A stretch of DNA of 64,000 bases, taken from positions 186,001 through 250,000 of IMG/VR virus record IMGVR_UViG_3300032236_001613; one strand, given 5' to 3'. This document shows positions 1 to 64,000 of this stretch, piece by piece (positions within the stretch are counted from its first letter, which is position 1; the number at the start of each line of letters is the position of its first letter). The notes under the pieces were generated by a model, which saw only the letters and a list, made by a program, of their open reading frames with translations, made no database searches and had not been told where the DNA came from. The translations under genes were made by a program, and so were the position numbers.

Positions 1-461
1 ATTTTAATGTTATGTTCTTTAATTAAATCTTCGGCCTTGGTTAAATCTAGATTAAGCGTTTCCAACTCAATATCAAGAAATACTGGCTCGAATCCTAACT
101 GTAGAGTAGGATTTAATGTAGTAGGAAATCCTGCAATAGGCATTAACACCTTTGTTCCTTTAGGTAAATGATGCCCGCGCTTACTAGTAAGGCTCGCCAT
201 CATAAGTAAATTCGAGCTCGATCCACTATTAGTAAGTATTCCGTGTTTCTTTCCAAAAAGACGAGGAAAGTGCCTTTCAAATTTTGTACTTTGATCCCCC
301 ATCACTAGCCATCCGCTTAATAGAGTTTCAACTGCCGCTACATATTCATCAGTTGAAAAATACGGTCCAGCATAGTTAACAAAATCTTTACCGGCTTCCC
401 AAGATTTTTGTTGTTGTTTTTCTTCAATATAGATTTTAATGTCTTCGAGTATCTTTTTCAT
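1..461 (-). CDS. DegT/RfbH-family PLP-dependent sugar dehydratase/aminotransferase (runs off the window start)
   Basis: Manual translation from ATG at 461: MKKILEDIK...YAGPYF...GWLVMG...TNSGSSSNLL...FPTTLNP...PVFLDI, typical of the family. Confidence 0.85.
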   Translation of the reverse strand, partial: MKKILEDIKIYIEEKQQQKSWEAGKDFVNYAGPYFSTDEYVAAVETLLSGWLVMGDQSTKFERHFPRLFGKKHGILTNSGSSSNLLMMASLTSKRGHHLPKGTKVLMPIAGFPTTLNPTLQLGFEPVFLDIELETLNLDLTKAEDLIKEHNIK

Positions 462-1180
462 ATTATAATATAATTCTTGTAATGATTTACTAATTCAATT
501 CTTGTTTTTAAATCAGTTGAAGGCCAATGTATTAACCAATCTCCAAATTGCCAATTTCCGTCAAATCCTAAGCGATCCCTTTGATCAGTATAATGATATA
601 ATTGATAATTAAATGAATTCATGTATCTTTGGGGAACTATTTTAACGATATTTTTATACTCCTCATTAATTTTAAGATCTGTATTTTTTTCAATAAATTG
701 CCATGCAGGATCCGTAGTTCCAGGAATTCCTAACATAGTAGCAATGCATTTTTGCTCTGTATCCCAAAATTTTAAAAAAGCTGGCTCTAGATGAATAATT
801 GTATCTAAAAAATTTAAACTTTCTGGGGAATTTTTAATTAATAAACTATCGGCGTTAACTCCATTAACATCGACTGCTATAATAAAATGGTGATCTTTTG
901 AAATTCTATCTTCAATTTTAATTGAAAAATTAGTGATCATCGAATCTGTCCCTGACCACCAAATCCACTCATACTCAGGATGTTCTCTCAAAATGTCTCT
1001 AGCAAAATGTATCTTTTCGAATCCGGTCATTAAAGAGCCGTTTCTAGATGTGGCAAAATTTGAATCTCTTGCATGTACTGCATATCCATGATATTTTGCA
1101 TACTCTACTTTATTCTGTTCCCACGTCAAATCAGCTAAAGGTTTATATCCAATATCGTGATGAGTAATTAATGCATACAT
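458..1180 (-). CDS. GT34 (GMA12/MNN10)-like glycosyltransferase
   Basis: NKVEYAKYHGY, EWIWWSGTDSMITN, DVNGVNADS, GDWLIHW; ATG at 1180 is a more likely start than 1213. Confidence 0.75.
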   Translation of the reverse strand: MYALITHHDIGYKPLADLTWEQNKVEYAKYHGYAVHARDSNFATSRNGSLMTGFEKIHFARDILREHPEYEWIWWSGTDSMITNFSIKIEDRISKDHHFIIAVDVNGVNADSLLIKNSPESLNFLDTIIHLEPAFLKFWDTEQKCIATMLGIPGTTDPAWQFIEKNTDLKINEEYKNIVKIVPQRYMNSFNYQLYHYTDQRDRLGFDGNWQFGDWLIHWPSTDLKTRIELVNHYKNYIII

Positions 1181-1995
1181 TAGAAATAAAACCCGTTTAT
1201 TCTTGGAAACCAAGTATCTCCGTATCCACCGTGTGGAGTTTTAGTTTGTTCGTAGTTTGAAATAATTTCACACCAATATGTTTTACCTAACCCTATAGCT
1301 ACGCTTAATGCAACACTTTGATTTCCGATAAATTGTTCGCATCCTTGTACATATCGAGCCATTTCTAATAAATCGTTAGTTTTCTGATATTGTATTTTAA
1401 TCTTAAAAAAATCTTCAAACTTAGAATGTTCTTCTTCCGTTCCTAAGAAAACTGCATAATCACCTAGCCCGTTATTAATCCATTCCTCCCATCCAGTTAC
1501 TTGTTGATCTCTTCCGTAAAGATATCTTTCCGTCCTGTTAACCACAATAGGCTTTCCAGATACACGTAATGGAGAAACTGGAGTCAACCAAGGTTCGTAT
1601 AACAATTTCCTTTTGATATCAATATTATGAATGTTTAATCCTTGTGTTAATGCGTAACATTCTGTCTGATTACCTTGCCAGCCTTTAATCAAATGGTATT
1701 TCCAATGGTCGCTAAAATCGTAATCAAACGTTTCACCGTTCCATACAGCGACTTTTTCTATATAATCTTGTGCTTCTAATAAAGGAGCTAATATATTATA
1801 ATCGTGTTGTGTTAATCTTCCAGATGCAGGACCGGCGTTTGGCCAACCTAACACGTTTTTTGCGTAATCGTCAAGAGCGTCAAGTTTCACATACATATTA
1901 CCGCCGCCTAACAGTTTTACTAAACATAAGCTGTAGATAGTATCACCAAAAGTGCCTAACGTATAAAAATTATTTACTTTCATTATTATTCCCAA
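1180..1995 (-). CDS. GT9/heptosyltransferase-like glycosyltransferase
   Basis: N-terminal GTFGDTIYSL and C-terminal LLEMARYVQGCEQFIGNQSVALSVAIGLGK. Confidence 0.6.
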   Translation of the reverse strand: MGIIMKVNNFYTLGTFGDTIYSLCLVKLLGGGNMYVKLDALDDYAKNVLGWPNAGPASGRLTQHDYNILAPLLEAQDYIEKVAVWNGETFDYDFSDHWKYHLIKGWQGNQTECYALTQGLNIHNIDIKRKLLYEPWLTPVSPLRVSGKPIVVNRTERYLYGRDQQVTGWEEWINNGLGDYAVFLGTEEEHSKFEDFFKIKIQYQKTNDLLEMARYVQGCEQFIGNQSVALSVAIGLGKTYWCEIISNYEQTKTPHGGYGDTWFPRINGFYF

Positions 1996-2052
1996 TTGAG
2001 GTTATATTGTAAACTATTTAATTAAGACTTACAAGCGAGAATAATATTTTGA

Positions 2053-2865
2053 TTAAGTTAATATTGTTCTATGAAACGCACTATCATAGTGATAAACACC
2101 AGGACGTCTATACCCTTTCCGAATCTTATCCCATAACCAGTTTAAATCATTTTGAATTTTTTCAAAATCAGGATCTCCAGGAAACGGCCATCTTTCTTTA
2201 TTGCAGATAGTAATACAGTTTGGATTAGTAACTATTCGAAAACCGACCTGACTAATTTTTTGACCTAACCATCCAGGAACGACTCTAGACGACCATTCCA
2301 TATCGTAAGGATCGGTGTGATACATTGACTCATCTAATGGTTCATACAACATCACATGCTTTTTACAAACCCAATACCCGCCGTCGAGACACATATAAGG
2401 AACAAAGCAATCAATGTCTCTGGGAATAGGTGTACACATTGGAATTTCTGGATATCCTGGAATTTGATTAAAACCTAATCTCCACCCATTACCATCAGCA
2501 TATTTGGTTTTTCCAAAAGATTTAGCTCGATTTCTATGTACACAAATATCCCAATCAATACCGAATTTTTCAAATTCAGTGTACCAATTACTATCAAATA
2601 AAACATAATCATGCATTACTACACAAACATCGTAACAGCTAGAAAAAACACCTTGATTCTTTTTTCTAGTTGTCCACGGCTTTTCTGTTATTGATTCATC
2701 AAAAGGAATATGAATGGTATTTTTTCTTTTAATGTTGTTTTTTAATCCGCCAATTAATAATATTTCATATTCTGGAATATTATTTGCTTCGATACTATCA
2801 ATAACTTGCTCAACACCTTCATCATTTGTGCCTGATGTAGTAATAACAAAAGAAATGCCTGTCAT
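2053..2865 (-). CDS. GT-A fold (GT2-like) glycosyltransferase
   Basis: ISFVITT start, KKNQGV, VVMHDYVLFD. Confidence 0.6.
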   Translation of the reverse strand: MTGISFVITTSGTNDEGVEQVIDSIEANNIPEYEILLIGGLKNNIKRKNTIHIPFDESITEKPWTTRKKNQGVFSSCYDVCVVMHDYVLFDSNWYTEFEKFGIDWDICVHRNRAKSFGKTKYADGNGWRLGFNQIPGYPEIPMCTPIPRDIDCFVPYMCLDGGYWVCKKHVMLYEPLDESMYHTDPYDMEWSSRVVPGWLGQKISQVGFRIVTNPNCITICNKERWPFPGDPDFEKIQNDLNWLWDKIRKGYRRPGVYHYDSAFHRTILT

Positions 2866-2903
2866 AATTCACCTTTATAAATAAAACTTCAAGGATATTT
2901 ATA

Positions 2904-4031
2904 ATGTCTAATCACGGTCTAAAATATTTTACTCGAGAAAACTGTTTAATAAACAATAATGAAAAAATCGAAGATATATACTCATTTAAAAAGTTTCCAA
3001 TTTTTATAAATTGTACCAGTGATGAAGATAACTTAAACGATCAATTTTATGATATGAACTGGGGTATCTCTGAATCAGGACATTTACAATTGATAGACTT
3101 GTTAAACCCTACACTAATTTATTCTAACTATCACACTACCGGAGTAGTTGGTAAAATTTGGGATAATCACCATAAAAAAATATTCGATTTTATAAATCAA
3201 GATAATTTTAATAGTGTTTTAGAAATTGGCGGCGCTAGCGGTAAGCTGGTAAAACATTTTTGTAATCTTAATAGAGAATTTAATTGGTCAATTATTGAAC
3301 CTTCGATCAAATTGTCAACCATTGATCATCGAGTGACATGCATATCGGCATTTTTTGAAGATTATTCTTTTAATAAAAAGTTTGATACAATAGTGCATTC
3401 TCATTGCTTAGAACATGTATACAATCCTATTGTTTTTCTTAATAAAGTACACTCTTTACTTAACGACAATGGATACCAATATATTTCTATACCTAATATG
3501 AAATATGGATTAGAAAATAACTTTACTAATACTTTAAGTTTTGAGCATACTTTTTATATTGATGAATTTGTTTTAGAGTACTTACTAAATAAAACAGGGT
3601 TTATAGTTGTAGACAAAATAGTAGAAAACCATTCGATTTTTGTTAAAGCTAAAAAACAGAATAAATTGAATATATTACAAAAGGACTTTTTGTATATTAA
3701 AGAACTATTTTACAAATATATGTCTAATTTAAACAATGATGTTGTTACAATTAATTCAAAAATTAAGGATCAAAACTTTTATTTGTTCGGCGCACATATG
3801 TTTTCTTTATTATTATTAAATCTCGGATTGTACAACAAGAATATTGAATGTATTCTAGATAACGATACACAAAAGCAAAATAAAAGATTATATGGTACAC
3901 CGTATTTTGTAAAATCTATAGATTGTTTGAAAAATAAAGAATCACCTATTGTTGTTTTAAGAGCTGGAATTTATACTGATGAAATTAAAGAATCGATAGC
4001 AAAAGTCAATTCAACAACAATTTTTATATAA
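2904..4031 (+). CDS. Class I SAM-dependent (sugar C-methyltransferase-like) methyltransferase
   Basis: VLEIGGASG, FDTIVHSHCLEHV, FEH, C-terminal LFGA/ILDND domain. Confidence 0.8.
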   Translation: MSNHGLKYFTRENCLINNNEKIEDIYSFKKFPIFINCTSDEDNLNDQFYDMNWGISESGHLQLIDLLNPTLIYSNYHTTGVVGKIWDNHHKKIFDFINQDNFNSVLEIGGASGKLVKHFCNLNREFNWSIIEPSIKLSTIDHRVTCISAFFEDYSFNKKFDTIVHSHCLEHVYNPIVFLNKVHSLLNDNGYQYISIPNMKYGLENNFTNTLSFEHTFYIDEFVLEYLLNKTGFIVVDKIVENHSIFVKAKKQNKLNILQKDFLYIKELFYKYMSNLNNDVVTINSKIKDQNFYLFGAHMFSLLLLNLGLYNKNIECILDNDTQKQNKRLYGTPYFVKSIDCLKNKESPIVVLRAGIYTDEIKESIAKVNSTTIFI

Positions 4032-4040
4032 GGAAATACA

Positions 4041-5087
4041 ATGATTATTTGGGTAAATTGTAAAATAACAGACGTTCCATTAAATTCTTCCCCGTTGCGA
4101 TTTAATCTTAGAAAAGAAAGTAGATTTGATATAGCTCGGTATACTTTTGCTAGTTACGCAGCATTAGATTCATTAACAAGTAAAATCATTTTTAATTTAG
4201 AACTTGGAAACGAATTTTTAAATCGCAAAGAAGAAATGGAAAATTGGATAAAAAGTTTGTTTCCGCCGGAAAAATTGTCTATTTCGTGGTACAGATGCAA
4301 TAATCTAACACAATGGAAAGAAGTGCAAACAGTAATTAACAATATAAACGACGATCTTTTATATCTTGCAGGAAATGACGATCATGTTTTTTTTGATAAT
4401 AGTTTAGATTTATATAAAAAAGGATTAAACATATTAGATAACGATCCTGACGAAGATACCGCTCTAGTAAATTGTCATTATCCTGAAAGTTTAAGAGAAG
4501 CATTAAATCATCCTGAGCATCAGCTAACCGATTGTAAAAATTTTGTAAGTATAATACATCGACATTCGATTGGAATCGTTGTTATTAAAAAAGCACTATA
4601 TAATAGATTTTTATCTAAGGTAACAGACCCTGATAAAATAATGTTTCGTATGGATGATTGGCAAATAGACGGATACACAAAAATTTTTATCCCAACAAAA
4701 GAAATAAGCAAACACTTCGATGGGTACTCCCATGTAAATATCGATCCAAATGTTTGCCCTCCATTAGAAATCCCGCCTGGGTTTTTTGAAAAGAATGTAA
4801 CTATTAGATACGGGTTTGACGACTACGATCCGGAATGTGTAAATATTAATCCATTATCAACTAATTTACATGCTATCGATCCTAACGGAGCTGATTATAA
4901 ATTTTGTTTAAACGATATCCCTATTTTTTGGAGACCATTTATTAAACGTATAGTAATAGCTACTGAGTTAGATTCTCAAAAAATGTTCAAAGCTCGTAAT
5001 CAGCATTATATTGATTTAAGTTCGCCTGTGTTTTTTGGAAAAAAAATAGAGATTCCTCAGGTATGGATTGAAAATCATTTAGTGTAA
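4041..5087 (+). CDS. Hypothetical, possibly GT-A-like protein
   Basis: YLAGNDDHVF motif and glycan-cluster context. Confidence 0.4.
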   Translation: MIIWVNCKITDVPLNSSPLRFNLRKESRFDIARYTFASYAALDSLTSKIIFNLELGNEFLNRKEEMENWIKSLFPPEKLSISWYRCNNLTQWKEVQTVINNINDDLLYLAGNDDHVFFDNSLDLYKKGLNILDNDPDEDTALVNCHYPESLREALNHPEHQLTDCKNFVSIIHRHSIGIVVIKKALYNRFLSKVTDPDKIMFRMDDWQIDGYTKIFIPTKEISKHFDGYSHVNIDPNVCPPLEIPPGFFEKNVTIRYGFDDYDPECVNINPLSTNLHAIDPNGADYKFCLNDIPIFWRPFIKRIVIATELDSQKMFKARNQHYIDLSSPVFFGKKIEIPQVWIENHLV

Positions 5088-5133
5088 AATAAAAAAATCC
5101 AACAAATAAATAAAAGCCAAGAAGGTTTACACA

Positions 5134-6225
5134 ATGAATATAGTAATTCCTATGGTAGGTGCAGGGTCTCGATTTGCTAAAGAAGGTTTTCTCGAACCAA
5201 AACCTTTGATTGATGTCTTAGGTAAAACATTAATCGAGCATAGTATTGATAGCTTTAATGTTGCAGGTAAATTTATTTTTATTACTAGAGATTTTCATAA
5301 TCCCGAACATAATAAAAATTTATCTGAAATCTTAAAAAAGAAAAGACCTGAATCAAAAGAAATACGCTTAAAAAGATTAACAAGCGGAGCAGCCGAATCG
5401 GTATTAGCTGCAAAAGAATTGATTAATAACGATGAACCATTAATCATTTATAATTGCGATCAGCTTATTAATTGGAATCCAGAAGATTTTTTAAAGTTTA
5501 TCGTCAAGAAAAAACCCGATACGGCATTAGTTTTATATGACAGTACTGATCCAAAAAATAGTTTTGTCGAAATTATCCAAGGTAAAATTGTTAAATTTGT
5601 AGAAAAAGTGGTTATTTCAAATCATGCTTCTATAGGGTTTCATTATTGGGCACATGGTAGTGATTTTGTAAAAAGTGCAGAACAATTAATTGATAATTTT
5701 AGAGAAGAAGGCAAAAAAGAATGTTACATCAGCGGAACATTTGATTATTTAAAAGATAAAGTTATACTTCCTTATCATGTTCCGAATAGTGAATTCATTC
5801 CATTAGGAACTCCTGAGGATGTTGCAAAATATGTAGGTAAAGTTAAAGAGTTTACAAATGATAAACCTAAAAGCATCTTTATCGACATTGATGGTACAAT
5901 ATTAAAGCATATGCATACTATTTCTGACGTATATAAAGAAGAAGCTGTAGTATTGCCAGGAGTAATAGAAAAGTTAAATGAATGGGATAGTCAGGGATAT
6001 AAAATAATTCTCACAACTGCAAGAAAAGAGAGCACTAGAGAACACACTGAAGCACAACTTAGAAAATTCGGAATAGCATGGGATTATTTAATAATGGGCG
6101 TTGGAGGAAGAAGATATTTAATTAATGACAAATTGTCAGCAACTGATGCAGATCGTGCAGTTTCGATTAATGTTGTCACTAATGATGGGTTTAAAACTAC
6201 TAACTGGAAAAAACACGATCTATGA
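5134..6225 (+). CDS. Sugar nucleotidyltransferase fused to a C-terminal HAD phosphatase
   Basis: IVIPMVGAGSRF...PKPLI at the N-terminus; FIDIDGT, LTTAR, INDK at the C-terminus. Confidence 0.85.
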   Translation: MNIVIPMVGAGSRFAKEGFLEPKPLIDVLGKTLIEHSIDSFNVAGKFIFITRDFHNPEHNKNLSEILKKKRPESKEIRLKRLTSGAAESVLAAKELINNDEPLIIYNCDQLINWNPEDFLKFIVKKKPDTALVLYDSTDPKNSFVEIIQGKIVKFVEKVVISNHASIGFHYWAHGSDFVKSAEQLIDNFREEGKKECYISGTFDYLKDKVILPYHVPNSEFIPLGTPEDVAKYVGKVKEFTNDKPKSIFIDIDGTILKHMHTISDVYKEEAVVLPGVIEKLNEWDSQGYKIILTTARKESTREHTEAQLRKFGIAWDYLIMGVGGRRYLINDKLSATDADRAVSINVVTNDGFKTTNWKKHDL

Positions 6226-6545
6226 AAATAGTAAAATTAAAAGATATGAAAGACGGATGGTTTGTCGGCGGATTTCAACCTACAGCGTATTATACTAAGG
6301 ATGTCGAAGTAAATTATAGAATTCATCCTAAAGGGCAACTTTGGGATGTGCATTATCATAGCACTGTTACTGAAATTACTTTACTAATAAAAGGTAAAAT
6401 GATTATTCAAGGTAAAGAATTAACAGGCGGCGATATTTTTATTATCGAACCTTGGGAAATTACCGACCCAGTTTTTCTAGAAGACTGCGAAACTATTTGT
6501 GTTAAATTACCTAGTATAAATGATAAAAAAGTAGTTAAAAGTTAG
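6222..6545 (+). CDS. Cupin-domain protein
   Basis: GWFVGGF, HYH...E, GDIFIIEPWE; overlaps the upstream stop. Confidence 0.75.
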   Translation: MKIVKLKDMKDGWFVGGFQPTAYYTKDVEVNYRIHPKGQLWDVHYHSTVTEITLLIKGKMIIQGKELTGGDIFIIEPWEITDPVFLEDCETICVKLPSINDKKVVKS

Positions 6546-6550
6546 TAAAC

Positions 6551-7678
6551 ATGGATACCGTACAGAGAAACAATGATATTGTTTATAATAATAATGATTT
6601 AGAGCTCTTATATACATTTAAAAAATTCCCGGTATTTATGGGATGTACAGAACAAGAAATTAAAGACGATGTTTACTATGATTTAAATTTTTTTATCAGC
6701 CGTAAAAGCGGAATGATACAAATAAATCCAGTTGCACCGTTAGAACTAGTGTATCAGACAGAGCATCAATCCGGAGCAGTCGGAGCTGGTTGGTTTAAAC
6801 ATCATAACACATTTGCTAAATTTATAAAAGATTATAATCCTTGCAATGTATTTGAAATTGGCGGCGGACATGGATATTTAAGTAATGAATACTATACGTT
6901 AGATAGCAAAATAAATTGGACTATGATAGAACCTAATCCTTCTATTGTTGAATCTAATGCTACTGTTATTAAAGGATTTTTTAAAACTGTAGATCAGATA
7001 CCCAATCCAGTTGATGCAGTAGTTCATAGTCATTTCTTCGAGCATTTACATTATCCTGCTCAATTTGTTCAAATCTTGTCTTGTTTAAAGAACGGTATAA
7101 AAGTATTTTTTAGTATTCCTGATCTTAAAAAACAACTGGAACAAAAATATACTAATGTATTAAACTTCGAACATACATTTTATTGTACCGACGACTACGT
7201 CGAATGGATTTGGAATCACTATGGATTTAAACTATTAAAAAAGATTTATTTTGAAAACGGACATAGCATTTTTTATGCATTTGAAAAACAAGATACTACA
7301 AACACAGCCGAATATATTAATTCATATGAAACAAATAAAACTATATACTTAAACTATATTGATTATTACAAGAATTTGGTTAAAGATTTAAACAAGAGAA
7401 TTGAAGAAGAAACTAGCCCTGTTTTTATTTTCGGAGCCCATGCATCAACACAGTATCTACTTGCTTATGGCCTAAATGCTGATAAAATTAATGGAATTAT
7501 TGATAATAGTTCTCTTAAAGAAGGTAAACGTTTGTACGGAACTAAGTTTATAAGTCAAAAAACAAGTATATTAAAGGAAATTGAAAACCCTGTAGTAATA
7601 GTACGTGTAGGTATACAAAACGACGAAATTAAAAAAGATATATTAAAAAATATTAATTCAAATGTTACTTTTATTTAA
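6551..7678 (+). CDS. Class I SAM-dependent methyltransferase, paralog of 2904..4031
   Basis: VFEIGGGHG, VVHSHFFEH, FEH, IFGA, IIDNS, KRLYGT. Confidence 0.8.
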   Translation: MDTVQRNNDIVYNNNDLELLYTFKKFPVFMGCTEQEIKDDVYYDLNFFISRKSGMIQINPVAPLELVYQTEHQSGAVGAGWFKHHNTFAKFIKDYNPCNVFEIGGGHGYLSNEYYTLDSKINWTMIEPNPSIVESNATVIKGFFKTVDQIPNPVDAVVHSHFFEHLHYPAQFVQILSCLKNGIKVFFSIPDLKKQLEQKYTNVLNFEHTFYCTDDYVEWIWNHYGFKLLKKIYFENGHSIFYAFEKQDTTNTAEYINSYETNKTIYLNYIDYYKNLVKDLNKRIEEETSPVFIFGAHASTQYLLAYGLNADKINGIIDNSSLKEGKRLYGTKFISQKTSILKEIENPVVIVRVGIQNDEIKKDILKNINSNVTFI

Positions 7679-7681
7679 AGG

Positions 7682-7710
7682 TTGACAGCAGAGATAAATA
7701 AACGTATATT
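7682..7710 (+). promoter_or_regulatory. Sigma70-type promoter heading the tRNA array
   Basis: TTGACA-N17-TATATT. Confidence 0.8.
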
Positions 7711-7757
7711 AAATGACTACGATGCAATGCGTAGACGTTAATAAACAAGGAATAAAG

Positions 7758-7898
7758 ATGATTGCAACGACATTTACTACTCATAATAGTAAGACCTTTA
7801 AAGCAGGTTCTATACCCGCTTGGTCGTCAATTATGAATTATTCATATGATCGCGGTCAAGAAGGGAGTCCAAGGTCCGGAAGTGAGATGTTAGAGTAA
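7758..7898 (+). CDS. Putative attenuator leader peptide (46 aa; an in-frame ATG at 7722 is also possible)
   Basis: AAGGA SD before ATG 7758; stop codon lies in the antiterminator loop; 33 distinct codons in 46. Confidence 0.6.
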   Translation: MIATTFTTHNSKTFKAGSIPAWSSIMNYSYDRGQEGSPRSGSEMLE

Positions 7899-7935
7899 CA
7901 ACAAAACATCTAAAAACACTTAAAGGACCCTAGGA
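7868..7935 (+). promoter_or_regulatory. Antiterminator hairpin overlapping the terminator 5' arm
   Basis: GGTCC 7873-77/GGACC 7925-29, AAGTG 7880-84/CACTT 7917-21, AGATGTT 7885-91/AACATCT 7905-11. Confidence 0.65.
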
Positions 7936-7962
7936 TTAAGAACCCTGGGGTTTTTTGTTTTT
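7926..7962 (+). terminator. Intrinsic terminator (attenuator)
   Basis: GACCCTAGG/CCTGGGGTT stem followed by TTTTGTTTTT. Confidence 0.8.
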
Positions 7963-7963
7963 A

Positions 7964-8072
7964 GCAGTGTGAAAATAAGGTAACGAGGACCTTGCAGCGC
8001 ACTATAAACATGCTGTAAACGGGCGGAACCGGGGATCAAACCTGTGGCGAAAACGCAGGGAGTAAAATCCGG
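7964..8072 (+). ncRNA. Unidentified structured RNA
   Basis: Stems AAGGT/ACCTT, GCAGCG/TGCTGT, CCTGTG/CGCAGG, CCGG/CCGG; possible AGTGT/GCACT pseudoknot. Confidence 0.5.
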
Positions 8073-8122
8073 AATTTATATACTAAAGCATACCCAGTGC
8101 AGTGTTCTTTAGTATATAAATT
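8073..8122 (+). promoter_or_regulatory. Long hairpin, candidate RNase III processing site before the first tRNA
   Basis: Perfect 16-bp inverted repeat AATTTATATACTAAAG/CTTTAGTATATAAATT. Confidence 0.5.
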
Positions 8123-8126
8123 AATT

Positions 8127-8211
8127 GGGTAAGCGCCGGAGTGAGAGAGCCGGATTTGACTGTAAATCAAACGTCCCGACTGAGTAGGTGCGAATCCTAC
8201 CTTACCCACCA
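8127..8211 (+). tRNA. tRNA-Tyr(GTA)
   Basis: TTTGA-CTGTAAA-TCAAA, long variable arm, T-loop TGCGAAT, CCA. Confidence 0.9.
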
Positions 8212-8217
8212 AATAAT

Positions 8218-8321
8218 GCGGCAGTAAGTGCGTAATGGGCTAATGGTGGCCAATCCTGTCTACATGGATCAAATGTAACGGTTGCACCTTGATGTAGGTT
8301 CGAATCCTATCTGCTGCACCA
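8218..8321 (+). ncRNA. Atypical 104-nt tRNA-like gene, possible CTA anticodon
   Basis: Acceptor GCGGCAG/CTGCTGC-A-CCA and canonical T arm; irregular D and anticodon region. Confidence 0.6.
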
Positions 8322-8407
8322 CATTGCAACGGTTCTACCATCGTTAATCGGTAGCGCATACTTGGATGCGAGAAAAGACCTTTTACGTCGACCAAGACTA
8401 ATTTTAT

Positions 8408-8485
8408 GCTCCCATAGTTTAGAAGGGCCCAGAACATCCGATTCTCAGTCGGAAAACGCAGGTTCGAATCCTGCCGGGAGCGCCA
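8408..8485 (+). tRNA. tRNA-Glu(CTC)
   Basis: TCCGA-TTCTCAG-TCGGA, CCA. Confidence 0.9.
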
Positions 8486-8529
8486 TTTTACTTAATAAAT
8501 ATTACAAATTTTAAAATAAAGGGTTACTA

Positions 8530-9135
8530 ATGAATATCTCAGATTACAAACAATTTATAAAAGATACAGGCACTTTAATACAAATTGGTGCTTTTGATGG
8601 TGTTGCTTGCGAAGACTCAGGGTTTAGAGAATTAGTACTTTATAAAAATTATAATGCTCATTTGGTTGAACCAGTTATAGATTTTTTTCAGGCGTTACAA
8701 AAAAACTATAGTAATGCTACGAGTAATGTTCGATTTTATAATCAAGCAATTTATACAGAAAATGGAGAATTACCTTTTTTTAAAAATTACACTGACCCAT
8801 TACAATGTACTTTTATAAGAGAAAATGTAGCTGAATATCATGGGCAAACAATACTAGTACAGTCACGAACTTTTGATACTTTTTTACAAGAAAATAACAT
8901 TAATGAAATCGAAGGATTATTTATTGATGCAGAAGGTGCCGAAGATACTATACTCCAACAGCTTTTTGAAAAAACGAATATCAGACCTAATATAATTCGT
9001 TATGAATGGCCACATTTGCCTGACCCTGTAAACACAATCAGATACATTATGTCTTATGGCTATACTGTTTCTCCCTGCATCTATTCAGGCGGTCGTGTTG
9101 ATAACATTTGTATTAAAAACGACCTTTTAGTTTAA
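8530..9135 (+). CDS. FkbM-family methyltransferase
   Basis: IQIGAFDG, LVEP, LFIDAEGAE, IRYE. Confidence 0.8.
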   Translation: MNISDYKQFIKDTGTLIQIGAFDGVACEDSGFRELVLYKNYNAHLVEPVIDFFQALQKNYSNATSNVRFYNQAIYTENGELPFFKNYTDPLQCTFIRENVAEYHGQTILVQSRTFDTFLQENNINEIEGLFIDAEGAEDTILQQLFEKTNIRPNIIRYEWPHLPDPVNTIRYIMSYGYTVSPCIYSGGRVDNICIKNDLLV

Positions 9136-9139
9136 TCTC

Positions 9140-9214
9140 GGTTCCATAGTATATCGGTTAATACATCGGCTTGTCACGTCGAAGTGAGGGGTTCGATTCC
9201 CCTTGGAACCGCCA
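9140..9214 (+). tRNA. tRNA-Asp(GTC)
   Basis: TCGGC-TTGTCAC-GTCGA, G73, CCA. Confidence 0.92.
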
Positions 9215-9219
9215 AATAT

Positions 9220-9295
9220 GCCATCTTAGCTCAGTTGGTAGAGCAGCAGACTGAAAATCTGCGTGTCCCCGGTTCAATTCCGGGAGATGGTACCA
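9220..9295 (+). tRNA. tRNA-Phe(GAA)
   Basis: GCAGA-CTGAAAA-TCTGC, CCA. Confidence 0.95.
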
Positions 9296-9299
9296 GTTA

Positions 9300-10020
9300 T
9301 TATGCCCATCTCCCGTGATCAAAGCTATTGTCAGGGTTTTTAAATTTTCTTAAAGATGATTCTATTCCGGTTACCGGCCACGATATGTGATTTTTATATA
9401 AATGATATATCAACATGTTTTGTGGAGTAAAACACACTCCTTCGGTTGTATATTGATCAATATAATTAAAAACAGACGAATATATGGACATGACATCGCT
9501 ATTGCCTATAGCAAACTGATCGTTTATCCCTGCTCCTTGTCTTTCGGTATCTGGTGTTATTATCATTGGTGTGTTTATACGGTCAAGGTATTCTTTAACT
9601 TTATTTAAAAATATGTAATTATTTAAGCATAAATCTGGCCTTGCTCTAATCACTAAATCATATTTGCCAAACATAGCTTCGTATTTTTGTCTAATATGAC
9701 CAACACGTTGTACGCCATTAAACATATACCAAGCATGAGAGGCCCATGTATGAGTACTATGAGGTCCGCCTAAAATATATGGTTTAGTTTCATCAAATAT
9801 AGGTTCGGGTACAATATCAAAATGAACTACATAATTATTTTTTGGTAAATTATTAACCAATTTAACATAAAACTCATGTTTGTTATTATTCCAACTAGGA
9901 GGAACCCCTTTATCAATGGAATTGTTAGAATTCCAAACATGTATAAACCAATCTAATTGATCATAGATCAAAATCCTTAGTAAACCTCGGTCGACCTGAT
10001 AATTCAATTGCTACTTTCAT
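9300..10020 (-). pseudogene. Frameshifted putative glycosyltransferase-like gene
   Basis: ATG 10020 gives MKVAIELSGRPRFTKDFDL*; the body (YDLVIRARPDL, INDQFAIG) is in another frame. Confidence 0.6.
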
Positions 10021-10045
10021 GCGACTATTTATTGTTAGAGTTTAT

Positions 10046-10122
10046 GGGGCCATAACTCAATAGGCTAGAGTAACTGGCTTTTAACCAGTAAGTTGTGAGT
10101 TCGAGCCTCACTGGCCCTACCA
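10046..10122 (+). tRNA. tRNA-Lys(TTT)
   Basis: ACTGG-CTTTTAA-CCAGT, CCA. Confidence 0.93.
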
Positions 10123-10129
10123 TTTCAAT

Positions 10130-10206
10130 GCCTCCGTAACTCAATGGATCAGAGTGCTTGGCTTCGAACCAAGAAGTTGGGAGTTCGAATCTCTCCGGGG
10201 GCGCCA
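10130..10206 (+). tRNA. tRNA-Arg(TCG)
   Basis: CTTGG-CTTCGAA-CCAAG, CCA. Confidence 0.93.
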
Positions 10207-10261
10207 TATTACGTGATAAGTAAACAGCAGACAGTTTACAGAAACACAAAGGAGATTTTTA

Positions 10262-10843
10262 ATGAATAAGTTTATTGTTTCGATTATTGCCGGACTTGCT
10301 TTTGCGAATCTTGCAGTAGCCGCGGATTATGCTGGTGTTGATTATCAAGATAAGCAGAAGGTCGACGTTGCTGAACAACACGATGTATTTGGTGCTTATA
10401 TTGGACATAAGTTTTCTGACACAGGATTCTCTGTTGAAGGACGCTTAGAAAATGAAATTGTGCATGATCCTAGTAAGCATGAAGGGCTCGTTCAGGTAAA
10501 AGGAACTTATAATGTACCTGCAGCAATTCTAGAAGTTTATCCTTATGTCAGCGCCACAGTTGGCTATAAGAGCGAAGCAACTAGTAATTTTGATTTTTAT
10601 GTTTTAGAAACGGGATTAAAGTATACCCAACTACCTAACGTAGAACTACGTTATGGACTACGTCTACGTACTCCGTTTAACGAAAGTTCGGTAGGCGAAG
10701 GCAACCATTACCGTACAGTAGAAAATAGCATCAACGCCGTTTATAAACTAGACAGTCATAATGGCGTTACTTTAAAATATGCACGTGAGCATGGTGATAG
10801 CAATTATCACACTTACGGTGTTGGTCTAGTACACTCCTTCTAA
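10262..10843 (+). CDS. Outer-membrane beta-barrel (porin-like) protein
   Basis: Signal peptide ending AVA, alternating beta-strand pattern, C-terminal YGVGLVHSF. Confidence 0.7.
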   Translation: MNKFIVSIIAGLAFANLAVAADYAGVDYQDKQKVDVAEQHDVFGAYIGHKFSDTGFSVEGRLENEIVHDPSKHEGLVQVKGTYNVPAAILEVYPYVSATVGYKSEATSNFDFYVLETGLKYTQLPNVELRYGLRLRTPFNESSVGEGNHYRTVENSINAVYKLDSHNGVTLKYAREHGDSNYHTYGVGLVHSF

Positions 10844-10847
10844 TCAT

Positions 10848-11297
10848 ATGGCAATAATTGCAGCCTTATTATGTCTGCTAGGCTGGTTTTTGCCATTAAC
10901 AGATTATCTAACTCCTAAATCAGGAGTAGGTTATTGGATGGGTATAGTAGGAGCGTCCATGATGCTCCTACTTTTAACTTATAGTCTGCGAAAACGTTAT
11001 AAATTCTTAGATTGGTCACCCCCACTTAGTAAGTGGTTTAATGCACACATATTTTTAGGTCTATATGGGCCTTTATTAATCTTATATCATTGCGGCTATC
11101 ATTTAGGTGCTTTTAATAGTAATATGGCTTTATGGTCGATGATTATAGTTGCTATTAGCGGAGTTATAGGTAGATTTTTATATAATCGTCCTCAATTTAA
11201 AAAAGCATTCGCTATTTGGCATGTGGCACATTTGCCTTTTGTTTTTATGTTAGCTGCAGCAGCAGTTATACATATACTTGCAGTAAACATATATTAA
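10848..11297 (+). CDS. His-containing multi-pass membrane protein (possible heme b ligands)
   Basis: Hydrophobic helices with WFNAHIFLG, LYH, WHVAHLP, IH. Confidence 0.55.
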   Translation: MAIIAALLCLLGWFLPLTDYLTPKSGVGYWMGIVGASMMLLLLTYSLRKRYKFLDWSPPLSKWFNAHIFLGLYGPLLILYHCGYHLGAFNSNMALWSMIIVAISGVIGRFLYNRPQFKKAFAIWHVAHLPFVFMLAAAAVIHILAVNIY

Positions 11298-11305
11298 AAA
11301 CGTAT

Positions 11306-11381
11306 GGTGGCTATAGTGTAGAGGTTCGCACACTAGGTTGTGGCCCTGGTAGTAAGGGTTCAATTCCCTTTAGTCACCCCA
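11306..11381 (+). tRNA. tRNA-His(GTG)
   Basis: G-1:C73, CTAGG-TTGTGGC-CCTGG, CCA. Confidence 0.92.
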
Positions 11382-11447
11382 AATTATTTTTATAATTAGT
11401 CTAGGAATATAGATAATTTTCTCTTATAATTATCTATATAATTTTTC

Positions 11448-11537
11448 GGAAGTGTGGCAGAGTCCGGTTTATTGCAACAGTCTTGAAAACTGTCGAGTTT
11501 AATCGCTCCGTAGGTTCGAATCCTACTACTTCCGCCA
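11448..11537 (+). tRNA. tRNA-Ser(TGA)
   Basis: ACAGT-CTTGAAA-ACTGT, long variable arm, G73, CCA. Confidence 0.95.
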
Positions 11538-11541
11538 AATT

Positions 11542-11599
11542 TAGGATGCTTCCAGCAAATAAAAAACTTTTCTTGAAAAAAAGCCAAAACAGCATCCTG
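11542..11599 (+). ncRNA. Anticodon-display RNA copy 1 (TGA stem-loop)
   Basis: AGGATGCT/AGCATCCT closing stem, CAGCAA, internal CTTTT-CTTGAAA-AAAAG. Confidence 0.7.
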
Positions 11600-11609
11600 T
11601 TTAATTTTA

Positions 11610-11704
11610 CCTCGATAGCACAGGTGTGCGGCTAGGTCTTATAAACCTGGGAGAGTTGCCAGATTAGCGACAACGGGAAGGATCGTTACCTTCATCGAGG
11701 ACCA
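11610..11704 (+). tRNA. Non-canonical tRNA with TAT anticodon and long variable arm
   Basis: CCTCGAT/ATCGAGG-A-CCA; 6-bp stem CTAGGT-CTTATAA-ACCTGG; T-loop ATCGTTA. Confidence 0.75.
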
Positions 11705-11712
11705 AATTTTAG

Positions 11713-11741
11713 TTGACTAATTGGTAAATGCGTGTTAAAGT
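11713..11741 (+). promoter_or_regulatory. Sigma70-type promoter with extended -10
   Basis: TTGACT-N17-(TGt)TAAAGT. Confidence 0.6.
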
Positions 11742-11751
11742 ATACGCATAC

Positions 11752-11780
11752 GCTAAGAAATTAGCAACGCTCTTTAATAA
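11752..11780 (+). promoter_or_regulatory. rrn-type boxB/boxA antitermination site
   Basis: GCTAA-GAAA-TTAGC hairpin followed by CGCTCTTTAATAA. Confidence 0.7.
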
Positions 11781-11795
11781 ATGAAAATAGTTTAT

Positions 11796-11871
11796 GGTCC
11801 CATCATCTAGAGGCCTAGGATATTGCCCTTTCACGGCAAGTACACGGGTTCAAATCCCGTTGGGACTACCA
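11796..11871 (+). tRNA. tRNA-Glu(TTC)
   Basis: TTGCC-CTTTCAC-GGCAA, CCA. Confidence 0.93.
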
Positions 11872-11908
11872 TACTTTTTAACTAAATATCTAGCTACGGA
11901 GAAATACT

Positions 11909-12364
11909 ATGAGCTTTCTAGACGTTTTCAAGAAAGAAAAAGACAAGCTAGTTGAAGAAGTTACTAAAGTCGAATCTACTGTTGTCGAAGAAGTAAAGAA
12001 AGTAGAAGCAGTGGCTGAACGAGCTGTTGCTGCTACCGAAGCAGTAGTTAAAGAAGTTGTAGTAGATTTTGAAAAGATTTTAACAGAAGCCGAGCAGGCA
12101 GCAGAAAGAACTCTACGCGATGTAGAGTTAGCTCGCCAGTTATACGAAAAAGCACTGGCTAGAGCAAATCTAGCAGCTAATAGAGCTAGAGAAGCTGCTG
12201 AACAAGCAGCAGCAAAAGCCCAAGAAGAAGCTGAAAGAGCCTTGTTGAGAGCTGAACGTGCTGCTAAGTTAGTGATTGGTATTTCAGGATCGGCGCCAGC
12301 TCCGGTTATTGCGCCTCCACCAATCGCTCCTGCTCCACCCCCTACAAGTAATACTACTCAATAA
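11909..12364 (+). CDS. Ala/Glu-rich coiled-coil protein with Pro-rich tail
   Basis: Composition; GGAG SD. Confidence 0.6.
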   Translation: MSFLDVFKKEKDKLVEEVTKVESTVVEEVKKVEAVAERAVAATEAVVKEVVVDFEKILTEAEQAAERTLRDVELARQLYEKALARANLAANRAREAAEQAAAKAQEEAERALLRAERAAKLVIGISGSAPAPVIAPPPIAPAPPPTSNTTQ

Positions 12365-12366
12365 TT

Positions 12367-12442
12367 AGTAGTGTAGCATAGTGGCTAATGCAGCACCTTC
12401 ATACGGTGTTTACCATCGGTTCGAGTCCGATCACTACTACCA
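12367..12442 (+). tRNA. tRNA-CAT (elongator Met or Ile2)
   Basis: GCACC-TTCATAC-GGTGT, paired 1:72, CCA. Confidence 0.88.
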
Positions 12443-12446
12443 GTTT

Positions 12447-12561
12447 TAGGATACCTACAGCAACATAAATTACTCATGCTAAGAGAGAGGTCGTTGGTTC
12501 AAGTCCAACCTAGTCTTAGGACTAGTAGCTCAGTTGGTAGAGCACTAAAATGTGTATCCTG
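12447..12561 (+). ncRNA. Anticodon-display RNA copy 2 containing a circularly permuted tRNA (GCT loop)
   Basis: AGGATAC/GTATCCT closing stem; order is anticodon loop, variable loop, T arm, loop-closed acceptor stem, D arm. Confidence 0.8.
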
Positions 12562-12570
12562 TTTTATTCG

Positions 12571-12648
12571 GCACCGGTGGCAGAGTGGCCCAATGCAAGA
12601 GTCTGCAAAACTCTAAAGTCGTCAGTTCGAATCTGACCCGGTGCTCCA
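12571..12648 (+). tRNA. tRNA-Cys(GCA)
   Basis: AGAGT-CTGCAAA-ACTCT, U73, CCA. Confidence 0.93.
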
Positions 12649-12697
12649 ATATACTTGTATAATAGATAACAAACATATATAATATATGAAATTATAC

Positions 12698-12773
12698 GGC
12701 CTCGTAGCCTAGTGGATCAGGCAACAGCCTTCTAAGCTGTCTTACACAGGTTCGAATCCTGTCGAGGTCGCCA
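12698..12773 (+). tRNA. tRNA-Arg(TCT)
   Basis: ACAGC-CTTCTAA-GCTGT, CCA. Confidence 0.93.
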
Positions 12774-12824
12774 AATTAATTAGTTTGACATCTTAATAAA
12801 GATAAGTAATAATATATCAACAAC

Positions 12825-12898
12825 GCGGAATTGGCATATGGGTTGTGCTCCAGCCTTCCAAGCTGGCTAAACGAGTTCGAGTCTCGTATTCCGCTCCA
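12825..12898 (+). tRNA. tRNA-Gly(TCC)
   Basis: CCAGC-CTTCCAA-GCTGG, U73, CCA; TTGACA at 12785 upstream. Confidence 0.93.
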
Positions 12899-12915
12899 AC
12901 TTTTAAGAGGCTCTA

Positions 12916-13134
12916 ATGAATAATCTCGGTGAATTAAGAGATTACGCTGTTGCTCGAGGATATAAAATCAAAGAGTTTAACGGATATGCACTACATATTG
13001 GGCGTGATACTTATACTATGTTAGCTGGAGAAATTTATCTCAATAAGATTAAAACTCCTACTAAAGAAGTTTTAAAGAAATTTACAGAAAAGTCTGCTGC
13101 AAAAAAAACTGCAGCAACAGCAAAGAAAAAATAG
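12916..13134 (+). CDS. Hypothetical basic protein
   Basis: ORF with GAGG SD. Confidence 0.55.
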   Translation: MNNLGELRDYAVARGYKIKEFNGYALHIGRDTYTMLAGEIYLNKIKTPTKEVLKKFTEKSAAKKTAATAKKK

Positions 13135-13140
13135 TTTTGT

Positions 13141-13221
13141 GCCCTAATGGTGAAATTGGTAGACACGCAAGATTTAGGTTCTTGTCTTCGGGTGGGGGTT
13201 CGAGTCCCTCTTAGGGCACCA
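13141..13221 (+). tRNA. tRNA-Leu(TAG)
   Basis: CAAGA-TTTAGGT-TCTTG, short variable arm, A73, CCA. Confidence 0.92.
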
Positions 13222-13228
13222 ATAGTTT

Positions 13229-13289
13229 TAGGATGCCTACAGCAAATTTAAAAATCAAAATGTCAATTTGAAAACAAATGCGCATCCTG
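13229..13289 (+). ncRNA. Anticodon-display RNA copy 3 (GTC stem-loop)
   Basis: AGGATGC/GCATCCT closing stem, CTACAGCAA, internal TCAAA-ATGTCAA-TTTGA. Confidence 0.7.
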
Positions 13290-13298
13290 TTTAAATAT

Positions 13299-13372
13299 GC
13301 CGGTGTAGTATAATGATAGTGCGACGGTCTCCAAAACCGTTAGTGGGAGTTTGATTCTCTCCACCGGTGCCA
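13299..13372 (+). tRNA. tRNA-Trp(CCA)
   Basis: ACGGT-CTCCAAA-ACCGT, CCA. Confidence 0.92.
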
Positions 13373-13384
13373 AATCGAGGACTT

Positions 13385-13699
13385 ATGACAAAAAAATTTA
13401 CATTTAATGATTTACAACCTAGAGTTGAAATGCTAATCGATGCTCTAGAAAATCGTGGCGCTTGTGCTAGCGGCTTACCATATGCTCCGGGCGTTAAAGC
13501 AGTTGCTGAAAACTATAAGTCAATGTTAGATTTTATAAGAAATAAAACAATTAACAAAGACGATCTCATCAACAGTTTATCAACAGCTAAAGCACTTGTA
13601 TTAGAACGAGCAGGTGGTAATCAAATTGATAGAATACGTAAAATTCTAGATGCTCTTGACTCCTATATGATGAGAGAGTATAATAAACAGAACAGTTGA
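13385..13699 (+). CDS. Hypothetical protein
   Basis: GAGG SD before ATG 13385. Confidence 0.55.
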   Translation: MTKKFTFNDLQPRVEMLIDALENRGACASGLPYAPGVKAVAENYKSMLDFIRNKTINKDDLINSLSTAKALVLERAGGNQIDRIRKILDALDSYMMREYNKQNS

Positions 13700-13721
13700 C
13701 CCTTCGTCTAGCGGTAGGACA
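13697..13721 (+). pseudogene. 5' remnant of a tRNA-Gln-like gene
   Basis: TGACCCT-TC-GTCT-AGCGGT-AGGAC-A: acceptor 5' strand plus Gln-type D arm, no 3' half. Confidence 0.65.
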
Positions 13722-13735
13722 AATATAAATACTAT

Positions 13736-14278
13736 ATGCTTAGTAAAAATATTAGTTCAGAGACAATCGAAAAATTAATTGATTCAGGTTTAAAAACCTC
13801 AGAAATTGCATCTAAGCTCGGTATCTCTACTGCAACAGTTTCTTATTGGAAAAAGAAACTCGGAAAAGAACTTAGTAATATCAAACATGATTGGAAAAAA
13901 ATTCAAGAAGCCCACAACAATGGGTCTACTTATTCTCAATTATACAAAGAGTTTGGTGTTACTAAAAGATCATTACAGAAAGCTAGAGATCGAGGAGATT
14001 TCAAGGTTAGACAGCGTAAAAAATTGTCAAAAGATGACGCTAAAATTAGAAAAAGAATTATATGCAGAGAAGCGTGGATGCGGTATTATAGTAGAAAAAA
14101 ATATCAAACTCCGGCTGATGAAGATATTAAAAAATTACAAGAATTTTATGCTAATTGCCCGGTTGGTTATGAAGTAGATCACATCATACCTATAAGTAAA
14201 GGCGGATTACATACATTGTCGAATCTTCAATACTTAACTATTAAAGAGAATAGACAAAAAGGTAATAAGATATTATAA
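13736..14278 (+). CDS. HTH-HNH homing endonuclease
   Basis: N-terminal SEIASKLGISTATVSYW; YEVDHIIPISKGGLHTLSNLQYLTIKENRQK. Confidence 0.88.
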   Translation: MLSKNISSETIEKLIDSGLKTSEIASKLGISTATVSYWKKKLGKELSNIKHDWKKIQEAHNNGSTYSQLYKEFGVTKRSLQKARDRGDFKVRQRKKLSKDDAKIRKRIICREAWMRYYSRKKYQTPADEDIKKLQEFYANCPVGYEVDHIIPISKGGLHTLSNLQYLTIKENRQKGNKIL

Positions 14279-14289
14279 TTTAACACTAT

Positions 14290-14363
14290 TGGGGAATCTT
14301 CTAACGGCAGGAAGGCGGACTTTGACTCCGCTAATCTAGGTTCGAATCCTAGTTCCCCAGCCA
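14290..14363 (+). tRNA. tRNA-Gln(TTG)
   Basis: GCGGA-CTTTGAC-TCCGC, U1:A72, CCA. Confidence 0.93.
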
Positions 14364-14369
14364 ATTTTT

Positions 14370-14443
14370 GCCCGATTAGCTCAAAAGTAGAGCGCACGAC
14401 TGATAATCGTAAGACAAAGGAGCGTTACCTTTATTGGGCACCA
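14370..14443 (+). tRNA. tRNA-Ile(GAT) with atypical D and T loops
   Basis: CACGA-CTGATAA-TCGTA; T-loop AGCGTTA; CCA. Confidence 0.85.
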
Positions 14444-14459
14444 TATAAATAAAGACAAT

Positions 14460-14535
14460 TGGAGTGTAGCTCAGCGGCAGTAGCGTTCGCCTGTTAAGCG
14501 AATGGTCGTAGGTTCGATCCCTACCACTCCAGCCA
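14460..14535 (+). tRNA. tRNA-Asn(GTT)
   Basis: TTCGC-CTGTTAA-GCGAA, CCA. Confidence 0.92.
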
Positions 14536-14543
14536 AATTTTAG

Positions 14544-14572
14544 TTGACCATTTTCGAAATGTTCAATATAAT
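14544..14572 (+). promoter_or_regulatory. Sigma70-type promoter
   Basis: TTGACC-N17-TATAAT. Confidence 0.7.
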
Positions 14573-14601
14573 ATATTCAAGTTAGTAAATAGTTTCGCGT
14601 T

Positions 14602-14675
14602 GGGGGATTGATGTAGTGATAGCCTGGGACCCTTGCACGGTCTTCGCGAGAGTTTGATTCTCTCATCCTCCACCA
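14602..14675 (+). tRNA. tRNA-Ala(TGC)
   Basis: G3:U70, GGACC-CTTGCAC-GGTCT, CCA. Confidence 0.9.
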
Positions 14676-14683
14676 AAGTTTGA

Positions 14684-14757
14684 TGCAGGGTAGTAGAACG
14701 GAACTACGCTAGGCTCATAACCTAGAGAACTTGGTTCGACTCCAAGCTCTGCTTCCA
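14684..14757 (+). tRNA. tRNA-Met(CAT), initiator-like
   Basis: 1:72 mismatch, CTAGG-CTCATAA-CCTAG, CCA. Confidence 0.85.
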
Positions 14758-14766
14758 GTTTGAAAC

Positions 14767-14854
14767 GGATGGTTGCCTGAGCGGTTAAAGGAGCGGGTTG
14801 CTAACCCGTCGCGGTGAAAACTGCGCATAGGTTCGAATCCTATACCATCCGCCA
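14767..14854 (+). tRNA. tRNA-Ser(GCT)
   Basis: GCGGG-TTGCTAA-CCCGT, long variable arm, CCA. Confidence 0.94.
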
Positions 14855-14876
14855 ATTTGTTATATAGAGGAATAAA

Positions 14877-15092
14877 ATGCAAGAGTATAAGCCGACCGGT
14901 AGTTATCGTATGTCACGTCAAGCCAAGCAGATGTTATCTAGGATCCAGGATCCTATTGAGAGAACTGAAGCAAAACGTTTAATTATTCAAAGTGAGTTGC
15001 ATCTTCAGTTGACTCCTAAGCGTAATCCGCTTGATAAGGATCGCACAACTAAAAATAGTCGCAATAATAAAGACGACTCGTTAGAAGAGTAA
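14877..15092 (+). CDS. Hypothetical protein
   Basis: GAGGA SD. Confidence 0.55.
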   Translation: MQEYKPTGSYRMSRQAKQMLSRIQDPIERTEAKRLIIQSELHLQLTPKRNPLDKDRTTKNSRNNKDDSLEE

Positions 15093-15102
15093 ATAAAGTT
15101 AG

Positions 15103-15178
15103 GCCTTCTAAGCATTGCTGGCGATGCACCGGATTTGTAACCCGGGGATAGTCTGTTCGATTCAGACAGAAGGCACCA
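15103..15178 (+). tRNA. tRNA-Thr(TGT)
   Basis: GCCTTCT/AGAAGGC acceptor, loop TTTGTAA, CCA. Confidence 0.85.
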
Positions 15179-15182
15179 GTTT

Positions 15183-15286
15183 AGACGGACCTGTAACCAT
15201 ATTCCGTCTCCGCCGGAGCGAAAACAGGATGGGCTGCTGCCGCGGGGTTTGACTGTTTCCTGACACACAAATAACAGTCATGTGTT
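15183..15286 (+). ncRNA. Pseudoknotted structured RNA between tRNAs
   Basis: AGACGGA/TCCGTCT with CCTGT/ACAGG; GACTGTT/AACAGTC with ACACA/TGTGT. Confidence 0.6.
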
Positions 15287-15289
15287 TAT

Positions 15290-15364
15290 GCCCGGTTAGC
15301 TCAGGGGTAGAGCGTCTGGTTTACATCCAGAATGTCGGCGGTTCGAAACCGTCACCGGGTACCA
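15290..15364 (+). tRNA. tRNA-Val(TAC)
   Basis: TCTGG-TTTACAT-CCAGA, CCA. Confidence 0.94.
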
Positions 15365-15378
15365 GTTTAGTAAGGTCA

Positions 15379-15454
15379 CGGGGTGTAGCTCAGTCTGGTT
15401 TAGAGCGTCCGCTTTGGGAGCGGAAGGTCCAAAGTTCGAATCTTTGTACCCCGA
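15379..15454 (+). tRNA. tRNA-Pro(TGG), no encoded CCA
   Basis: TCCGC-TTTGGGA-GCGGA, C1:G72, followed by AAAA. Confidence 0.9.
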
Positions 15455-15469
15455 AAAATTAAATTTACA

Positions 15470-15901
15470 ATGAAAATAAAAATTACAGATCAAGATCCTG
15501 ACCGTCATAATCACATAGAATATCCTATGGAGATTGGAGGTCAGGCTTTTGCACCTGTAAAAATCGAAAAAGAAAAAGATCTTATGCTAGCTGTCGCACA
15601 ACTTAGCGCACAGCAAGAATATGATCGCATCATGGAATCTGTTTCTATATTACAACGGCAAGCACAAGCACTACAAAGAAGAATGCATTTAACAGAGATG
15701 GTACATGCTGCTAAGTTTAGTTTTGTGCCAATTCCGGGTAAAAGTTATTGGTTAGTCGAAGATACTAAAAAATCTCAAATTATTTTAACCCCAATGGGTC
15801 CATCAGATTGGAGTTGTTTGGCGCCTGAAGAATATAAGTATGTTGCATATGTACGTTGTTTAGGCGATCAAACCTGGCAAGAAATTATAGAGCCCGATTA
15901 G
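15470..15901 (+). CDS. Conserved hypothetical protein (DUF2452-like)
   Basis: YPMEIG..AFAP, AKFSFVPIPGKSYWL, MGPSDW, DQTW. Confidence 0.6.
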   Translation: MKIKITDQDPDRHNHIEYPMEIGGQAFAPVKIEKEKDLMLAVAQLSAQQEYDRIMESVSILQRQAQALQRRMHLTEMVHAAKFSFVPIPGKSYWLVEDTKKSQIILTPMGPSDWSCLAPEEYKYVAYVRCLGDQTWQEIIEPD

Positions 15902-15968
15902 CTCAGTTGGTAGTAGCAACTGATTAGTAATCAGTAGGTCGGCGGTTCGAATCCGTCATCGGGCACCA
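15892..15968 (+). tRNA. tRNA-Thr(AGT)
   Basis: ACTGA-TTAGTAA-TCAGT, CCA; overlaps the upstream CDS end. Confidence 0.9.
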
Positions 15969-16004
15969 TATAAGAAAGATATATACATTTAAGGAGACCA
16001 TATA

Positions 16005-16250
16005 ATGAGTAAAGGAAGTAGAACTAGACCATTGTCGGTCACTAGAAAAACGTTCGATAGTAATTGGGATCGAATTTTTGGAAAAAAGGAATATGATATG
16101 CAAATTAAAGTAAAAGAAGGATCCTTAGGCAGTTGTCCTTGCGGACGCAGTCCGATTAATCGCTGTGTTGGATGGCACAATCTCAACGAAGAGCAGTTAG
16201 CCAAAGCAAAGGCCGATTATGCAGCTAAAGAAGCAAAGAAAACTGCATGA
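16005..16250 (+). CDS. CDGSH-like iron-sulfur domain protein
   Basis: CPCGRSPINRCVGWH. Confidence 0.65.
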   Translation: MSKGSRTRPLSVTRKTFDSNWDRIFGKKEYDMQIKVKEGSLGSCPCGRSPINRCVGWHNLNEEQLAKAKADYAAKEAKKTA

Positions 16251-16651
16251 TAGAAAAAGTTGTAGTTAACGGCACGTTTGATATACTGCACTTAGGGCAT
16301 ATTAGACTTTTAGAATATGCTCGTGAGCTTGGATGGTATTTACTTGTCTTAATTGATTCAGATCGTAGAGTACAAGAACTTAAAGGCCCTACACGGCCGG
16401 TTAACAATCAAGAAGAAAGAGCCGAAATGCTTCGTGCTATTAAGTATGTTGACGAAGTGCAAATTTTTGACAGTGATGATGAATTAAGAAACCTTATTAA
16501 AGAATATCAGCCGGATTTTATGGTTAAAGGTAGTGATTACAGAAATCGTCCTATTATAGGTAGCGAATATTGTAAGGAAATTAAGTTTTATGAGTATATG
16601 GAAGGCTATTCGACCACAAAAAAAATATCAAGTATTATTGATAGGCGATAG
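16247..16651 (+). CDS. ADP-heptose synthase adenylyltransferase domain (RfaE/HldE domain II)
   Basis: NGTFDILHLGH, LKGPTRP, VKGSDY, YSTT. Confidence 0.9.
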   Translation: MIEKVVVNGTFDILHLGHIRLLEYARELGWYLLVLIDSDRRVQELKGPTRPVNNQEERAEMLRAIKYVDEVQIFDSDDELRNLIKEYQPDFMVKGSDYRNRPIIGSEYCKEIKFYEYMEGYSTTKKISSIIDRR

Positions 16652-17384
16652 TTGTACTGACGTTTATCAATACGGAACTGTGGATAGAATTAGTCCAGAA
16701 GCACCTGTACCTATTTTTAAACATAGTCATACAGAAACTAGGCCAGGAATGGCAGCAAACGTACAGTTGAATCTTGAATCGTTTGGAATCGAAGTTACAG
16801 CATTGCTAGGGCCTGGATCAGTAAAGACTAGGCTAGTTGATCTTCGTAGTCGGCAACATGTTCTTAGAATCGATGATGATGCTAACGCCACTCCTATGTT
16901 ATTCGATTCTAAACTTGATCTAACACACTATCATGCGGTAGTGTTTAGTGATTACAATAAAGGATGGGTTAGTTACGAATTAGTTGAAGTAGTACGACAA
17001 AAGTTCGGTGGACCAATTTTTATTGATACTAAAAAACAAGATCTAGCAAAATTTTGGGACTGTTATGTTAAAGTTAACGAAACTGAGTACAATAACAGAT
17101 GGTCTATCAATAATAAATTAATTGTTACATTAGGTAATCGAGGTGCAGTTTATAAAGAACTTGGTCGCAAAGAAGTAGAATTTCCACCAGACACAGTCGA
17201 GGTAGTAGATGTATGTGGTGCTGGAGACACATTTTTAGCAGCCATAGTTGCAGAATACTTAAATAGTAGAGATATTAATAGTGCAATAAAGTTTGCTAAC
17301 CATGCTAGTGCTATAAGTGTACAGCATAGCGGAGTTTATGCATTAACTCGAGAAGATATTAAGAAGATTAAAAAGCGGGTATGA
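16590..17384 (+). CDS. Heptose-7-phosphate kinase domain (RfaE/HldE domain I, PfkB family)
   Basis: RISPEAPVP, SDYNKG, DVCGAGDTF. Confidence 0.9.
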   Translation: MSIWKAIRPQKKYQVLLIGDSCTDVYQYGTVDRISPEAPVPIFKHSHTETRPGMAANVQLNLESFGIEVTALLGPGSVKTRLVDLRSRQHVLRIDDDANATPMLFDSKLDLTHYHAVVFSDYNKGWVSYELVEVVRQKFGGPIFIDTKKQDLAKFWDCYVKVNETEYNNRWSINNKLIVTLGNRGAVYKELGRKEVEFPPDTVEVVDVCGAGDTFLAAIVAEYLNSRDINSAIKFANHASAISVQHSGVYALTREDIKKIKKRV

Positions 17385-17397
17385 TGTAATCGAACCT
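17375..17397 (+). pseudogene. 5' remnant of a tRNA-Gly-like gene
   Basis: GCGGGTA-TG-ATGT-AATCG-AACCT with no 3' half. Confidence 0.5.
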
Positions 17398-17431
17398 TTG
17401 ACTTATATAAATAAGTATATAGGAGTACGAT

Positions 17432-17914
17432 ATGAAATATTGCCCGAAGTGTAATAATGAACATAATAAACCTGGAATGTTTTGCTCAAGATCATGTGCA
17501 AATAGTCGTGTTTGGTCAGAAGAGACCAATTTAAAAAGATCAATAACATCAAAGGGTAATTCCCCGTGGAATAAAGGTATATCCACCGGAATTAACGAAG
17601 AAAGAAATAAAGTTATACGATTAGTTCGATTGGAAAAAAATAGAAATAAATTTTTAAACGGGTTGATAACCGAAAGATCGGCAATAAGGAAACATCTTAC
17701 AAGAGAACATGGTTATTTCTGTTCTATTTGTTCTATTTCAGAATGGCAAGGACAAAAAATTACATTACAAGTAGATCATATAGATGGAAACGCAGGAAAC
17801 AATTTACCTACAAATCTAAGATTAATTTGTCCGAATTGTCATAGTCAAACTAAAACATTTGGAGCAAGAAATAAAGGTTCAGGAAGAGCATCTAGAGGTC
17901 TTCCGTTAAGTTAA
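17432..17914 (+). CDS. HNH homing endonuclease with N-terminal zinc finger
   Basis: CPKC..FCSRSC, PWNKG, LQVDHIDGNAGNNLPTNLRLICPNCH. Confidence 0.9.
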   Translation: MKYCPKCNNEHNKPGMFCSRSCANSRVWSEETNLKRSITSKGNSPWNKGISTGINEERNKVIRLVRLEKNRNKFLNGLITERSAIRKHLTREHGYFCSICSISEWQGQKITLQVDHIDGNAGNNLPTNLRLICPNCHSQTKTFGARNKGSGRASRGLPLS

Positions 17915-17924
17915 ATAATATATC

Positions 17925-17999
17925 GCGGGATTAATTCAGTGGTAGAATGCAACTTTGCCAAAGTTGATGTCACCGGTTCGAGCCCGGTATCCCGCTCCA
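17925..17999 (+). tRNA. tRNA-Gly(GCC)
   Basis: CAACT-TTGCCAA-AGTTG, U73, CCA. Confidence 0.94.
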
Positions 18000-18014
18000 A
18001 CTTATAGGTGATTA

Positions 18015-18374
18015 ATGACACGATTAGAAGGATATGTTGAAAAAGGTTGGGGACATGAGTTAATTTGGGCCACCAACGACAAATACTGTGGTAAAATGAT
18101 GAAATTTAACAAGGATGCTAAATTCAGTATGCATTTCCACAGTGATAAAGACGAAACTTGGTATATTCTTGAAGGAAAATTTCTAGTAAGATGGATTGAT
18201 ACCAAGACTGCTAAAGTAAATGGAAAAGAATTAAATGCCGGTGATGTCTGGCACAATCCTCCATTACTACCGCACCAAGTATTATGTATGGAAGCAGGCA
18301 CTATTATTGAAGTTTCAACTCCGGATAGTGTTGAAGATAATTATCGAGTATTGCCTGGCGACAGTCAACGTTGA
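18015..18374 (+). CDS. Cupin (sugar isomerase-like) protein
   Basis: KGWGHE, SMHFH..KDETWY, PH, IEVSTPD. Confidence 0.8.
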   Translation: MTRLEGYVEKGWGHELIWATNDKYCGKMMKFNKDAKFSMHFHSDKDETWYILEGKFLVRWIDTKTAKVNGKELNAGDVWHNPPLLPHQVLCMEAGTIIEVSTPDSVEDNYRVLPGDSQR

Positions 18375-18380
18375 TCTTAG

Positions 18381-18412
18381 GGTCTACTATTTTAAGTAGT
18401 AGACCTTTTTTT
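18381..18412 (+). terminator. Intrinsic terminator
   Basis: GGTCTACTAT/GTAGTAGACC followed by T7. Confidence 0.85.
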
Positions 18413-18454
18413 ATGACTATTTTTTCTTAAATACTAAAATATTAAGGAATCCTT

Positions 18455-18613
18455 ATGACTAATCCGATTAATCCCGCACGTATTGCAACAGCTAAGAAAA
18501 AATCAAGATGTATGAAATCTAAAAACGGGAACCATCAATGGAAAGAAGTTGGTGAAATCCCTGGAGCACAGCAACAATGCGACTATTGTAATATTATCAT
18601 TAATTGGAAATAA
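18455..18613 (+). CDS. Small 52-aa putative zinc-binding protein (absent from the ORF track)
   Basis: AAGGA SD; C..H-W..CDYC pattern. Confidence 0.5.
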   Translation: MTNPINPARIATAKKKSRCMKSKNGNHQWKEVGEIPGAQQQCDYCNIIINWK

Positions 18614-18649
18614 TTTGACTTTCTAATAGATTGTTATTATAATAGTTGA

Positions 18650-19192
18650 ATGAAAACTTGGATCACTAGCGACCTTCATTTTGGGCACGAACGTATAAAG
18701 ATATTCTGCCCAAAAACTCGTGAACGCTTTACAGATGTGAAGCATATGAACGAAGCTATGATTTTAGAATGGAATGCTTTAGTGCAACCAGAAGATCTAG
18801 TCTACATATTAGGTGATTTTGCATTTACATCCACCCAAGATGCAGTTAAAATTCTTAAAAGGCTTAACGGAGATAAAATCCTTATTGAAGGAAATCATGA
18901 TCGTAAGCATCTAAAAGATACAAACTTTAGAAATTCTTTTAAAGAAATACACAAATATCTTGATATTGTGTATAATAAGACTAAAGTAGTAATGTTTCAT
19001 TATCCCATTGCAGAATGGGATCAAATGTTTAGAGGTAGTGTACATTTTTATGGGCATCTACACGGAAACTCTTCTGGGCTCGAACAATTTCGAGCTAGAG
19101 ATGTTGGCATGGATGCAACTGGTAATATTGTTACATTACTTGATCATGCTATTGCTGACGCACTAAAAGGTCAGCCTAAAAGCTCTCGCTAA
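18650..19192 (+). CDS. Calcineurin-like metallophosphoesterase
   Basis: SDLHFGH, LGD, GNHD, HYP, GHLH. Confidence 0.9.
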   Translation: MKTWITSDLHFGHERIKIFCPKTRERFTDVKHMNEAMILEWNALVQPEDLVYILGDFAFTSTQDAVKILKRLNGDKILIEGNHDRKHLKDTNFRNSFKEIHKYLDIVYNKTKVVMFHYPIAEWDQMFRGSVHFYGHLHGNSSGLEQFRARDVGMDATGNIVTLLDHAIADALKGQPKSSR

Positions 19193-19199
19193 GGTTAAT

Positions 19200-19406
19200 A
19201 TGACAGAATTAGAACAAGCCGAAGAATGTGTTAAACTAGCAAAAGATGCAATCGAATTTGTATTGCATTGTGCAAACGATGAGCGTAAACTTCTTAAAGA
19301 AAAGAATGTTAACGGGCACTATGTTAAAGCTCTTAACGAACTCAATGCAGTTAAAGCACACGCAGAAGCTAAGTTAAAAAGAGCACAAGCTCTAATAGCA
19401 CAATAA
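19200..19406 (+). CDS. Hypothetical helical protein
   Basis: ORF with AAGG SD. Confidence 0.5.
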   Translation: MTELEQAEECVKLAKDAIEFVLHCANDERKLLKEKNVNGHYVKALNELNAVKAHAEAKLKRAQALIAQ

Positions 19407-19416
19407 AAGGAAAAAT

Positions 19417-19638
19417 ATGGCTAAGAAACATAGAATTTTAAAAGAAGAATTGGACTACGTTTGCGCACAGCGTAACTTAACTCTAGTTCAAAAACAGTTG
19501 AGAACTTTAAAAGCTAAAGGAACCGCTACGGAGGAAGAGCTTGAACTTGCGCAGACTCGTGTAGATTTGTTTAAAGAAAAAGCTAAACAAGCTAACGAAA
19601 GTATTGCTCGGGCAGGATTAAGCAAAGGCGCAATTTGA
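19417..19638 (+). CDS. Hypothetical helical protein
   Basis: ORF with AAGGA SD. Confidence 0.5.
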   Translation: MAKKHRILKEELDYVCAQRNLTLVQKQLRTLKAKGTATEEELELAQTRVDLFKEKAKQANESIARAGLSKGAI

Positions 19639-19643
19639 CCTTT

Positions 19644-19752
19644 GCAGCCGTAAGCGAACGGAACTCGGCATAGCTCCTGGGTAGTCCGGACTACTTTAGG
19701 GAACGGGAGAATATAATTCCCCTTGTAGGTTCGAATCCTACCGGCTGCACCA
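19644..19752 (+). ncRNA. tRNA-Leu-like RNA lacking an anticodon loop
   Basis: GCAGCCG/CGGCTGC-A-CCA, canonical T arm, variable arm; anticodon arm ends in GTAGT-CCGG-ACTAC. Confidence 0.7.
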
Positions 19753-19826
19753 TTTTTTAAAGAATTATATACGTAGATAACGGTATTTTTAAAAATGATA
19801 ATTATAAAGTGTAGGAGATACTGCCT

Positions 19827-20561
19827 ATGACCAATATTAGATATTTTAATTGGTCTGCTCTAGATAGAAGCACTATAAAGTCTATACTCAAAAAAATCGG
19901 GCGAGAAGTTATCAATATTCCATTAACTCCGCTAGCTTTTACTAAAAAAATCAGAAAACAAATTAGAAATGCAGGAATTCCTGTAAAAGTAACTACTTCA
20001 TTCCGAGATGAAACAGACGAAAATTCGATCTGGGTAGCAGGATTATACGAAAGTTATAAAGATAAAAAAAATACCAAGTTTATAACACTAACTCTACAAT
20101 ATAATCCTAACGATAATAAAATTTATTGTTCCTATTTAAAATTTGATAAACTTTGTACAAATATTGCCGATACTTTATTACACGAAGTTATTCATGCACG
20201 TCAATATCGTAGACGTAATTATAAAACTATTGTTGGGTACGAAAGTTTTGCTGATTCAGGAAAACAAAGAATAGATCAAGAATATTTTGGACACGACGAC
20301 GAAATAGATGCATATGGGTTTAATATTGCATGTTCATTAACAGATCAATTCGCGTATAATCATAAAGAAATAATGAAATATTTAAATCAGGACTTAAGTG
20401 ACGATAGACTAAAAAGAAATTCATACAGAGATTATCTTAATGCGTTTGATCATAATCATAACCATCCTGTAATTAAAAAATTAAAGAAAAAAATTATTCA
20501 TTATCTTCCGTATGCTGAAATAGGAAAACCTTATAAAACATCTGACTGGTTAAAGAAGTAA
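19827..20561 (+). CDS. HExxH zinc-metallopeptidase-like protein
   Basis: LLHEVIHARQ...Y...DEIDAYG. Confidence 0.6.
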   Translation: MTNIRYFNWSALDRSTIKSILKKIGREVINIPLTPLAFTKKIRKQIRNAGIPVKVTTSFRDETDENSIWVAGLYESYKDKKNTKFITLTLQYNPNDNKIYCSYLKFDKLCTNIADTLLHEVIHARQYRRRNYKTIVGYESFADSGKQRIDQEYFGHDDEIDAYGFNIACSLTDQFAYNHKEIMKYLNQDLSDDRLKRNSYRDYLNAFDHNHNHPVIKKLKKKIIHYLPYAEIGKPYKTSDWLKK

Positions 20562-20642
20562 TTTTTTTGACTCAGAAATCGTAAACTGTGTAGTTAATTC
20601 AGATAATTAATAGACAATACCTACTATAAAAAAAGGACTAAC

Positions 20643-21428
20643 ATGATTAAAGGTAAACTTAATATTCCGACAAAGACTTCAGACCCTGTTGCTAACACTG
20701 CACCGAAACTTAATATTCCGAGACCATTATCGACTCCGGCAAATAATCCGGCACCTCCTGCTCAATCGCAAGGCGCTTATACTGCAGCACCTCCTCAAGG
20801 GCTCCCGCCGTCAATTATGATTGCTGTTCCTGCAATGGAAATGGTTAATGCAGAATTTGCACAACATTTAGCAATGGCTGCTGCTAATATGGTAGCTAAT
20901 GGTGTTAGAATTAATTGTGCATTTAATATCGGGTCGGTTATTACAATTGCTCGTCGAAATCTAGTTGATATATTTTTACAAAGCGATTTTGATTACATCT
21001 GGTGGGTTGATAGCGATATGAAGTTTCCTATCGATGCTCCTATGAGACTGCTAAGACGTAATGTTGAAATTGTTGGATGCAACTATCGACGACGTCGTTT
21101 TCCAAATGCTAATTTTACCGGCATGAGTGGTGGGCCAGGCACCTACACCGAGTTTGTAACTACAGATCGAAGTCCTCCAATGGAACTAATTGATGTTTTA
21201 CCGCATGGTTGTGTTCTAGTTAAGAGAGAAGTATATGAAAAGGTTGCTCAACCTCATTATTTACAAGATTACATTCCAGCAATGAATCTTGAAATTGGAG
21301 AAGATATTTACTTCTGTCAAAAAGCACAGTCAGCAGGATATAAAGTATGGTGTGATCAGGAATTGAGCCGTGAAATCGCTCATATTGGTATTTTTCATTT
21401 TAATTACAATTTAAGTGTCAACAAATAA
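20643..21428 (+). CDS. GT-A fold glycosyltransferase-like protein
   Basis: ARRNLV, WWVDSDM, GEDIYFC, HIG. Confidence 0.7.
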   Translation: MIKGKLNIPTKTSDPVANTAPKLNIPRPLSTPANNPAPPAQSQGAYTAAPPQGLPPSIMIAVPAMEMVNAEFAQHLAMAAANMVANGVRINCAFNIGSVITIARRNLVDIFLQSDFDYIWWVDSDMKFPIDAPMRLLRRNVEIVGCNYRRRRFPNANFTGMSGGPGTYTEFVTTDRSPPMELIDVLPHGCVLVKREVYEKVAQPHYLQDYIPAMNLEIGEDIYFCQKAQSAGYKVWCDQELSREIAHIGIFHFNYNLSVNK

Positions 21429-21444
21429 TTTAAAAGGTGGTATA

Positions 21445-21606
21445 ATGTTTGATAGCATTGAAATCCGTAAAGTAAAAAATGGCGTTATTGTTACTTTGCG
21501 CAATCTTGACGATGAAGACGACGAGTACGTTTACGATACAGATAGAAAAGCTATTAAGTTTGTTAAAGAACTTTTAGATCGTAAAAAAGAAAGTGGTGTA
21601 GAATGA
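21445..21606 (+). CDS. Small hypothetical protein
   Basis: AGGTGG SD before MFDSIEIRKVKNG. Confidence 0.55.
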   Translation: MFDSIEIRKVKNGVIVTLRNLDDEDDEYVYDTDRKAIKFVKELLDRKKESGVE

Positions 21607-21989
21607 TAAAAGAGTATAATATCAAAGATAGAGTATGGATTCATCTTGGTGAACAGTCTCTCGTAGAAGGTCGAGTTGTAGAAATTATCGACCTAGAACA
21701 CTTAGACGAGGGCTACACGAGAGAACAAGAGTTGTATGTAATTGAAATTTCTACACCGATCGAACCGGTATACGAAGTTAGAACATTTGAAGCAATTAGT
21801 CCAGATGCTGAAGGACCGATCACGCTCTATCGTAACTTACAAGGTGTTGTTGCTGCTAATAGACTGTTAAAAAAGGTGGGGGTGAAACTTCCTGATAATG
21901 CAGCAACAACACCTTCTTTTTCTGATGAAACTGCTACTAAAAAGCCAAAACATCGATACTATAAAAAGAAGAAACACTATCATCAATGA
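21603..21989 (+). CDS. Hypothetical protein
   Basis: ORF with ATGA overlap. Confidence 0.55.
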   Translation: MIKEYNIKDRVWIHLGEQSLVEGRVVEIIDLEHLDEGYTREQELYVIEISTPIEPVYEVRTFEAISPDAEGPITLYRNLQGVVAANRLLKKVGVKLPDNAATTPSFSDETATKKPKHRYYKKKKHYHQ

Positions 21990-22291
21990 ACAAAATAACT
22001 TATAAATTCGACGAAGAGAATAATAAGGTATTAGAGTTTAGAAAAGTAGTAGTTCATAAAATCAAAATAATAGGTGAATCTGCCGATCCGGAGATTGAAA
22101 TTGCTGCCCCTTTTTATGAGTGGCAGCAAACTCCTGCCGGACAATTTATAATGAAAAATGCAGTCGATATTAATTGGACGCATTATTTAGAATTTAACTC
22201 ATTCAGCTACATTTACTATGTAGTAGCCACACTCGAAGCAAAAAAACTAACCGAATATTACTTAAGATTTGACAATACCTTTGTTAAATAG
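21986..22291 (+). CDS. Hypothetical protein
   Basis: ORF with ATGA overlap. Confidence 0.55.
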   Translation: MNKITYKFDEENNKVLEFRKVVVHKIKIIGESADPEIEIAAPFYEWQQTPAGQFIMKNAVDINWTHYLEFNSFSYIYYVVATLEAKKLTEYYLRFDNTFVK

Positions 22292-22302
22292 TATTATTAA
22301 GT

Positions 22303-23145
22303 ATGGCATATCATTCAAATTACTGGAGTTGTTCATCTTTTGCTAACTGGCTCCGTGGCAGTATTAAGCCAGATTACTTTTCTAGCTCAGGATGGGCTAA
22401 CTGGAAGAAAGAAAGTTCTAGTAAACATCCTATACGCTATTGGTTAGCCGAAGAAGGATTAGACTATCTACAAGATTTTCTAACATGGCCACTTGAAAAA
22501 CTAAACAATATTAGATACTACGTAAATAATCGTTTTATTATTCGTAGTCATGCACTTACTTCGCATACAAAAGATTGCAAACGTGGAGAATACAATAACC
22601 TCGGTAATCGTATTCTTCCTTGCTTATTCAATGAACTAGTTAACTTTGTTGAGATTGAAACAGCTTGGCATCATATTGCATGTGATACAGAAGCTAGTAA
22701 ACGCTATCTACCACCCTTTTGGGCAAGAGGACGATTTAAAATTAGTGTATGGCGTTGCGCAGAAGCTGGATTAGAAAATCTTAATTGGCAAGCTAATCTT
22801 GTTTATAATGAAGATTGGGGTCTTTCTCCTGGAGATCCAACATACGGAACACCTACTGAACAAGCTATACGAGCAACAGAAATAATAGAATTATATCATT
22901 GGTGGAAGGAGGTTTACCCTAAACGTCCAGATCCACATGATTCTAGTGGATGGAGTAATTATTGCGCTGTAGTTTCAGCGGGTAGTAACGATTTTATGTC
23001 GATGTTCGAAAATCGTAGCGACGAAGATCGAGCAACATCTCGTGAGATATTAGATCGAACTGATAAAATTGAAGTTGCCTACGAAAAAGAAGACGAGGAA
23101 ATGATGATTCGTCTTATTAAAATTAGAAAATCTTTGTGGACCTAA
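22303..23145 (+). CDS. Trp-rich hypothetical phage protein
   Basis: Long ORF ending LIKIRKSLWT; promoter at 22269-22297. Confidence 0.65.
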   Translation: MAYHSNYWSCSSFANWLRGSIKPDYFSSSGWANWKKESSSKHPIRYWLAEEGLDYLQDFLTWPLEKLNNIRYYVNNRFIIRSHALTSHTKDCKRGEYNNLGNRILPCLFNELVNFVEIETAWHHIACDTEASKRYLPPFWARGRFKISVWRCAEAGLENLNWQANLVYNEDWGLSPGDPTYGTPTEQAIRATEIIELYHWWKEVYPKRPDPHDSSGWSNYCAVVSAGSNDFMSMFENRSDEDRATSREILDRTDKIEVAYEKEDEEMMIRLIKIRKSLWT

Positions 23146-23155
23146 GGAGTTTTTT

Positions 23156-23404
23156 ATGAGTAAAAATGAAAAAATATTGAAAGCTAACATTGATGGGAAA
23201 GAACAAGAAATTAAGCTTTCTTTTGAACCCGGATGTTTTGATGATTTCGAAGGTACACAAGAAGAGTTAGATGAATTTTTAGAAGAGCTCACTAAACAAA
23301 TTGCTAGTGGTGAATTTTTTGAAAATGCCGAAACTTTCGATGTCGATGAATTAGAAATTCAAGATATTATTTGTGAAGCTACAGAGAATAGAAAGTTGCA
23401 TTAA
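23156..23404 (+). CDS. Acidic hypothetical protein
   Basis: AAGGAG SD. Confidence 0.6.
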   Translation: MSKNEKILKANIDGKEQEIKLSFEPGCFDDFEGTQEELDEFLEELTKQIASGEFFENAETFDVDELEIQDIICEATENRKLH

Positions 23405-23811
23405 TGGTCGTTAAACGTACTAACATGGAAGAAGATATGCACAACGCAAGTTGGTTTGTGCTTAAAGTGCGTGAATCTGAAATTTATGCACAAAATCTCT
23501 ATGCCGCTATGTGTAATATGCAATTCCAAAAATTAGAAGTAATTCCAATTCTTAAAGAAGAACGGTGGAGTTGTAGTTGGAGATCTTCCGGCGGTATAGT
23601 TGCAGATCTTCGAGATGAAGGCGATTATATGAACTGGTATTGTTCAGGTATTGGTTCAGGCATTGAAGCCGGATCATTCTGCGATGATGACGAACTCAGT
23701 GTTCCTTATGGTGATAATATATCAGGATACGTTGCCGAAGGCACAGTTACAGAAGAAATACGACAAGATTTACGTAAATTAGGTTGGATTCCGATTCCTT
23801 ATAAAGATTGA
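23404..23811 (+). CDS. Conserved hypothetical protein
   Basis: YAQNLYAAMCN, SWRSSGGIVA, YMNWYCSG. Confidence 0.65.
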   Translation: MVVKRTNMEEDMHNASWFVLKVRESEIYAQNLYAAMCNMQFQKLEVIPILKEERWSCSWRSSGGIVADLRDEGDYMNWYCSGIGSGIEAGSFCDDDELSVPYGDNISGYVAEGTVTEEIRQDLRKLGWIPIPYKD

Positions 23812-23869
23812 CTTTTTTGGTAAAGTTTATTATAATAGTGTTTGTTTAATAACACTTTGGTGAAATAAT

Positions 23870-25039
23870 ATGGCCGCTAAGAAAGAAAAGAAGACTACTA
23901 CTCGTGGCAAAAAAGATCCCGCTCCTCAATGGGCAGGACACGAAGCATGGACTGCAGAACAGTTTACTAAACATTTTCATGCTGCGCAGCAGTATTATAA
24001 TATCGAAGATGCAGGTAAATCTGCTAAACAATATGTTATTAATTGGATGGGGCAGGCCGATTATACCAATGATGTAATTCGTGCATACAAAAAAACCAAA
24101 GATTGGCGTACTAGTACCTCAGTTGGCGGCATCGCTGCTAACCTTTTGAAAGGTATGCCTGCGACCTACCCTGGATTTAATAACAATCGTAATACTGAAA
24201 CTTGGCTTCGAGAGCAAATTTCGGAAATTATTAACGATGGTGAGCAAGATATTGATACGGAAATTGCTAAAGAAGCCAAAGCAGAATCTGCTCCTGTTCT
24301 AAACATTCAAGAACGTATCAGCGACCATGCTGGTACTATGTGTGACGAGATCGAAGAAGCTATTGATAATTTTATTATTAATCCGGATAAGTTCAATCCA
24401 GGCGATGTTAAAGTTGCTACTATGCTTCGTAGTAAGGGTGCAAAAGGCCCTCAAGCTCGTTATATTAAAGGTTTTTATGAATCTAACTATAACGATATTA
24501 ATTTGTTAGTTAATGGTGAAGCAGATGCTAACTTAAAAGAAGGATATCGACATCTTTCTAAGAAAAACATTAAAAAACTTTTTGAATTTTATGAGAATAT
24601 TCGTACTGCCTGCGATCAGATCATCGCCGAAGCTAAAGTACTTAAGAAACCACGAAAGAAGAAATTTAAGAGTGCCGAAGATTTAACTAAGAAAGTTAAG
24701 TTTAAGCTTAGTGATGATAAGCTTGGTATTGCTAGTATTCCAGCTTCACAGGTAGTAGGCGCACAACTAGTTGTTGTGTATAATACAAAGAATCGTAAAA
24801 TTGGGTATTATATTTCTAGTGGTATGGCTGGACTACATATTAAAGGTACTAGTATTACCGACTACAGTCCTAAGAGTGTTCAAAAGACTTTACGTAAGCC
24901 TCCTGAGCAGCTCAAGGAGTTTAAGGAACAAAATACACAGAAACGGTTTGAAACTTGGTTTAAAAATATTAAAACTACAGAAACCGAACTTAATGGTCGT
25001 TTAAATTCGGATATTATTATTTTAAAGGCATATAAATGA
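23870..25039 (+). CDS. Hypothetical phage protein
   Basis: 389-aa ORF behind TTGACT-N17-TATAAT (23808-23836). Confidence 0.7.
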   Translation: MAAKKEKKTTTRGKKDPAPQWAGHEAWTAEQFTKHFHAAQQYYNIEDAGKSAKQYVINWMGQADYTNDVIRAYKKTKDWRTSTSVGGIAANLLKGMPATYPGFNNNRNTETWLREQISEIINDGEQDIDTEIAKEAKAESAPVLNIQERISDHAGTMCDEIEEAIDNFIINPDKFNPGDVKVATMLRSKGAKGPQARYIKGFYESNYNDINLLVNGEADANLKEGYRHLSKKNIKKLFEFYENIRTACDQIIAEAKVLKKPRKKKFKSAEDLTKKVKFKLSDDKLGIASIPASQVVGAQLVVVYNTKNRKIGYYISSGMAGLHIKGTSITDYSPKSVQKTLRKPPEQLKEFKEQNTQKRFETWFKNIKTTETELNGRLNSDIIILKAYK

Positions 25040-25446
25040 AAGTAGGACTTAGCTATAGTCGTTGTATACTTGATATTGTCGAAGGACGAGTAAGCGAAGA
25101 CGATGTATTAGTTATTATTACTCGTACTAACTTCGATCCAACTAATGACAATGAATGGAATGAAATTTGGGGACATTATGTATTTTCAGAGTGGCACCAG
25201 TATGATTACTCCGACAAAGAGCATAACGAGTTATTTAGAAATGTAACTTTAAGTTTGCACAAGAATGGAAAATTGCACCAACCAAGAAAATTCGGCGTAC
25301 ATCCGCATCGAAGATCGGAATATTGGTTGGAGACTGTACTTGTTTCTACAGATTTAGAAAAAAATGAGGCAGCTAAAAAGGCGTGGAATAACTTTAAAGT
25401 GATAGCAGGGTTAACTAACATAAATTTAGATAAGGAATATAATTAA
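25036..25446 (+). CDS. Hypothetical protein
   Basis: Coupled [14 protein letters not shown]...GKLHQPR. Confidence 0.6.
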
Positions 25447-26045
25447 TGATTACTAATAATTTGGTACCGATTGTAATTGAAAAAACAGGATCAGGCGAAC
25501 GAGCGTTTGATATCTATAGTCGTTTGCTTAACGAACGTATTGTTTTTTTAAATGGGCCAGTGCACGACCATAGTGCTAACTTAATTGTTGCACAAATGCT
25601 TCATCTCGAAAGTGTTGATTGCGATAAAGACATTAGTTTTTATATTAATAGTCCTGGTGGAGTAGTAACTGCAGGTATGAGCATTTATGATGTCATGCAG
25701 TTTATTAAGCCCGATGTAGCTACATACGTTATGGGACAAGCATGTAGTATGGGCAGTTTGTTAGCTCAAGCCGGGTCACCTGGAAAGCGATTTATGCTGC
25801 CATACGCAAGGCATATGATCCATCAGCCAAGCGGCGGCGCTAGTGGGCAAGCAACTGACATGCAAATTCAAGTTGAAGAAATCCTTAAGATGAAGAAAGA
25901 ACTTACCGGAATTTACGTTAAACACAATAGTAAGGGTAAAACTTATGAGCAACTTGTTTCTGATATGGAACGAGATAAGTTTATGAGCGCACAAGAAGCA
26001 CTTGATTACGGACTTATTGATCAAATTATTGAAAAGCGTAGTTAA
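25446..26045 (+). CDS. clpP: ATP-dependent Clp protease proteolytic subunit
   Basis: [34 protein letters not shown]. Confidence 0.97.
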
Positions 26046-26102
26046 TTTTAATCTGCTAAATAGTAGAAAAGCTCAAAGCTTTTCTACTATACAGGTTAAA
26101 AT

Positions 26103-27140
26103 ATGGTAAAAGTATTCGAATCAGCACCAACAAACTTTAGCGGTGATCAAATTAATGGTGGAACGATCACTAATTTTGCTAGTACAGGTATTAAGGATAA
26201 TGCTTCTAGCGTTACACTTGTAGTTACAGATGGTAAAATTACAGTTCCGTCGATGTCAGTTAACACCATTGATGGTAACGTTACGGTAAGAGGTGATGTT
26301 AAAGTTTATGGTGTTTTAGATGCTGGCTTTATACGAACTACCGAATTAATTGCAAATCAAAGATACGAAAAACAATACTTAGAATTTGCACCCCCAGAAG
26401 GAAATGCTGTAGGATGTGGGCTATTATGGGTTAGCGGAACCTCTAAACAGTTTATTTTAAGAAATAATCCTGAAAGATTCTATTCAACCGAAAGTATCGA
26501 CATACCTGCAATGCAATCTTATTGTATCGAAGCAGTACCTGTTCTTAGCTACGATTCGCTGGGAAGAAATGTTGTTAATAGTAATCTACAAACTGTCGGG
26601 CTTTTAAGGAATCTAGCAACAACAGGCAACTTAACAGTTGATAATTACATACATTATAGCGGAACTTCAAATAGATTAGGGTTAGGCACGGAAAATCCTA
26701 ATGCTCTATTAAGTGTTTTTGATTTTGTACATGGTGTTGAAGTTGTTGTTGATAGTAATGTTTCAAATGGATACGGTAAAGTTGGAACCTTTAATACAAA
26801 AGGTTTCGAACTGGTTACCGACGATACTGCAAGAATTTCCATTTCAGAAACTGGTAATATTACACTTGGGCAAGAACAAAAAGACAGTACTATTATTAGA
26901 GCTTACGGCAAACTTTCCGTTGGTGTAAAAAACCCAACTGAGCAATTTGAAGTAGCAGGAAACGTTAAATTTGGTAATAGACTCTTTACTAACGGAAACT
27001 CTGCCCCACAGTCAGGAGTTTATCAAGTAGGCGATATTGTTTGGAATACTAACCCTACTCCAGGAACATATGTTGGGTGGGTTTGCCTTGTTAGCGGTTC
27101 CCCAGGTGTGTGGAACGGGTTTGGACTAATTGCCTCGTAA
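26103..27140 (+). CDS. Putative virion structural (fibre-like) protein
   Basis: LGLGTENP repeats, GDIVWNTNP..GWVC tail; TAAATA upstream. Confidence 0.55.
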   Translation: MVKVFESAPTNFSGDQINGGTITNFASTGIKDNASSVTLVVTDGKITVPSMSVNTIDGNVTVRGDVKVYGVLDAGFIRTTELIANQRYEKQYLEFAPPEGNAVGCGLLWVSGTSKQFILRNNPERFYSTESIDIPAMQSYCIEAVPVLSYDSLGRNVVNSNLQTVGLLRNLATTGNLTVDNYIHYSGTSNRLGLGTENPNALLSVFDFVHGVEVVVDSNVSNGYGKVGTFNTKGFELVTDDTARISISETGNITLGQEQKDSTIIRAYGKLSVGVKNPTEQFEVAGNVKFGNRLFTNGNSAPQSGVYQVGDIVWNTNPTPGTYVGWVCLVSGSPGVWNGFGLIAS

Positions 27141-27318
27141 AATGCATTTTTTAAAAATTCTTTTTATCTATTGTTTTCTTGCTATTCTTTCGATATGGGT
27201 AACTGTTCAAGTGTTTATAATGTGTCGTTTTAGAAAAAAAGAATCAGCATTATTAAACGAGATCGTTAACGATATTAAAGAAATAAAAAAGAAATTAGAA
27301 TTACTTAAAGAAGAATAG
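27130..27318 (+). CDS. Small membrane protein
   Basis: One TM segment plus coiled tail. Confidence 0.4.
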   Translation: MPRKMHFLKILFIYCFLAILSIWVTVQVFIMCRFRKKESALLNEIVNDIKEIKKKLELLKEE

Positions 27319-27380
27319 CGGTCTACGGCGTCGTCCCGCTTTACAAATTCCGCTGCCTATGTTACATTATTTCATAGGAG
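27317..27380 (+). promoter_or_regulatory. Candidate cis-regulatory RNA upstream of queD
   Basis: AGCGG/CCGCT stem, CGGCG/CGCTG pseudoknot, CCTATG/CATAGG hairpin over the SD. Confidence 0.5.
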
Positions 27381-27386
27381 TTTAAA

Positions 27387-27917
27387 ATGTATACTAGTAC
27401 AAAGTTTTTTAAAGAAATAGGTCCCTGCGCTTATCGCAATTGGAAATCAGATACAGATTGTTATATGCTTCACGGCTATGACCGCAGTTTTAAGTTTGTG
27501 TTTGGTGCTAGCCATCTAGACAAGCAAGGGTTTGTTGTAGATTTTGGCGGGCTTAAAGCTATTAAGCGACAACTAGAAGACTGGTTTGATCATACTGTAA
27601 TTTTACAAGCCGATGATCCCTTAGTGAATACTTTTAGAGAGCTAACAGCTAAAGGTCACTGCAAATTGCAGACTTTTCCGCTTATTAGCTGCGAAGGACT
27701 TGCAGAGTATGTAGGCGAGTATGTTGACTATATGCTCCATGAAGCAAATGGAGGACGTAATTGGGTCGTTAGTTGCGAAATGATCGAAGCTGAAAAGAAT
27801 AGCGCCATTTATAGTGTAAGACCTGATGATCCTGATCGTATGCTTTGGCACGATTTGCAAGCACTTAACGTCAGTATGGAAGAGGAAGCCGGTAAAATTA
27901 AATTTGAGGATCTGTAA
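27387..27917 (+). CDS. queD: 6-carboxytetrahydropterin synthase (QueD/PTPS family)
   Basis: C..LHGY, VVDFG.LK, FDH, CEGLA. Confidence 0.8.
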
Positions 27918-28849
27918 TGAAAAAAATTTTAGTTACCGGTGGTGCCGGATTTTTAGGCAGTCATCTGTGTGATCGTTTAGTAACACAAGGTCATCACGTA
28001 CTTTGTGTTGATAATTATTTTACAGGTAGTAAGAAAAATATTGAGCCGTTACTTCGATATCCTAATTTTGAAGTAATTCGTCAGGATGTTTGCTTTCCTC
28101 TCTACGTTGAAGTGGATGAGATTTATAATCTTGCTTGTCCTGCAAGTCCTGTATATTATCAACATGATCCTATACAGACCACCAAGACCAGTATCCTAGG
28201 CGCATACCATCTATTAGGGCTAGCCAAACGTACAGGTGCAAAGATTTTGCAAGCATCTACTAGCGAAGTGTACGGCGATCCTTTAGAACATCCACAGCGT
28301 GAAGAATACTGGGGTAATGTTAATCCGATTGGAATTCGTAGTTGCTACGATGAAGGTAAACGTGCAGCAGAAACATTATTTTTTGACTATCATAGACAGC
28401 ATAATGTTCGTATTAAGGTTGCACGTATTTTTAATACGTACGGCCCACGTATGTCAGCAAATGATGGTCGAGTAGTCAGCAACTTTATTGTTCAGGCATT
28501 AAACGGTCAAGCTATTACTATATACGGTGATGGAAGCCAAACACGTAGTTTCTGCTATGTCAGCGATCTAGTAGATGGGTTGATAGCGTTAATGAACACT
28601 AAAGATTCCATTACAGGGCCAATTAACCTGGGTAATCCTAGAGAATTTACTATGCTAGAACTAGCAGAAAAAGTTATTGCAGAAACACAAACTACTAGCA
28701 AACTAGTTTTTAAACCATTGCCCGGCGATGATCCAAAACAACGCCGACCGGATATTACTCGAGCGCAGTTATTCCTAGATTGGCATCCGGAGATTTCTTT
28801 AGAAGATGGATTAGTTGATACTGTTAAATATTTTAAGACCGTGATTTGA
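27917..28849 (+). CDS. UDP-glucuronate decarboxylase (extended SDR)
   Basis: [40 protein letters not shown]. Confidence 0.93.
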
Positions 28850-28909
28850 CTTTAAGGTAAAACCAATATATACTGTATCTATTATATAATCAACAGGATA
28901 AATAGGTAT

Positions 28910-29131
28910 ATGAAACTAAAAGAAATTGAAAATTACTACAACAATCTTACTGAATCTCAGCTGTTCGAACAAATTGATCCGGCTAACGATAGCCCAATTT
29001 CAACACAGGATTTAGTAAAGATTGTTAAAACTAATCGTGCTAACCAATGGCAGGAATTGCCAGTAGATGACAATAGTTTCGATGCATATATTGATTCGTT
29101 AGTGGGTAATAATAATGGCAAACGAAGTTAA
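28910..29131 (+). CDS. Small acidic protein, possible antitoxin
   Basis: Overlaps the downstream RelE-like gene. Confidence 0.45.
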   Translation: MKLKEIENYYNNLTESQLFEQIDPANDSPISTQDLVKIVKTNRANQWQELPVDDNSFDAYIDSLVGNNNGKRS

Positions 29132-29540
29132 ATTTGAGGTGTGCCCTCTGTGGAATACTACAGCAGCCGAACTATTACCAAATAATAAAAAATTAGCCGA
29201 GAAGATCAAAGCTTTTAGAGATTTTAAAAAACAAAACCCTATCGCTGCCTTTGGTGGTAGCGATACTATGTTTGTTGGTGCAGGACCTATTGCAAAGGCG
29301 TTAGGAGAACGTGCAAGACACGCTCATTTAACACAAGATATATGTATAGTATATTCTGTATCTGGTAAAAATCCTACAGTCATTAAACTGTATGGCCTTT
29401 TTAGACACAAAGATATCGGCACCGGTGATACTCCAAATATTAGAAAACAGCAATCCGCTGCTGATAGGATGAAAGATCAAACTTGGAATGATTCCGTTCT
29501 TGAAGGTAAAAAAAGAAAATCTTATGCTCGAAAAAAATAA
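29115..29540 (+). CDS. RelE/YafQ-like ribonuclease
   Basis: RHAHLTQDICIVY...IKLYGLFRH resembles the YafQ C-terminal pattern. Confidence 0.55.
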   Translation: MANEVKFEVCPLWNTTAAELLPNNKKLAEKIKAFRDFKKQNPIAAFGGSDTMFVGAGPIAKALGERARHAHLTQDICIVYSVSGKNPTVIKLYGLFRHKDIGTGDTPNIRKQQSAADRMKDQTWNDSVLEGKKRKSYARKK

Positions 29541-29724
29541 TCGGTGGATTATTACGCCTGAAGAAGATCCTGTAACTGGAGAAGTTATCATCACTTTTCC
29601 TCTAGAGTTATTAGAACAAGTCGGATGGATGGAAGGAGACACACTTAATTGGAGTGTGCGAGATGACGGATCAGTTTATCTAACTAAAAAAGAAGAAATT
29701 GACAAAAAGTCAGAAAGTTGTTAA
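29524..29724 (+). CDS. AbrB/MazE-like DNA-binding protein
   Basis: ITFPLELLEQVGWMEGDTLNW...GSVYL. Confidence 0.7.
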   Translation: MLEKNNRWIITPEEDPVTGEVIITFPLELLEQVGWMEGDTLNWSVRDDGSVYLTKKEEIDKKSESC

Positions 29725-29779
29725 ACTATGATCAAATCCGCATTGTAATAGTGCAATGCGATTACTTCCTGAGGTAGTC

Positions 29780-30805
29780 ATGAAACGAATTGGATTTGCA
29801 TGTAAGTGGATTGATCGTCCTGATCAATGCGACGGTATCTCTGCTAAAGATGATGCTAAACAATACAATACTGCTGGCACTACTGTAGCATGGCTTAATC
29901 GGCAAACTCGAGAAGTAGCCGAACAGAAGCTATGGGACATTATGCAATATAACATTGCAGCAACTAAAAGACTCGTTCAACGAGTAGGAGACTTAGATAA
30001 TAGTCTTCGAATGGTTAGACTTTCTAGTGATTTGCTTCCTGTTTATACCGAATCTAGTTGGGCTTACTTTTGGCGACAGTCTTATGTTAGGCAGTATTGT
30101 GAAAGCAAGTTTGCTGAAGTAGGAAATATTGCTCGTGATCGTAATGTTAGGCTTTCTTTTCACCCTGGACAGTTTACTGTTCTTGCTAGCGACAATCCAG
30201 ATATCGTTGAACGTAGTATAGAAGAATTTGAGTATCATGCTGACATGGCTAGATGGATGGGCTACGGTCAAAAGTTTCAAGACTTTAAAATTAATGTTCA
30301 TATTGCCGGTCGTTTAGGTGCACAAGGCATTCGAGATGTTTATCCGCGTTTGAGCACCGAAGCACGTAACTGTATTACTATTGAAAATGAGGAAATGTCA
30401 CATGGGCTGGATGATTGTTTGTCTCTTGGTGAGTTGTTGCCTGTGGTGCTCGATATCCACCATCACTGGATCCGAGAGGGAGAGTATATCGAGCTCGGAG
30501 ATATTCGTGTCCAACGTGTGCTGGACTCTTGGCGTGGGGTGCGCCCTACTCTCCATTATTCTGTTAGCCGTGAAGATTGTCTTATTAATCATTCACCCGA
30601 ACATTTGCCTGATGCTAGGTTGTTATTAGAAGCTGGACACAAAAAACAAAAGCTCCGAGCACATAGTGACTTTTATTGGAATGATTCCGTCAACAAATGG
30701 GCTTTAAGCTTTTTAGAAAATTTCGATATCATGTGCGAGGCAAAGGGCAAGAATCTTGCTAGCTTTGCCTTACACAATCAAGCAAAACAATTAGACTACC
30801 TTTAA
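29780..30805 (+). CDS. uvsE: UV damage endonuclease
   Basis: RIGFACK, RLSS, SFHPGQF, IENEE, LDIHHH, RAHSD, EAKGK. Confidence 0.92.
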   Translation: MKRIGFACKWIDRPDQCDGISAKDDAKQYNTAGTTVAWLNRQTREVAEQKLWDIMQYNIAATKRLVQRVGDLDNSLRMVRLSSDLLPVYTESSWAYFWRQSYVRQYCESKFAEVGNIARDRNVRLSFHPGQFTVLASDNPDIVERSIEEFEYHADMARWMGYGQKFQDFKINVHIAGRLGAQGIRDVYPRLSTEARNCITIENEEMSHGLDDCLSLGELLPVVLDIHHHWIREGEYIELGDIRVQRVLDSWRGVRPTLHYSVSREDCLINHSPEHLPDARLLLEAGHKKQKLRAHSDFYWNDSVNKWALSFLENFDIMCEAKGKNLASFALHNQAKQLDYL

Positions 30806-31090
30806 TGTAGTTTTCTTCTTTGAAGTTTTCTTCTTTGCTGTCTTTACAGCAGGCTTTGCAACTGTCTTTGTAGCACGAGGTTTACGAACCTTTTTAACCG
30901 GTACTTCGGTAACTGCTTCTGAAACAACAGGAGCAGTTTCGACTACAACATCTGCAGTTACTGGCAGTACATTGACTTCAGCAACTGATGACGACATTGT
31001 TGGTTCATCTGATGATCTGTTTGAAAACTTGTACAATACAACACAAACTAGAACTACCGTTCCTGCAATTAACCATGAAATAAAATCCAT
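30791..31090 (-). CDS. Membrane-anchored protein with Lys-rich tail
   Basis: N-terminal TM segment; AGGAG SD. Confidence 0.6.
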   Translation of the reverse strand: MDFISWLIAGTVVLVCVVLYKFSNRSSDEPTMSSSVAEVNVLPVTADVVVETAPVVSEAVTEVPVKKVRKPRATKTVAKPAVKTAKKKTSKKKTTLKVV

Positions 31091-31184
31091 TGTAGATCTC
31101 CTTTACAATATCAACTATTTAATATCAATAAATACCTACAGAATAATTCTTGATTTAGATAAAATTAAAAAGTATAATAATATA

Positions 31185-31913
31185 ATGATAAAAATAAAAA
31201 ATCTAACAGCTAAAATAAAAGATCTCGAAGTATTAAAAAATATTAACTTAGAAGTAAATCCCGGTGAAATTCATGCAATTATGGGTGCACGACAATCTGG
31301 TAAATCGAGTCTAGTACATGCAATTTTAGGAAATCCAATTTTAGAAATTGAAAAAGGTTCTATACTTCACAAAAATAAATCAATTGCTAAAAAAACAATA
31401 GAACAAAGAAGTAATACAGGAATTTATGTTACTTTTCAATATCTTCCAAGTTTGGATGGTATCACAAATCTTGAACTAGCTCGTAGTATTGTAAAAGCAC
31501 ATAGAATTAAAAAAAGTAACAATCAGATAGAAAAAGAGTTTAAAGAACTAGCATTAAAGTTAGGATTGAGTTCTAACCACGGACATAAAAATGTCAACGA
31601 TGAAACTATGACTCCAACTGAATGTAAAAAAAACGAGTTGTTGCATATGATGTTAATCGATCCATCTTTAATTATTTTTGACGAACTCGATAACGATGTT
31701 GAGGAAGACGAAATAGAAAACTTTGCATTAACTATAAAAGAATTCCTCAATGATAAAAAGAAATCAGCAATTATTGTTTCTCACAATAAACAGTTTTTAG
31801 ACATCATCAAACCATCTCATGTAAATATTATGGTCAACGGAACGATCCAACGTAAAGGATCGAATAAATTATTAAAGAGGATCGTAGAAGATGGCAATAC
31901 ACAGCTTCCTTAA
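31185..31913 (+). CDS. sufC: SufC-like ABC ATPase (divergent)
   Basis: PGEIHAIMG..SGKSS, FQY, DELD, IVSH. Confidence 0.8.
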   Translation: MIKIKNLTAKIKDLEVLKNINLEVNPGEIHAIMGARQSGKSSLVHAILGNPILEIEKGSILHKNKSIAKKTIEQRSNTGIYVTFQYLPSLDGITNLELARSIVKAHRIKKSNNQIEKEFKELALKLGLSSNHGHKNVNDETMTPTECKKNELLHMMLIDPSLIIFDELDNDVEEDEIENFALTIKEFLNDKKKSAIIVSHNKQFLDIIKPSHVNIMVNGTIQRKGSNKLLKRIVEDGNTQLP

Positions 31914-32715
31914 AGCAGAAAAAGGTGATCCAGATTGGCAGTTTAGTCCAGAAGATTATTTTGGAAAAGAATTCAAAATAATCGATGCTAGTATTGTTGA
32001 ACTTCAAGAAGGTAAATCTGAACGTGTTGTTTTACGTCAAAACCCAACAGAAAAAGAATTATTAGCAAAACATTTAAAAATAAATCTTCAAAAAAATTCT
32101 ACTCTAGATTTAATTATCTTAAATGAAGTTGATGCATCTTTACAGCAGGTATTTCTATATGATATACATGTTAAAGAGGGAGCTAATTTAAATTTCGGAC
32201 TATTTGTCAAAGATGGTAAACTTAATAAGCATATTGTGCAGGTAGTTCAAGAAGAGCTTTCTATATTTTCTAGTTACGGACTTATATCAAACTCAGTTGA
32301 TGGTGATACAGAAATCGTAACTAAAATTATACACCAAGGGCCCGAATCTTTCAGTAATCAAATATTTCTAGGAATTGCAGACGGCGAAAGTCAGACTGTA
32401 TTTCAAGGTACTACAATGGTTGAGCCCGAAGCAGTAGCTAGCCAAGTCAATATAGAAAATTCTAATTTAGTAGTTGGAGATGCATCTCGTTGTTATAGTA
32501 AACCAGAAAATTATATAAATTCCGACTATTCTGCGTCGTCAATAGGCTCTGAAACTAGTTCTATTAGTTTAGAAAAAATCGGATATTTACAAACTAAAGG
32601 CATCGGTGAAACAGTTGCTAAACAGATGATAGTTTCAAGTTTTAGAAATCAAGTTATTAACTTAGTTACACAAGATGCAATTAAAGAAGAAGTACGTGAA
32701 ATGTATTTAGATTAA
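31891..32715 (+). CDS. SufD/SufB-like beta-helix protein (divergent)
   Basis: TKIIHQGP...VFQG...YLQTKGI; follows sufC. Confidence 0.75.
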   Translation: MAIHSFLKAEKGDPDWQFSPEDYFGKEFKIIDASIVELQEGKSERVVLRQNPTEKELLAKHLKINLQKNSTLDLIILNEVDASLQQVFLYDIHVKEGANLNFGLFVKDGKLNKHIVQVVQEELSIFSSYGLISNSVDGDTEIVTKIIHQGPESFSNQIFLGIADGESQTVFQGTTMVEPEAVASQVNIENSNLVVGDASRCYSKPENYINSDYSASSIGSETSSISLEKIGYLQTKGIGETVAKQMIVSSFRNQVINLVTQDAIKEEVREMYLD

Positions 32716-32815
32716 GTGCGTACATAACTTCTCCTTTATTCACATTAATAATATTAGGTAAATACCTAATATTATACTACCTAAATTTAAGGTAAATATG
32801 GAATAAGGGATAGAT

Positions 32816-34048
32816 ATGACTACTTCATACCAACCAATTGTTATCGGTGCAAATCCAAACGACGGTACTGGCGATAACATACGCGATGCATTTGATAAAG
32901 TTAACAATAACTTTAATACGTTGTACCAATATATCTTTGGTGTTGGCGGATCAACTACCGGCATTAGATATATCGATTTATCCGATGGTCCTCAAAGTTA
33001 TACCACAGGAACAGTACAATCAGTTAATGGTGTAATTGTAGTAACTGTTAATAATGCCGGTAACCAAATTACTAACCGATTACTCTCAAACGGAAACGGA
33101 ATAATCGTTGATGGTTCAAATAACGGAATATTATCTATTCAAAGTGCCTATACTGCTAGTATAACTGCTACAGCATATACCTTAGTTCTAAGAGACGGGT
33201 CTGGAAATATTGCAGGATCATCTGGCGGAGGCGGCACAGCTTCAACATCGTCTAGTCTACTACTAGTTGATGCTACTACATACGAAACTGGTTCGATTTA
33301 CTCAAGTCCGAATACTATTGCCGCAAGAGATAGTAGCGGAAATATTTCAGCTAACCAATTTAACGGTACAGCAACAAGTTCTTTAACATCATTATTTGCA
33401 ACAAATTCGACCAACTCTACTAATACTAACAACTTATTATTAGGAGCAAGTTATGTTGCTGCTTCAACTAGTACTACGGCAAATACAATAGTTGCTAGAG
33501 ATAGCTTAGGTCAAATAAGAGCTACTAGTTTTATTGGAAATTCTTTTATTGGTACATTAACAGGTAGTGCTAGTTTTGCAACTAGTTCAACCAATTCATT
33601 GTATGCAAATACTGCAACTTATGCTACAAACTTTTCAGCCGGTGTATACAGTTCAGGAAATGTATACCCGTTACTTTCAAATGGTGCAATTATGTCAACT
33701 GCATCATCTTATTATTATAATGCAGGAACCGTTTATGCAGTAGATTTTGCAGCAACTTCTGATGCTACTTTAAAAGATATTACAGGTATTATTGATAATC
33801 CCTTAGATAAACTTACAGGAATTAATGGTGTAAGTTATTTTTGGAATAATAAAGCCATGTCTCAAGGAATACCTTCTGGACAAAGACGATTAGGTGTTTT
33901 AGCACAAGAAGTTCAAAAAGTTGCGCCCGAAGCAGTTTCAGAGAATAACGGGCACCTTAGTGTAAACTATACTCAACTAATACCAATATTAATTGAAGCA
34001 ATCAAAGAGCTTAACAAAAAAATCGACAGTTTATCTGGAGCTAAGTAA
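32816..34048 (+). CDS. Tail fibre protein with C-terminal S74 chaperone
   Basis: IGANPNDGTGDNIRDAFDKVN; SDATLK...GVLAQEV...VNY..LIP.LIEAIKEL. Confidence 0.85.
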   Translation: MTTSYQPIVIGANPNDGTGDNIRDAFDKVNNNFNTLYQYIFGVGGSTTGIRYIDLSDGPQSYTTGTVQSVNGVIVVTVNNAGNQITNRLLSNGNGIIVDGSNNGILSIQSAYTASITATAYTLVLRDGSGNIAGSSGGGGTASTSSSLLLVDATTYETGSIYSSPNTIAARDSSGNISANQFNGTATSSLTSLFATNSTNSTNTNNLLLGASYVAASTSTTANTIVARDSLGQIRATSFIGNSFIGTLTGSASFATSSTNSLYANTATYATNFSAGVYSSGNVYPLLSNGAIMSTASSYYYNAGTVYAVDFAATSDATLKDITGIIDNPLDKLTGINGVSYFWNNKAMSQGIPSGQRRLGVLAQEVQKVAPEAVSENNGHLSVNYTQLIPILIEAIKELNKKIDSLSGAK

Positions 34049-36792
34049 TGTCTCTTCCGGTTTGGATAACTCCTTCAGGATTTTTAGGAACAATAACCGA
34101 AAGAACATCAGCGTCTATTGCATTATCGGTAGTAGACACTGCTACTTTTTCTTTAATTAGTGGAATTCTTCCTGTAGGATTAAATCTCAATAATCAAGGA
34201 ATAATATCCGGAATACCTGCTAGTGTCGGCGGTACTGTAACAACTCAGTTTGTTATTAGAGCATCAGACCCAACCAATTCAAGTTTATTAACTGATAGAA
34301 CTTTTACCATTGATACTCAAGGTCTTAGCAATCTTGCATGGGTAACACCGGCAGGATATCTTAATGTTGGGTTTGGTAAAGAATACTATGTTATTAATAA
34401 AGAAAATGTAGACTATCAATTTATTGCAAATCCTGGTCAATTATATTCTTACCTTTCAACAGCAACAGATGCACAAGTTAATACTTTATATCTAAGCAGT
34501 TTAGACAACGTCGATATGGGACAACCGGGTGCGTATCGAAGAGTTGGTGGATACGGAATACAAACCGGAACTACGATAACAAATATTTCTTACACAATTA
34601 ATCCAGTGTTTAATGGGTATGCTATTGGAATAAGCTTACCTACTAATGCAGCACTTACAGCTACTTCTCAGATTATTTTATACGATTCGTTGCCAGCAAA
34701 CCGACAAATAAAATATTTTATTGCCGACGGCGATGGTGATTTACCGCCAGGATTAACTTTAGATAGTTCTGGTCATCTAATTGGTTTAGTAAAAGATAAT
34801 TTAGGATTAAATTATCAAGTTTCTCTAAGTGGCGGATATGACAGCGAAAAATACGACGGATATCCATATGACCATGCAACATTGCACAATGGACAATATA
34901 CTAGTCAAGTAACTTATTATATTCCTAAAACCTATCAATTTTCAGTAACTGCATCGGACGGATTAAATAGTGTCAAACAAAGTTTTCTAATTAGAGTAGT
35001 TGATCCTTCTAATTTAACAGCAGATATAACTTCCTCTGATGCATCGGGCCCGTACGCTGCAGAATCTTCAAGTTTAGTACCGCCTCTCTGGTTGTCGCCA
35101 GTAAACTTAGGTACTATAAGGGCAGTAACTACAGAAATAATTCAATTAAAGAACTACGATCCTTATCCTAACACTGGGATTAAAACTTATAATGCTACAG
35201 CAAAATATAGATGGGCACCTGATACAAAATACATAAATGGTGAATGGGTAATATATTACCCAGGAAATTATTATTTCTTAGGTGATTGGAACGCAGATCT
35301 TAACTATCCGCCTTTATCAAATTCACAGACAACTATTTTAGCTAATAGTCAATATCTTGTATCTGTTGCCGGATTGCAAAATCTCGGTAACGGAAGCATT
35401 TATTACGAAATTGGTGATTTAATAATTTACGACGGTATGTCTTGGAACCGAATACCGAATTATGAGAACTCCTATATATGTAATACTGATCATATGTCTT
35501 CTAACACATTTGATACTGCATATTGGACTCAAAATCAGTTGCCATCTTATTTTAGTTTAGACAAAAAATCCGGAGCACTGTACGGTAAATTACCTTACAT
35601 TCCTGTATACACAGAAGTTGTAAATTTTTATATAAGAATTGATAAACAAGATATATTCCATAATAATGTAGTTTATGCTAATAGGCATTTTAATTTAACT
35701 ATTAAAGGATTAATTGATAATACTATATACTTTGTTACTAAGCCAGATTTAGGATCTCTAAATATTGGGTACTTAAGCGAGATGTTAATACAAGCAGCAC
35801 ATAGTAATTCACCAATAAATGTTTCTTATCAAATTATTGGCGGGAGACTACCACCAGGATTATCATTAAAGCTCGACGGCTCGATTGTAGGAAGAATAAC
35901 ATACGGTACTACAATTGGTGAATATAACTTCACTGTAAGAGCTACTGATATATACAAACAAACAGTTGAACAAAATTTCTTTATTAATGTAACTCAATAT
36001 GATAATGCGGAATATACCCAGATATTTGTAACTCCATTCCTATCTCTAGATAAAAGAGACGAATACAAGTCATTTATTAACGACTTAAGCATTTTTAACA
36101 GAGATTACATATATAGAGTTGACGATCCTGATTTTGGTATACAACAAGATTTAAAACTTTATTTAGAACACGGTATTGAGAAAGCTAACACCAGTGATTA
36201 TTTTGCACCTATGGTTGAGTTTTTTAAAAATAAAAATTTAATCTTCGGAGATGTACAGGTTAAACAAGCTAAAGACTTAAACGGAAACTATTTCTACGAT
36301 GTTGTATACTTAGATATCAGAGAAACTGAATTAAATTCCTTTGGTCAGCCAGTAGATGTTAAGTCTAATACAGCATATCCTAGTAGTATAGCTAATATGA
36401 GGACATTATTAGAAACCGTAATAAGTAACAGTGGAAATATTACGGTTAAAACTGATCAATATCAGTTACCTAGTTGGATGAGAACTTATCAAAGCAGCAC
36501 CGGAAATATTTTAGATTATGTTCCTGCAGTAGTATTATGCTATTGTAAACCTAACACAGGCGATATAATTAGAAAACAAATTAAGGATAGCAACTTCAAT
36601 TTTAATACAATTAATTTTGAAATTGATAGGCTAATTGTCGAAAGTACGCTGGATAATAACAATAGGCAGTACTTAATATTCCCAACAATTATGAAGGATG
36701 GTAATGGAAATCTAATAGATCCGCAAGCTTCTTACTTGTATGGCGCAGGAATAATGCTTACAGAAAACGGGCAAATACTAACAATTAACTAA
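34048..36792 (+). CDS. Large structural protein with putative Ig repeats (baseplate-like)
   Basis: Repeated LPPGL.L..G motifs; structural context. Confidence 0.65.
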   Translation: MSLPVWITPSGFLGTITERTSASIALSVVDTATFSLISGILPVGLNLNNQGIISGIPASVGGTVTTQFVIRASDPTNSSLLTDRTFTIDTQGLSNLAWVTPAGYLNVGFGKEYYVINKENVDYQFIANPGQLYSYLSTATDAQVNTLYLSSLDNVDMGQPGAYRRVGGYGIQTGTTITNISYTINPVFNGYAIGISLPTNAALTATSQIILYDSLPANRQIKYFIADGDGDLPPGLTLDSSGHLIGLVKDNLGLNYQVSLSGGYDSEKYDGYPYDHATLHNGQYTSQVTYYIPKTYQFSVTASDGLNSVKQSFLIRVVDPSNLTADITSSDASGPYAAESSSLVPPLWLSPVNLGTIRAVTTEIIQLKNYDPYPNTGIKTYNATAKYRWAPDTKYINGEWVIYYPGNYYFLGDWNADLNYPPLSNSQTTILANSQYLVSVAGLQNLGNGSIYYEIGDLIIYDGMSWNRIPNYENSYICNTDHMSSNTFDTAYWTQNQLPSYFSLDKKSGALYGKLPYIPVYTEVVNFYIRIDKQDIFHNNVVYANRHFNLTIKGLIDNTIYFVTKPDLGSLNIGYLSEMLIQAAHSNSPINVSYQIIGGRLPPGLSLKLDGSIVGRITYGTTIGEYNFTVRATDIYKQTVEQNFFINVTQYDNAEYTQIFVTPFLSLDKRDEYKSFINDLSIFNRDYIYRVDDPDFGIQQDLKLYLEHGIEKANTSDYFAPMVEFFKNKNLIFGDVQVKQAKDLNGNYFYDVVYLDIRETELNSFGQPVDVKSNTAYPSSIANMRTLLETVISNSGNITVKTDQYQLPSWMRTYQSSTGNILDYVPAVVLCYCKPNTGDIIRKQIKDSNFNFNTINFEIDRLIVESTLDNNNRQYLIFPTIMKDGNGNLIDPQASYLYGAGIMLTENGQILTIN

Positions 36793-36834
36793 CTGCCCAA
36801 TAAAATAAATATGACATAAGAGAGAAAATTTACT

Positions 36835-39800
36835 ATGCCTACAATTTCCAGTTTACCGAGTTTATCTACAACAACAAATTTAAATAATGTGGTATTTCCA
36901 GTAGTTGAAACTGTAGGAAATGTTTCAGTTACTAAAAATGCAACTTTAGGACAGGTTATATCTGCTGCAGTAAGTAGCTCACCGGTAAAATCAGTTGCAG
37001 GGCAAACTGGAAATGTAACATTATCGTACAGAAATATAACAGGAACACCTCCTGTTGCTACTAAAAGCGTAGTAGGAGCTGTTTCTGTAGGTTCCGGTAT
37101 CGGAGTAAGTGCTGCAGGTGTTATTTCTCTTGCTGCAGCTACTACTACTGCATCCGGTGGTGTTGTAATTGGCTCGGGACTTAAAGTTGATTCTAGCGGT
37201 ACAGTTAGTCTAGCTACTGCTACAACTGCAACACTCGGCGGTGTTATAATCGGAAGCGGTTTATCTATAACTACTTCCGGCGTTCTTAGCTCAGTTGCTA
37301 CCATGGGATATGTCGGTTCAATCGGAGCATTAGGATACGCAGGATCGAGAGGATATAACGGATCTGGAGGATTAGGATATACCGGATCAGCCGGAGCAGC
37401 CGGATTACCCGGATCAACGGTACTAATTACCGGAATTACCAGTGTAACAGCAGGCACCGGATTAACAGCAGTTACATCGCTTACTGTTGTTACGCTTAGT
37501 GTTCCGGTAGCTAGTACTACTACATTTGGATCTGTAAAAATCGGTAGCGGACTAACAGTAACATCAGGCACTATTAGTGTAACAGGTGGTGCGGGTGGTG
37601 TTGGATATACCGGATCAGCCGGATCTGGCGGTACTGGAAGTAATACTACTATTGTAGCAGGAACTGGGATCTCAGTAGTTTCGTCAGGAAGCACAGTCAC
37701 AATTAGTGTTCCGGTAGCTAGTACTACTACATTTGGGTCTGTAAAAATCGGTAGCGGACTAACAGTAACATCAGGCACTATTAGTGTAACAGGTGGTGCG
37801 GGTGGTGTTGGATATACCGGATCAGCCGGATCTGGTGGCACTGGCAGCGGATATACAGGTAGCCAAGGTGTTGCTGGTACTACTGGTTATGTCGGATCGG
37901 CAGGATCGGGCAGCACATTTACCGGCGGTACTGTAGCTAACCCCACAACATTTAGTACAACTGCAAGCTTTAATTCGACTGTAAACTTTAGTAGTGCAGT
38001 AACTGCAGTTGGCATTATAGGTTCGACTATAAATAATTTTACAATACTCGGCGGGCTAACAGTAGCTAATGCATTTGGTACAACACAAGGTGCAAGCACT
38101 AACTCAACTACCGGAGCTTTAGTTGTTACCGGCGGGGTTGGTATAAGCGGCAACGTAAATATTGGCGGTAACTTAACTGTTAACGGGCAATCATTATCGT
38201 CAAATGGTTCTAACTCTGCTAATGCAGTATTCACCGGAACAGTTACTGCAGCAAGCTTTGTTTCAACCACAACCGGAACACCGACATTATACGGAGCCAG
38301 TAATTTAAATCTTGCTGCAGTTGGTAGAGTGCAAGTAAGCCAAAGCCCTCTTAGATTATGGTCAATAACATCTGCAACTAGAGCTACTTTAGCACCTGGC
38401 AACGGAGATTTAATTTATAACTCCGATGTTAATAAATTCCAAGGTTATGCAAATAGTGCGTGGGTTGATATCACAGGTGCAAGTGGAAGTGGAAATGGGT
38501 ATACTGGATCAGCAAGTACTGCTGCCGGTTATAACGGATCACTTGGATATACAGGTAGCGCCGGCGCAGGATACACTGGATCAGCAAGTACTGTTGTTGG
38601 TTATAACGGATCACTCGGATATACAGGTAGTACAGGAGCAGGATATACAGGCTCGGCAAGTACTGTAATTGGGTATACAGGGTCGTCGGGCACTTATACC
38701 CAAGGATCTACCGGCACTGTTACACGAACAATAACAGCAAAATTACAAGAATCTGTTAGTGTGCTTGATTTTGGTGCTGATCCTACCGGCGTAGCTGATT
38801 GTACAACAGCATTTAAAAATGCCTTTGCAGTATGGCCATCAAGTGGCACATTGCTTATTCCGGCCGGTACTTATATGTTTACCGGAACAGTTACTACACC
38901 TTCCCTTCCAACTAACGGGTTAATAAAAGGTGCAGGAAATAGTTCGTCTATATTAAAATTCACCGGCGCTGGTAACGGATTAGTATTATCTGCTTCTCAA
39001 TCAATAGAAGATGTACAAATACAAGCAGCAAATGCATCAAACAATATTGGTTTGCAAATTTCTGGATTAAATCAGACTGTTAAACGTGTACAAATTCAAA
39101 ATGGATCAGGTGCATGGTTAATTGGTATTCAATGCTCTGGAACTGTTACAACATTAATCGAAGGGTGTTATACAGGTGCTACAGTAAATTACGGAATACA
39201 GGCAATTAATAACGGCGCTACTGCAGTTACAGGATTGACGCTTGTATCAAACGAGATAAGAGCAAATAGCGTAGGATTGAATATTACTACCAATGGATAT
39301 TCTAATAATGTTGGTGCGTCGTCGGTATGTATATATGGCGGTTCAATTGAGGTGACTAATACAACCGGTCTCTTAATTGATTATCTAACTACTTCAGTTG
39401 CGCATACTGTTATGGTATACGGTACACAGTTCCAACAAAATTTCATAGACGACATTAAAATGACGTCACATGGTATGTTATCACTTTATAACACTCGACA
39501 CGTTGCAGCATCAGGCGGAGCAAATTATGCAGTTAACTGCAGCGGTGTACAAACTAATTCTGTTGTTCGATTAAATGGAATTAGTGTTGACAACGCAGGA
39601 GTCAACACCTCTGCTGTAACAATAGGTGCTAATGTTGCTAATGCATCTATAATAGGTTGTTCTATAAGTGGATCGAAGTTAACATTATCAGCACCTTCTA
39701 AGGTCATGTTATTAGACAACTACTTCTTCGATGGTACTTACAAAGGAAACGTACTAAAAGATGACGGCAGTGGTAACGTTAAATTAACTTTACAAGGAGC

Positions 39801-42129
39801 AACGTACTCGTCTGTATCGCAGCTTTCTAATTCTACTGGTGCTTTCTCCTTCTTTAATAACGGTGTACAATCTTATCAAATTGATTCAGTAGGACGTTTG
39901 AACATGTACAACAAACTGTATCCTGCAAAAGATACTGCTACAACGCAAAGTGTAACAGGATTATATGCAGGATCAGGCGCTCCAAGTAATACAAACGGTA
40001 ATATTGGAGATTTTTATCTACGTGGAGATACTCCAAGCACGGCAGGTCAAAGAATTTATGTAAAAAATTCTAGCACATGGGTTGGTATCGATAGTGGAGG
40101 GGCAGCAGTTAGCGTTGCCGAGTATGGTGCAGTTGGTGATGGTACCACTGACGATACTGCAGCAATTCAAGCAGCATTAAATGCTGTTTCAGCTGCCGGA
40201 GGCGGTCGTGTTATAATTCCGAATAATTTCCGTTGCTTAATTGATAGTGCAAATCTTATTATTCCTAATAGAGTAAACTTAGCAGGTCCGCATCAACGAC
40301 CAGGCCAGTGCTTGCCATTTACTGATGCGACTATTACAGCTACTACCGGCGCAATCATCTTAAATCCTCTTTATACCATTAACCTTGCACCAGGGGTCGC
40401 AGGGTCTACCGGAATTAGTGGTTTATATATTTTTGCTAAAGGGTTAACACTACCTACATCAGATGCTGACGCTATTGCTAAAGTTGCAGCATGGACTGGT
40501 ACTGCTATTACTCTCGGTAGTATTGTACCTATAAAAGATCTTAATACCGGGCACGACAGCTATGTCGGACACTGTCATATATTAGGATTTAATCAAGCAA
40601 TACACGGCGATTGGTGTGCTAGATATGCAATTGAGTATATCACCGGTGATTGCCAAAACGGTATATACATGGCTCATATCTACGATATGGGTCGTATACA
40701 TGACTGTCATTTTTGGGATTTCTTTACCTACGGTCGACCTGCAACAAATTGGCGCTCTGGAACAGCATATTATTTTGATGTAGGCGCCGATTGGGTAACC
40801 GTAGAAAACTGCTTTACATTCGGACATTACACTGGATTCCGTATCGACGGAGCAATAGAAGTAAAATTAATCGGATGTAGTTCAGATGGAAATTCAAGCA
40901 ACAAACCGGCAGGTTCAAAATCTTTCTATATTACTAATACAGCAACAACGCTTGCTCTTAATACTAACCTTGTCTGCTGTCAGGCATCGAGCCATGATAC
41001 CGGGTATTATATTGATGCTACCGATTGGACTAGCTTAGTAATGTGTACAGCGTTTTCAACGTCGTCAAACCATGTCTTTATGGATAAAGGGTCTGTAAAA
41101 ATACTTTCAAGTCATTTTTATAATCCGACACAAAATGCGTCAATTGTAACCGGATCAACACTTAAATGGGCACATCTTTCAGACAATTCGTTTGATACTG
41201 TAGGTAATGTTTATTCATTAAACACAGCTACCCAATACAATGTTGAAATTTTACAGAGTAACAATTATTTTAATTCATTGGGTATCGATGCAAGTACTGC
41301 AAAAATTGTTACCGGCGCTGAATGCGGCGAAAGCAGGTATTCAATTGGCGGTGCAAACGGATATCAACTCCGTTTCTACCATTCAACAGGAACAACAACT
41401 TCACCACGAGTAGTCAATTCCGGCGAACAACTAGGAACTTTATGTTTCTATGGTTATAACGGCAACAGTTTTTACTCAGACACTCAATTATATCCTCATT
41501 TATCACTTAGAGCCCATGTAGACGGACCAGTTAATGGGGCTTATGTTCCAACAGGTTGGATCGTTTCGACATCGCCAAATAATGGACTTATAGCAGATCG
41601 TAACGTCACAGATAGTGCAGGCGATTTTAGACCATTAGCAAATAATGCATATAACTTAGGCAGAGCAGGGGATAGTGCTTGGAAAAACATTTACTCAACT
41701 AATGGAACTATTCAAGTGTCTGACGAAAGGACTAAGACTGAAATTACTACCGCAACATTAGGATTAGATTTTATAAATGCATTACATCCGGTATCTTATA
41801 AATTTAAGGAAGGTAGTACTGTTGTAACTGGACAAATTTATAGAGATGCCGACGGCAACGAATGCTCTGCAGATGCAACCGGTGCAAGACCTGCAGAAAT
41901 TATTTCTCATACTGTACCCGGCGCACGTACTCATTGGGGATTAATTGCTCAAGAAGTTAAACAGGCAGTCGATGCTGCAGGAGTCGACTTTGGAGGATGG
42001 ATATTAACCGATATAAACGATCCAGATAGTCAGCAAGCGTTGAGATACGAACAGTTTATTGCTCCGTTAATTAAAGCAGTTCAAGAACTAACTGCTCAAG
42101 TAAAAGATCTACAGAGTAAGATTAAATGA
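36835..42129 (+). CDS. Tailspike/fibre with two pectate-lyase-like beta-helices and S74 chaperone
   Basis: SVLDFGADPTGVAD and SVAEYGAVGDGTTDDTAAIQAA; GYTGS repeats; SDERTK...GLIAQEV...LRYEQFIAPL. Confidence 0.88.
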   Translation: MPTISSLPSLSTTTNLNNVVFPVVETVGNVSVTKNATLGQVISAAVSSSPVKSVAGQTGNVTLSYRNITGTPPVATKSVVGAVSVGSGIGVSAAGVISLAAATTTASGGVVIGSGLKVDSSGTVSLATATTATLGGVIIGSGLSITTSGVLSSVATMGYVGSIGALGYAGSRGYNGSGGLGYTGSAGAAGLPGSTVLITGITSVTAGTGLTAVTSLTVVTLSVPVASTTTFGSVKIGSGLTVTSGTISVTGGAGGVGYTGSAGSGGTGSNTTIVAGTGISVVSSGSTVTISVPVASTTTFGSVKIGSGLTVTSGTISVTGGAGGVGYTGSAGSGGTGSGYTGSQGVAGTTGYVGSAGSGSTFTGGTVANPTTFSTTASFNSTVNFSSAVTAVGIIGSTINNFTILGGLTVANAFGTTQGASTNSTTGALVVTGGVGISGNVNIGGNLTVNGQSLSSNGSNSANAVFTGTVTAASFVSTTTGTPTLYGASNLNLAAVGRVQVSQSPLRLWSITSATRATLAPGNGDLIYNSDVNKFQGYANSAWVDITGASGSGNGYTGSASTAAGYNGSLGYTGSAGAGYTGSASTVVGYNGSLGYTGSTGAGYTGSASTVIGYTGSSGTYTQGSTGTVTRTITAKLQESVSVLDFGADPTGVADCTTAFKNAFAVWPSSGTLLIPAGTYMFTGTVTTPSLPTNGLIKGAGNSSSILKFTGAGNGLVLSASQSIEDVQIQAANASNNIGLQISGLNQTVKRVQIQNGSGAWLIGIQCSGTVTTLIEGCYTGATVNYGIQAINNGATAVTGLTLVSNEIRANSVGLNITTNGYSNNVGASSVCIYGGSIEVTNTTGLLIDYLTTSVAHTVMVYGTQFQQNFIDDIKMTSHGMLSLYNTRHVAASGGANYAVNCSGVQTNSVVRLNGISVDNAGVNTSAVTIGANVANASIIGCSISGSKLTLSAPSKVMLLDNYFFDGTYKGNVLKDDGSGNVKLTLQGATYSSVSQLSNSTGAFSFFNNGVQSYQIDSVGRLNMYNKLYPAKDTATTQSVTGLYAGSGAPSNTNGNIGDFYLRGDTPSTAGQRIYVKNSSTWVGIDSGGAAVSVAEYGAVGDGTTDDTAAIQAALNAVSAAGGGRVIIPNNFRCLIDSANLIIPNRVNLAGPHQRPGQCLPFTDATITATTGAIILNPLYTINLAPGVAGSTGISGLYIFAKGLTLPTSDADAIAKVAAWTGTAITLGSIVPIKDLNTGHDSYVGHCHILGFNQAIHGDWCARYAIEYITGDCQNGIYMAHIYDMGRIHDCHFWDFFTYGRPATNWRSGTAYYFDVGADWVTVENCFTFGHYTGFRIDGAIEVKLIGCSSDGNSSNKPAGSKSFYITNTATTLALNTNLVCCQASSHDTGYYIDATDWTSLVMCTAFSTSSNHVFMDKGSVKILSSHFYNPTQNASIVTGSTLKWAHLSDNSFDTVGNVYSLNTATQYNVEILQSNNYFNSLGIDASTAKIVTGAECGESRYSIGGANGYQLRFYHSTGTTTSPRVVNSGEQLGTLCFYGYNGNSFYSDTQLYPHLSLRAHVDGPVNGAYVPTGWIVSTSPNNGLIADRNVTDSAGDFRPLANNAYNLGRAGDSAWKNIYSTNGTIQVSDERTKTEITTATLGLDFINALHPVSYKFKEGSTVVTGQIYRDADGNECSADATGARPAEIISHTVPGARTHWGLIAQEVKQAVDAAGVDFGGWILTDINDPDSQQALRYEQFIAPLIKAVQELTAQVKDLQSKIK
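37496..37835 (+). repeat. 133-bp near-perfect direct repeat (37496-37628, 37703-37835)
   Basis: One mismatch seen; 207-bp in-frame offset. Confidence 0.9.
38498..38690 (+). repeat. About 60-bp tandem GYTGS/GYNGS coding repeats
   Basis: GGATCAGCAAGTACTG...GGTTATAACGGATCACT recurs at 60-nt spacing. Confidence 0.8.
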
Positions 42130-43772
42130 TGGAACAAGAGTATATTGTTACGTTACAGGACGGTGTTGACTATGATTCATTTTGGGATGAAATGGATTCA
42201 GTTACTTCTGGATTAGCCTTTGTTCCCGATAGAATAGTAGGTATCGTTAATGCGAGAGAACATAATCCGAGAAATACACATTATTCATTAACAGATGATG
42301 AAGCAGTCTTATTAGCGCAAGATCCTAGAGTATTAGCTGTAGAAATTCCACCATGGAAACGACCAGAGCTGGTAATAGGGCATGGAGTAGTTCAAAACTC
42401 AAATTTTACTAAGCCAACACTTAGTACAGCCACGATTGCAGTTAGTAGTACCGGAACTAATGTTAATTGGGGATTAGCTAGATGCTCTTATATTACAGAT
42501 ATTTATAATGCAGGAACATCAACTACTAGCTTGTATAACTATCATCTTGATGGAACCGGGGTTGACATAGTTATTACCGATTCCGGAATAAATCCAAATC
42601 ATCCGGAATTTCAAGATCAAAATGGAACCAGCAGAGTACAGCAGATTGATTGGTACGCTGCTAGTGGAATAACAGGTACTCAAAGCGTATCTCATTATAG
42701 AGACTGGAATGGTCATGGAACTCATGTAGCTGGTATTGCGGCAGGAAAAACTTACGGATGGGCTAAAAATGCAAGGATTTATAGTATAAAAGTTTCAGGA
42801 TTAGAAGGAACAGGTGACGCCGGTACTGGTATAATAGTTCCTGACTGCCTTGATGTTATACGATTATGGCATCAAAAAAAACCAGTAGACCCGGTAACCG
42901 GTTATAAACGTCCTACAGTAGTTAATGCTAGTTGGGGATATACGATTGCATCAGGATATACTATTCTAGGCGGTAATTATCGAGGAACTACGTGGACCTA
43001 TGGCGGAGCTTTTATTTTTCCAGCTATACAAAACAATTATGGTATCTTTAATGGTTGGGCGGCTCCGGGATACGTACCTTCTTTAAATGCTGATTTAGAC
43101 TTATTAGCGCAAGCTGGCGTTATTGTTTGCACTGCAGCTGGAAATTCACCATTTAAAACAGATGTATCAACTGGAGCAGATTATAATAATTATATTTCAA
43201 GTAATGCAAGAGCATTTGCAATAAATTCAAGTAGCACTTATACAACATCAACTTTATATTATTGTAGAGGAATGAGTCCATTAACTACTTATGGTATTAA
43301 CGTAGGGTGCTCTAATATAGGATACTTATATTCTACAGGTACAGAACTTGCTACATCATTCTCTGCTAGAGGGCCGGGGGTTGATGTTTATGCTCCAGGG
43401 CATCAAATTTTTAGTGCAGCTAGCGATCTTAATTCGGGGATAACCGGTGACGGGTATAACGTTGCTCCTTACTACTTAAATTCATCATATAATCAAGCTA
43501 GTATGAATGGAACTAGCATGTCAAGCCCTCAAGTAGCAGGAGTAGCAGCTTTATACTTACAAGCGAATCCGTCAGCATTAATAAACGAAGTAAAACAATT
43601 TATAGTTAACAACTCACAAAAGGTTTTATACACATCTACAGTAACTACTGGTGATGATTGGACTAATGGTAATAGTTTGTTTGGTGGTAAAGGAAATCTG
43701 TTATATTTTCCATATGCATCGAGCCTTAAAATACAAAACAATGCTACAATAATTGGCGCTAGCATACCGTAA
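42126..43772 (+). CDS. Subtilisin-like S8 peptidase
   Basis: ITDSG, HGTHVAG, AAGN, GTSMSSPQVAG. Confidence 0.95.
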   Translation: MMEQEYIVTLQDGVDYDSFWDEMDSVTSGLAFVPDRIVGIVNAREHNPRNTHYSLTDDEAVLLAQDPRVLAVEIPPWKRPELVIGHGVVQNSNFTKPTLSTATIAVSSTGTNVNWGLARCSYITDIYNAGTSTTSLYNYHLDGTGVDIVITDSGINPNHPEFQDQNGTSRVQQIDWYAASGITGTQSVSHYRDWNGHGTHVAGIAAGKTYGWAKNARIYSIKVSGLEGTGDAGTGIIVPDCLDVIRLWHQKKPVDPVTGYKRPTVVNASWGYTIASGYTILGGNYRGTTWTYGGAFIFPAIQNNYGIFNGWAAPGYVPSLNADLDLLAQAGVIVCTAAGNSPFKTDVSTGADYNNYISSNARAFAINSSSTYTTSTLYYCRGMSPLTTYGINVGCSNIGYLYSTGTELATSFSARGPGVDVYAPGHQIFSAASDLNSGITGDGYNVAPYYLNSSYNQASMNGTSMSSPQVAGVAALYLQANPSALINEVKQFIVNNSQKVLYTSTVTTGDDWTNGNSLFGGKGNLLYFPYASSLKIQNNATIIGASIP

Positions 43773-43799
43773 GAATAAATAAATTTAAAGAGACTTAAC

Positions 43800-44417
43800 A
43801 TGACTAGTACAGTAACAAATTATAGCAGCAATATCAATGTAGCGTTCCCAATTACCGGGGTAGTGAATTCTAGCCAAGGTTTTAGGGATAATTTTAGTAA
43901 TATTTCTAACGCATTTACTGTAGCATCAAGCGAAATTTCCGATCTACAATTAAATGTTGACTCTTTGCTAAACACTCCATATTTAGGTAATAGTTTAACT
44001 AGTTTTACGGTAAACGGTACAGTTACTGCCACTAATTTTGTCGGTACATTGACTGGTGATTTAATTGCTGTAAATGTAACAGCAAATAGCGGTACGATTC
44101 AAACTTTTGCAAGCAATTTAGTTTCTGTTAATACTGTTACTATCACCGGAGGAACATCTAACGCCAATGTTAGCATGACAGGGAGAACACTAGTAGCATC
44201 TGGGTTTGATTCAATTGTACTTACTAATCTTACTTCTCAAAATACCGGAACTGTTGCAGTATTTGCTAATGCTGTTCCAACAAATAACAGAGGAACGGTC
44301 GGTGATGTAAGAGGAATGATGTACGCAACAAGCCAGACCATTTACATTTGCTATGCAAATTATGTTGATGGGTCTACACCTATTTGGACAAAAGTAGCAT
44401 CAAGCAGCACTTGGTAA
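43800..44417 (+). CDS. Putative virion structural protein
   Basis: SQGFRDNF N-terminus; Thr/Ser rich. Confidence 0.55.
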   Translation: MTSTVTNYSSNINVAFPITGVVNSSQGFRDNFSNISNAFTVASSEISDLQLNVDSLLNTPYLGNSLTSFTVNGTVTATNFVGTLTGDLIAVNVTANSGTIQTFASNLVSVNTVTITGGTSNANVSMTGRTLVASGFDSIVLTNLTSQNTGTVAVFANAVPTNNRGTVGDVRGMMYATSQTIYICYANYVDGSTPIWTKVASSSTW

Positions 44418-44423
44418 TAAATT

Positions 44424-44669
44424 ATGTTTCATCCGTTAGTTAGTGATTTAAGCGAGATTAAAGATATTGATTTAGAAAATCAAATAAATCAATTAGGAAG
44501 AAAATACTCTATTGCTGCTAGATCCGGTAATAGTGGGTTATGCAATCAAATTGTTATTGTATTAGAACAATATAAAGACGAACAAAGACGCAGACTACTC
44601 GATAAGAGTAAGAAAGTAAATTTAAAAAACGAAAATAAAGATTTGGACGATTTAATAAACATTAATTGA
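44424..44669 (+). CDS. Hypothetical protein
   Basis: ORF. Confidence 0.55.
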   Translation: MFHPLVSDLSEIKDIDLENQINQLGRKYSIAARSGNSGLCNQIVIVLEQYKDEQRRRLLDKSKKVNLKNENKDLDDLININ

Positions 44670-44700
44670 CTTTTAGAGTTGTTTAATTTATACTACCAGT

Positions 44701-45234
44701 ATGAATAATAATAAATTCGGCGAACTTATATTTGATGAAAATGATATTTTTCAATCATTATACCACGGCAAGATTAAAAAACTTTCCGAACTTAATATTA
44801 AAAATAAAAACTTAATTAAACAATTTAATAGTAATATTGAAAGAAATGCCGATAGTATTGATCAATTAAAAGAGTACATTGAACCTAACTTATCTATAGA
44901 AGAATTTGATCAATTAAATCAAAAAGAATGGTTTATACCAGATAATTATTGCCCAGATTTAATATCACATCTTTTTGATTGTTGTAAAACACCTGAACAA
45001 AGAAATCGAGTAGAATTAGAAATAAATCTTTTTATTCAGCATGGCATGCTTGATGTTCTACATGCTCTTAAATACCTAGTAGATTTTATGAGGGAACATA
45101 ATATTGTTTGGGGTGTGGGCAGAGGTAGTTCAGTATCTAGCTACTGCTTATACTTAATTGGTGTACATAAAATTGATAGTCTAAAATATGGTTTAGACAT
45201 AAACGAATTCCTTAAAGGAGAAAAAGATGGCTAA
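44701..45234 (+). CDS. Stand-alone DnaE (Pol III alpha) fragment-like protein
   Basis: RVELE...VWGVGRGSSVSSYCLYLIGVHKIDSLKYGL..FL. Confidence 0.75.
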   Translation: MNNNKFGELIFDENDIFQSLYHGKIKKLSELNIKNKNLIKQFNSNIERNADSIDQLKEYIEPNLSIEEFDQLNQKEWFIPDNYCPDLISHLFDCCKTPEQRNRVELEINLFIQHGMLDVLHALKYLVDFMREHNIVWGVGRGSSVSSYCLYLIGVHKIDSLKYGLDINEFLKGEKDG

Positions 45235-45493
45235 GAAAATTTATAAAACAATGCAAGGTAGAGAAGTTGATCTAGAAGCAATTCGTTCAAAAAACGAACT
45301 TACAGTTGCAGTCGGTAACGTTCAAATGAACGCCCGTGGAGATCAGCTAGGAAATGGAGGTAAGGTTATTAAAAAGAGAGAAGAAGTAGTTGCCGAATAC
45401 TACGAAGACAATCCAAACGCTGCAGTACAACAAAATATAGTAACGCCTCCTGTTGCTAATATTAACAGCGCAGAGGTCAAAAAGAAAGTATGA
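45227..45493 (+). CDS. Hypothetical phage protein
   Basis: AVGNVQMNARGD; AGGAG SD. Confidence 0.6.
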   Translation: MAKKIYKTMQGREVDLEAIRSKNELTVAVGNVQMNARGDQLGNGGKVIKKREEVVAEYYEDNPNAAVQQNIVTPPVANINSAEVKKKV

Positions 45494-45873
45494 ACAAAAT
45501 TAAAGGAAAATTACGTCCTATCAAGGACAAAATTTTAATTAGTCATATGGAATTTGGAATGGAGAAAACCTCTAGTGGAATTTTACTTCATTCTGATAAC
45601 GGAAAGAGATCCGGAATTCATCCCCGTTGGGCAAAAGTATATGCAGTTGGTGAAGAACAAACCGATGTTAAAGTTGGCGATTGGATTCTTTTAGAACACG
45701 GTAGATGGAGCCGAGGTATTGATTACATTACTCCAGAAGGTGAAGAAATTACTATACAGATGGCAGATAAAGATGCTATACTATTGGTTAGTGATAAAAA
45801 GCCCGACGATGTAATGCGCTCAGTATCTGCAGAAGCGGGATCAAATTATAATTTTAACATACCAGGTGCTTAA
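45490..45873 (+). CDS. groES: GroES/Cpn10-like co-chaperonin
   Basis: LRPIKDKIL, KTSSGILL, VYAVG, VKVGD. Confidence 0.8.
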   Translation: MNKIKGKLRPIKDKILISHMEFGMEKTSSGILLHSDNGKRSGIHPRWAKVYAVGEEQTDVKVGDWILLEHGRWSRGIDYITPEGEEITIQMADKDAILLVSDKKPDDVMRSVSAEAGSNYNFNIPGA

Positions 45874-46241
45874 TGACAAATCCATTTAAAGATCAAGAAA
45901 AATTTATGAAAGCCTGCGATCAAACAGTAGGCAAATTTAATGCAGATCAATACGAACTTTATTTTAATCTTATTCAAGAAGAAATGAAGGAACTATTTGT
46001 TGCAATTTTAGAAACAGATCGTAAAGAACAATTAGATGCCCTAATTGATATCTTAGTTGTTACAATTGGTGCTATTCATAGCATGGGTGCCGATGCCGAT
46101 GGCGCATGGAAGGAAGTTATGCGAACTAACTTTGCTAAGATCGATCGAGAAACTGGCAAAGTACGCAAGCGTGAGGACGGCAAAGTTCTTAAACCTGTCG
46201 GCTGGGCTCCTCCTGATTTAGCACCATTCGTTGAGATTTAA
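45873..46241 (+). CDS. MazG-like nucleotide pyrophosphohydrolase
   Basis: IQEEMKEL, DALID, EVMRTNFAK, REDGKVLKP. Confidence 0.85.
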   Translation: MTNPFKDQEKFMKACDQTVGKFNADQYELYFNLIQEEMKELFVAILETDRKEQLDALIDILVVTIGAIHSMGADADGAWKEVMRTNFAKIDRETGKVRKREDGKVLKPVGWAPPDLAPFVEI

Positions 46242-46252
46242 TAAGGAAAAAC

Positions 46253-46417
46253 ATGGATAACGATACCCCAAACCCAAAAAGACATAAACAGATTAGTCTT
46301 GTTAAAAGCGTAATTCGTATTATAGCAGGTGTTGTATTCTGCTATGGAGATGTAGCATTAGGCGGATTTTTGCTTATTTTAGCCGAAGCATTAGGCATTG
46401 CCGAAGAACTTGTATAA
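46253..46417 (+). CDS. Small 54-aa membrane protein (absent from the ORF track)
   Basis: AAGGA SD; HKQISLVKSVIRI...AEALGIAEELV. Confidence 0.6.
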   Translation: MDNDTPNPKRHKQISLVKSVIRIIAGVVFCYGDVALGGFLLILAEALGIAEELV

Positions 46418-46439
46418 AATATAAAAAAGGTAACAAATT

Positions 46440-46757
46440 TTGAAAAGACCTAACTTTTTAAAGCGTTGGCTTTATCGTATAGTAAGAGATGTAGGCGATT
46501 ACAAGGAATGTGACAATCCTACTGCCACTAGTATAGGCAGCGCCCCTCAATATGATCCTCTCGGTAGTCTTGATAGCCTTGATAGGCCTGTGTTAAATTT
46601 TCGTGTACACTTTGCCGACGGTGGTCGAATTGTGCAGATGAATCATTACAATAATCGTACCGACAAATCGAGCAGTAATTTGTATATTATTACCGAAGAC
46701 AAAGACATTGGTACGGAACTTGGTAAGATTATTACTATGGAAGGACTTCGTCGATGA
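46440..46757 (+). CDS. Hypothetical protein
   Basis: TTG start with AAGG SD; coupled to the next gene. Confidence 0.55.
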   Translation: MKRPNFLKRWLYRIVRDVGDYKECDNPTATSIGSAPQYDPLGSLDSLDRPVLNFRVHFADGGRIVQMNHYNNRTDKSSSNLYIITEDKDIGTELGKIITMEGLRR

Positions 46758-47680
46758 GTAAACAACTTTGGACTGAACAATACAGACCAAAAACTGTTGA
46801 CGGATACGTTTTTCGTGACGAAGCGCAGCGTACACAGATTAACAATTGGATTAAAGAAAAATCCATTCCGCATCTGTTGTTAAGCGGTAGCCCAGGTATT
46901 GGAAAAACTACCTTGGCTAAAATTTTACTAAATGCACTCGAAGTTAACGAATATGATATTTTAGAAATTAACGCTAGTCGTAACAATGGTGTAGATTATC
47001 TAAGAGATACTATTAGTAATTTTATTTGTTTAATTCCTTTTGGAGATTTTAAAGTTGTTCTTTTGGACGAAGCCGATTATCTTAGTTTAAATGCACAAGC
47101 AATTTTGCGAGGACTTATGGAGGAATACCATGAGACAGCTCGTTTTATCTTAACTTGTAATTTTCCACATAAGATTATTCCTGCAATTCATAGTCGTTGC
47201 CAGAGTTTCCATGTGGAAAAAACCGATCAAGTAGAATTCACTGCAAGAGTCGCAACTATTCTAGTAACTGAAAATGTCGAATTTGACCTAGATGTTCTAG
47301 ATACATTTGTTAAATTAACTTATCCTGATTTACGTAAGTGTATCAATCTTTTGCAACAAAACTCGTTTGATAAAAAGTTGTCTTTACCATCTAAGGGCGA
47401 TAACGGTGTATCAGACTATAAAATTGATATGATTGAATTATTTAAGAAAGGTAAAATTAGAGAGGCTAGAACGCTACTCTGTAGCTCTGCAAGACCAGAA
47501 GAAATGGAGGACATTTACAGGTGGTGCTACGACAATCTTGACTTGTTTGGCAAAGACGACGAGACTAAAGATAGTGCGTTGTTGATCATCAAACAGGGTC
47601 TAGTCGACCATACTATTTGTGCCGACAGCGAAATAAATCTTGCCGCAACTCTAGTAAAGTTATCTAGACTTCAAAAATAA
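46754..47680 (+). CDS. Clamp loader AAA+ subunit (RFC/gp44-like)
   Basis: LWTEQYRP, GSPGIGKTT, INAS, LDEAD, SRC. Confidence 0.93.
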   Translation: MSKQLWTEQYRPKTVDGYVFRDEAQRTQINNWIKEKSIPHLLLSGSPGIGKTTLAKILLNALEVNEYDILEINASRNNGVDYLRDTISNFICLIPFGDFKVVLLDEADYLSLNAQAILRGLMEEYHETARFILTCNFPHKIIPAIHSRCQSFHVEKTDQVEFTARVATILVTENVEFDLDVLDTFVKLTYPDLRKCINLLQQNSFDKKLSLPSKGDNGVSDYKIDMIELFKKGKIREARTLLCSSARPEEMEDIYRWCYDNLDLFGKDDETKDSALLIIKQGLVDHTICADSEINLAATLVKLSRLQK

Positions 47681-47715
47681 GCGGTGCTATAGTGCAGGTG
47701 TGTTAGCACCGCTTA
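47678..47715. terminator. Hairpin between convergent genes, probable bidirectional terminator
   Basis: TAAGCGGTGCTA/TAGCACCGCTTA. Confidence 0.7.
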
Positions 47716-47720
47716 CTTTA

Positions 47721-48473
47721 TTAATCGTTTTCTTTATAGATTGACAATATTTCTTTGACTACAGGATGTCTTTCGATATCCTGTGGATCAAACCAAACAA
47801 CATCTACCAATCTAGAATTAGAAAAATCGTCAAACAAATTGACAAATTCTAATAATCCATTTTCTCTTGGGCGATCTGCTTGATTTAAATCACCAGTAAC
47901 TGCCATTCTGCTACCGTCACCAATGCGTGTTAATAACATTTTCATTTGGCTTGGAGTAGCATTTTGCATTTCGTCTGCTACAATGAATGCGTTTTTAAAG
48001 GTTCTACCACGCATGTAAGCTAACGGACTTATTTCAATAATTCCGTTTTCAAGCATGCTAGCAACTTCTTTTGGATGATAATATTCTTCAAAAACATCCA
48101 TAATTGGACGAGTCCAAGGTTCCATCTTCTGATTTAATGTACCAGGTAAAAAACCATGTTCTTCGTCAACACTTACTGCTGGACGAGTTATAATAATTTT
48201 TCTGATACTACCTTCTCTATATAGTTTGATAGCCATTTGAACAGCAATCATTGTTTTACCAGTACCTGCTGGTCCTACAGCAAAAACTATATATTTTTTA
48301 GGGTTTTTTAAGGTCTCGACATAGGTTTCCTGTGCTAAATTACGTGGAATTATGTTTACTTCTGTTTGTTTTCGTGTTTTATGTTTAAATTCCAGTAAAT
48401 TTTTATCATCATTTGCAAAACGTGGGTCTCTATCAACTTGGACCATACGGTCCTTTCTACGTGTCTTAGGCAA
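47721..48473 (-). CDS. phoH: PhoH-family ATPase
   Basis: GPAGTGKT, GFLPG, YMRGRTF, DEMQN, GDLNQ; TTG start after AAGGAG. Confidence 0.95.
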   Translation of the reverse strand: MPKTRRKDRMVQVDRDPRFANDDKNLLEFKHKTRKQTEVNIIPRNLAQETYVETLKNPKKYIVFAVGPAGTGKTMIAVQMAIKLYREGSIRKIIITRPAVSVDEEHGFLPGTLNQKMEPWTRPIMDVFEEYYHPKEVASMLENGIIEISPLAYMRGRTFKNAFIVADEMQNATPSQMKMLLTRIGDGSRMAVTGDLNQADRPRENGLLEFVNLFDDFSNSRLVDVVWFDPQDIERHPVVKEILSIYKEND

Positions 48474-48596
48474 ATTAAGCTCCTTATTGAACAATAATTT
48501 CGAGAACACCTGCAACAATATTTAAGAATAAAATTTAAAAACCCATCCAAACAGCTTTATTTTATATCGTATAAATATAAACATAAGAGAATCACT

Positions 48597-49157
48597 ATGC
48601 ACGACATTGTTGACATTATTAAAAACCTACAAACTTTAACAGTAAACGACTCTGCCTTTAAAATTCTAAAGGATTTTGAAAGGGTTCTCGACGAACTCGA
48701 TGTTTACGTATTTGATAATTGGATTGACGGCGAATTATTTGCAGGGCCCGAAGTCGGCAGATACATGGTTACTTGTAAATTTATATGGCCGTATAAGAAC
48801 ATGCCTCATCCTAGAGGCGGATACCGATTATTAGATTATGGGTGTAAAGTATACTATAAGGAAACAGAATTAATGGTTCCTCGCAAGGTTCACAAACCTA
48901 GCGATTTTAGACCTAATACAAAAAAAGGTAAAATAGATGCTCACCCAGTATGGATAGTTACTATTAAAATGCCTAAAAAGCTAATGCAGGATATCTACCA
49001 AGGATATAAAGAAAAAGACAGTCATAGATTAGCTGATTTGATGAAAGACGACACCAGTAAAAATATGACCCCACAGCAAATTGCTCCGGAGACAGAAATT
49101 AATGAACCGCCAGTTCCGCCACCAGCACCACCAGGCCCGCCCCCAACACAAGCCTAA
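48597..49157 (+). CDS. Hypothetical phage protein
   Basis: ORF behind TATAAATA. Confidence 0.65.
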   Translation: MHDIVDIIKNLQTLTVNDSAFKILKDFERVLDELDVYVFDNWIDGELFAGPEVGRYMVTCKFIWPYKNMPHPRGGYRLLDYGCKVYYKETELMVPRKVHKPSDFRPNTKKGKIDAHPVWIVTIKMPKKLMQDIYQGYKEKDSHRLADLMKDDTSKNMTPQQIAPETEINEPPVPPPAPPGPPPTQA

Positions 49158-49893
49158 GCTTTTCGAAGGGTTACGTGCTGACGATCTAAAAGATATGGTT
49201 TCAAACCATTTCAGAATTGATCAATATAAAAGCAAAATGGGTAACGACGACCATATTATTGTAGTGTCGTTCAAAGTTATGGATAAATTTCCTGCTATTG
49301 ATTTGATGGAATTTATCGAAAAAGGTTATGTCGAAGCACTCGACGCAGATATGAGCTCTGGTGAAGAAAAAGATGGAAAATATTCTGTATTTGTTGAATA
49401 TCAAAGAGACGAAACATTTCCAAAGCATATTTCTCAGTTAATTAAAGATATTTCAAAGCTTTGTAATATTGACCAATGGTTTTTTAAATACTTTAAAGAT
49501 CCAGAAACACATTCTTTTACAAAAGAAGCTATAGAAAAATTCGTACCATTAACACCAGAAGATTACAAATTAAGAGTTAAAGAACATACAATCGATAGCA
49601 TCGATGATGTATTAGATCAAGGTACTACAAAAGTAGTCGATGTAGACGAAAATAATAATTTTATTATAACTAGACCCTATTCAGGTAACTTAGAGTTTAC
49701 TTTAGAAAATATCGGTAGTTACGATGAACTTGTTGCAGAATTGCCAGGGCATATACAGCTAGATGAATCTTCAAATAGCGAAGTACTATTTTTAGAAAAA
49801 TATCTAGGTAATTACGAAATATATAAAATTAATGAAAAATTTTTAATTAAGAACAAGAACCGAGCTATTGTAGTTTCTAAAAAAGGATGGTAA
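49081..49893 (+). CDS. Hypothetical phage protein (start uncertain)
   Basis: Long acidic ORF overlapping the upstream gene. Confidence 0.6.
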   Translation: MLRRQKLMNRQFRHQHHQARPQHKPKLFEGLRADDLKDMVSNHFRIDQYKSKMGNDDHIIVVSFKVMDKFPAIDLMEFIEKGYVEALDADMSSGEEKDGKYSVFVEYQRDETFPKHISQLIKDISKLCNIDQWFFKYFKDPETHSFTKEAIEKFVPLTPEDYKLRVKEHTIDSIDDVLDQGTTKVVDVDENNNFIITRPYSGNLEFTLENIGSYDELVAELPGHIQLDESSNSEVLFLEKYLGNYEIYKINEKFLIKNKNRAIVVSKKGW

Positions 49894-49894
49894 T

Positions 49895-50359
49895 ATGTGG
49901 TTTTTATTACATTTAATCCCTGATAGTTTTTTACATTTACTTGTACATGGAGTGACCTTACTCGGATTTATAGGATTTTTATTAGCTATATTTGCTAAAA
50001 AGATTCCTTTAATATCAAATTACGGCGTGATACTAGGATTTGTAAGTATATTAGTACTAGTACTAGGTGTTTACCTAGAAGGCGGCTACGGTGTTGAAAT
50101 GATGTGGCGTAATAAAGCTGCTGATTTACAAAAACAAGTTGCGTTGGCTGAGGAAAAATCAAAGACTGCTAATAGTAAAATAGAAGTACAGGTAGTTAAA
50201 GAAATACAAACAGTTCACGACGTACAAGTCAAGTGGAAAGAAAAACTAGTAACAATAACAGAAAAAATTGATTCGCAATGTACTGTGGATCCTTCGGCAA
50301 TTGATTTACTTAATAAAGCTGCTATGAATCCTCTAGATTATACTGAGGTAACAAAATGA
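49895..50359 (+). CDS. Putative inner-membrane spanin (Rz-like)
   Basis: TM segments, coiled coil, C-terminal Cys; precedes a lipoprotein. Confidence 0.6.
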   Translation: MWFLLHLIPDSFLHLLVHGVTLLGFIGFLLAIFAKKIPLISNYGVILGFVSILVLVLGVYLEGGYGVEMMWRNKAADLQKQVALAEEKSKTANSKIEVQVVKEIQTVHDVQVKWKEKLVTITEKIDSQCTVDPSAIDLLNKAAMNPLDYTEVTK

Positions 50360-50631
50360 AGAGAATAATTTTAATTATGTTACTATCTTCGCTATATGGG
50401 TGTTGTACAACTCCAGTTCCTGTTGAAAGACATTTTCCCGATGTTCCTACAGAATTAAAAACTCCTTGCCCTAGTGATTTGAAAAAAATCGATCCTAACA
50501 CAACTAAACTTAGCGATGTGGTAAACACAGTTATTGATAATTATAGTCAATATCACGAGTGTGGTGTAAAAGTTAGAGCATGGATTGACTGGTATGATCA
50601 GCAAAAGGCTATTTTTGATAGCGTAAAATGA
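50356..50631 (+). CDS. Putative outer-membrane spanin lipoprotein (Rz1-like)
   Basis: Lipobox LYGC, Pro-rich, NY..YHEC....AW..W. Confidence 0.7.
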   Translation: MKRIILIMLLSSLYGCCTTPVPVERHFPDVPTELKTPCPSDLKKIDPNTTKLSDVVNTVIDNYSQYHECGVKVRAWIDWYDQQKAIFDSVK

Positions 50632-51026
50632 AAAAAGTATTATTTTTAATTTTATTTCTTTTAACTGGATGTAGTACGTTAGTTGATTCATATTTAATGA
50701 AGTACGATACTAATGAATATCAGCTTATTACGGAAATAAGAACTACATCACAACTAGCTAAAGAAAAATGCGACACACCTGATGCTGCTAATGATTCAGT
50801 TAAACTATATTCCTTAACAGTTTCTTTTGTAAATTATACACAATTTTTACCACATGATGATAAAGTAAAAAATGCAGCAGTAGAATTAAACAAAATGTCT
50901 ACTGGGTTGAGAGATCAGTATGCTAAAAGCAGTAAAGTTAGCACTGCCTTTTGCAAGATTAAATTTGAGAACATAGAAAATAGTGCCAAAATTATTCAAC
51001 AGGCAGTAGGAGCTAAATCAAGATGA
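50628..51026 (+). CDS. Lipoprotein
   Basis: Lipobox LTGC. Confidence 0.7.
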   Translation: MKKVLFLILFLLTGCSTLVDSYLMKYDTNEYQLITEIRTTSQLAKEKCDTPDAANDSVKLYSLTVSFVNYTQFLPHDDKVKNAAVELNKMSTGLRDQYAKSSKVSTAFCKIKFENIENSAKIIQQAVGAKSR

Positions 51027-51277
51027 CTATAGAATATAACCAAAGTTTATTATCTAAAATTAGTAGCAATAACCCTGACATTAATGCAGCAGCCGCAAAA
51101 GTAAATGAATATACAGAATTAGCCAAAACAGGACAAATTAGCTACGGCGAACTAGCAGATCTAATCGCAGATATACAAAGTCAAGTAAACATACAATCTA
51201 ATATGGCCGAACTTGATGCTATGAATACACTAAACACTGCAATTAACGGATTAATTATGATAGCAAAAATGGCATAA
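51023..51277 (+). CDS. Hypothetical protein
   Basis: Coupled ORF. Confidence 0.55.
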   Translation: MTIEYNQSLLSKISSNNPDINAAAAKVNEYTELAKTGQISYGELADLIADIQSQVNIQSNMAELDAMNTLNTAINGLIMIAKMA

Positions 51278-51336
51278 ACTACTCACTTAATTTTTAAATT
51301 CTGGTTATTAAATACAAAGTTAATACGGAGTTTAAT

Positions 51337-51957
51337 ATGTCTTTTCCTCTAACTGAACAACAGTTATCTCAGATTATTCCTAGTAATCGACATGTACCGG
51401 AATGGTATGAGGTATTAGCACAATGCTTACCCGACTATGATATCAATACTAAGCCACGCATTGCTGCATTCTTAGCTCAATGTGCACACGAAAGTGGTGA
51501 GTTTAAATTAATTAAAGAAAACTTAAACTATAAATCCGAAACTTTAATGAGGATTTGGCCAAGATTATACCCCACTAAAGAAATTGCTGATCAATATGCT
51601 CATAAACCAGAAATGATTGCTAATAGGTCTTATGGTGGCCGGATGGGCAACGGTCCAGAAGCTACCGGTGATGGCTATAAATTCTGCGGTAGAGGATTAA
51701 TACAAATTACAGGAAAGAATAACTATCAGGCATTTGCAGATAGTCTAGAAATAAGTGTCAACGATGTTCCAGAATATATGGCAACGTTTGAAGGTGCTGT
51801 ACAAAGTGCTTGCTGGTTCTGGGAAAGCAATAACTTAAATCAATGGGCCGATATCGGAGACATTGCTACAATAACAAAAAAAATTAATGGCGGAACTATC
51901 GGTCTTGATGATCGAACAAAACGCTATCAACACGCACTACAAATTTTAGGAGCTTAA
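51337..51957 (+). CDS. GH19 endolysin
   Basis: AAFLAQCAHES, ENLNY, GRGLIQITGKNNY, INGG..GLDDR. Confidence 0.92.
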   Translation: MSFPLTEQQLSQIIPSNRHVPEWYEVLAQCLPDYDINTKPRIAAFLAQCAHESGEFKLIKENLNYKSETLMRIWPRLYPTKEIADQYAHKPEMIANRSYGGRMGNGPEATGDGYKFCGRGLIQITGKNNYQAFADSLEISVNDVPEYMATFEGAVQSACWFWESNNLNQWADIGDIATITKKINGGTIGLDDRTKRYQHALQILGA

Positions 51958-51960
51958 TAG

Positions 51961-52527
51961 ATGAGTATAGTAGATACAGTTTTAAAAATGGTAACCAAAC
52001 AACCTAAAGAAGCGCCAACAGGCTCGCGTAGCGAAAGAGAAGCAAAAATTAAAGACAAAGCAGGCTTAGTTATTAACGTATTTGCATTATTACTTGCAGT
52101 AAACACATTTATTGCAGGTGGTCTTAGCAGTACTGTAATGAACAATACAATTAAAGCTAACGATTTATGGAATTTTTATCAGGCAAAAAGCGTTAAACAA
52201 ACACAATATATGTTAGCAAGCGAACAAACTACCGATTCTGTTAAAGCTGCCAAATGGGCAGAAAAAGCAGCTAGTTACGAAAGCGATCCTGCTACTGGCG
52301 AAGGTAAAAAAGAAATATTCGAAAAGGCTAAAAAATTAGAAGCAGATAGAGATGCAGCAAAAAAACGTAGTCCATGGATTGGATATGCTAGCACTGCTTA
52401 TCAACTAAGCATTGTTCTATTATCGGCAAGTATTCTTGCAGTAAACATGTATCTATTCTGGGGAAGTTTTGTAGTTGCAGGAGTAGGATTATTATTAATG
52501 AGCCAAGGTATTTGGATGTGGTTCTAA
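51961..52527 (+). CDS. DUF4337-like membrane protein
   Basis: NDLWNFYQAKS, QLSIVLLSAS, three TM segments. Confidence 0.7.
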   Translation: MSIVDTVLKMVTKQPKEAPTGSRSEREAKIKDKAGLVINVFALLLAVNTFIAGGLSSTVMNNTIKANDLWNFYQAKSVKQTQYMLASEQTTDSVKAAKWAEKAASYESDPATGEGKKEIFEKAKKLEADRDAAKKRSPWIGYASTAYQLSIVLLSASILAVNMYLFWGSFVVAGVGLLLMSQGIWMWF

Positions 52528-52536
52528 GGAGCAATT

Positions 52537-53040
52537 ATGGCCGACGATACAGAGGATAAAGATAAAGAACATTGGATGAACAGTAAATGGCGTCCTGCTA
52601 TGGGGTGGATGTACATGTTTGTCTGCTTTTTTGATTTTGTAATAGCACCAGTAGGCTGGAGTGTTTTACAAGCATTAGAAAAAGGTCAAGTAAACATGCA
52701 ATGGCAACCGTTAACCTTACAAGGTGCCGGATTATTCCATTTAGCAATGGGTGCTGTTTTAGGACTTGCTGCATACGGTCGCACACAAGAAAAGATCGCT
52801 GGTGCAAACAATGGAGGGGCAGGCCCATCTAGCTTAGGCGGAGGGGTTGCAACAGGGTTAGGTACTACCTATACACCACCTCCGCCACCACCACCACAAC
52901 CTGTTGCACCTGCGCCGGTTGCAGCGCCTACTCCTGCTCCAGTTGTACCTGTTGTTAAGGTACCAACTATTAGTCCAGGAGTAGTTACAGGATTTGGAGG
53001 TAAAAAAGCACCTCCTCCACAAGAAGATCCACCAATTTAA
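52537..53040 (+). CDS. Putative 3TM holin with Pro-rich tail
   Basis: WRPAMGW, GAVLG...GRTQEK. Confidence 0.7.
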   Translation: MADDTEDKDKEHWMNSKWRPAMGWMYMFVCFFDFVIAPVGWSVLQALEKGQVNMQWQPLTLQGAGLFHLAMGAVLGLAAYGRTQEKIAGANNGGAGPSSLGGGVATGLGTTYTPPPPPPPQPVAPAPVAAPTPAPVVPVVKVPTISPGVVTGFGGKKAPPPQEDPPI

Positions 53041-53051
53041 GGAGTTTATTA

Positions 53052-53255
53052 ATGAAAAAAATTTTAGCATTGATGGCATGCTTACTACTTGCTCAATCTG
53101 CATTTGCAGGTGGTGTTGATAAAGTAGTTTGCAAAGATAAAACAGATAAAGTAGGCAAAGTTGTTAAAGATAAAAAAGGAAACGTGGTACAGGTTTGTAA
53201 AACCATTAAGGTACATAAAAAGTTAGAAGGTGCAGAACCAGTTCCTAACAAATAA
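53052..53255 (+). CDS. Small secreted protein
   Basis: Signal peptide ending AFA; two Cys. Confidence 0.6.
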   Translation: MKKILALMACLLLAQSAFAGGVDKVVCKDKTDKVGKVVKDKKGNVVQVCKTIKVHKKLEGAEPVPNK

Positions 53256-53275
53256 TGATACCTTGACAATAAATT

Positions 53276-53314
53276 AAAGGTGTACTATACTATTTGTATG
53301 GTACACCTTTTTTT
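53276..53314 (+). terminator. Intrinsic terminator overlapping a sigma70 promoter (53263-53291)
   Basis: AAAGGTGTACTA/TGGTACACCTTT plus T run; TTGACA-N17-TATACT. Confidence 0.65.
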
Positions 53315-54142
53315 ATGACAAACTATTATCAAACATTAGGAATTGACAAAACTGCCGACGAAAACGCTATTAAACAAGCGTACCGTAAAATGGCTATGCG
53401 ACACCACCCCGATCGTGGCGGTGATCAAGCAGAATTTCAAAAAATTCAAGAAGCTTACAGTGTATTAAGCGATCCTGTAAAACGTCAACAATACGATAAC
53501 CCGCAACCTCAACCGCAATTCCATCATTTCCACGGAGGCGGTGTGCCACCTGGTTTTGAAGATCTATTTAGACAGTTTGGTGTGAATTTCGGGTTCGAGG
53601 GCGGATTCCGGCAGCAACCAAGAAATAGAACATTAAATCTTCAAACAACAATTAGTCTAGAAGACTCACTTACTGGTAAAGAACTTGTAGCAAACATAAC
53701 TTTACCAAATGGTAGAGAAAACATTATAAATGTAAAAATTCCTCCTGGCATACAGGACGGAAACACACTTAGACTAAGAGAAATGGGCGACGATTCTGTT
53801 CCAGGAGTGCCTCGAGGTGATGTACATTTAGTGGTGCATGTAATACCTCATAAGGACTTCCAAAGGCATGGCGACGATTTAGTAAAAGAAGTTAGTATTA
53901 ATGTGTTTGATGCAATGCTTGGGTGTATTCTATCTGTTTATACGTTAGACCAAAGATTATTAGAAGTTAATATTCCTGCAGGTACTCAACATGACACTAC
54001 ATTAAGTGTACAAGGGCACGGCATGCCAAATGTAAATGATCCGCGATTCCGAGGAAGACTACTTTTAAATTTAAAAATCTTTGTTCCAAATCTCACTGCT
54101 GATCAGATAGAATTAATAAAAAAAGCAAGTTTGTTAAATTAA
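53315..54142 (+). CDS. DnaJ/CbpA-like co-chaperone without zinc finger
   Basis: J domain with HPD, G/F region, DnaJ C-terminal domain. Confidence 0.92.
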   Translation: MTNYYQTLGIDKTADENAIKQAYRKMAMRHHPDRGGDQAEFQKIQEAYSVLSDPVKRQQYDNPQPQPQFHHFHGGGVPPGFEDLFRQFGVNFGFEGGFRQQPRNRTLNLQTTISLEDSLTGKELVANITLPNGRENIINVKIPPGIQDGNTLRLREMGDDSVPGVPRGDVHLVVHVIPHKDFQRHGDDLVKEVSINVFDAMLGCILSVYTLDQRLLEVNIPAGTQHDTTLSVQGHGMPNVNDPRFRGRLLLNLKIFVPNLTADQIELIKKASLLN

Positions 54143-54170
54143 ATTCAATCAATAAAAAGGAAATTATTAA

Positions 54171-56444
54171 ATGTTAGAACCAGATAAAGAATTGTCTAGT
54201 ATGTTTGAAACAGCTATTATGGTAGCTATTGATAATAAACACGAATACTTAACATTAGAACACTTCCTATACGGAATGGTTTCTAACGATGATTTTGCTG
54301 AAATGCTTAACAAATTTGGTGCCAAAGTTAACGAATTGCAGCAAAATTTAGAAATTTATATTTCAGATGAACTAGCTGACATTGCTACGCTTCAGCCCGG
54401 CCAACGCCCGAAAAAGACTAATATGATCGAGCGTATGCTTAATCGTGCTTTTACACAAGTATTATTCAGCGGGAGGCACGAAATTTCACCAATTGACTGC
54501 TTAATTAGTTTGTTTGCAGAAAAGCATAGTCATGCAAACTACTTTATGAGGAAAGCAGGAATTGAAAAAGATAAGTTCTTAGAATTCTTCATGAAAGATC
54601 ATTCAGTAGTCGAAGAAAAAGAAGCAAACGACACAAATGATAAGCATCTAGAAAAATTCTTAGTTCAATATTGCACAAATCTCTCAGCAAAAGCTAAGAA
54701 CAAGCAAATCGATCCTGTGATTGGAAGAGAAAAAGAAATCGAAGAACTAACACTAATCTTAGCACGTCGTTCAAAGTCAAATGTTATGTTGATTGGCGAT
54801 CCCGGTGTAGGTAAAACAGCTATTGCCGAAGGTGTTGCAAAGAAGATTTTCGAAGGCAACGTTCCTAAGTTTATTCAAGATCATACTGTATATGCTTTAG
54901 ATATTGCAGCAATGCTTGCAGGAAGTAAGTATCGAGGCGATTTTGAGGAACGACTCAAAGCTGTTCTAAATGCACTTGAAAAGAAAAAGAATTGCATATT
55001 GTTTATCGACGAAGCTCACATGATGAGCGGAGCAGGAGCAGTAAGTGGCAGCAGTAATGATATGAGCAATATGCTTAAACCGGCATTAACAAAAAGTTCT
55101 ATTAAAGTAATTGCTTCGACTACTTGGGAAGAGTTCCGCAAGCATTTTGAAAAAGACCGTGCACTGATGCGTAGATTCCAACGTGTTATAGTTAATGAGC
55201 CAGACGAAGAAACTGCTATTAAAATTGTTAGCGGCGTTAAAAAGTATTACGAAAAGCATCATAGCGTTAAAATTACCAAGCAAGCAGTAGTTGATAGTGT
55301 TAAGTATTCTATTAAGTATATGAGTGATAAAAAGCTACCTGATAAAGCATTGGATTTAATTGATTGTGCAAGTGCAAGATTTAAGTTGCGTGACGAAGAA
55401 GGTGGCATTGTCGACCATGACGAAATTGTTTTTGAAGTAGCTAAAATTACCGGCTTGCCTTTAGATCAAATTGCTGCTAAAGAATCAAATAATCTTCAAA
55501 ATCTTGAAAAGAATATGAAGCTAAATCTATTCGGTCAAGAAACCGCAGTTGATGCACTACTTGATAAAATCTTTATTGCACAAGCTGGTTTAAAATCAAT
55601 TAATCGTCCAATTGGTAACTTCTTGTTTGTAGGACCTACTGGTGTAGGTAAGACTGAGGCAGCAAAACAGCTAGCGTCAAACATGGGAGTTTCACTGGTG
55701 CGTTTTGATATGAGCGAGTATCAAGAACAACATTCGGTCGCTAAGTTTATTGGTAGCCCTCCAGGATATGTAGGGTTTGAAGATAATGCTGGTCAATTAA
55801 TTACTAAATTACAAGAGAATCCAAACGGAATTCTATTGTTTGACGAAATTGAAAAAGCTCATCCTAGTGTTGTTACAGTGCTATTGCAATTAATGGATAA
55901 TGGATTTGTTACTGGAAGTAACGGTAAACGTGCCGACGGTAGAAATGCTATTGTTATTATGACTAGTAACTTAGGTGCATCTGACGCTGATAAAAATTCA
56001 GTTGGGTTTGGCAACCTTGAAAAAGAATACGATCCTAAAGATGCTGTTAATAAGTTCTTTTCCCCAGAATTTAGAAACCGTTTAGACGGTATTATTAAAT
56101 TTGGTAAGCTTGATCATAGTACGATGGTTAAAGTTGTTAATAAATTTATTGGTGAACTTAACTCGCTGGTTAAAGATCGTAACGTACACGTTAAGCCTAC
56201 AGCCGAAGCTATTGAATTTTTGATTAAGAAAGGATTCAATAATAAGATGGGTGCAAGACCATTACAACGAACTATTGACGAGTACGTTAAACGCCCACTA
56301 AGTAAAGAAATACTATTTGGAAAACTTGTTAATGGCGGAATTGTAGAAGTTGACGTAATTAACGATGCATTAGTATTAAACTATGTCGATGTTTTGCCAG
56401 TTGTAAAAGTGGAAACAGATGAAAATCAAGAGATTGAAAACTAA
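54171..56444 (+). CDS. clpA: ClpA-family AAA+ unfoldase
   Basis: HEYLTLEH N-domain, GDPGVGKT and GPTGVGKT, VGF loop. Confidence 0.93.
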   Translation: MLEPDKELSSMFETAIMVAIDNKHEYLTLEHFLYGMVSNDDFAEMLNKFGAKVNELQQNLEIYISDELADIATLQPGQRPKKTNMIERMLNRAFTQVLFSGRHEISPIDCLISLFAEKHSHANYFMRKAGIEKDKFLEFFMKDHSVVEEKEANDTNDKHLEKFLVQYCTNLSAKAKNKQIDPVIGREKEIEELTLILARRSKSNVMLIGDPGVGKTAIAEGVAKKIFEGNVPKFIQDHTVYALDIAAMLAGSKYRGDFEERLKAVLNALEKKKNCILFIDEAHMMSGAGAVSGSSNDMSNMLKPALTKSSIKVIASTTWEEFRKHFEKDRALMRRFQRVIVNEPDEETAIKIVSGVKKYYEKHHSVKITKQAVVDSVKYSIKYMSDKKLPDKALDLIDCASARFKLRDEEGGIVDHDEIVFEVAKITGLPLDQIAAKESNNLQNLEKNMKLNLFGQETAVDALLDKIFIAQAGLKSINRPIGNFLFVGPTGVGKTEAAKQLASNMGVSLVRFDMSEYQEQHSVAKFIGSPPGYVGFEDNAGQLITKLQENPNGILLFDEIEKAHPSVVTVLLQLMDNGFVTGSNGKRADGRNAIVIMTSNLGASDADKNSVGFGNLEKEYDPKDAVNKFFSPEFRNRLDGIIKFGKLDHSTMVKVVNKFIGELNSLVKDRNVHVKPTAEAIEFLIKKGFNNKMGARPLQRTIDEYVKRPLSKEILFGKLVNGGIVEVDVINDALVLNYVDVLPVVKVETDENQEIEN

Positions 56445-57072
56445 AAAACTATTTTATAATAAATGGATTTATAAAATTCAATGTGTAGTTAACGGAGGGT
56501 GGTATCTAAGCATGCCACCTAGCCGTTATTCGTATTGGATTGGTAAAATGAAACCAGATTCAGCCCAAGAATTAGATATTGTTAAATCAAAACTAAGTAT
56601 TTTTGCTGATAAAGAAATAAAATTAAGATTTGAATATAATCGTATTAGTATATTTTGTAATGATCGGGCAATATTTACAGATATAGAAGCGACCCTTAAT
56701 GATTGGATAGAGCAAATTTATGAACCGGAGAACGATAAAGAGCAAGATTTTTTATTAAACTCAGGAAGACGTAAACGTCTTTGTAAAATTTATCCAAAAG
56801 GGATGTATCGATACAAAGCGTATTTTAATACAAGAGCAATGAATTCAGATGTAAGAACATCATTCTACGAATGGTTCGTTAAGTACGATGCTAGTAAAAT
56901 GTCCATTCCTAATAAAACAAAAAGATGGCTAACAGGGTTGGACTTTTACGGTGCAACTCCTTTTATGTACGTATCTGATCAAAAAATGCTAGCTTTGGCA
57001 TCAATGCGATTAGGTAACGGAATTAGAATGATTGAAGAGTTTATACTAGAAAATGACATAAATACTGGATAG
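56419..57072 (+). CDS. Hypothetical protein
   Basis: ORF. Confidence 0.6.
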   Translation: MKIKRLKTKKLFYNKWIYKIQCVVNGGWYLSMPPSRYSYWIGKMKPDSAQELDIVKSKLSIFADKEIKLRFEYNRISIFCNDRAIFTDIEATLNDWIEQIYEPENDKEQDFLLNSGRRKRLCKIYPKGMYRYKAYFNTRAMNSDVRTSFYEWFVKYDASKMSIPNKTKRWLTGLDFYGATPFMYVSDQKMLALASMRLGNGIRMIEEFILENDINTG

Positions 57073-57081
57073 GAAACTCTT

Positions 57082-57501
57082 ATGCCAGCTTTAAGTAGTC
57101 AATTTCAATTTATTATAAACAGTGGTTCGTTCACAACAACTACGGTAGCTATACCATCAGCTGCAATTGCTCCAGATGGAACTGCTAATTTTTATTCTAT
57201 TCCTCAAAAAGGCGATGGATACTTTGGAGCAGCTGATGGACTACATACTGTCACTTATACAGTTACTCCAAACTTTTCCGGTAGCTTGAGTATGCAAGCT
57301 ACTCTAGCTACTAATCCCGGCAATGTTGATTGGTTTACAGTAGCGAATTCAACTGTAACTTATACGTTTCCTATCGTTCCAGCAACTACCACTACAAATT
57401 ATGTAAACTTTACAGGTAATTTTGTATGGGTAAGAGCAGTAGTAAATAGAGACGGAACGAATCCAAACGGTACTGTAAACTTTATAAACTACAATCACTA
57501 A
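57082..57501 (+). CDS. Putative virion structural beta-sandwich protein
   Basis: KGDGYFG..DGLHTV, NFTGNFVWVRA; TAAATA upstream. Confidence 0.55.
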   Translation: MPALSSQFQFIINSGSFTTTTVAIPSAAIAPDGTANFYSIPQKGDGYFGAADGLHTVTYTVTPNFSGSLSMQATLATNPGNVDWFTVANSTVTYTFPIVPATTTTNYVNFTGNFVWVRAVVNRDGTNPNGTVNFINYNH

Positions 57502-57552
57502 ATTTTCTTTAATTAAAAATACATAAATACTTCATGTTCATTGGAGTATAAG

Positions 57553-58587
57553 ATGAATCTTAACGAAATTAGTAGCGAACTTGCTAAACGTGTCTCAAAG
57601 CTTCGTAAATTACAGCAATTACAATCTACAGTTAAAGGATTATCGTCATTACATGGCGATGAAGTAGCAAAACATTCTCAAGATGCAGATATGTATTTAA
57701 ATAAAGCCAAGGCTGCTAAAGCATATGCTAATAAACCAACAAAGATTAGGGAGTCATACTCAGCTAAAACAGAAAAAAGAATAAAAGATTTAGAAAGAAT
57801 TGTAAAAGAAGAAATTCGCTTACTTAGACAAGAAATATTAGAACATGATAAAAATTTAAACGAGAAATGGAGCAAAAAATATAAACGTAGTATTAATTGC
57901 TCACACCCTAAAGGATTTAGTCAACGTGCTCACTGTGCTGGAAAGAAAAAGCATAACGAAAGTGCTGTGATGGAAATGATCTGTCCTGATTGCGGAATGT
58001 GCAAGACACATAGCAATCTTAATGAAGATAAGAAAAGACAAATGAGTCGAGCTGCTAAGGGCACTATGAAATACGGCAAAGACGGAATGAAGGCTCTTGC
58101 AAAAGCTGGAAAAGATGGTGCTAGTGAGAAAAAGCTAGACACTATCCGCGACAAATACAATCAATATGACGAAAGTGCAGAGCAAAGACAACTTGAAAAA
58201 AGTTTTGACCTTATTGAACAGATGGTTGAATCTTTAGCTCTAGAGTATAACGTAGATCCTGAGATAATTTGGGAAAAATTTGAAAAAGTTAGCGATCGTA
58301 CTTTATTAAAAGAAGCTGCAGCCTGGCAAAAGAAATCAGGTAAGAACAAAAACGGCGGATTAAACAAGAAAGGTGTTGCAAGCTATCGTAGAGAGCATCC
58401 TGGAAGTAAATTGCAGACTGCCGTTACTACTAAACCGAGCAAACTTAAAAAAGGAAGTAAAGCTAGTAAACGCCGCAAGAGTTTTTGTGCTCGCATGAAA
58501 GGTATGAAGAAAAAACGTACTGGAGCTAAAACTAAGAGAGATCCAAATAGTCGTATAAACAAATCTTTAAGAAAGTGGAATTGCTAA
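57553..58587 (+). CDS. Basic modular protein, probable internal head protein
   Basis: Short Lys-rich modules separated by LNE/IRE/LKE motifs; RRKSFCARM...LRKWNC. Confidence 0.6.
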   Translation: MNLNEISSELAKRVSKLRKLQQLQSTVKGLSSLHGDEVAKHSQDADMYLNKAKAAKAYANKPTKIRESYSAKTEKRIKDLERIVKEEIRLLRQEILEHDKNLNEKWSKKYKRSINCSHPKGFSQRAHCAGKKKHNESAVMEMICPDCGMCKTHSNLNEDKKRQMSRAAKGTMKYGKDGMKALAKAGKDGASEKKLDTIRDKYNQYDESAEQRQLEKSFDLIEQMVESLALEYNVDPEIIWEKFEKVSDRTLLKEAAAWQKKSGKNKNGGLNKKGVASYRREHPGSKLQTAVTTKPSKLKKGSKASKRRKSFCARMKGMKKKRTGAKTKRDPNSRINKSLRKWNC

Positions 58588-58588
58588 T

Positions 58589-59191
58589 ATGAGAGATGAA
58601 GATAAACAAATAAGAGATCAAGCTTATCAAAAAGATAAGTCTAAATTAGCCGATGAATTATTTTGGTTTATACTCGACCATGATAAACTTCATAAAGAAC
58701 ATTTTATGCCTTTAGCAAAGAGAATTAAAAAAGCTCAAAAAGAAAAAAACTTCGACCATAAGGATTATATCAAAGAATGGCTACCTATGGTTGATAAAGC
58801 ATGTTTAGAATACTATAAATTAAACCAGCTCGAAGGTGCTCCAAAAGATGTTTTTACTAAAGAATTTCGTAGAGACATGTGTCATCGTTTAGCTGACCAA
58901 CACCATAGAGATATTGAAAGTGGTGAATATGTTTTAGGTGAATCAGGGCAAGCACAAATGGCCGGCCCAAGTGGTCCACAGTACGACACAACAGGCAATC
59001 AAAGATTAGAATCACAAAAACAGAGATTGGATCCAAAATGCTGGAAAGGATATCGTAAATCAGGAACAAAACTTAAAAGTCGTGGCAAAGGTAAAGGAAA
59101 GATTAGAGTCAATAATTGTGTAAAAGTAAGTGAATCTTGGGAAGCAGAGATTTCTAAGTATGTTCAGCTATTAGAAAAAAAATATAGGTAA
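58589..59191 (+). CDS. Hypothetical protein with CWKGY module
   Basis: CWKGYRKSGTK...VNNCVK. Confidence 0.6.
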   Translation: MRDEDKQIRDQAYQKDKSKLADELFWFILDHDKLHKEHFMPLAKRIKKAQKEKNFDHKDYIKEWLPMVDKACLEYYKLNQLEGAPKDVFTKEFRRDMCHRLADQHHRDIESGEYVLGESGQAQMAGPSGPQYDTTGNQRLESQKQRLDPKCWKGYRKSGTKLKSRGKGKGKIRVNNCVKVSESWEAEISKYVQLLEKKYR

Positions 59192-59198
59192 CATTATA

Positions 59199-59558
59199 AT
59201 GAGAGCTAGTGAATTTATAAAAGAAGATAAACTTAGAAAAGGCGCTGTAGCTGCTGTGCCAGATATGAGAGTACATCCTGGATTAGATAACTCTAGCCCA
59301 TATGCTCCATGGCGATTTGGAATTGCATTAGCAGGATCTCCTGATTTTGATATGGACAAAGAAGGGCCAACTGGTCAGAAACTTGTAACAATAGCTTACA
59401 CCGATGCCGATGCGGAGATTATTAAAGCTACAGAAAAATTTATGGGGTCAAAAGGTAGTAATGTTACTACTGCCGGTAGCCAGGAATTAGAATTTGTTAA
59501 TAAAGTAAGTCCTGTGTCTTCTTGGAATAACAAGAAGAAAGGTAAGAAAAAGAAATGA
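59199..59558 (+). CDS. Probable internal head protein
   Basis: N-terminus MRASEFIKE. Confidence 0.55.
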   Translation: MRASEFIKEDKLRKGAVAAVPDMRVHPGLDNSSPYAPWRFGIALAGSPDFDMDKEGPTGQKLVTIAYTDADAEIIKATEKFMGSKGSNVTTAGSQELEFVNKVSPVSSWNNKKKGKKKK

Positions 59559-59956
59559 AAATAAGAGAACTAATGGAAGGTGTAATGCAGACAGGAGACC
59601 CGGGAATGGGTACTCCTGAAGCTAATAAAGCTGGATGGGGATCGGGTAATTACACTAGTCAACGTCCGGGATCTTGGAACGGCACTGCAGAAGATACAAG
59701 CAATACTCCTAAATCTAAAAAAGTAAAAAAAGTAAAAGAAGCAGCTACCTCCGGTGCAACTAGTTCGGGATCAATCGCTACTGTTGCTAATCCACAATTA
59801 AGTCCAGGTCCTGCACGCGGCAAGAAATCATATACTGGCACACCCGGACATAGTGGAACTAAAGCTCCTCCGCAGCCCAAACCAAAGAATAACACCGGAA
59901 AAAATGCTCTCGATATGAAGGGAGTTAGTATTTTTGGTCAACCAATCAAGAGATAA
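59555..59956 (+). CDS. Probable internal head protein
   Basis: N-terminus MKIRELME; VKEAATSGATS. Confidence 0.55.
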   Translation: MKIRELMEGVMQTGDPGMGTPEANKAGWGSGNYTSQRPGSWNGTAEDTSNTPKSKKVKKVKEAATSGATSSGSIATVANPQLSPGPARGKKSYTGTPGHSGTKAPPQPKPKNNTGKNALDMKGVSIFGQPIKR

Positions 59957-59959
59957 ACT

Positions 59960-60457
59960 ATGAAAAAGAAAAATCTAGTAGCAAAACATGCAAAGTCAAC
60001 TACATCAGGCGCAGGCCCACATAAGGATCGTAAAAAAGCTATGAAAAAAGGCGAAACAAAACATAAAAAGAAATATGTTGAAAACTTTGATGGTGGCGAA
60101 GAATATAATGACGAAGCCGGTATGCTCAAGACTAATCTGCATACTATGATGAGAGCATGTAAAGGACTACATAATCTTGTTAGTTCTGATGAAAATTTAC
60201 CTGAATGGGCTCAAGAAAAAGTTGCACAAGCAAAAGGCATGTTAGTTGCAGTATGGGATTATATGGAAAGCCAGCACGAAGAAGGTAACGTCTATACCAA
60301 CGAAGCAACAAAAAAATCTTTAAAAAATCATCCATGGAAAGGATCCAAAGCTATTGCGGATAAAAATCGTTTAAAATCCGAAAAAGAAAAATCTAAAAAG
60401 TCATACAATGATAAATTAGCCGAATCATTAGAAAGAGCACTGCGTAAATTAAAATAA
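59960..60457 (+). CDS. Basic hypothetical protein
   Basis: ORF, LPEWAQEKV module. Confidence 0.6.
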   Translation: MKKKNLVAKHAKSTTSGAGPHKDRKKAMKKGETKHKKKYVENFDGGEEYNDEAGMLKTNLHTMMRACKGLHNLVSSDENLPEWAQEKVAQAKGMLVAVWDYMESQHEEGNVYTNEATKKSLKNHPWKGSKAIADKNRLKSEKEKSKKSYNDKLAESLERALRKLK

Positions 60458-60510
60458 TAATTGACTTGTTAGTGTAGATCTCATATAGTATCTCTACAAG
60501 GAGAATAATA

Positions 60511-60786
60511 ATGAGTAAAGTATTCGGCGACCCAGAAAAACAAAAGCTTAAGCAAATTGTTTCTGAGGGTGTTACTGTTAAACAGGAAATTCAAGTGCTT
60601 ACAGAAGGTCTTAATGATACTATTAAGTCTATCGCAGAAGAGCTTGATATTTCGGCTGGCGAAATTAAGCAGGCAATCAATATTGCCCTCAAAGGAAATT
60701 GGGATCAAGTTTGGAAGAAGTTCGATACTATCGAAACTATTCTTGATATTACTGGTCATGCAGTCCGAAAGGAGGACGAGGTATGA
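60511..60786 (+). CDS. Small putative DNA-binding protein (T4 DsbA-like)
   Basis: Size and helical pattern; promoter 60461-60489. Confidence 0.45.
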   Translation: MSKVFGDPEKQKLKQIVSEGVTVKQEIQVLTEGLNDTIKSIAEELDISAGEIKQAINIALKGNWDQVWKKFDTIETILDITGHAVRKEDEV

Positions 60787-61142
60787 GTGATTATTGGGGA
60801 TATCATCTAATGCTTGATTGTTCGGGGTGTAATGATAATATTAAAGACCGTGAACAAATTTATCAATTCGCTAAGGAAATGGTAAAACGCATCGATATGA
60901 TTGCGCATGGCGAGCCTATTATCGAATACATGCTGCCTGGAGATCCTAAGGAAGGGTACAGTTTAATGCAGTTGATTCAAACTAGCAATATTTGTGCACA
61001 CTTTGTTAATCCTGACAATACAGCTTATATTGACATTTTTAGTTGCAAGGAATACGACATCGAGACTGCCAAGGCCGTAGTTGCAGAGTTTTTCGCTCCT
61101 ACTAAGGTTCGTGTTAATTTTATTACACGACACGCTAATTAA
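60783..61142 (+). CDS. speD: S-adenosylmethionine decarboxylase proenzyme-like
   Basis: GYHLMLD, GYS..QLIQTSNICAH, YIDIFSC. Confidence 0.8.
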   Translation: MSDYWGYHLMLDCSGCNDNIKDREQIYQFAKEMVKRIDMIAHGEPIIEYMLPGDPKEGYSLMQLIQTSNICAHFVNPDNTAYIDIFSCKEYDIETAKAVVAEFFAPTKVRVNFITRHAN

Positions 61143-61165
61143 ATAAATATTATTAGAACATGGTT

Positions 61166-61220
61166 TGGCCAGCCATAAATGGCCATTTAGACGGTCTGTG
61201 AGCCATAAATCACAAGGAGA
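61166..61220 (+). promoter_or_regulatory. Twin-hairpin translational operator candidate
   Basis: Two different stems with the identical loop GCCATAAA; the second abuts AGGAG. Confidence 0.65.
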
Positions 61221-61226
61221 AAAAAT

Positions 61227-63929
61227 ATGAGTTACGTCGATTCCATGTGGGATCGCGAAAACGATATCGTAAATGTCGTTGAACGTGATCCTGTAAAAGG
61301 AAGAATATTCCAACAATATCCAGCAAAGTATTTGTTTTATTACCCAGATGTTAAGGGTAAGCATAATAGTATATTTGGCACACCTTTAAGTAAGGTTACA
61401 TCAAGAAGTTATAAAGAACACATGAAAGAGCAAAGGATCCATAGTGGTCGTAAGCTCTTTGAAAGCGATATTAATCCAGTATTTCGATGTCTGGAAGAAA
61501 ATTATTTAGGAAAAGATGCTCCTAAATTAAACGTAGCATTTTTCGATATTGAGGTTGATTTTGATCCCGAAAGAGGTTATGCAACCCCTGATGATGCATT
61601 CATGCCAATCACTGCAATTGCAGTACATTTACAGTGGTTAGATACTTTGATATGTCTAGCTGTTCCTCCTAAGACATTAACTATGGAACAAGCTCTCGAA
61701 CAGGTAAAAGATTTTCCTAATACCATTTTGTTCCAAAATGAGTACGAGCTACTTGATACATTTTTAACTCTCATCGAAGATGCAGATGTATTGAGCGGGT
61801 GGAATTCCGAAGGATTCGATATTCCATATACTGTCAATCGAGTAATTAAAGCTCTTAGTAAAGAAGATACTAGAAGGTTTTGTCTTTGGAATCAATTTCC
61901 AAAAAGACGAGAGTACGAAAAGTATGGAAAAACTTCAGTAACTTACGATATTATAGGTCGTGTTCATCTCGACAGTCTGGCTTTATATAGAAAGTATACA
62001 TATGAAGAACGCCATAGCTGGAAGCTTGATTCAGTTGCTGAAGATGAACTTGGTGAGCGTAAAACACAGTACGAAGGTACACTTGACCAATTGTATAACA
62101 ATGATTTTAAAACATTTATTGAGTACAATAGACAAGACTGCGCAATCTTAGAAAAACTCGATAAAAAATTAAAGTTTATTGACTTAGCTAACACAATTGC
62201 ACATGAAAATACTGTGCTACTTCAAACTACAATGGGCGCCGTTGCTGTTACCGAACAAGCTATTATTAATGAGGCACATAGTTTAGGGTTGATTGTTCCT
62301 AGTCGTACTAAACAAGATGACAAGGACATTACCGACGACGATGATGGTCCATCAGATACACAAGCAGCAGGTGCTTATGTAGCATATCCTAAAAAAGGAT
62401 TACATGATTGGATTGGATCAATGGACATTAACAGTCTGTATCCATCTGTTATTCGTGCTTTAAATATGGGTCCCGAGACAATTATCGGTCAGCTAAGACA
62501 AGAATATACTAAGGCAGAAATTTCTGCTAAAATGGCAAAAGGATCTAGTTTTGCTGCTTCTTGGGAAGGCAAGTTTGGAAGTAATGAGTTCGAACTTGTT
62601 ATGTCTAAAGACATTGCACAAGACATAACTGTCGATTGGGAAGATGGCAAAAGCGATGTACTAACCGGTGCACAGATTTATTCTTTAATCTACGAAAATA
62701 ATAATCCTTGGCTGTTAAGTGCAAATGGTACTATTTTTACTGTAGAGAAGGAAGGAATTATTCCTGGCTTGCTAGCACGTTGGTATAAAGAGCGTAAAGA
62801 ACTTCAAAAGAAATTAAAAGCAGCAATTGAAGCAGGAAATAAAGTCGAAGAAGAGTACTGGGATAAAAGACAGCTAGTTAAGAAAATTAACTTAAACAGT
62901 CTTTACGGTGCAATTCTTAATCCTGGTTGCAGATTTTTTGATAATCGAATTGGGCAGTCAACAACATTAACTGGTCGTCGAATTGCTAGACATATGGCAT
63001 CAAAAATTAATGAAATTATTACCGGCGAATATAATCATGTCGGTAAAGCTATCATTTACGGCGATACTGACTCTGCATACTTTAGTGCTTACAGTACGTT
63101 AAGAAATGAAATCAATAAAGGAGTTATTCCTTGGGATAAGGATACTGTAATTCAACTTTATAATACTGTAGCTGAAGAAGTTAACAACACATTTCCTCAA
63201 TTCATGTTAGATGACTTTCATTGCCCTAAGAAGCGTGGTGAAGTTATTAAAGCAGGACGAGAAATCGTTGCTATTAAAGGACTGTTTATTACTAAAAAAC
63301 GATACGCTGTTCTTTATTATGATAAAGATGGTAAACGTCAAGACCTTGGTGGAAAGCCTGGTAAAATTAAAGCCATGGGCCTAGATCTTAAAAGAAGCGA
63401 CACACCAGAATTCATGCAAGAGTTCCTTAGCGAAATTCTAAATAAAGTACTCAACGGTGCAGGTGAGGATGAGATTTTAGAAAGGATTTCTGTCTTTAGA
63501 ACTGAATTTAAATCACGTCCAGGTTGGGAAAAAGGCAGCCCTAAAAGAGCAAATAACATTACCGATTATCAATCGAGAGAAGAAAAAGCCGGTAAAATTA
63601 ATATGCCAGGACATGTTAGAGCAAGTATTAATTGGAATACATTACGTAGAATGAACGATGACAAATATTCATTACAAATCGTTGATGGTATGAAAGTTAT
63701 TGTTTGCAAACTCATTGATAATCCAATGGGGTTTACTAGCGTGGCGTATCCAACGGACGAACAAAGACTACCAAAATGGTTTCAAGAGCTACCTTTCGCT
63801 CATTCAGAGATGGAAGGTGTCATTATTAACAATAAGCTAGAAAATCTTATCGGAGTTCTTGAATGGGATTTGAACTCAACTAAACAGGACTCAACATTTG
63901 GAAGTTTATTTTCGTTTGGATCAGAATAA
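61227..63929 (+). CDS. Family B DNA polymerase
   Basis: FDIE, GWNSEGFD, DINSLYPS, KINLNSLYG, YGDTDS, KKRY. Confidence 0.98.
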   Translation: MSYVDSMWDRENDIVNVVERDPVKGRIFQQYPAKYLFYYPDVKGKHNSIFGTPLSKVTSRSYKEHMKEQRIHSGRKLFESDINPVFRCLEENYLGKDAPKLNVAFFDIEVDFDPERGYATPDDAFMPITAIAVHLQWLDTLICLAVPPKTLTMEQALEQVKDFPNTILFQNEYELLDTFLTLIEDADVLSGWNSEGFDIPYTVNRVIKALSKEDTRRFCLWNQFPKRREYEKYGKTSVTYDIIGRVHLDSLALYRKYTYEERHSWKLDSVAEDELGERKTQYEGTLDQLYNNDFKTFIEYNRQDCAILEKLDKKLKFIDLANTIAHENTVLLQTTMGAVAVTEQAIINEAHSLGLIVPSRTKQDDKDITDDDDGPSDTQAAGAYVAYPKKGLHDWIGSMDINSLYPSVIRALNMGPETIIGQLRQEYTKAEISAKMAKGSSFAASWEGKFGSNEFELVMSKDIAQDITVDWEDGKSDVLTGAQIYSLIYENNNPWLLSANGTIFTVEKEGIIPGLLARWYKERKELQKKLKAAIEAGNKVEEEYWDKRQLVKKINLNSLYGAILNPGCRFFDNRIGQSTTLTGRRIARHMASKINEIITGEYNHVGKAIIYGDTDSAYFSAYSTLRNEINKGVIPWDKDTVIQLYNTVAEEVNNTFPQFMLDDFHCPKKRGEVIKAGREIVAIKGLFITKKRYAVLYYDKDGKRQDLGGKPGKIKAMGLDLKRSDTPEFMQEFLSEILNKVLNGAGEDEILERISVFRTEFKSRPGWEKGSPKRANNITDYQSREEKAGKINMPGHVRASINWNTLRRMNDDKYSLQIVDGMKVIVCKLIDNPMGFTSVAYPTDEQRLPKWFQELPFAHSEMEGVIINNKLENLIGVLEWDLNSTKQDSTFGSLFSFGSE

Positions 63930-63984
63930 ATTAGACATTGACTTTTTTTCGTTTTCTAAATACAATTAACAAAAGGAAATTATT

Positions 63985-64000
63985 ATGAAATCATATTTGC
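63985..64000 (+). CDS. Start of the next gene (truncated)
   Basis: AAGGA SD then ATG. Confidence 0.4.

Follow-up and report, generated by a model that had tools for sequence, protein, structure and literature searches.

Introduction

AUA is the one sense codon whose reading in bacteria normally depends on an essential anticodon modification, lysidine, and because the anticodon is also the main identity mark for isoleucyl-tRNA synthetase (IleRS), tRNAs carrying an unmodified UAU anticodon are rare. Minor tRNA-Ile(UAU) species are found in TilS-lacking bacteria (Mycoplasma mobile, and also Lactobacillus and Bifidobacterium), where they are canonical 76-nt cloverleaves that read AUA without lysidine (PMC3575796). 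Ordinary IleRS rejects U34: the Escherichia coli enzyme prefers the lysidine-modified LAU form over UAU 360-fold in kcat/Km, a Trp that stacks on base 34 (Trp905) is responsible, species with tilS keep that Trp, and in M. mobile it is the synthetase that has adapted (Arg865) (PMC3575796).

Long extra arms have been combined with UAU anticodons in two other settings. Allo-tRNAs, found in metagenomes and phages, are non-canonical cloverleaves defined by 8/4 or 9/3 acceptor/T stems, with a long extra arm, tRNA-Ser/Sec-like features and 35 different anticodons, UAU being among the common ones, and are charged by SerRS (PMC5389517, PMC7609411). Nematode nev-tRNA-Ile(UAU) carries an extra stem-loop between the anticodon and T arms and is charged with Leu (PMC3333845). 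Class II tRNAs (Leu, Ser and Tyr) likewise place an extra stem-loop there, with a short 3-5-nt loop, a 1-2-nt 3' linker and no sequence conservation, and their variable arms are recognised by shape. Outside tRNAs, hairpins that imitate an anticodon arm can recruit the cognate synthetase from a non-canonical position, as in the E. coli thrS operator and the tyrosine-accepting tRNA-like structure of BMV (PMC9976931; bioRxiv 10.1101/2023.07.08.548219), which are an mRNA operator and a viral genome end, respectively.

Here we examine a UAU-anticodon tRNA gene in a 64,000-nt stretch of DNA (hereafter the window) that spans bases 186,001-250,000 of the virus record IMGVR_UViG_3300032236_001613. We find that it is one member of a widespread, apparently undescribed family of 90-95-nt tRNAs that carry, next to a normal UAU anticodon arm, a second, strictly conserved arm resembling the GAU anticodon arm of ordinary tRNA-Ile. 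Full-text literature searches, which did not cover subscription-only papers, returned no description of this architecture.

A non-canonical tRNA in a jumbo-phage tRNA array

The record is 328,068 bp long (37% G+C, estimated 92% complete), so a jumbo phage, and the gene lies between tRNA-Ser(UGA) and tRNA-Glu(UUC) in an array of 27 tRNA genes, 25 of which are called by ARAGORN and two by Rfam alone (Table 1). A first-pass annotation made from the sequence alone had described a single nucleotide between the acceptor and D stems, a 4-nt D loop, a 6-bp anticodon stem, a long variable arm and the T loop ATCGTTA, and each of these details is confirmed in the sequence. One correction applies, in that the long variable arm is not a class II variable arm but a 5-bp stem with a 7-nt loop, flanked by 4 and 5 unpaired nucleotides.

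Table 1. Coordinates of the five-arm tRNA and of related features in the window
Feature	Position	Strand	Description	Supporting observations
Whole gene	11610-11704	+	Five-arm tRNA, 95 nt including the encoded CCA	ARAGORN tRNA-Ile(tat); minimum-energy fold; family covariance model R1, 85.6 bits, E 2e-17
Acceptor stem, 5' strand	11610-11616	+	7 bp, pairs with 11694-11700; C1-G72	Fold; all 7 pairs covary in the family
D arm	11618-11629	+	4-bp stem (11618-11621 with 11626-11629), 4-nt loop AGGU; only A11617 separates it from the acceptor stem; followed by two G	Fold; all 4 pairs have double changes in the family
Decoding arm	11632-11650	+	6-bp stem, loop CUUAUAA, anticodon UAU at 11640-11642	ARAGORN; fold
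Second arm, GAU anticodon-arm mimic	11655-11671	+	5-bp stem (11655-11659 with 11667-11671), 7-nt loop CAGAUUA, GAU at 11662-11664; preceded by four unpaired nucleotides	Fold
Linker	11672-11676	+	5 nt (AACGG), at the position of a canonical 5-nt variable loop	Fold; family alignment
T arm	11677-11693	+	5-bp stem, loop AUCGUUA (A54...U58 in place of T54...A58)	Fold; 3 of 5 stem pairs covary in the family and the other 2 never vary
3' end	11694-11704	+	Acceptor stem 3' strand (11694-11700), discriminator A73 (11701), encoded CCA (11702-11704)	A73 in 65 of 65 relatives; ACCA encoded in 55 of 65
Ordinary tRNA-Ile(GAU)	14370-14443	+	Four-arm tRNA with the sister T loop AGCGUUA	Found by Rfam only, 54.5 bits; fold
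tRNA-Tyr(GUA)	8127-8211		Member of the array	Found by Rfam only
tRNA array	8127-17999	+	27 genes	25 ARAGORN calls plus 2 Rfam-only calls

The RNAfold minimum-energy structure equals the centroid and is exactly this cloverleaf (-31.6 kcal/mol, 49% of the ensemble, z = -2.4), with 4 of 200 shuffled sequences folding as well. In contrast, the Rfam tRNA model (RF00005) does not report the gene at the gathering score or even at E <= 10 on positions 11540-11790, although 26 other tRNAs in the window are hit, so that the gene is non-canonical by this criterion while retaining the 7-bp acceptor stem, the 5-bp T stem, a 7-nt anticodon loop with U33 and a purine at position 37, and a discriminator base followed by CCA. 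At the loose threshold the locus returned only chance-level Rfam hits (Dicty class I RNA on the upstream hairpin, L10 leader and snR41) and no tRNA or tRNA-Sec model. Megablast and blastn searches against isolated phages (INPHARED) found no relative of the array or of the tRNA, and a promoter and terminator scan around the gene gave nothing above the shuffle expectation.

A widespread five-arm family

That the structure is more than a chance fold is shown by its relatives rather than by the single sequence. As the phage's ordinary tRNA-Ile(GAU) has nearly the same odd T arm and a similar 3' end, we first scanned viral contigs for the T-arm motif and found it to be common in ordinary phage tRNAs, most often Ile(GAU); the T loop is therefore not special to the five-arm gene. 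A second scan, which asked only for the UAU loop, a long gap and the T-loop motif, returned 98 loci, about 70 of which (33 distinct sequences) have the same five-arm plan, with ARAGORN recognising only 13 of the loci. A third scan, in which the first anticodon was left free, added nine more distinct members, all with UAU, whereas the other long tRNAs it caught are ordinary tRNA-Tyr or tRNA-Ser. Finally, the same pattern in one-genome-per-species bacterial contigs identified 23 loci, mostly in Verrucomicrobiota (Opitutaceae) tRNA arrays or Sulfitobacter/Rhodobacterales contigs. In total, the family comprises at least 111 loci and 65 distinct sequences (87 viral contig loci, 23 bacterial genome loci and the window's own), although the scans required the unusual T loop and the census is thus biased towards it.

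Alignment of the 65 sequences to a family covariance model (R1) shows that all five helices covary: 88.4% of cells are paired against 36-47% when partners are slid, 25 of 27 pairs change on both sides, and 535 cells are compensatory against 120-178 in the slid controls. Because this alignment was fitted to the model, we also note that an unfitted MAFFT/RNAalifold run had already given 15 of 17 pairs with compensatory changes. Standard tRNA finders miss much of the family, as Rfam misses the gene entirely and ARAGORN calls only 29 of the 65 distinct members, which leaves phage tRNA censuses and inferences on AUA decoding incomplete. When either arm was deleted in silico, ARAGORN called 4 of the UAU-arm deletions, a figure to be read against its 29 calls among the 65 intact members.

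The 7/5 split of the acceptor branch, together with an anticodon that is always UAU and an invariant A73, sets the family apart from allo-tRNAs, and the suggestion in the first-pass annotation of an allo-tRNA link fails on the defining 8/4 or 9/3 stems. It is also distinct from class II tRNAs and nev-tRNAs, in that the extra arm has a 7-nt loop with conserved sequence and a 5-nt 3' linker, and the codon evidence described below points to Ile, not Leu.

Two loops with distinct conservation

The first loop reads C/U-U-U-A-U-A-A, and U33, the UAU anticodon and A37 are present in 65 of 65 members, including the nine found without any anticodon constraint. The second arm is a 3-5-bp stem with a 7-nt loop, in which position 1 is C or U, position 2 is A in 57 of 65 and U in only 1, position 3 is G in 65 of 65, position 4 is A in 65 of 65, position 5 is U in 63 of 65 and C in 2, position 6 can be any base, and position 7 is A in 57 of 65. 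Two of the three scans, namely the second viral scan and the bacterial scan, did not ask for GAU, so this conservation is not built in, and the stems around the loop change freely with compensation, so the invariance reflects selection and not recent common descent. We considered pairing of the second loop with the T loop or the anticodon loop and rejected it, as GAU is constant while the T loop alternates between AUC and AGC and the neighbouring bases vary, leaving no covariation.

Within the second stem, the pair equivalent to 29-41 is C-G in 62 of 65 members, while its neighbour flips among G-C, A-U and C-G. At the same position, C-G occurs in 51% of 91 ordinary phage tRNA-Ile(GAU), in 11% of 2,269 other tRNAs and in 25% of the family's UAU arms. 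The identity determinants of E. coli tRNA-Ile comprise A73, G34-A35-U36, t6A37, A38, C29-G41, C4-G69 and U12-A23 (PMC9976931); of these, the second arm and the acceptor end of the family carry A73 in 65 of 65, the G, A and U in 63-65 of 65, A38 in 57 of 65 and C29-G41 in 62 of 65, whereas A37 in the second loop is found in 10 of 65, C4-G69 in 39 of 65 and U12-A23 in 12 of 65.

The second arm occupies the place of a tRNA-Ile(GAU) anticodon arm

In the window, R1 hits only the five-arm gene and the ordinary tRNA-Ile(GAU) (35.5 bits), and for the latter it deletes the 19 positions of the UAU arm and lays the GAU anticodon arm on the family's second arm. A second model (R2), built from 39 ordinary phage tRNA-Ile(GAU), similarly aligns its anticodon arm to the second arm and treats the UAU arm as the insertion, both for the window tRNA and for a Verrucomicrobial member (locus L337). 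These alignments carry two caveats, namely that R2 behaves in practice as a generic tRNA model, with Val, Phe, Asn and other tRNAs outscoring the five-arm gene, and that the cross-hit of R1 leans partly on the shared T loop. In the window tRNA, the GAU further sits 15 nt before the GG of the T stem, which is the canonical distance from position 36 to position 52, and the linker that follows matches a normal variable loop. The arm first described as variable thus occupies the place of the original anticodon arm of a tRNA-Ile(GAU) and is a conserved mimic, and probably a descendant, of it, whereas the UAU arm is the addition; each arm keeps one canonical junction, the UAU arm on the D-stem side and the GAU arm on the T-arm side. 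Ordinary phage tRNA-Ile(GAU) with the T loop A[U/G]CGUUA, such as that of the window, shares the T arm, the A73-CCA end, the 3' linker and a GAU arm with C-G at 29-41, but has four arms, a 7-8-nt D loop, U33 and A37 in the GAU loop and no UAU arm.

The canonical position and spacing of the GAU arm could also mean that it is the real anticodon arm, in a tRNA-Ile(GAU) that reads AUC/AUU and carries an inserted hairpin of other or no function. We consider this very unlikely, as the GAU loop has A, C or G at position 33 in 64 of 65 members and a non-purine at position 37 in most, the inserted loop is a flawless and invariant anticodon loop, and several arrays, including that of the window, already contain an ordinary tRNA-Ile(GAU).

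AUA usage and genomic context

In 212 long open reading frames of the phage, ATA accounts for 26.6% of Ile codons (18.7 per 1000) and is as frequent as ATG. Its usage is uneven, with 5 of 66 Ile codons in the DNA polymerase and 3 of 53 in a ClpA-like ATPase, against 34 of 80 in a putative Ig-domain (He_PIG) protein and 18 of 37 in a subtilase, which is the usual pattern for codons served by phage tRNAs. Of the 111 loci, 100 lie among other tRNA genes, and many small phage contigs carry just this tRNA and tRNA-Arg(UCU), the classic rare-codon pair.

To determine what ATA means in these genes, we compared 20 orthologous genes codon by codon with a related phage (locus L418, 60-94% protein identity). 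Of 87 aligned ATA codons, 46 are kept and 41 change, 19 to ATT or ATC, 7 to Val codons, 4 to Leu codons and 2 to Met codons, no Ser codon is among the ten commonest partners, and the profile matches that of ATT itself and is unlike that of TTA. ATA is therefore under selection as an isoleucine codon, which argues against reassignment to Ser, Leu or Tyr, and no alternative genetic code was invoked. Two earlier attempts had been less informative, as the ClpA-like gene has only 3 ATA codons and a subtilase alignment at about 48% identity showed mostly I/L/V at ATA positions, with Leu frequent in homologues, but was too noisy.

These data bear on the possibility of a deliberately mischarged tRNA, in which the long extra arm would recruit LeuRS, SerRS or TyrRS so that AUA is partly read as another amino acid. 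Such a reading draws on the extra arm itself, on A73, which tRNA-Leu and tRNA-Tyr share, on the allo-tRNA(UAU) and nev-tRNA(UAU) precedents and on the Leu residues of subtilase homologues, but the substitution pattern, the sequence-conserved 7-nt loop, the 7/5 stems and the constant UAU all speak against it, and we regard it as very unlikely. The interpretation offered by the first-pass annotation, either a TilS-independent AUA decoder or a tRNA charged with another amino acid, is accordingly supported in part: the former fits the evidence, whereas the latter is not supported, and neither the GAU mimicry of the extra arm nor the existence of a large family had been recognised.

A role outside translation, as a tRNA-like decoy or sponge (for a host anticodon nuclease, another tRNA-targeting defence or IleRS itself) or as a primer, likewise appears very unlikely. 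Phage tRNAs are both targets and counter-measures in defence, and the copy in Sulfitobacter undariae lies next to a reverse transcriptase gene; however, full tRNA features are conserved, the genes sit in ordinary tRNA arrays and are paired with Arg(UCU), the phage is ATA-rich, and no reverse transcriptase was found at 12 other family loci checked, four of them in Sulfitobacter or Rhodobacterales, so that we treat the adjacency as coincidence.

A model for separate identity and decoding arms

We propose that the gene encodes a functional phage tRNA that reads the isoleucine codon AUA with an unmodified-C-free UAU anticodon, so that it would need no lysidine synthetase (TilS), and that its family arose from an ordinary phage tRNA-Ile(GAU) by gain of a new stem-loop between the D arm and the old anticodon arm. 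In this view, the new arm carries the working anticodon loop (C/U32, U33, UAU, A37, A38), whereas the old arm keeps what an IleRS reads (G34-A35-U36, A38 and the C29-G41 pair, together with A73) and has lost what a ribosome needs, namely U33 and a purine at position 37. Host IleRS enzymes of the common Trp type, which charge UAU tRNAs poorly, would dock on the retained GAU arm and load isoleucine, and on the ribosome the GAU arm would then be carried like a long variable arm while the UAU arm decodes AUA, supplying the ATA-rich phage genes when the host's own AUA decoder is scarce. The phage itself has no tilS or IleRS gene. Whereas the fold, the family with its covariation and conservation pattern, the genomic context and the behaviour of ATA as an Ile codon are direct results of the analysis, the expression of the tRNA, its charging with isoleucine, the recognition of the second arm by IleRS and the geometry of that recognition are inferences from sequence. 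We are highly confident that this is a real, functional tRNA family and consider it likely that it reads AUA as Ile, but hold the role of the second arm as an IleRS handle to be only as likely as not, and the model as a whole to be slightly better supported than not.

Several features weaken the proposed handle. The second loop mostly lacks A37, and t6A37 is a strong positive determinant for E. coli IleRS (PMC3575796), while the acceptor and D-stem determinants C4-G69 and U12-A23 are not conserved in the family. Furthermore, IleRS is a class I enzyme that approaches tRNA from the D-arm side, so that a variable-arm-like projection would point away from it, and either an alternative conformer with the GAU arm stacked under the D stem or an unusual docking mode has to be assumed. 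Canonical 75-nt tRNA-Ile(UAU) genes also occur in phages (locus L097), so an extra arm is not obligatory for a phage UAU tRNA. IleRS could thus read the UAU arm directly, as canonical-length tRNA-Ile(UAU) genes in phages and in bacteria such as M. mobile (PMC3575796) suggest, with the conserved second arm serving as a fold or stability element or as a binding site for a modification enzyme, a processing enzyme or a phage factor. We find this alternative unlikely, albeit less so than the others, because the invariant bases are exactly the three IleRS anticodon determinants at the anticodon positions of a 7-nt loop, the Ile-type C-G pair sits at the position equivalent to 29-41, IleRS of the carriers examined has the Trp that disfavours U34, and no other reader of G-A-U in a hairpin loop is known among the tRNA modification enzymes Tgt, TilS, TsaD, MiaA and TrmD.

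If the model holds, phages and mobile tRNA arrays would keep a decoding-dead GAU arm as a docking site for host IleRS next to a new UAU arm, in a natural tRNA class that physically separates the identity anticodon from the decoding anticodon and bypasses both lysidine formation and the synthetase's rejection of U34. A UAU tRNA that reads AUA without lysidine is already known from M. mobile, where the synthetase is adapted, whereas here the tRNA appears to carry the adaptation; and whereas the thrS operator and the BMV structure lie outside tRNAs, the mimic would here sit inside a decoding tRNA alongside a different working anticodon. Such a widespread uncoupling of identity from decoding within one tRNA would represent a new principle of tRNA identity, a new explanation of how phages supply a rare-codon tRNA that many hosts could charge, and a ready-made scaffold for codon reassignment in synthetic biology, since the decoding arm could be changed while the synthetase handle is kept.

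Bacterial carriers

One of the bacterial loci belongs to a cultured strain, Sulfitobacter undariae DSM 102234 (NZ_JACIEI010000024.1, locus L416:3358-3448, minus strand), which is held in a public culture collection and makes the question directly testable. All five carrier bacteria checked have tilS, so that the tRNA is an accessory and not a replacement. The IleRS of two carrier genomes, S. undariae and Nibricoccus, keeps the R-C-W motif, and the motif of the Sulfitobacter enzyme aligns to the Staphylococcus aureus enzyme. Within carrier lineages the tRNA is patchy, being found in 4 of 101 genomes sampled from the family of Nibricoccus and in 10 of 101 species sampled from the genus of Sulfitobacter, which fits a mobile accessory gene.

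Tool coverage and variant loops among phage tRNAs

Within the tRNA array, ARAGORN misses two real genes, Tyr(GUA) and Ile(GAU), that are found by Rfam, whereas Rfam in turn misses the five-arm tRNA; neither tool alone gives the phage's tRNA set. The scan of viral contigs for the T-arm motif further showed that a T loop A[U/G]CGUUA, with A54...U58 in place of T54...A58 as if the reverse-Hoogsteen pair were swapped, recurs in many ordinary phage tRNAs, where it is most frequent in Ile(GAU) and also occurs in Lys, Met, Phe, Asn, Gln and Ser. The same odd T loop is found in a recurrent 85-86-nt phage tRNA-Tyr(GUA) type with an unusual region where the D arm should be (viral contigs L224, L226, L239, L252 and L253). 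In addition, several otherwise ordinary tRNA-Ile(GAU) genes in our alignment of such phage tRNAs carry C33 instead of the near-universal U33 in the anticodon loop. The phage itself has three tRNAs with a CAU anticodon, one of which has a mismatched 1-72 pair, like an initiator; a lysidine-dependent tRNA-Ile2 among them, which would make AUA decoding redundant, remains possible.

Genomic surroundings of the five-arm tRNA

A hairpin with a long A/U-rich loop lies between tRNA-Ser and the five-arm tRNA; it gives only a sub-threshold Rfam match to an unrelated family and could be a processing or termination signal. HNH endonuclease genes are interspersed in the array, and a cluster of methyltransferase (Methyltransf_23, FkbM) and nucleotidyltransferase/HAD genes lies just upstream of it and overlaps its first genes. 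The phage also encodes an S8 subtilase, a family-B DNA polymerase and a ClpA/ClpC-like double-AAA ATPase, the latter with 74-94% identical homologues, several of them on contigs of roughly 280-350 kb (a clade of related jumbo phages), and ATA usage differs sharply between these genes.

In bacterial genomes, the Sulfitobacter undariae DSM 102234 copy stands alone, divergent from an RVT_1 reverse transcriptase gene that is followed by a protein of more than 1000 aa with HYR and Ig-like repeats, possibly a diversity-generating retroelement, although this adjacency is not seen in 12 other family loci checked. In a Nibricoccus MAG, two copies of the five-arm tRNA lie 36 kb apart on a 5.16-Mb contig, each with a weaker match to the family covariance model R1, of ordinary tRNA length (74 nt), 1-3 kb downstream, which suggests a duplicated tRNA array or the two ends of an integrated element.

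Coordinates of the additional features (L, contig loci; G, genomes)
Feature	Location	Coordinates
tRNAs with T loop A[U/G]CGUUA (examples)	L094; L010; L006; window	9750-9823; 8612-8685; 8239-8313; 14370-14443
tRNA-Ile(GAU) genes with C33	L225; L263; L265; L289; L290; L011	2749-2822; 1094-1167; 7324-7397; 4179-4252; 5201-5274; 3062-3135
Tyr(GUA) and Ile(GAU) genes missed by ARAGORN	window	8127-8211 and 14370-14443
85-86-nt tRNA-Tyr(GUA) type	L224, L226, L239, L252, L253	
tRNAs with a CAU anticodon	phage, G000:C1	84131-84208 (-), 198367-198442, 200684-200757 (mismatched 1-72 pair)
Hairpin with A/U-rich loop	window	11544-11599
HNH endonuclease genes	window	13736-14278 and 17432-17914
Methyltransferase and nucleotidyltransferase/HAD cluster	window	2904-9135
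ClpA/ClpC-like ATPase, S8 subtilase and family-B DNA polymerase genes	window	54171-56444, 42126-43772, 61227-63929
RVT_1 gene and following repeat protein	L416, S. undariae DSM 102234	3951-4949 (+) and 4922-7999 (+)
Two five-arm tRNA copies	G001:C1, Nibricoccus MAG	2391258-2391347 and 2427760-2427849

What the first reader, a model, noticed from the sequence alone, without database searches (positions are those of the whole stretch)
12447..12561. Complete circularly permuted tRNA inside the scaffold
Seen: the order is CTC-ATGCTAA-GAGAG (12473-87), variable loop AGGTC, T arm GTTGG-TTCAAGT-CCAAC, acceptor stem CTAGTC-TTAG-GACTAG closed by a loop (no CCA), TA, D arm GCTC-AGTTGGTA-GAGC, A, CT (12545-46). 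Joining that CT to the CTC gives CTCTC, a perfect partner for GAGAG, so the tRNA is opened at positions 28/29. Known: bacterial YrlA Y RNAs have a permuted T-acceptor-D module but replace the anticodon arm; permuted tRNA genes are described in algae and archaea. Here the anticodon loop is kept, and a Ser anticodon sits on a short-variable-loop body. Inference: an unchargeable full tRNA mimic, or a precursor for ligation and re-opening.
Basis: partly seen in the sequence, partly recalled or inferred. Interest (0 to 1): 0.9.

Follow-up and report, generated by a model that had tools for sequence, protein, structure and literature searches.

The report
tRNA-shaped phage Ro-partner RNA
A small RNA gene in a giant phage's tRNA cluster folds as a complete but rearranged, closed-ended tRNA look-alike held in a conserved stem, and it belongs to a large, apparently undescribed family of phage RNAs that travel with a Ro60-like protein.

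Summary
Window 12447-12561 (+) holds a terminal stem enclosing every tRNA part, permuted at position 28/29, with the acceptor stem closed by a UUAG loop.

It is not chance. More than 90 relatives in viral and bacterial contigs keep the same architecture. Covariation supports every helix, including the split anticodon stem. The 7-nt loop keeps U33, R37 and A38 while the "anticodon" triplet varies freely.

It is not a standard YrlA: 44 bits against a gathering score of 69, and ACAGCAA replaces the GNCGAA Ro motif. The terminal stem + ACAGCAA + CUGUU module marks a family that co-locates and co-orients with DUF2828/DUF7788 proteins. I show these are Ro60-fold homologues.

The window's own 328-kb contig encodes this protein 42 kb upstream on the same strand. 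The window also holds two insert-less "mini" copies of the scaffold (11544-11599, 13231-13289). Their best Rfam match is Dictyostelium Class I RNA.

Best reading: a Y-RNA-like RNP in which the scaffold binds the Ro-like protein and the uncharged tRNA mimic recruits or decoys a tRNA-binding factor. Maturation into a working tRNA is unsupported.

New variant of a known kind.

The parts
12447..12454 (+). 5' strand of the terminal (scaffold) stem, UAGGAUAC
   Evidence: Pairs with 12554-12561. The helix is 87-93% paired with 4-6 pair types per position in relatives.
12457..12463 (+). ACAGCAA single-strand motif next to the stem. It is the family signature and the presumed protein contact.
   Evidence: CAGCAA is invariant in A1, partly because the search pattern required it. 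It recurs in independent model hits and in insert-less scaffold RNAs next to DUF2828 genes.
12473..12485 (+). Anticodon-arm mimic: CUC (29-31), 7-nt loop AUGCUAA (32-38, U33, A37, A38), GAG (39-41)
12486..12487 (+). Positions 42-43 (AG). They pair with C12545 and U12546 (positions 27-28) to complete the 5-bp anticodon stem across the permutation point.
   Evidence: Helix 3 is 91-92% paired with CG, AU, GC, UA and GU variants.
12488..12492 (+). 5-nt variable loop AGGUC (G46, C48)
   Evidence: Relatives carry xGGUC.
12493..12509 (+). T arm
12510..12525 (+). Acceptor stem closed by a UUAG loop (6 bp; in register for a 7th G-U pair); no free ends and no CCA
   Evidence: A closed acceptor was a selection criterion for the seed set.
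12526..12546 (+). U8 A9, D arm (12528-43), A26, C27 U28
12554..12564 (+). 3' strand of the terminal stem (GUAUCC) followed by the conserved UGUUU tail
11544..11599 (+). Second scaffold RNA ('mini'): same stem + CCAGCAA + CUGUU, A/U-rich insert, no tRNA domain. It lies between tRNA-Ser and tRNA-Ile.
   Evidence: The best Rfam match is Dicty_Class_I_RNA, 30.3 bits, E 1.5e-4.
13231..13289 (+). Third scaffold RNA ('mini'), between tRNA-Leu and tRNA-Trp
   Evidence: Dicty_Class_I_RNA scores 27.5 bits.
12367..12442 (+). Flanking tRNA-Met. Its encoded CCA end lies 4 nt before the element.
12571..12648 (+). Flanking tRNA-Cys, starting 9 nt after the element. RNase P cleavage here would set the element's 3' end (inferred).

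Best explanation
The element is the tRNA-shaped member of a set of phage-encoded, Y-RNA-like small RNAs. The set works with a Ro60-like protein of the DUF2828/DUF7788 family.

Shown:
- The RNA has two modules. The first is a terminal stem with a 5' ACAGCAA motif and a 3' CUGUU tail. The second is an inserted, complete, circularly permuted tRNA whose acceptor end is a closed loop.
- The first module also occurs alone or with other inserts, twice more in this window.
- RNAs with this module cluster next to DUF2828 genes, on the same strand.
- DUF2828 has the Ro60 ring + vWA fold.
- This phage's own genome encodes the protein.

Inferred:
- The RNA is co-transcribed with the tRNA cluster. Its ends are cut by the tRNA-processing enzymes that release the flanking tRNA-Met and tRNA-Cys.
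- The Ro-like protein binds the stem/ACAGCAA module, as Ro60 binds the Y RNA stem.
- The tRNA domain has no free ends, so it is unchargeable and protected from exonucleases. It presents a full L-shape including an anticodon loop, and so tethers or decoys a tRNA-binding factor.
- That factor is most plausibly an enzyme of tRNA damage or repair during the phage-host conflict: a host anticodon nuclease, an RNA ligase or an exoribonuclease. This parallels YrlA-Rsr in RNA-repair operons and Y RNA tethering Ro60 to PNPase.

It is not made into a working tRNA.
For: - Anatomy and covariation. Anticodon-loop signature.
- The covariance model R1 scores the window at 122 bits, though the window is a seed. 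It finds non-seed relatives at 60-116 bits.
- From the RNA side, a DUF2828 ORF lies in the flank of 22 of 54 CAGCAA-type loci.
- From the protein side, about 10 of 80 DUF2828-anchored loci have an R1 hit above 60 bits. All 20 R1 matches at E<=0.001 lie on the gene's strand, most just upstream.
- Strict scaffold modules: 112 on the gene strand against 5 opposite in one set of 80 loci, 151 against 6 in a second set, and 4 in block-shuffled DNA.
- DUF2828 is a Ro60 homologue. hhalign against phage TROVE Ro60 gives 96% probability, E 3e-9. The AF2 model has pLDDT 83. The top four Foldseek PDB hits are Ro60 structures 9KOP, 2I91, 9L5Y and 2NVO, E 6e-10 to 2e-8 over the full length.
- The window's contig carries the gene at L363:2998-4398, about 42 kb upstream on the same strand. 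A fourth scaffold RNA lies 90 nt upstream of it, and an Rv2179c-like 3'-5' exoribonuclease gene lies 2.3 kb upstream.
- In GAP32, Eneladusvirus and Munch the DUF2828 gene sits beside an RNA ligase gene.
- Precedent: YrlA is a tRNA mimic bound by Ro60 (PMC4201824; bioRxiv 10.1101/312249). A phage Ro60 binds phage Y-like RNAs and forms a complex with host PNPase (PMC12135203).
Against: - There are no expression, end-mapping or binding data. The protein-RNA pairing rests on co-occurrence only.
- In this genome the protein gene is 42 kb away, not adjacent.
- The cloverleaf is not the MFE fold.
- About a third of independent relatives lack a 7-nt loop as aligned.
- The 'anticodon' is not conserved, so any anticodon-specific role would have to differ from phage to phage.
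- The identity of the recruited or decoyed factor is a guess.
Confidence: 0.65

Rival explanations
1. A true permuted tRNA gene. The transcript is circularised at the 28/29 junction, opened at the acceptor loop by RNase P or RNase Z, given CCA, and used as tRNA-Ser(GCU), as in Cyanidioschyzon and some archaea.
For: - All tRNA parts are present in register.
- ARAGORN accepts the re-joined sequence.
- M. smegmatis YrlA is cut by RNase P and receives CCA in vivo (PMC4201824).
- Related jumbo phages carry RNA ligases.
Against: - The flanks do not form a bulge-helix-bulge. They form a conserved 6-8 bp stem + ACAGCAA + CUGUU module that also exists without any tRNA insert.
- The 'anticodon' differs freely among close relatives and includes A34 triplets that are unusual in bacteria.
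- A Ser identity would need a long variable arm, and the phage already has tRNA-Ser(gct) at 14767-14854.
- The acceptor loop is only 4 nt.
- The ARAGORN call is non-specific.
Confidence: 0.05
2. An ordinary YrlA that serves a canonical TROVE-domain Ro60 (Rsr). This would be already-known biology.
For: - The YrlA model matches 12463-12572 with local E 5e-9.
- Phage YrlAs next to TROVE genes share the same tRNA core and the same split anticodon hairpin.
Against: - The score is 44.1 bits against a gathering score of 69, and only the tRNA core aligns.
- The GNCGAAN0-1G motif is absent and replaced by ACAGCAA.
- No TROVE ORF lies in the 64-kb window.
- The contig encodes a DUF2828 protein instead.
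- In the motif-free pattern search, TROVE-adjacent elements lacked CAGCAA.
- The rest of the 328-kb contig was not scanned for TROVE.
Confidence: 0.12
3. Non-functional debris of tandem tRNA genes: the 3' part of one tRNA fused to the 5' part of the next.
For: - It lies in a 25-tRNA cluster.
- YrlA is proposed to have arisen from dimeric tRNA transcripts (bioRxiv 10.1101/312249).
Against: - The acceptor strands are self-complementary.
- The architecture is conserved with compensatory changes in more than 90 divergent contigs from phages of many hosts.
- It is linked to a specific protein family.
Confidence: 0.03
4. A protein-independent decoy or sponge. The closed tRNA mimic alone titrates a host tRNA-targeting defence nuclease or a tRNA-modifying enzyme, and the terminal stem only stabilises the ends.
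For: - A complete L-shape with an anticodon loop and no free ends.
- Variable 'anticodons' among phages would fit tuning to different nucleases.
Against: - The terminal module has conserved sequence (ACAGCAA, CUGUU), not just pairing.
- That module is shared with insert-less RNAs.
- It tracks DUF2828 genes.
Confidence: 0.1

Closest known systems
YrlA (Rfam RF02553), bacterial and phage Y RNA-like tRNA mimics bound by Ro60/Rsr
   Same: - Permuted order T arm, closed acceptor hairpin, D arm.
- tRNA tertiary-interaction nucleotides are present.
- The 5' and 3' ends pair in a stem that leaves the anticodon-stem position.
- The partner is a Ro60-fold protein.
- Many YrlAs also have a hairpin ('V') upstream of the T arm.
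   Different: - Scores below the family threshold: 44 against 69 bits.
- ACAGCAA + CUGUU replace the GNCGAA motif.
- The partner subfamily is DUF2828/DUF7788, not Pfam TROVE.
- Here the hairpin is shown by covariation to complete a 5-bp anticodon stem, with a 7-nt U33/R37/A38 loop. Published descriptions say YrlA lacks the anticodon loop or call the hairpin a variable arm.
- The gene sits inside a tRNA cluster, 42 kb from the protein gene.
Dictyostelium Class I RNAs (Rfam RF01414)
   Same: - A short terminal stem starting with G.
- An adjacent single-stranded motif, CCUUACAGCAA.
- A variable A/U-rich interior.
- A conserved end, CUGU (PMC7919456).
- This is the only notable Rfam match for all three scaffolds in the window.
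   Different: - Scores are below threshold: 15 bits for the tRNA-bearing element, 27-33 bits for minis, against a gathering score of 41.5.
- Class I RNAs are eukaryotic, 42-65 nt and DUSE-promoted, and carry no tRNA insert.
- Their reported direct binder is the RRM protein Rnp1A.
- Whether dictyostelids have DUF2828 proteins was not tested. The resemblance may be homology or convergence.
Circularly permuted tRNA genes of Cyanidioschyzon merolae, prasinophytes and some archaea
   Same: The 3' half is encoded upstream of the 5' half, and the acceptor ends are joined in the primary transcript.
   Different: - Those have a bulge-helix-bulge at the junction, cut by the splicing endonuclease.
- They mature into charged tRNAs with conserved identity.
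- Here there is no BHB, the anticodon is not conserved, and the host is bacterial.
Metazoan and Deinococcus Y RNAs with Ro60; Thermus phage phiLo Ro60 with Yrl1/Yrl2
   Same: - Modular logic: a terminal stem binds the Ro ring and a variable inner module binds an effector.
- Several RNAs serve one protein.
- Phage-encoded examples exist.
   Different: - Different recognition motif.
- The inner module here is a full tRNA mimic.
Two-piece tmRNA from permuted ssrA genes (own knowledge, not tested here)
   Same: A bacterial or phage tRNA-like RNA encoded in circularly permuted order.
   Different: tmRNA is cleaved into two pieces, has a free CCA end, is charged with alanine and carries a tag reading frame.

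Membership tests
YrlA (RF02553) | tRNA-like module in the order T arm, closed acceptor stem-loop, D arm | tested here: met
   with covariation.
YrlA (RF02553) | Reaches the Rfam gathering score (69 bits) over the full model | tested here: not met
   44.1 bits. The outer helices align with non-pairs. No hit at gathering threshold.
YrlA (RF02553) | GNCGAAN0-1G motif near the 5' end (PMC4201824) | tested here: not met
   The 5' region reads ...CUACAGCAACAU.... The family consensus is ACAGCAA.
YrlA (RF02553) | Encoded within about 4 kb of, and on the same strand as, a TROVE-domain Ro60 gene | tested here: not met
   No TROVE ORF in the 64 kb. A Ro60-fold DUF2828 gene lies 42 kb upstream on the same strand.
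YrlA (RF02553) | Bound by Ro60 in vivo; carries Psi55 and D modifications | not testable with these tools
   Needs immunoprecipitation and modification mapping.
Dictyostelium Class I RNA (RF01414) | Terminal stem + adjacent ACAGCAA-containing motif + CUG(U) 3' end | tested here: met
   Alignments. Features as described in PMC7919456.
Dictyostelium Class I RNA (RF01414) | Reaches the gathering score of 41.5 bits; length 42-65 nt | tested here: not met
   The element scores 15.0 bits and is 115 nt. Window minis score 30.3 and 27.5 bits. The best phage mini seen scores 32.5 bits.
Dictyostelium Class I RNA (RF01414) | Dictyostelid genome context with a DUSE promoter | tested here: not met
   The context is a tailed-phage contig: DNA polymerase B related to jumbo phages, tail-fibre domains and bacterial-type tRNAs.
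Permuted tRNA genes (algal/archaeal type) | 3' half upstream of 5' half, all tRNA parts present | tested here: met
Permuted tRNA genes (algal/archaeal type) | Bulge-helix-bulge (3-4-3) at the junction formed by leader and trailer | tested here: not met
   By inspection. The trailer could give AAA, AUGU, stem. The leader has 8 nt and 6 nt where 3 and 0 are required.
Permuted tRNA genes (algal/archaeal type) | Conserved anticodon or identity among orthologues; matured to a CCA-ended, charged tRNA | tested here: not met
   More than 20 different triplets occur among relatives. Maturation itself is not testable here.
DUF2828-associated scaffold RNAs (family defined here, model R1) | Terminal stem + CAGCAA + CUGUU enclosing a permuted tRNA | tested here: met
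   R1 scores 122 bits, though the window is a seed. Non-seed relatives score 60-116 bits.
DUF2828-associated scaffold RNAs (family defined here, model R1) | Same genome encodes a DUF2828/DUF7788 protein | tested here: met
   L363:2998-4398 on contig IMGVR_UViG_3300032236_001613 matches PF25043 at 6e-51 and PF11443 at 7e-33. The window maps to the same contig.

The most novel reading that the evidence does not exclude
The terminal-stem + ACAGCAA + CUGU module is the cognate ligand of the DUF2828 branch of the Ro60 superfamily. It defines one ancient RNA class found in phages, in bacteria and, as the 'Class I RNAs' thought unique to Dictyostelia, in amoebae. On that shared handle phages mount interchangeable cargo domains. 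One cargo is a closed, exonuclease-proof, complete tRNA whose anticodon loop is retuned from phage to phage to bait the host's tRNA-targeting defence, or to guide tRNA repair.
Probability: 0.2. Interest if true: 0.9.

Novelty: new variant of a known kind. Interest (0 to 1): 0.78.

Why it matters
Ro60-Y RNA particles are conserved from bacteria to humans, yet what the tRNA-like domain of bacterial Y RNAs binds is an open question.

This finding matters in four ways:
1. It extends the system to a second, much more widespread phage protein branch. DUF2828 matches were found in 711 phage records, including Felix O1, KVP40 and GAP32.
2. It gives that 'domain of unknown function' a candidate RNA ligand with a defined recognition module.
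3. It shows that the tRNA mimic can be complete, anticodon loop included. That narrows the candidate effectors to proteins that read the whole tRNA.
4. It names tractable model phages in which unannotated RNA genes sit between tRNAs.

It also offers a testable lead on the unexplained Dictyostelium Class I RNAs.

Tried and rejected
- **MFE folding** does not recover the cloverleaf (z -1.66) and is uninformative.
- **ARAGORN on re-joined sequences** is positive in 43/46. It is also positive in 79% of controls with a shuffled anticodon segment, so I dropped it as evidence.
- **Megablast of the region against phage records** gave only tRNA fragments.
- **Sequence-profile search of DUF2828 against PDB sequences** found nothing. 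Fold comparison was needed.
- **tblastn with one TROVE Ro60** missed whole groups such as the mycobacteriophages, so its negative results were not used.
- **The first attempts to find the partner gene in the window's own contig failed**. The third attempt succeeded.
- **Promoter and terminator scans** were at background level.
- **Literature searches** for DUF2828, PF11443, DUF7788 and Ro-like phage proteins found no description of an RNA partner. Two reviews by Sim and Wolin were not held.
- **The three unnamed Class I RNA-interacting proteins of Dictyostelium** could not be identified from the held paper or its supplements.
I repeated it with IMG/VR sequences.

Full report
**1. Setting.** The window is low-GC (about 31-41%) and carries 25-26 tRNA genes on the + strand between about 8.1 and 18.0 kb.
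- Its family-B DNA polymerase is 43-50% identical to those of jumbo myoviruses: Phosso, Atu_ph07, GAP32, Eneladusvirus and Munch.
- Other ORFs give tail-fibre chaperone, He_PIG, subtilase, ClpB-like, UvdE and sugar-modification domains.
- The window equals positions 186,001-250,000 of IMG/VR contig IMGVR_UViG_3300032236_001613, which is 328,068 nt long.
- The finding lies between tRNA-Met (12367-12442) and tRNA-Cys (12571-12648).

**2. The observation.**
- A 6-8 bp terminal stem (12447/49-54 with 12554-59/61) encloses, in order:
  - ACAGCAA (12457-63);
  - a 3-bp hairpin with a 7-nt loop AUGCUAA;
  - two further bases (AG) that pair with the CU following the D arm;
  - a 5-nt variable loop;
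  - a T arm;
  - an acceptor stem closed by UUAG;
  - UA, a D arm and A26.
- Joined across 12546/12473, this is a canonical 76-nt class-I tRNA with all the usual tertiary-pair nucleotides.
- The standard tRNA tools do not see it, because of the permutation.
- Thermodynamic folding alone does not recover it: -24.5 kcal/mol for the cloverleaf against -31.1 for the MFE.

**3. Is it more than chance?** A pattern for the T loop, 15-30 nt and the D arm found many viral contigs. Most were tandem tRNAs. About 20 had a self-complementary acceptor hairpin.
- Parsing gave 72 distinct closed-acceptor elements. In 53 of them all five anticodon-stem pairs can form.
  - In 45 the stem is split, with 1-4 pairs from the strand after the D arm and the rest from a local hairpin with a 7-nt loop.
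  - In 8 the post-D strand supplies all five pairs.
Shuffles give 62% and slid partners at most 42%.
  - The anticodon hairpin pairs in 80% of cells and the split 2-bp helix in 91%.
  - Both show four or five pair types per position.
- A covariance model (R1) then found 46 further, non-seed elements in DUF2828-anchored loci and in bacterial or MAG genomes.
  - On these the figures are 94.7%, 82.8% and 92.3%. That alignment is fitted to the model.
- The loop carries the anticodon-loop signature. U33 is 83-90%, purine-37 is 98-100% and A38 is 87-97%. Positions 34-36 take more than 20 different triplets.
- About one third of the independent hits do not align with a 7-nt loop.
- ARAGORN's acceptance of the re-joined sequences is not evidence. 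It also accepts 79% of controls with a shuffled anticodon segment.

**4. Relation to YrlA.** The Rfam YrlA model matches 12463-12572 at 44.1 bits. The gathering score is 69 and the local E-value is 5e-9. Good alignment is confined to the T-acceptor-D core.
- Elements of the same core in Caulobacter phage CcrPW and several IMG/VR contigs lie next to TROVE-domain Ro60 genes.
- Those elements have G(N)CG(A/U)A-type 5' motifs. Seven of the eight also have the split anticodon hairpin.
- Chen et al. 2014 describe a fourth, less conserved 'V' stem-loop upstream of the T arm in many YrlAs. They map it to the variable arm (PMC4201824).
- The Salmonella crystal-structure preprint states that YrlA lacks the anticodon loop. 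It says most YrlAs resemble circularly permuted tRNAs, and it raises possible processing (bioRxiv 10.1101/312249).
- So the permuted-tRNA idea is not new. What the covariation adds is this: the hairpin, together with the two post-D bases, completes a 5-bp anticodon stem with a genuine anticodon-type loop.

**5. The scaffold and its partner.** The window element lacks GNCGAA and instead has ACAGCAA.
- In 22 of 54 CAGCAA-type loci the flank encodes a 470-520-aa protein with Pfam DUF2828 (PF11443) + DUF7788 (PF25043).
- Starting from the protein instead gives the same link.
  - About 10 of 80 DUF2828-anchored loci have an R1 hit above 60 bits.
  - All 20 R1 matches at E<=0.001 lie on the gene's strand, most just upstream.
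- A strict search for 'G-initiated 6-bp stem, 2-4 nt, CAGCAA..., complementary strand, UG' gave these counts:

| Set | Gene strand | Opposite strand |
|---|---|---|
| Set A (80 loci) | 112 | 5 |
| Set B (80 loci) | 151 | 6 |
| Set B, block-shuffled | 4 | not scanned |

- The modules come in size classes of about 50-70, 100-120, 140-180 and 240-260 nt. The same handle therefore carries different inserts, and the permuted tRNA is one of them.
- The window has three such RNAs: 11544-11599 and 13231-13289 (both minis) and the finding. Each is wedged 6-10 nt from the flanking tRNAs.
- Felix O1 has four unannotated ones among its tRNAs, just downstream of its DUF2828 gene. KVP40 has two.

**6. DUF2828 is a Ro60 homologue.**
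- Profile-profile comparison with phage TROVE Ro60s gives 96% probability and E 3e-9. It covers the last ring repeats and the vWA/MIDAS domain.
- An AlphaFold2 model has mean pLDDT 83 and pTM 0.78.
- Its four best PDB matches are Ro60 structures, over the full length: Thermus phage phiLo, Xenopus and Deinococcus.
- tblastn finds DUF2828 proteins in 711 phage records of many hosts. They are annotated 'RNA-binding protein' or 'Ro-like RNA binding protein'.
- In GAP32, Eneladusvirus and Munch the gene is beside an RNA ligase gene. In GAP32 the tRNA-like RNA lies about 203 kb away.

**7. The window's own phage has the protein.** The gene is L363:2998-4398, contig positions 154,915-156,315, + strand. 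It matches PF25043 at 6e-51 and PF11443 at 7e-33.
- It lies about 42 kb upstream of the element.
- A fourth scaffold RNA (106 nt) sits 90 nt upstream of it.
- An Rv2179c-like 3'-5' exoribonuclease gene lies 2.3 kb upstream.

**8. Mechanism.**
- Shown: the two-module anatomy, its conservation, the co-occurrence and co-orientation with a Ro60-fold protein, and the presence of that protein in this genome.
- Inferred from the Ro60/Y RNA precedent (PMC4201824, PMC12135203):
  - the protein binds the stem/ACAGCAA/CUGUU handle;
  - the closed tRNA domain is unchargeable and has no ends for exonucleases, and it recruits or decoys a tRNA-recognising factor.
- The RNA-ligase and exoribonuclease neighbours and the tRNA-cluster setting point to tRNA damage and repair in phage-host conflict. 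This last step is a hypothesis.
- Maturation into a functional tRNA is unlikely, for four reasons:
  - there is no BHB;
  - the handle is conserved and shared with insert-less RNAs;
  - the anticodon varies freely;
  - a real tRNA-Ser(gct) is already present.

**9. An unexpected resemblance.** The only other notable Rfam match for the three scaffolds is Dictyostelium Class I RNA (RF01414).
- Scores are 15 bits for the tRNA-bearing one, 30.3 and 27.5 bits for the minis, and 32.5 bits for another phage mini. The gathering score is 41.5.
- Class I RNAs are 42-65 nt. They have a short terminal stem, an adjacent 11-nt motif containing ACAGCAA, a conserved AAG start and a conserved CUGU end. They are reported as unique to dictyostelids and their mechanism is unknown (PMC7919456).
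- The feature-by-feature match is striking. I could not test whether dictyostelids encode DUF2828 proteins, so homology against convergence is open.

**10. Distribution.** The CAGCAA-anchored pattern occurs in only 24 stretches of 596 Gb of bacterial and archaeal genomes.
- Nearly all are true elements by R1.
- Eleven lie beside DUF2828 genes and two beside TROVE genes. They are probably prophages or phage contigs binned in MAGs.

**11. Verdict.**
- The element is a conserved, complete, closed tRNA mimic on a Ro-partner handle.
- It is related to YrlA but fails its defining tests.
- It belongs to a large family that, as far as the searchable literature shows, has not been described.

Noticed in passing
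window 11544-11599 and 13231-13289 (+): Two further copies of the scaffold (AGGAUGC, N2, CAGCAA, A/U-rich insert, GCAUCCUGUUU) with no tRNA domain. Each sits 6-10 nt from the flanking tRNAs. Their best Rfam match is Dictyostelium Class I RNA, at 30.3 and 27.5 bits.
   Followed up: yes
L363:2801-2908 (same contig as the window, about contig 154.7 kb): A fourth scaffold RNA of 106 nt lies 90 nt upstream of the phage's DUF2828 gene. Its insert contains a T-loop-like hairpin. An Rv2179c-like 3'-5' exoribonuclease gene is at L363:129-650.
   Followed up: partly
L252 (Salmonella phage Felix O1, NC_005282) 7771-7837, 7938-7995, 8392-8459, 8479-8603: Four unannotated scaffold RNAs lie between annotated tRNAs, just downstream of the DUF2828 gene (ORF42). 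The last carries a diverged tRNA-like insert (R1 49 bits). KVP40 (L253) has two modules in its tRNA cluster.
   Followed up: partly
L254, L255, L256 (GAP32, Erwinia pEa_SNUABM_47, Salmonella phage Munch): In these jumbo phages the DUF2828 gene is immediately downstream of an RNA ligase gene. This echoes the Rsr-YrlA-RtcB arrangement in bacteria.
   Followed up: no
L001 (Caulobacter phage CcrPW) 986-1096, 1182-1278, 1484-1593: Three tandem sub-threshold YrlA-like hits (30-33 bits) lie upstream of the TROVE-like gene. All are unannotated in the record.
   Followed up: partly
window 12457-12460 vs 12559-12562: The ACAG of the conserved 5' motif is complementary to the conserved 3' CUGU tail. They sit at opposite ends of the terminal helix, so pairing in cis looks unlikely. 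Pairing in trans (dimers) or joint protein recognition is possible.
   Followed up: no
window 11610-11704 (+): ARAGORN calls a 95-nt tRNA-Ile(tat) with the anticodon at position 31. The Rfam tRNA model does not report it at gathering score. It may be an intron-containing or aberrant tRNA. Conversely, Rfam reports a tRNA at 8127-8208 (42 bits) that ARAGORN omits.
   Followed up: no
window 13736-14278 and 17432-17914 (+): HNH endonuclease ORFs are interspersed in the tRNA cluster, as in Felix O1.
   Followed up: no
window 458-9135 and 27917-28849: A block of sugar-modification genes: GT34-type glycosyltransferase, three or four methyltransferases, an NTP-transferase/HAD fusion and an epimerase/dehydratase. 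More epimerases lie next to the DUF2828 gene in L363.
   Followed up: no
window 54171-56444 (+) and 29756-30805 (+): A full-length ClpB-like two-ring AAA+ chaperone and a UvdE UV-damage endonuclease are encoded by the phage.
   Followed up: no
L345, L348, L262 (MAG and IMG/VR loci): Two to four tRNA-like scaffold RNAs occur in tandem in one locus (R1 53-88 bits each). Some genomes therefore carry several tRNA mimics with different 'anticodons'.
   Followed up: no

Follow-up and report, generated by a model that had tools for sequence, protein, structure and literature searches.

An HTH-HNH gene with a spare tRNA-Gln inside a tRNA-Gln gene of a giant freshwater phage: a likely homing-endonuclease cassette

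Homing endonuclease genes usually spare their carrier, either by lying between genes or by residing in a self-splicing intron or intein. Here, we describe an endonuclease gene that lies inside a conserved gene with neither of these devices and brings a spare copy of that gene instead. How did it come to lie there, and is it a mobile unit that targets the very gene that it interrupts? The window analyzed is a stretch of 64,000 nt (IMG/VR record IMGVR_UViG_3300032236_001613, positions 186,001 to 250,000) from an uncultured giant freshwater phage with a 328-kb genome and a tRNA array; all coordinates below are window positions. A preliminary description had placed a truncated tRNA-Gln, an HTH-HNH gene, and a complete tRNA-Gln one after another in this region, and all of these elements proved correct to the base. 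The features of the locus are as follows.

13385..13699, + strand: ORF of 104 aa, unknown function; resident backbone, not part of the cassette
13656..13684, + strand: sigma-70-like promoter (TTGACT, 17 nt, TATAAT), 11/12 consensus positions
13697..13721, + strand: 5' relic (stump) of the resident tRNA-Gln(UUG), 25 nt, standard positions 1 to 26
13722..13735, + strand: left end of the cassette, with TATAAATA at 13724-13731, 4 nt before the ATG
13736..14278, + strand: HTH-HNH endonuclease gene, 180 aa (Pfam, PHROGs), intact ORF with its own start and stop
14251..14279, + strand: sigma-70-like promoter (TAGACA, 17 nt, TATAAT), 11/12 consensus positions, function inferred
14290..14363, + strand: replacement tRNA-Gln(UUG), complete (ARAGORN, tRNA-Gln with anticodon TTG; Rfam tRNA, 58.1 bits)
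14358..14363, + strand: right junction; homology resumes in CAGCCA, the final bases common to the old and new tRNAs
14370..14443, + strand: tRNA-Ile(GAU), intact, with an unusual T loop (Rfam tRNA, 54.5 bits; missed by ARAGORN)

Our main reading, which we regard as likely (probability of roughly 0.75), is that a free-standing homing-endonuclease cassette targets and overwrites the phage tRNA-Gln(UUG) gene; the cleavage that it requires is inferred. Since both the occupied and the empty alleles are in hand, the idea can be tested directly.

A resident tRNA-Gln gene replaced after position 26

The stump consists of the acceptor 5' strand TGACCCT, U8 and C9, a D stem of 4 bp (GTCT/GGAC) with a 7-nt loop, and A26, its first three nucleotides being the TGA stop codon of the 104-aa ORF. 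Within the window alone, it resembles the tRNA-Glu(TTC) of the phage more than the downstream tRNA-Gln. The earlier label of the stump as Gln type held, but it can be proven only through relatives, and a comparison restricted to the window would have mislabeled it as Glu-like. The stump is not a chance resemblance, because it is identical (25/25) to the first 25 nt of the intact tRNA-Gln found at the same position in relatives without the HNH gene and because its D-arm motif occurs only once in the 328-kb genome.

These relatives, L180 and L181 (flanks 91 to 94% identical) and L182, lack the HNH gene at the corresponding site and have there a single intact tRNA-Gln, directly after the homologous upstream ORF. 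The earlier prediction for relatives without the HNH gene was a single intact tRNA-Gln beginning with TGACCCT, and all three fulfill it. Homologues of the 104-aa ORF (83 to 92% identical) are present in L180, L181, L182, and L017, while L015 and L016 lack it and have a tRNA-Trp abutting the stump. The HNH gene is thus polymorphic at one site, being present in the window and L017 and absent from L180, L181, and L182, and the ancestral state was the 104-aa ORF and, after it, a single intact tRNA-Gln.

Homology to the empty-site contigs stops exactly at 13721 and resumes in the last bases of the new tRNA (window 14358-14404 matches L181 976-1021 at 97.9%). Between these points, 43 bp of the resident gene (nt 27 to 69) have been swapped for 636 bp containing a promoter-like motif, the HNH gene, and the new tRNA-Gln, and encoding nothing besides this gene and this tRNA. 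In the window, the resident tRNA-Gln has therefore been replaced after position 26 up to its last ca. 6 nt. We found no copy of the missing 3' part anywhere in the 328-kb genome, and the claim that the resident tRNA gene had been destroyed thus held. Among public metagenome contigs, X2 has the sequence up to 13721 joined to the anticodon stem of a Gln tRNA, X5 has a stump-type D arm joined to the anticodon stem of a Gln tRNA, and X4 is ca. 97% identical up to 13721, after which it continues with a similar length of different sequence. The closest HNH donors (92% amino acid identity) have a stump with the acceptor TGAGGGA, for which HNH-free intact alleles exist as well (L183 and L184). As the stump of the window has the resident acceptor TGACCCT instead, it was derived from the recipient.

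The HTH-HNH protein, its partner tRNA, and their promoters

The protein matches Pfam HTH_23 (1.3e-8) and HNH (25.6 bits, with a cutoff of 21.4), and PHROGs and Pfam together detect only HTH plus HNH. The AF2 model (pLDDT of 88.8) predicts two three-helix HTH modules, a long helix, and a beta-beta-alpha-metal HNH domain with putative strands at residues 145-149 and 164-168 and a helix at 169-174; PDB matches are to the HNH domains of Cas8-HNH and Cas9. Residues D148 H149, N163, and N172 are invariant in an alignment of 31 homologues. With this fold, the catalytic His, and the metal-binding residues, the protein qualifies as a His-Me finger (HNH) endonuclease, and its gene is under purifying selection (dN/dS ratio of 0.11 versus L015). 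Neither Pfam nor PHROGs found a GIY-YIG N-terminal domain (Seg family, SegB type). There is no self-splicing intron or intein around the HNH ORF, which is therefore free-standing; no Rfam intron family was detected at E values of up to 1 in window positions 13250-14600 or in L004 2850-3800, and the 636-bp insert contains neither a tyrosine or serine recombinase nor att repeats.

In 50,697 cultured-phage records, the best tblastn match to the HNH protein was only 32% identical, and megablast of the region gave nothing; its sensitive mode matched individual tRNAs only. Some T5-like matches to two tRNA-Gln genes turned out to be plain tandem tRNAs. A scan of genome contigs returned HNH-motif matches in cellular genomes only and no full-length homologue.

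The replacement tRNA-Gln arrived together with the HNH gene: it is identical to that of the HNH-bearing L017 and shares only 49/76 positions with the resident allele (73/74 with L015). It has the acceptor TGGGGAA/TTCCCCA and the D stem TTCT/GGAA, versus GTCT/GGAC in the resident gene. Whether these differences protect it is another matter. The preliminary description had the enzyme cutting the intact allele and the replacement resisting cleavage; neither has been shown, nor has a cut position, and in the absence of cleavage data both remain inferences. As regards resistance, the sequence evidence is compatible but not uniform: among 13 distinct HNH-linked tRNA-Gln sequences, the D stem is changed in 11 and kept in 2 (L192 and L265, both with C26), which rules out the idea that every HNH-linked tRNA-Gln has an altered D stem. 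Moreover, L021 and L189 carry, in a single genome with the HNH gene, an intact tRNA-Gln(CUG) with a stump-type D arm (positions 1660-1733 in L021). Both observations indicate that the D arm alone is not the whole recognition site. The identity of the HNH protein correlates only weakly with that of the partner tRNA (Mantel r of 0.37; P of about 0.08), so the partner does not always travel with the enzyme.

The upstream sigma-70-like sequence lies ca. 12 nt before the old tRNA-Gln start, in a stretch ca. 91% identical to the empty-site L181, and is probably the resident tRNA-Gln promoter, which would now read through the stump into the HNH gene (function inferred). No Shine-Dalgarno sequence precedes the HNH ATG. 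The TATAAATA motif, which is promoter-like and matches the T4 late-promoter consensus (its promoter role is unproven), is underrepresented as a word in the genome overall, but 18 of its 25 sites lie ≤40 nt before an ORF start. The HNH ORF contains the other sigma-70-like sequence near its 3' terminus, with 10 nt separating that sequence from the replacement tRNA. It seems likely, by inference, that the HNH gene is expressed from the captured tRNA promoter, the TATAAATA motif, or both, and that its expression is limited by tRNA processing just behind, or even within, the 3' end of the ORF.

Recurrence of the layout and the case for homing

The same arrangement was found in every one of 14 distinct metagenomic contexts with a full-length HNH homologue: a stump, a TAAATA motif, the HNH gene, and a complete tRNA-Gln(TTG). 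The TAAATA core lies 3 to 11 nt ahead of the start codon in all 14, and the left junction is at tRNA position 25/26 in 12 of them, a constancy that hints only indirectly at cleavage of the HNH-free allele near this point. The upstream neighbors vary (tRNA-Trp, tRNA-Lys, tRNA-His, tRNA-Gln[CUG], and various ORFs), while the HNH family is associated with tRNA-Gln only, with its junction at the end of the D arm. The stump D arm tracks the enzyme lineage, being GTCT/GGAC where homologues share at least 55% identity and GCC/GGC in the lineage at 44 to 48%. Four contexts (L019, L020, L021, and L270) retain 3' relics of the old acceptor strand after the new tRNA. Given that presence or absence varies among close relatives and that 14 different neighborhoods are occupied, the unit is mobile, as had been claimed. 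Beyond this set, an exact-pattern scan of viral contigs for the junction gave, besides L004 and L005, only chance matches in unrelated small viruses, and a scan of viral contigs with the tRNA-Trp 3' end revealed no close relative.

The homing model that we favor can be set out as follows. In a sensitive tRNA-Gln gene, the bipartite HTH domain would read the region of the D arm and anticodon stem, leaving the HNH domain to nick or cut close to position 26/27. The left end of the break (nt 1 to 26) would then pair with the stump on a co-infecting donor genome and prime copying through the HNH gene and the donor tRNA-Gln, whereas capture of the right end would take place within the T arm, at the 3' end of the tRNA, or farther downstream. 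The recipient would retain a working tRNA-Gln, making the insertion a low-cost one, comparable to what splicing achieves for an intron-borne endonuclease. Protection of the new locus would come from two features, namely, a recognition site that ends up split at the stump and an incoming tRNA with a different D stem or a different base at position 26. Several points weigh against this reading: there are no cleavage data, so that the enzyme might cut elsewhere or merely nick; the D arm by itself cannot make up the recognition site; the partner tRNA does not always accompany the enzyme; the promoter role of TATAAATA is unproven; and the homology arms (25 nt and 9 to 13 nt) are short if unrelated phages are to recombine.

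Ordinary recombination between phage tRNA arrays, with the HNH gene as a passenger or with a packaging or defense role and not cutting tRNA-Gln, is the alternative with most in its favor, although we consider it unlikely. There is extensive mosaicism in phage tRNA arrays, as at the Arg, Gln, and Ile sites, where the window, L015, and L180 are not alike; the HNH gene and its partner tRNA are only loosely co-inherited, and there are no biochemical data for tRNA-Gln cleavage. This explanation does not, however, account for an HNH gene between a tRNA-Gln stump and a tRNA-Gln in 14/14 contexts, with the left junction at 25/26 in all but two, nor for the covariation of stump type with enzyme lineage, and the HTH-HNH architecture is typical of site-specific endonucleases. 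Much less probable still is a local duplication of tRNA-Gln (for instance, a SegB-type segmental amplification) in which the upstream copy decayed and the HNH gene lies between the former copies. SegB does yield tandem amplification of tRNA segments with truncated units (PMC13096335), and a partial and a full copy are indeed present in direct orientation. Nevertheless, the stump and the downstream tRNA are different alleles (acceptors TGACCCT and TGGGGAA), the empty site has a single tRNA, and the downstream tRNA equals that of other HNH-bearing phages and not the resident one.

It is equally hard to sustain that the HNH-free state is the derived one, the relatives having lost the cassette precisely and regained an intact gene. 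Homing cycles do include endonuclease loss, and L015 has a converted tRNA-Ile without its endonuclease. Against this, the matched acceptor TGACCCT/AGGGTCA could not be rebuilt without the 3' part except via an intact allele; as regain would need recombination with such an allele, the intact allele would still be the older state. Finally, the tRNA gene could be a split one or contain an intron, so that the stump would be its 5' exon or 5' half, to be connected to a 3' part in the RNA, with the HNH gene encoded in between. Group I introns with endonuclease ORFs do occur in bacterial and phage genes, including tRNA genes (PMC3984707), and in L019 the stump acceptor strand would pair with the 3' strand of the downstream tRNA. 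This possibility is all but excluded: no 3' half matching the stump acceptor exists anywhere in the genome, in the window, the downstream tRNA is complete, with a 3' strand unable to pair with TGACCCT, no intron family emerged from permissive Rfam scans of the window and L004, and the break is at position 26 and not in the anticodon loop.

The adjacent tRNA-Ile(GAU) of the window is the unoccupied allele of a second cassette site, which is occupied in L180 and L181. In L180, this site consists of the first ca. 35 nt of tRNA-Ile, a TATAAATAC motif, a 201-aa ORF, and a different tRNA-Ile, that is, a second cassette unrelated to that at tRNA-Gln but of the same design. The candidates for overwriting cassettes are, at present, the HTH-HNH gene at Gln, the nuclease-like 201-aa ORF at Ile (cassette at L180 3043-3757), and another HNH gene at the Arg site (L180 1081-1863).

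A bolder extension of the homing reading is possible but no more than that. In its first half, the stump would be a working part, a portable left homology arm giving entry to the tRNA-Gln gene of any phage whatever lies upstream, and possibly also a leader or operator for expression and self-control of the HTH-HNH gene. In its second half, a guild of isotype-specific "overwrite" cassettes, each destroying one tRNA gene and supplying a substitute, would turn over the tRNA arrays of freshwater jumbo phages. If this were true, introns and inteins would no longer be the only means by which an endonuclease gene can persist within a conserved gene; overwriting would be a third. Even without this extension, if the enzyme cuts the intact allele, it would be a natural DNA endonuclease recognizing a defined tRNA gene, and it would provide both a concrete mechanism for the rapid turnover and mosaicism of phage tRNA arrays and an explanation of why annotation pipelines come across partial tRNA genes in phage genomes.

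Comparison with known systems

Several known elements share part of this design. Integrase-driven islands and prophages insert into a tRNA gene and repair it by means of a duplicated end; as here, the target is a tRNA gene and a partial copy is left at one border. The unit described here, however, is only 0.64 kb, has no integrase or att-type repeats, duplicates the 5' end, replaces a whole functional gene, and sits in the tRNA array of a lytic jumbo phage. Intron-encoded endonucleases (I-HmuI-type HNH proteins in group I introns) also lie inside their target gene, split their site, and preserve the function of the target. In contrast to them, the cassette has no ribozyme or splicing, and function is kept via a second complete gene copy. 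Intron-less insertions are known too: mobE in nrdA of phage Aeh1 breaks a gene, and mitochondrial endonuclease ORFs bring along a replacement for the 3' end of atp6 or cox genes. These cases share with ours an endonuclease inside a gene without an intron, rescue of function by a new arrangement, and a displaced relic; they concern protein-coding genes, whereas the cassette described here has an entire tRNA gene as its target and leaves the 5' part as the relic.

Among phage tRNA genes, HNH-type ORFs have been described in the tRNA region of phage T5 (F-TflI and F-TflII) and in mycobacteriophage tRNA clusters (PMC2330249, PMC6409571). Like the gene in the window, they are HNH genes among phage tRNA genes, and they have been proposed as spreaders of tRNA repertoires; in the literature searched, no intra-tRNA insertion, stump, or isotype-specific pairing was described for them.

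The remaining system is T4 SegB, a free-standing GIY-YIG homing endonuclease encoded in the T4 tRNA gene cluster (PMC2330249; PMC13096335), which homes in tRNA arrays, where the flanking tRNA genes undergo co-conversion (PMC2330249). Both are free-standing endonuclease genes in a phage tRNA array, inherited with neighboring tRNA genes, and in both the ORF abuts a tRNA, so that tRNA processing may limit expression. SegB cuts inside the tRNA genes of phages without SegB, while cutting by the present enzyme is only inferred. SegB has no preference for any isotype and recognizes a generic motif in the T loop, at the 3' end of many tRNA genes. The HTH-HNH enzyme, by contrast, is found with tRNA-Gln(UUG) only, with its junction at the D-arm/anticodon-stem boundary, which speaks against T-loop recognition of the SegB type, albeit indirectly and without cleavage data. 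Also unlike SegB, the cassette leaves its target gene as a stump and replaces it with a spare copy. Thus, what is new with respect to SegB-like behavior is that the element is isotype specific, lies inside the gene, and compensates with a spare tRNA rather than by splicing.

Layout of the locus and its empty counterpart

The source record (328,068 bp, 37% G+C, estimated completeness of 92% in IMG/VR) is that of a jumbo tailed phage, given that the window codes for a T4-type family B DNA polymerase, tail-fibre and baseplate proteins, and an ATP-dependent protease. The public runs containing this sequence were freshwater and lake metagenomes. Of the 27 tRNA genes that ARAGORN detected genome-wide, 25 form an array at 8408-17999, and just one of the 27 is a tRNA-Gln. 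Within this array, a 95-nt tRNA-Ile(UAU) call (11610-11704, anticodon at position 31) has an odd length and layout and might be either miscalled or interrupted. Two 375-aa ORFs (2904-4031 and 6551-7678) both match phrog_37107 and phrog_24523, of unknown function, and are thus paralogues a few kilobases apart.

The preliminary description had placed at 13697-14363 an HNH gene between a broken tRNA-Gln 5' end and an intact tRNA-Gln, and sequence inspection confirmed this layout exactly.

Features of the tRNA-Gln locus (window coordinates)
13385-13699: 104-aa ORF, whose stop codon is the first three bases of the stump
13697-13721: tRNA stump, 25 nt, reading as tRNA positions 1-26
13724-13731: TATAAATA motif, with two A's between the stump and the motif
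13736-14278: HNH ORF, 180 aa, with Pfam HTH_23 (1.3e-8) and HNH above its curated cut-off; also matches HNH and endonuclease VII PHROGs
14290-14363: complete tRNA-Gln(TTG), 11 bases past the HNH stop (ARAGORN; Rfam, 58.1 bits)

The stump comprises the acceptor strand TGACCCT, U8 and C9, a GTCT/GGAC D stem, a 7-nt loop with the GG pair, and A26. Within the window, it is nearer to the phage tRNA-Glu(TTC) than to the downstream tRNA-Gln, so that its isotype could not be decided from the window alone. The TATAAATA motif, which matches the T4 late-promoter consensus, lies four bases from the HNH ATG; it is under-represented in the genome (25 sites versus ca. 62 expected), and 18 of the 25 sites fall within 40 nt 5' of an ORF. 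A strong sigma-70-like promoter (13656-13684) occupies the site expected for the resident tRNA-Gln promoter and, judging from sequence alone, may now transcribe through the stump into the HNH gene. Another (14251-14279), within the 3' end of the HNH gene, would serve the new tRNA ahead of which it lies. These two and a third at 14544-14572 are near consensus (11/12 positions), each 10 to 30 nt 5' of a tRNA start, suggesting that tRNA genes of the array might have individual host-type promoters.

Relatives were found by using the 104-aa ORF as an anchor, passing from its homologues to their contigs. In the HNH-free contigs L181 and L180, the anchor protein was 92% identical and the DNA flanks were 91 to 94% identical over window positions 11701-13721 and 15209-16300. 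Directly 3' of the ORF homologue, both carry an intact tRNA-Gln(TTG) (ARAGORN), the first 25 nt of which equal the stump and whose 3' acceptor strand (AGGGTCA) is complementary to TGACCCT. A further HNH-free contig, L182 (86%), carries a second intact allele, which shares these 25 nt and departs from the first allele in its anticodon stem. The preliminary description had named an intact tRNA-Gln in HNH-free relatives as the test of its idea, and this prediction held in all three. The BLAST match between the window and L181 stops exactly at 13721 and restarts at 14358, in the common terminal bases CAGCCA; the window has 636 bp (13722-14357) where L181 has 43 bp, corresponding to resident tRNA positions 27-69. 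The lost 3' part was absent from the whole 328-kb genome, in which we found generic T-loop matches only. Insertion with replacement is therefore shown.

In L180, a scaffold gap (N run, 2838-2944) with duplicated flanks lies exactly inside the tRNA-Gln gene, the assembler behaviour expected at a site polymorphic in the sampled population.

Recurrence of the cassette in other genomes

Searching 5.8 billion proteins returned 392 relatives of the HNH protein, ca. 48 of them full length at 44 to 92% identity; none exceeded 32% identity in cultured phages, and no full-length relative was found in cellular genomes. DNA was available for 14 distinct contexts (the window and contigs L015/L016, L017, L004/L005/L018, L019, L020, L021 with L100, L101, and L189-191, L022, L023, L186, L187/L188, L192/L193, L265-269, and L270-272). 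All 14 have a tRNA-Gln 5' stump directly before the HNH gene and a complete tRNA-Gln(TTG) directly after it, with a spacing ranging from 24 nt apart to a 65-nt overlap; in two cases, the HNH stop TGA forms the first three tRNA bases. The upstream neighbours vary (tRNA-Trp, tRNA-Lys, tRNA-His, tRNA-Gln(CUG), a methyltransferase ORF, a DUF1289 ORF, or the 104-aa ORF). The stump terminates at position 25 or 26 in 12 of the contexts, and 0 to 7 bases further on lies a TAAATA core, 3 to 11 nt 5' of the HNH start codon. The stumps of L020 and L265 retain the D arm only, and that of L023 extends into the anticodon stem. In four contexts (L019, L020, L021, and L270), a 3' acceptor-strand relic of 8 to 13 nt comes right after the new tRNA. 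Bordered by a 5' stump and, in these four, by remains of the old 3' end, the cassette occupies a former tRNA-Gln gene.

The closest relatives of the window HNH (92% amino acid and 89.5% nucleotide identity) are those of L015 and L017, and its replacement tRNA-Gln is identical to that of L017. The stumps of these two contigs begin TGAGGGA, a type found as an intact, HNH-free tRNA-Gln in L183/L184, while the window stump begins TGACCCT and shares its D loop with the L181 allele. Since the stump is of the L181 type and the HNH gene and tRNA are of the L015/L017 type, the stump is recipient DNA and the remainder incoming DNA.

Contigs assembled from four other freshwater runs were compared over 12800-15200; being metagenomic, they show that forms exist, not their frequency. 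In a contig of run X2, position 13721 is joined to a Gln-tRNA anticodon stem with two other letters in between, and in one of X5, a stump-type D-arm end is fused to this stem. A contig of X4, ca. 97% identical up to 13721, continues with ca. 690 unlike bases and matches again from 14367; it is a different version of the cassette sharing the left boundary. A second X5 contig has its right boundary within tRNA-Gln, at 14335.

Endonuclease, replacement tRNA, and proposed gene conversion

The AF2 model of the HNH protein (pLDDT, 88.8) predicts two three-helix HTH modules (8-41 and 53-86), a long helix (99-123), and a beta-beta-alpha HNH domain (145-174). Structure and sequence matches were to HNH domains of Cas8-HNH, Cas9, and a nicking HNH, as well as to bipartite HTH DNA binders. 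Residues D148, H149, N163, and N172 do not vary among 31 homologues, and dN/dS between the window and L015 genes was 0.11. The gene is intact and under constraint; cleavage itself is inferred.

We consider endonuclease-driven gene conversion the best reading of the cassette (probability of ca. 0.75). The enzyme would cut or nick a sensitive tRNA-Gln gene of a co-infecting phage near position 26/27, the left end of the break would invade the donor's stump, serving as a putative homology arm, copying would run through the HNH gene and then the donor tRNA, and the right end would be captured in the T arm, the 3' end, or the donor's 3' relic. Such a mechanism would explain why the left junction is constant, why the stump has a recipient-type acceptor, why a 3' relic is present in some contexts only, why the upstream neighbours vary, and how tRNA-Gln function is retained. 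Enzyme and partner-tRNA identities were weakly correlated (Mantel r, 0.37; p, ca. 0.08), indicating that crossovers often fall between the two. Regarding the earlier claim of a mobile cassette that destroys the resident gene, insertion and replacement, polymorphism, recurrence, and selection on the enzyme are shown, while cutting of the resident gene, like the cut site and the promoter roles, remains an inference.

Resistance of the replacement, also claimed in the preliminary description, is plausible and unproven. As the window and L017 have the same linked tRNA-Gln, the 14 contexts comprise 13 different sequences, and in 11 of these the D stem is altered by paired substitutions (TTCT/GGAA, GTTT/GAAC, ATCC/GGAT, GTGT/ACAC, and others). 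The other two (L192, with an 8-nt D loop, and L265) keep GTCT/GGAC and have C26, a position that is A or G in stumps and empty alleles. L021 and L189 also retain, next to the HNH gene, an intact tRNA-Gln(CUG) whose D arm is of the stump type (in L021, 1660-1733, 0.7 kb downstream of the stump and almost equal to it in the first 25 nt), so that recognition must extend past the D arm, in the direction of position 26 and the anticodon stem-loop. The divergence between stump and new tRNA could have another reason, namely, that an exact direct repeat would expose the HNH gene to deletion by recombination. Recognition of the D arm has a rival too. Throughout the homologues with an identity of 55% or more, the stump D arm is nearly constant (GTCT, 7-nt loop, GGAC), and it is GCC/GGC in L023 and L270, the two lineages furthest removed; a GCC/GGC D stem is that of Escherichia coli tRNA-Gln. 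This co-variation may reflect an enzyme reading the D arm, and common descent of both predicts the same pattern.

Other tRNA sites and comparison with known systems

Features at neighbouring tRNA sites
L180 3043-3757 (also L181 983-1051): second "overwrite" cassette, a tRNA-Ile 5' relic, TATAAATAC, and an ORF, with the new tRNA-Ile overlapping the ORF end
Window 14370-14443: intact, unoccupied tRNA-Ile(GAU) (Rfam, 54.5 bits), with an odd T loop and missed by ARAGORN
L015 3634-3748: substitute-type tRNA-Ile, with 33 nt from the 3' end of a window-type tRNA-Ile remaining behind it, without an endonuclease ORF

In L180 and L181, a tRNA-Ile(GAU) truncated after ca. 35 nt is followed by the TATAAATAC motif, a 201-aa ORF, and a different complete tRNA-Ile, so the same overwrite design recurs with another enzyme. 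This ORF has a Cys-rich N terminus and weak matches to the Holliday-junction resolvase phrog_9019 (1.6e-6) and PIN_4. The L015 site could be a converted one that lost its endonuclease. Over 12613-12767, where the window has tRNA-Arg(UCU), L180 (930-1876) has a 260-aa HNH homing endonuclease (phrog_655, 5e-43); the terminal bases TCGCCA alone are in common, and the 3' half of the adjacent tRNA-Cys differs too. The tRNA arrays compared here are mosaics of occupied and empty sites.

Two odd tRNA genes were also seen. One (L004, 3632-3727; Rfam, 54.9 bits), missed by ARAGORN, has an anticodon loop enlarged by ca. 24 nt and a TATAAATAC motif upstream. The other (L097, 1477-1600) has matching acceptor strands, a normal T arm, and, after a stump-type D arm, ca. 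50 extra nt that might be an intervening sequence or mark another interrupted tRNA.

The full-text literature searched, whose coverage is incomplete, did not describe any endonuclease gene that sits within one particular tRNA gene, leaves a stump of it, and brings a substitute. HNH genes are mentioned in tRNA clusters of T5 and mycobacteriophages (PMC2330249; PMC6409571). The cassette falls outside the Seg family, introns, and integrase islands. T4 SegB, a free-standing GIY-YIG enzyme encoded in a tRNA array, cuts a T-loop motif of many tRNA genes, without isotype preference, and is inherited with the neighbouring tRNAs (PMC2330249; PMC13096335). By analogy, and with cleavage inferred, the cassette would behave as free-standing endonuclease homing. 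It also resembles segB in having the ORF packed tightly against a tRNA, the maturation of which, in segB, is thought to cleave the mRNA at its stop codon (PMC2330249).
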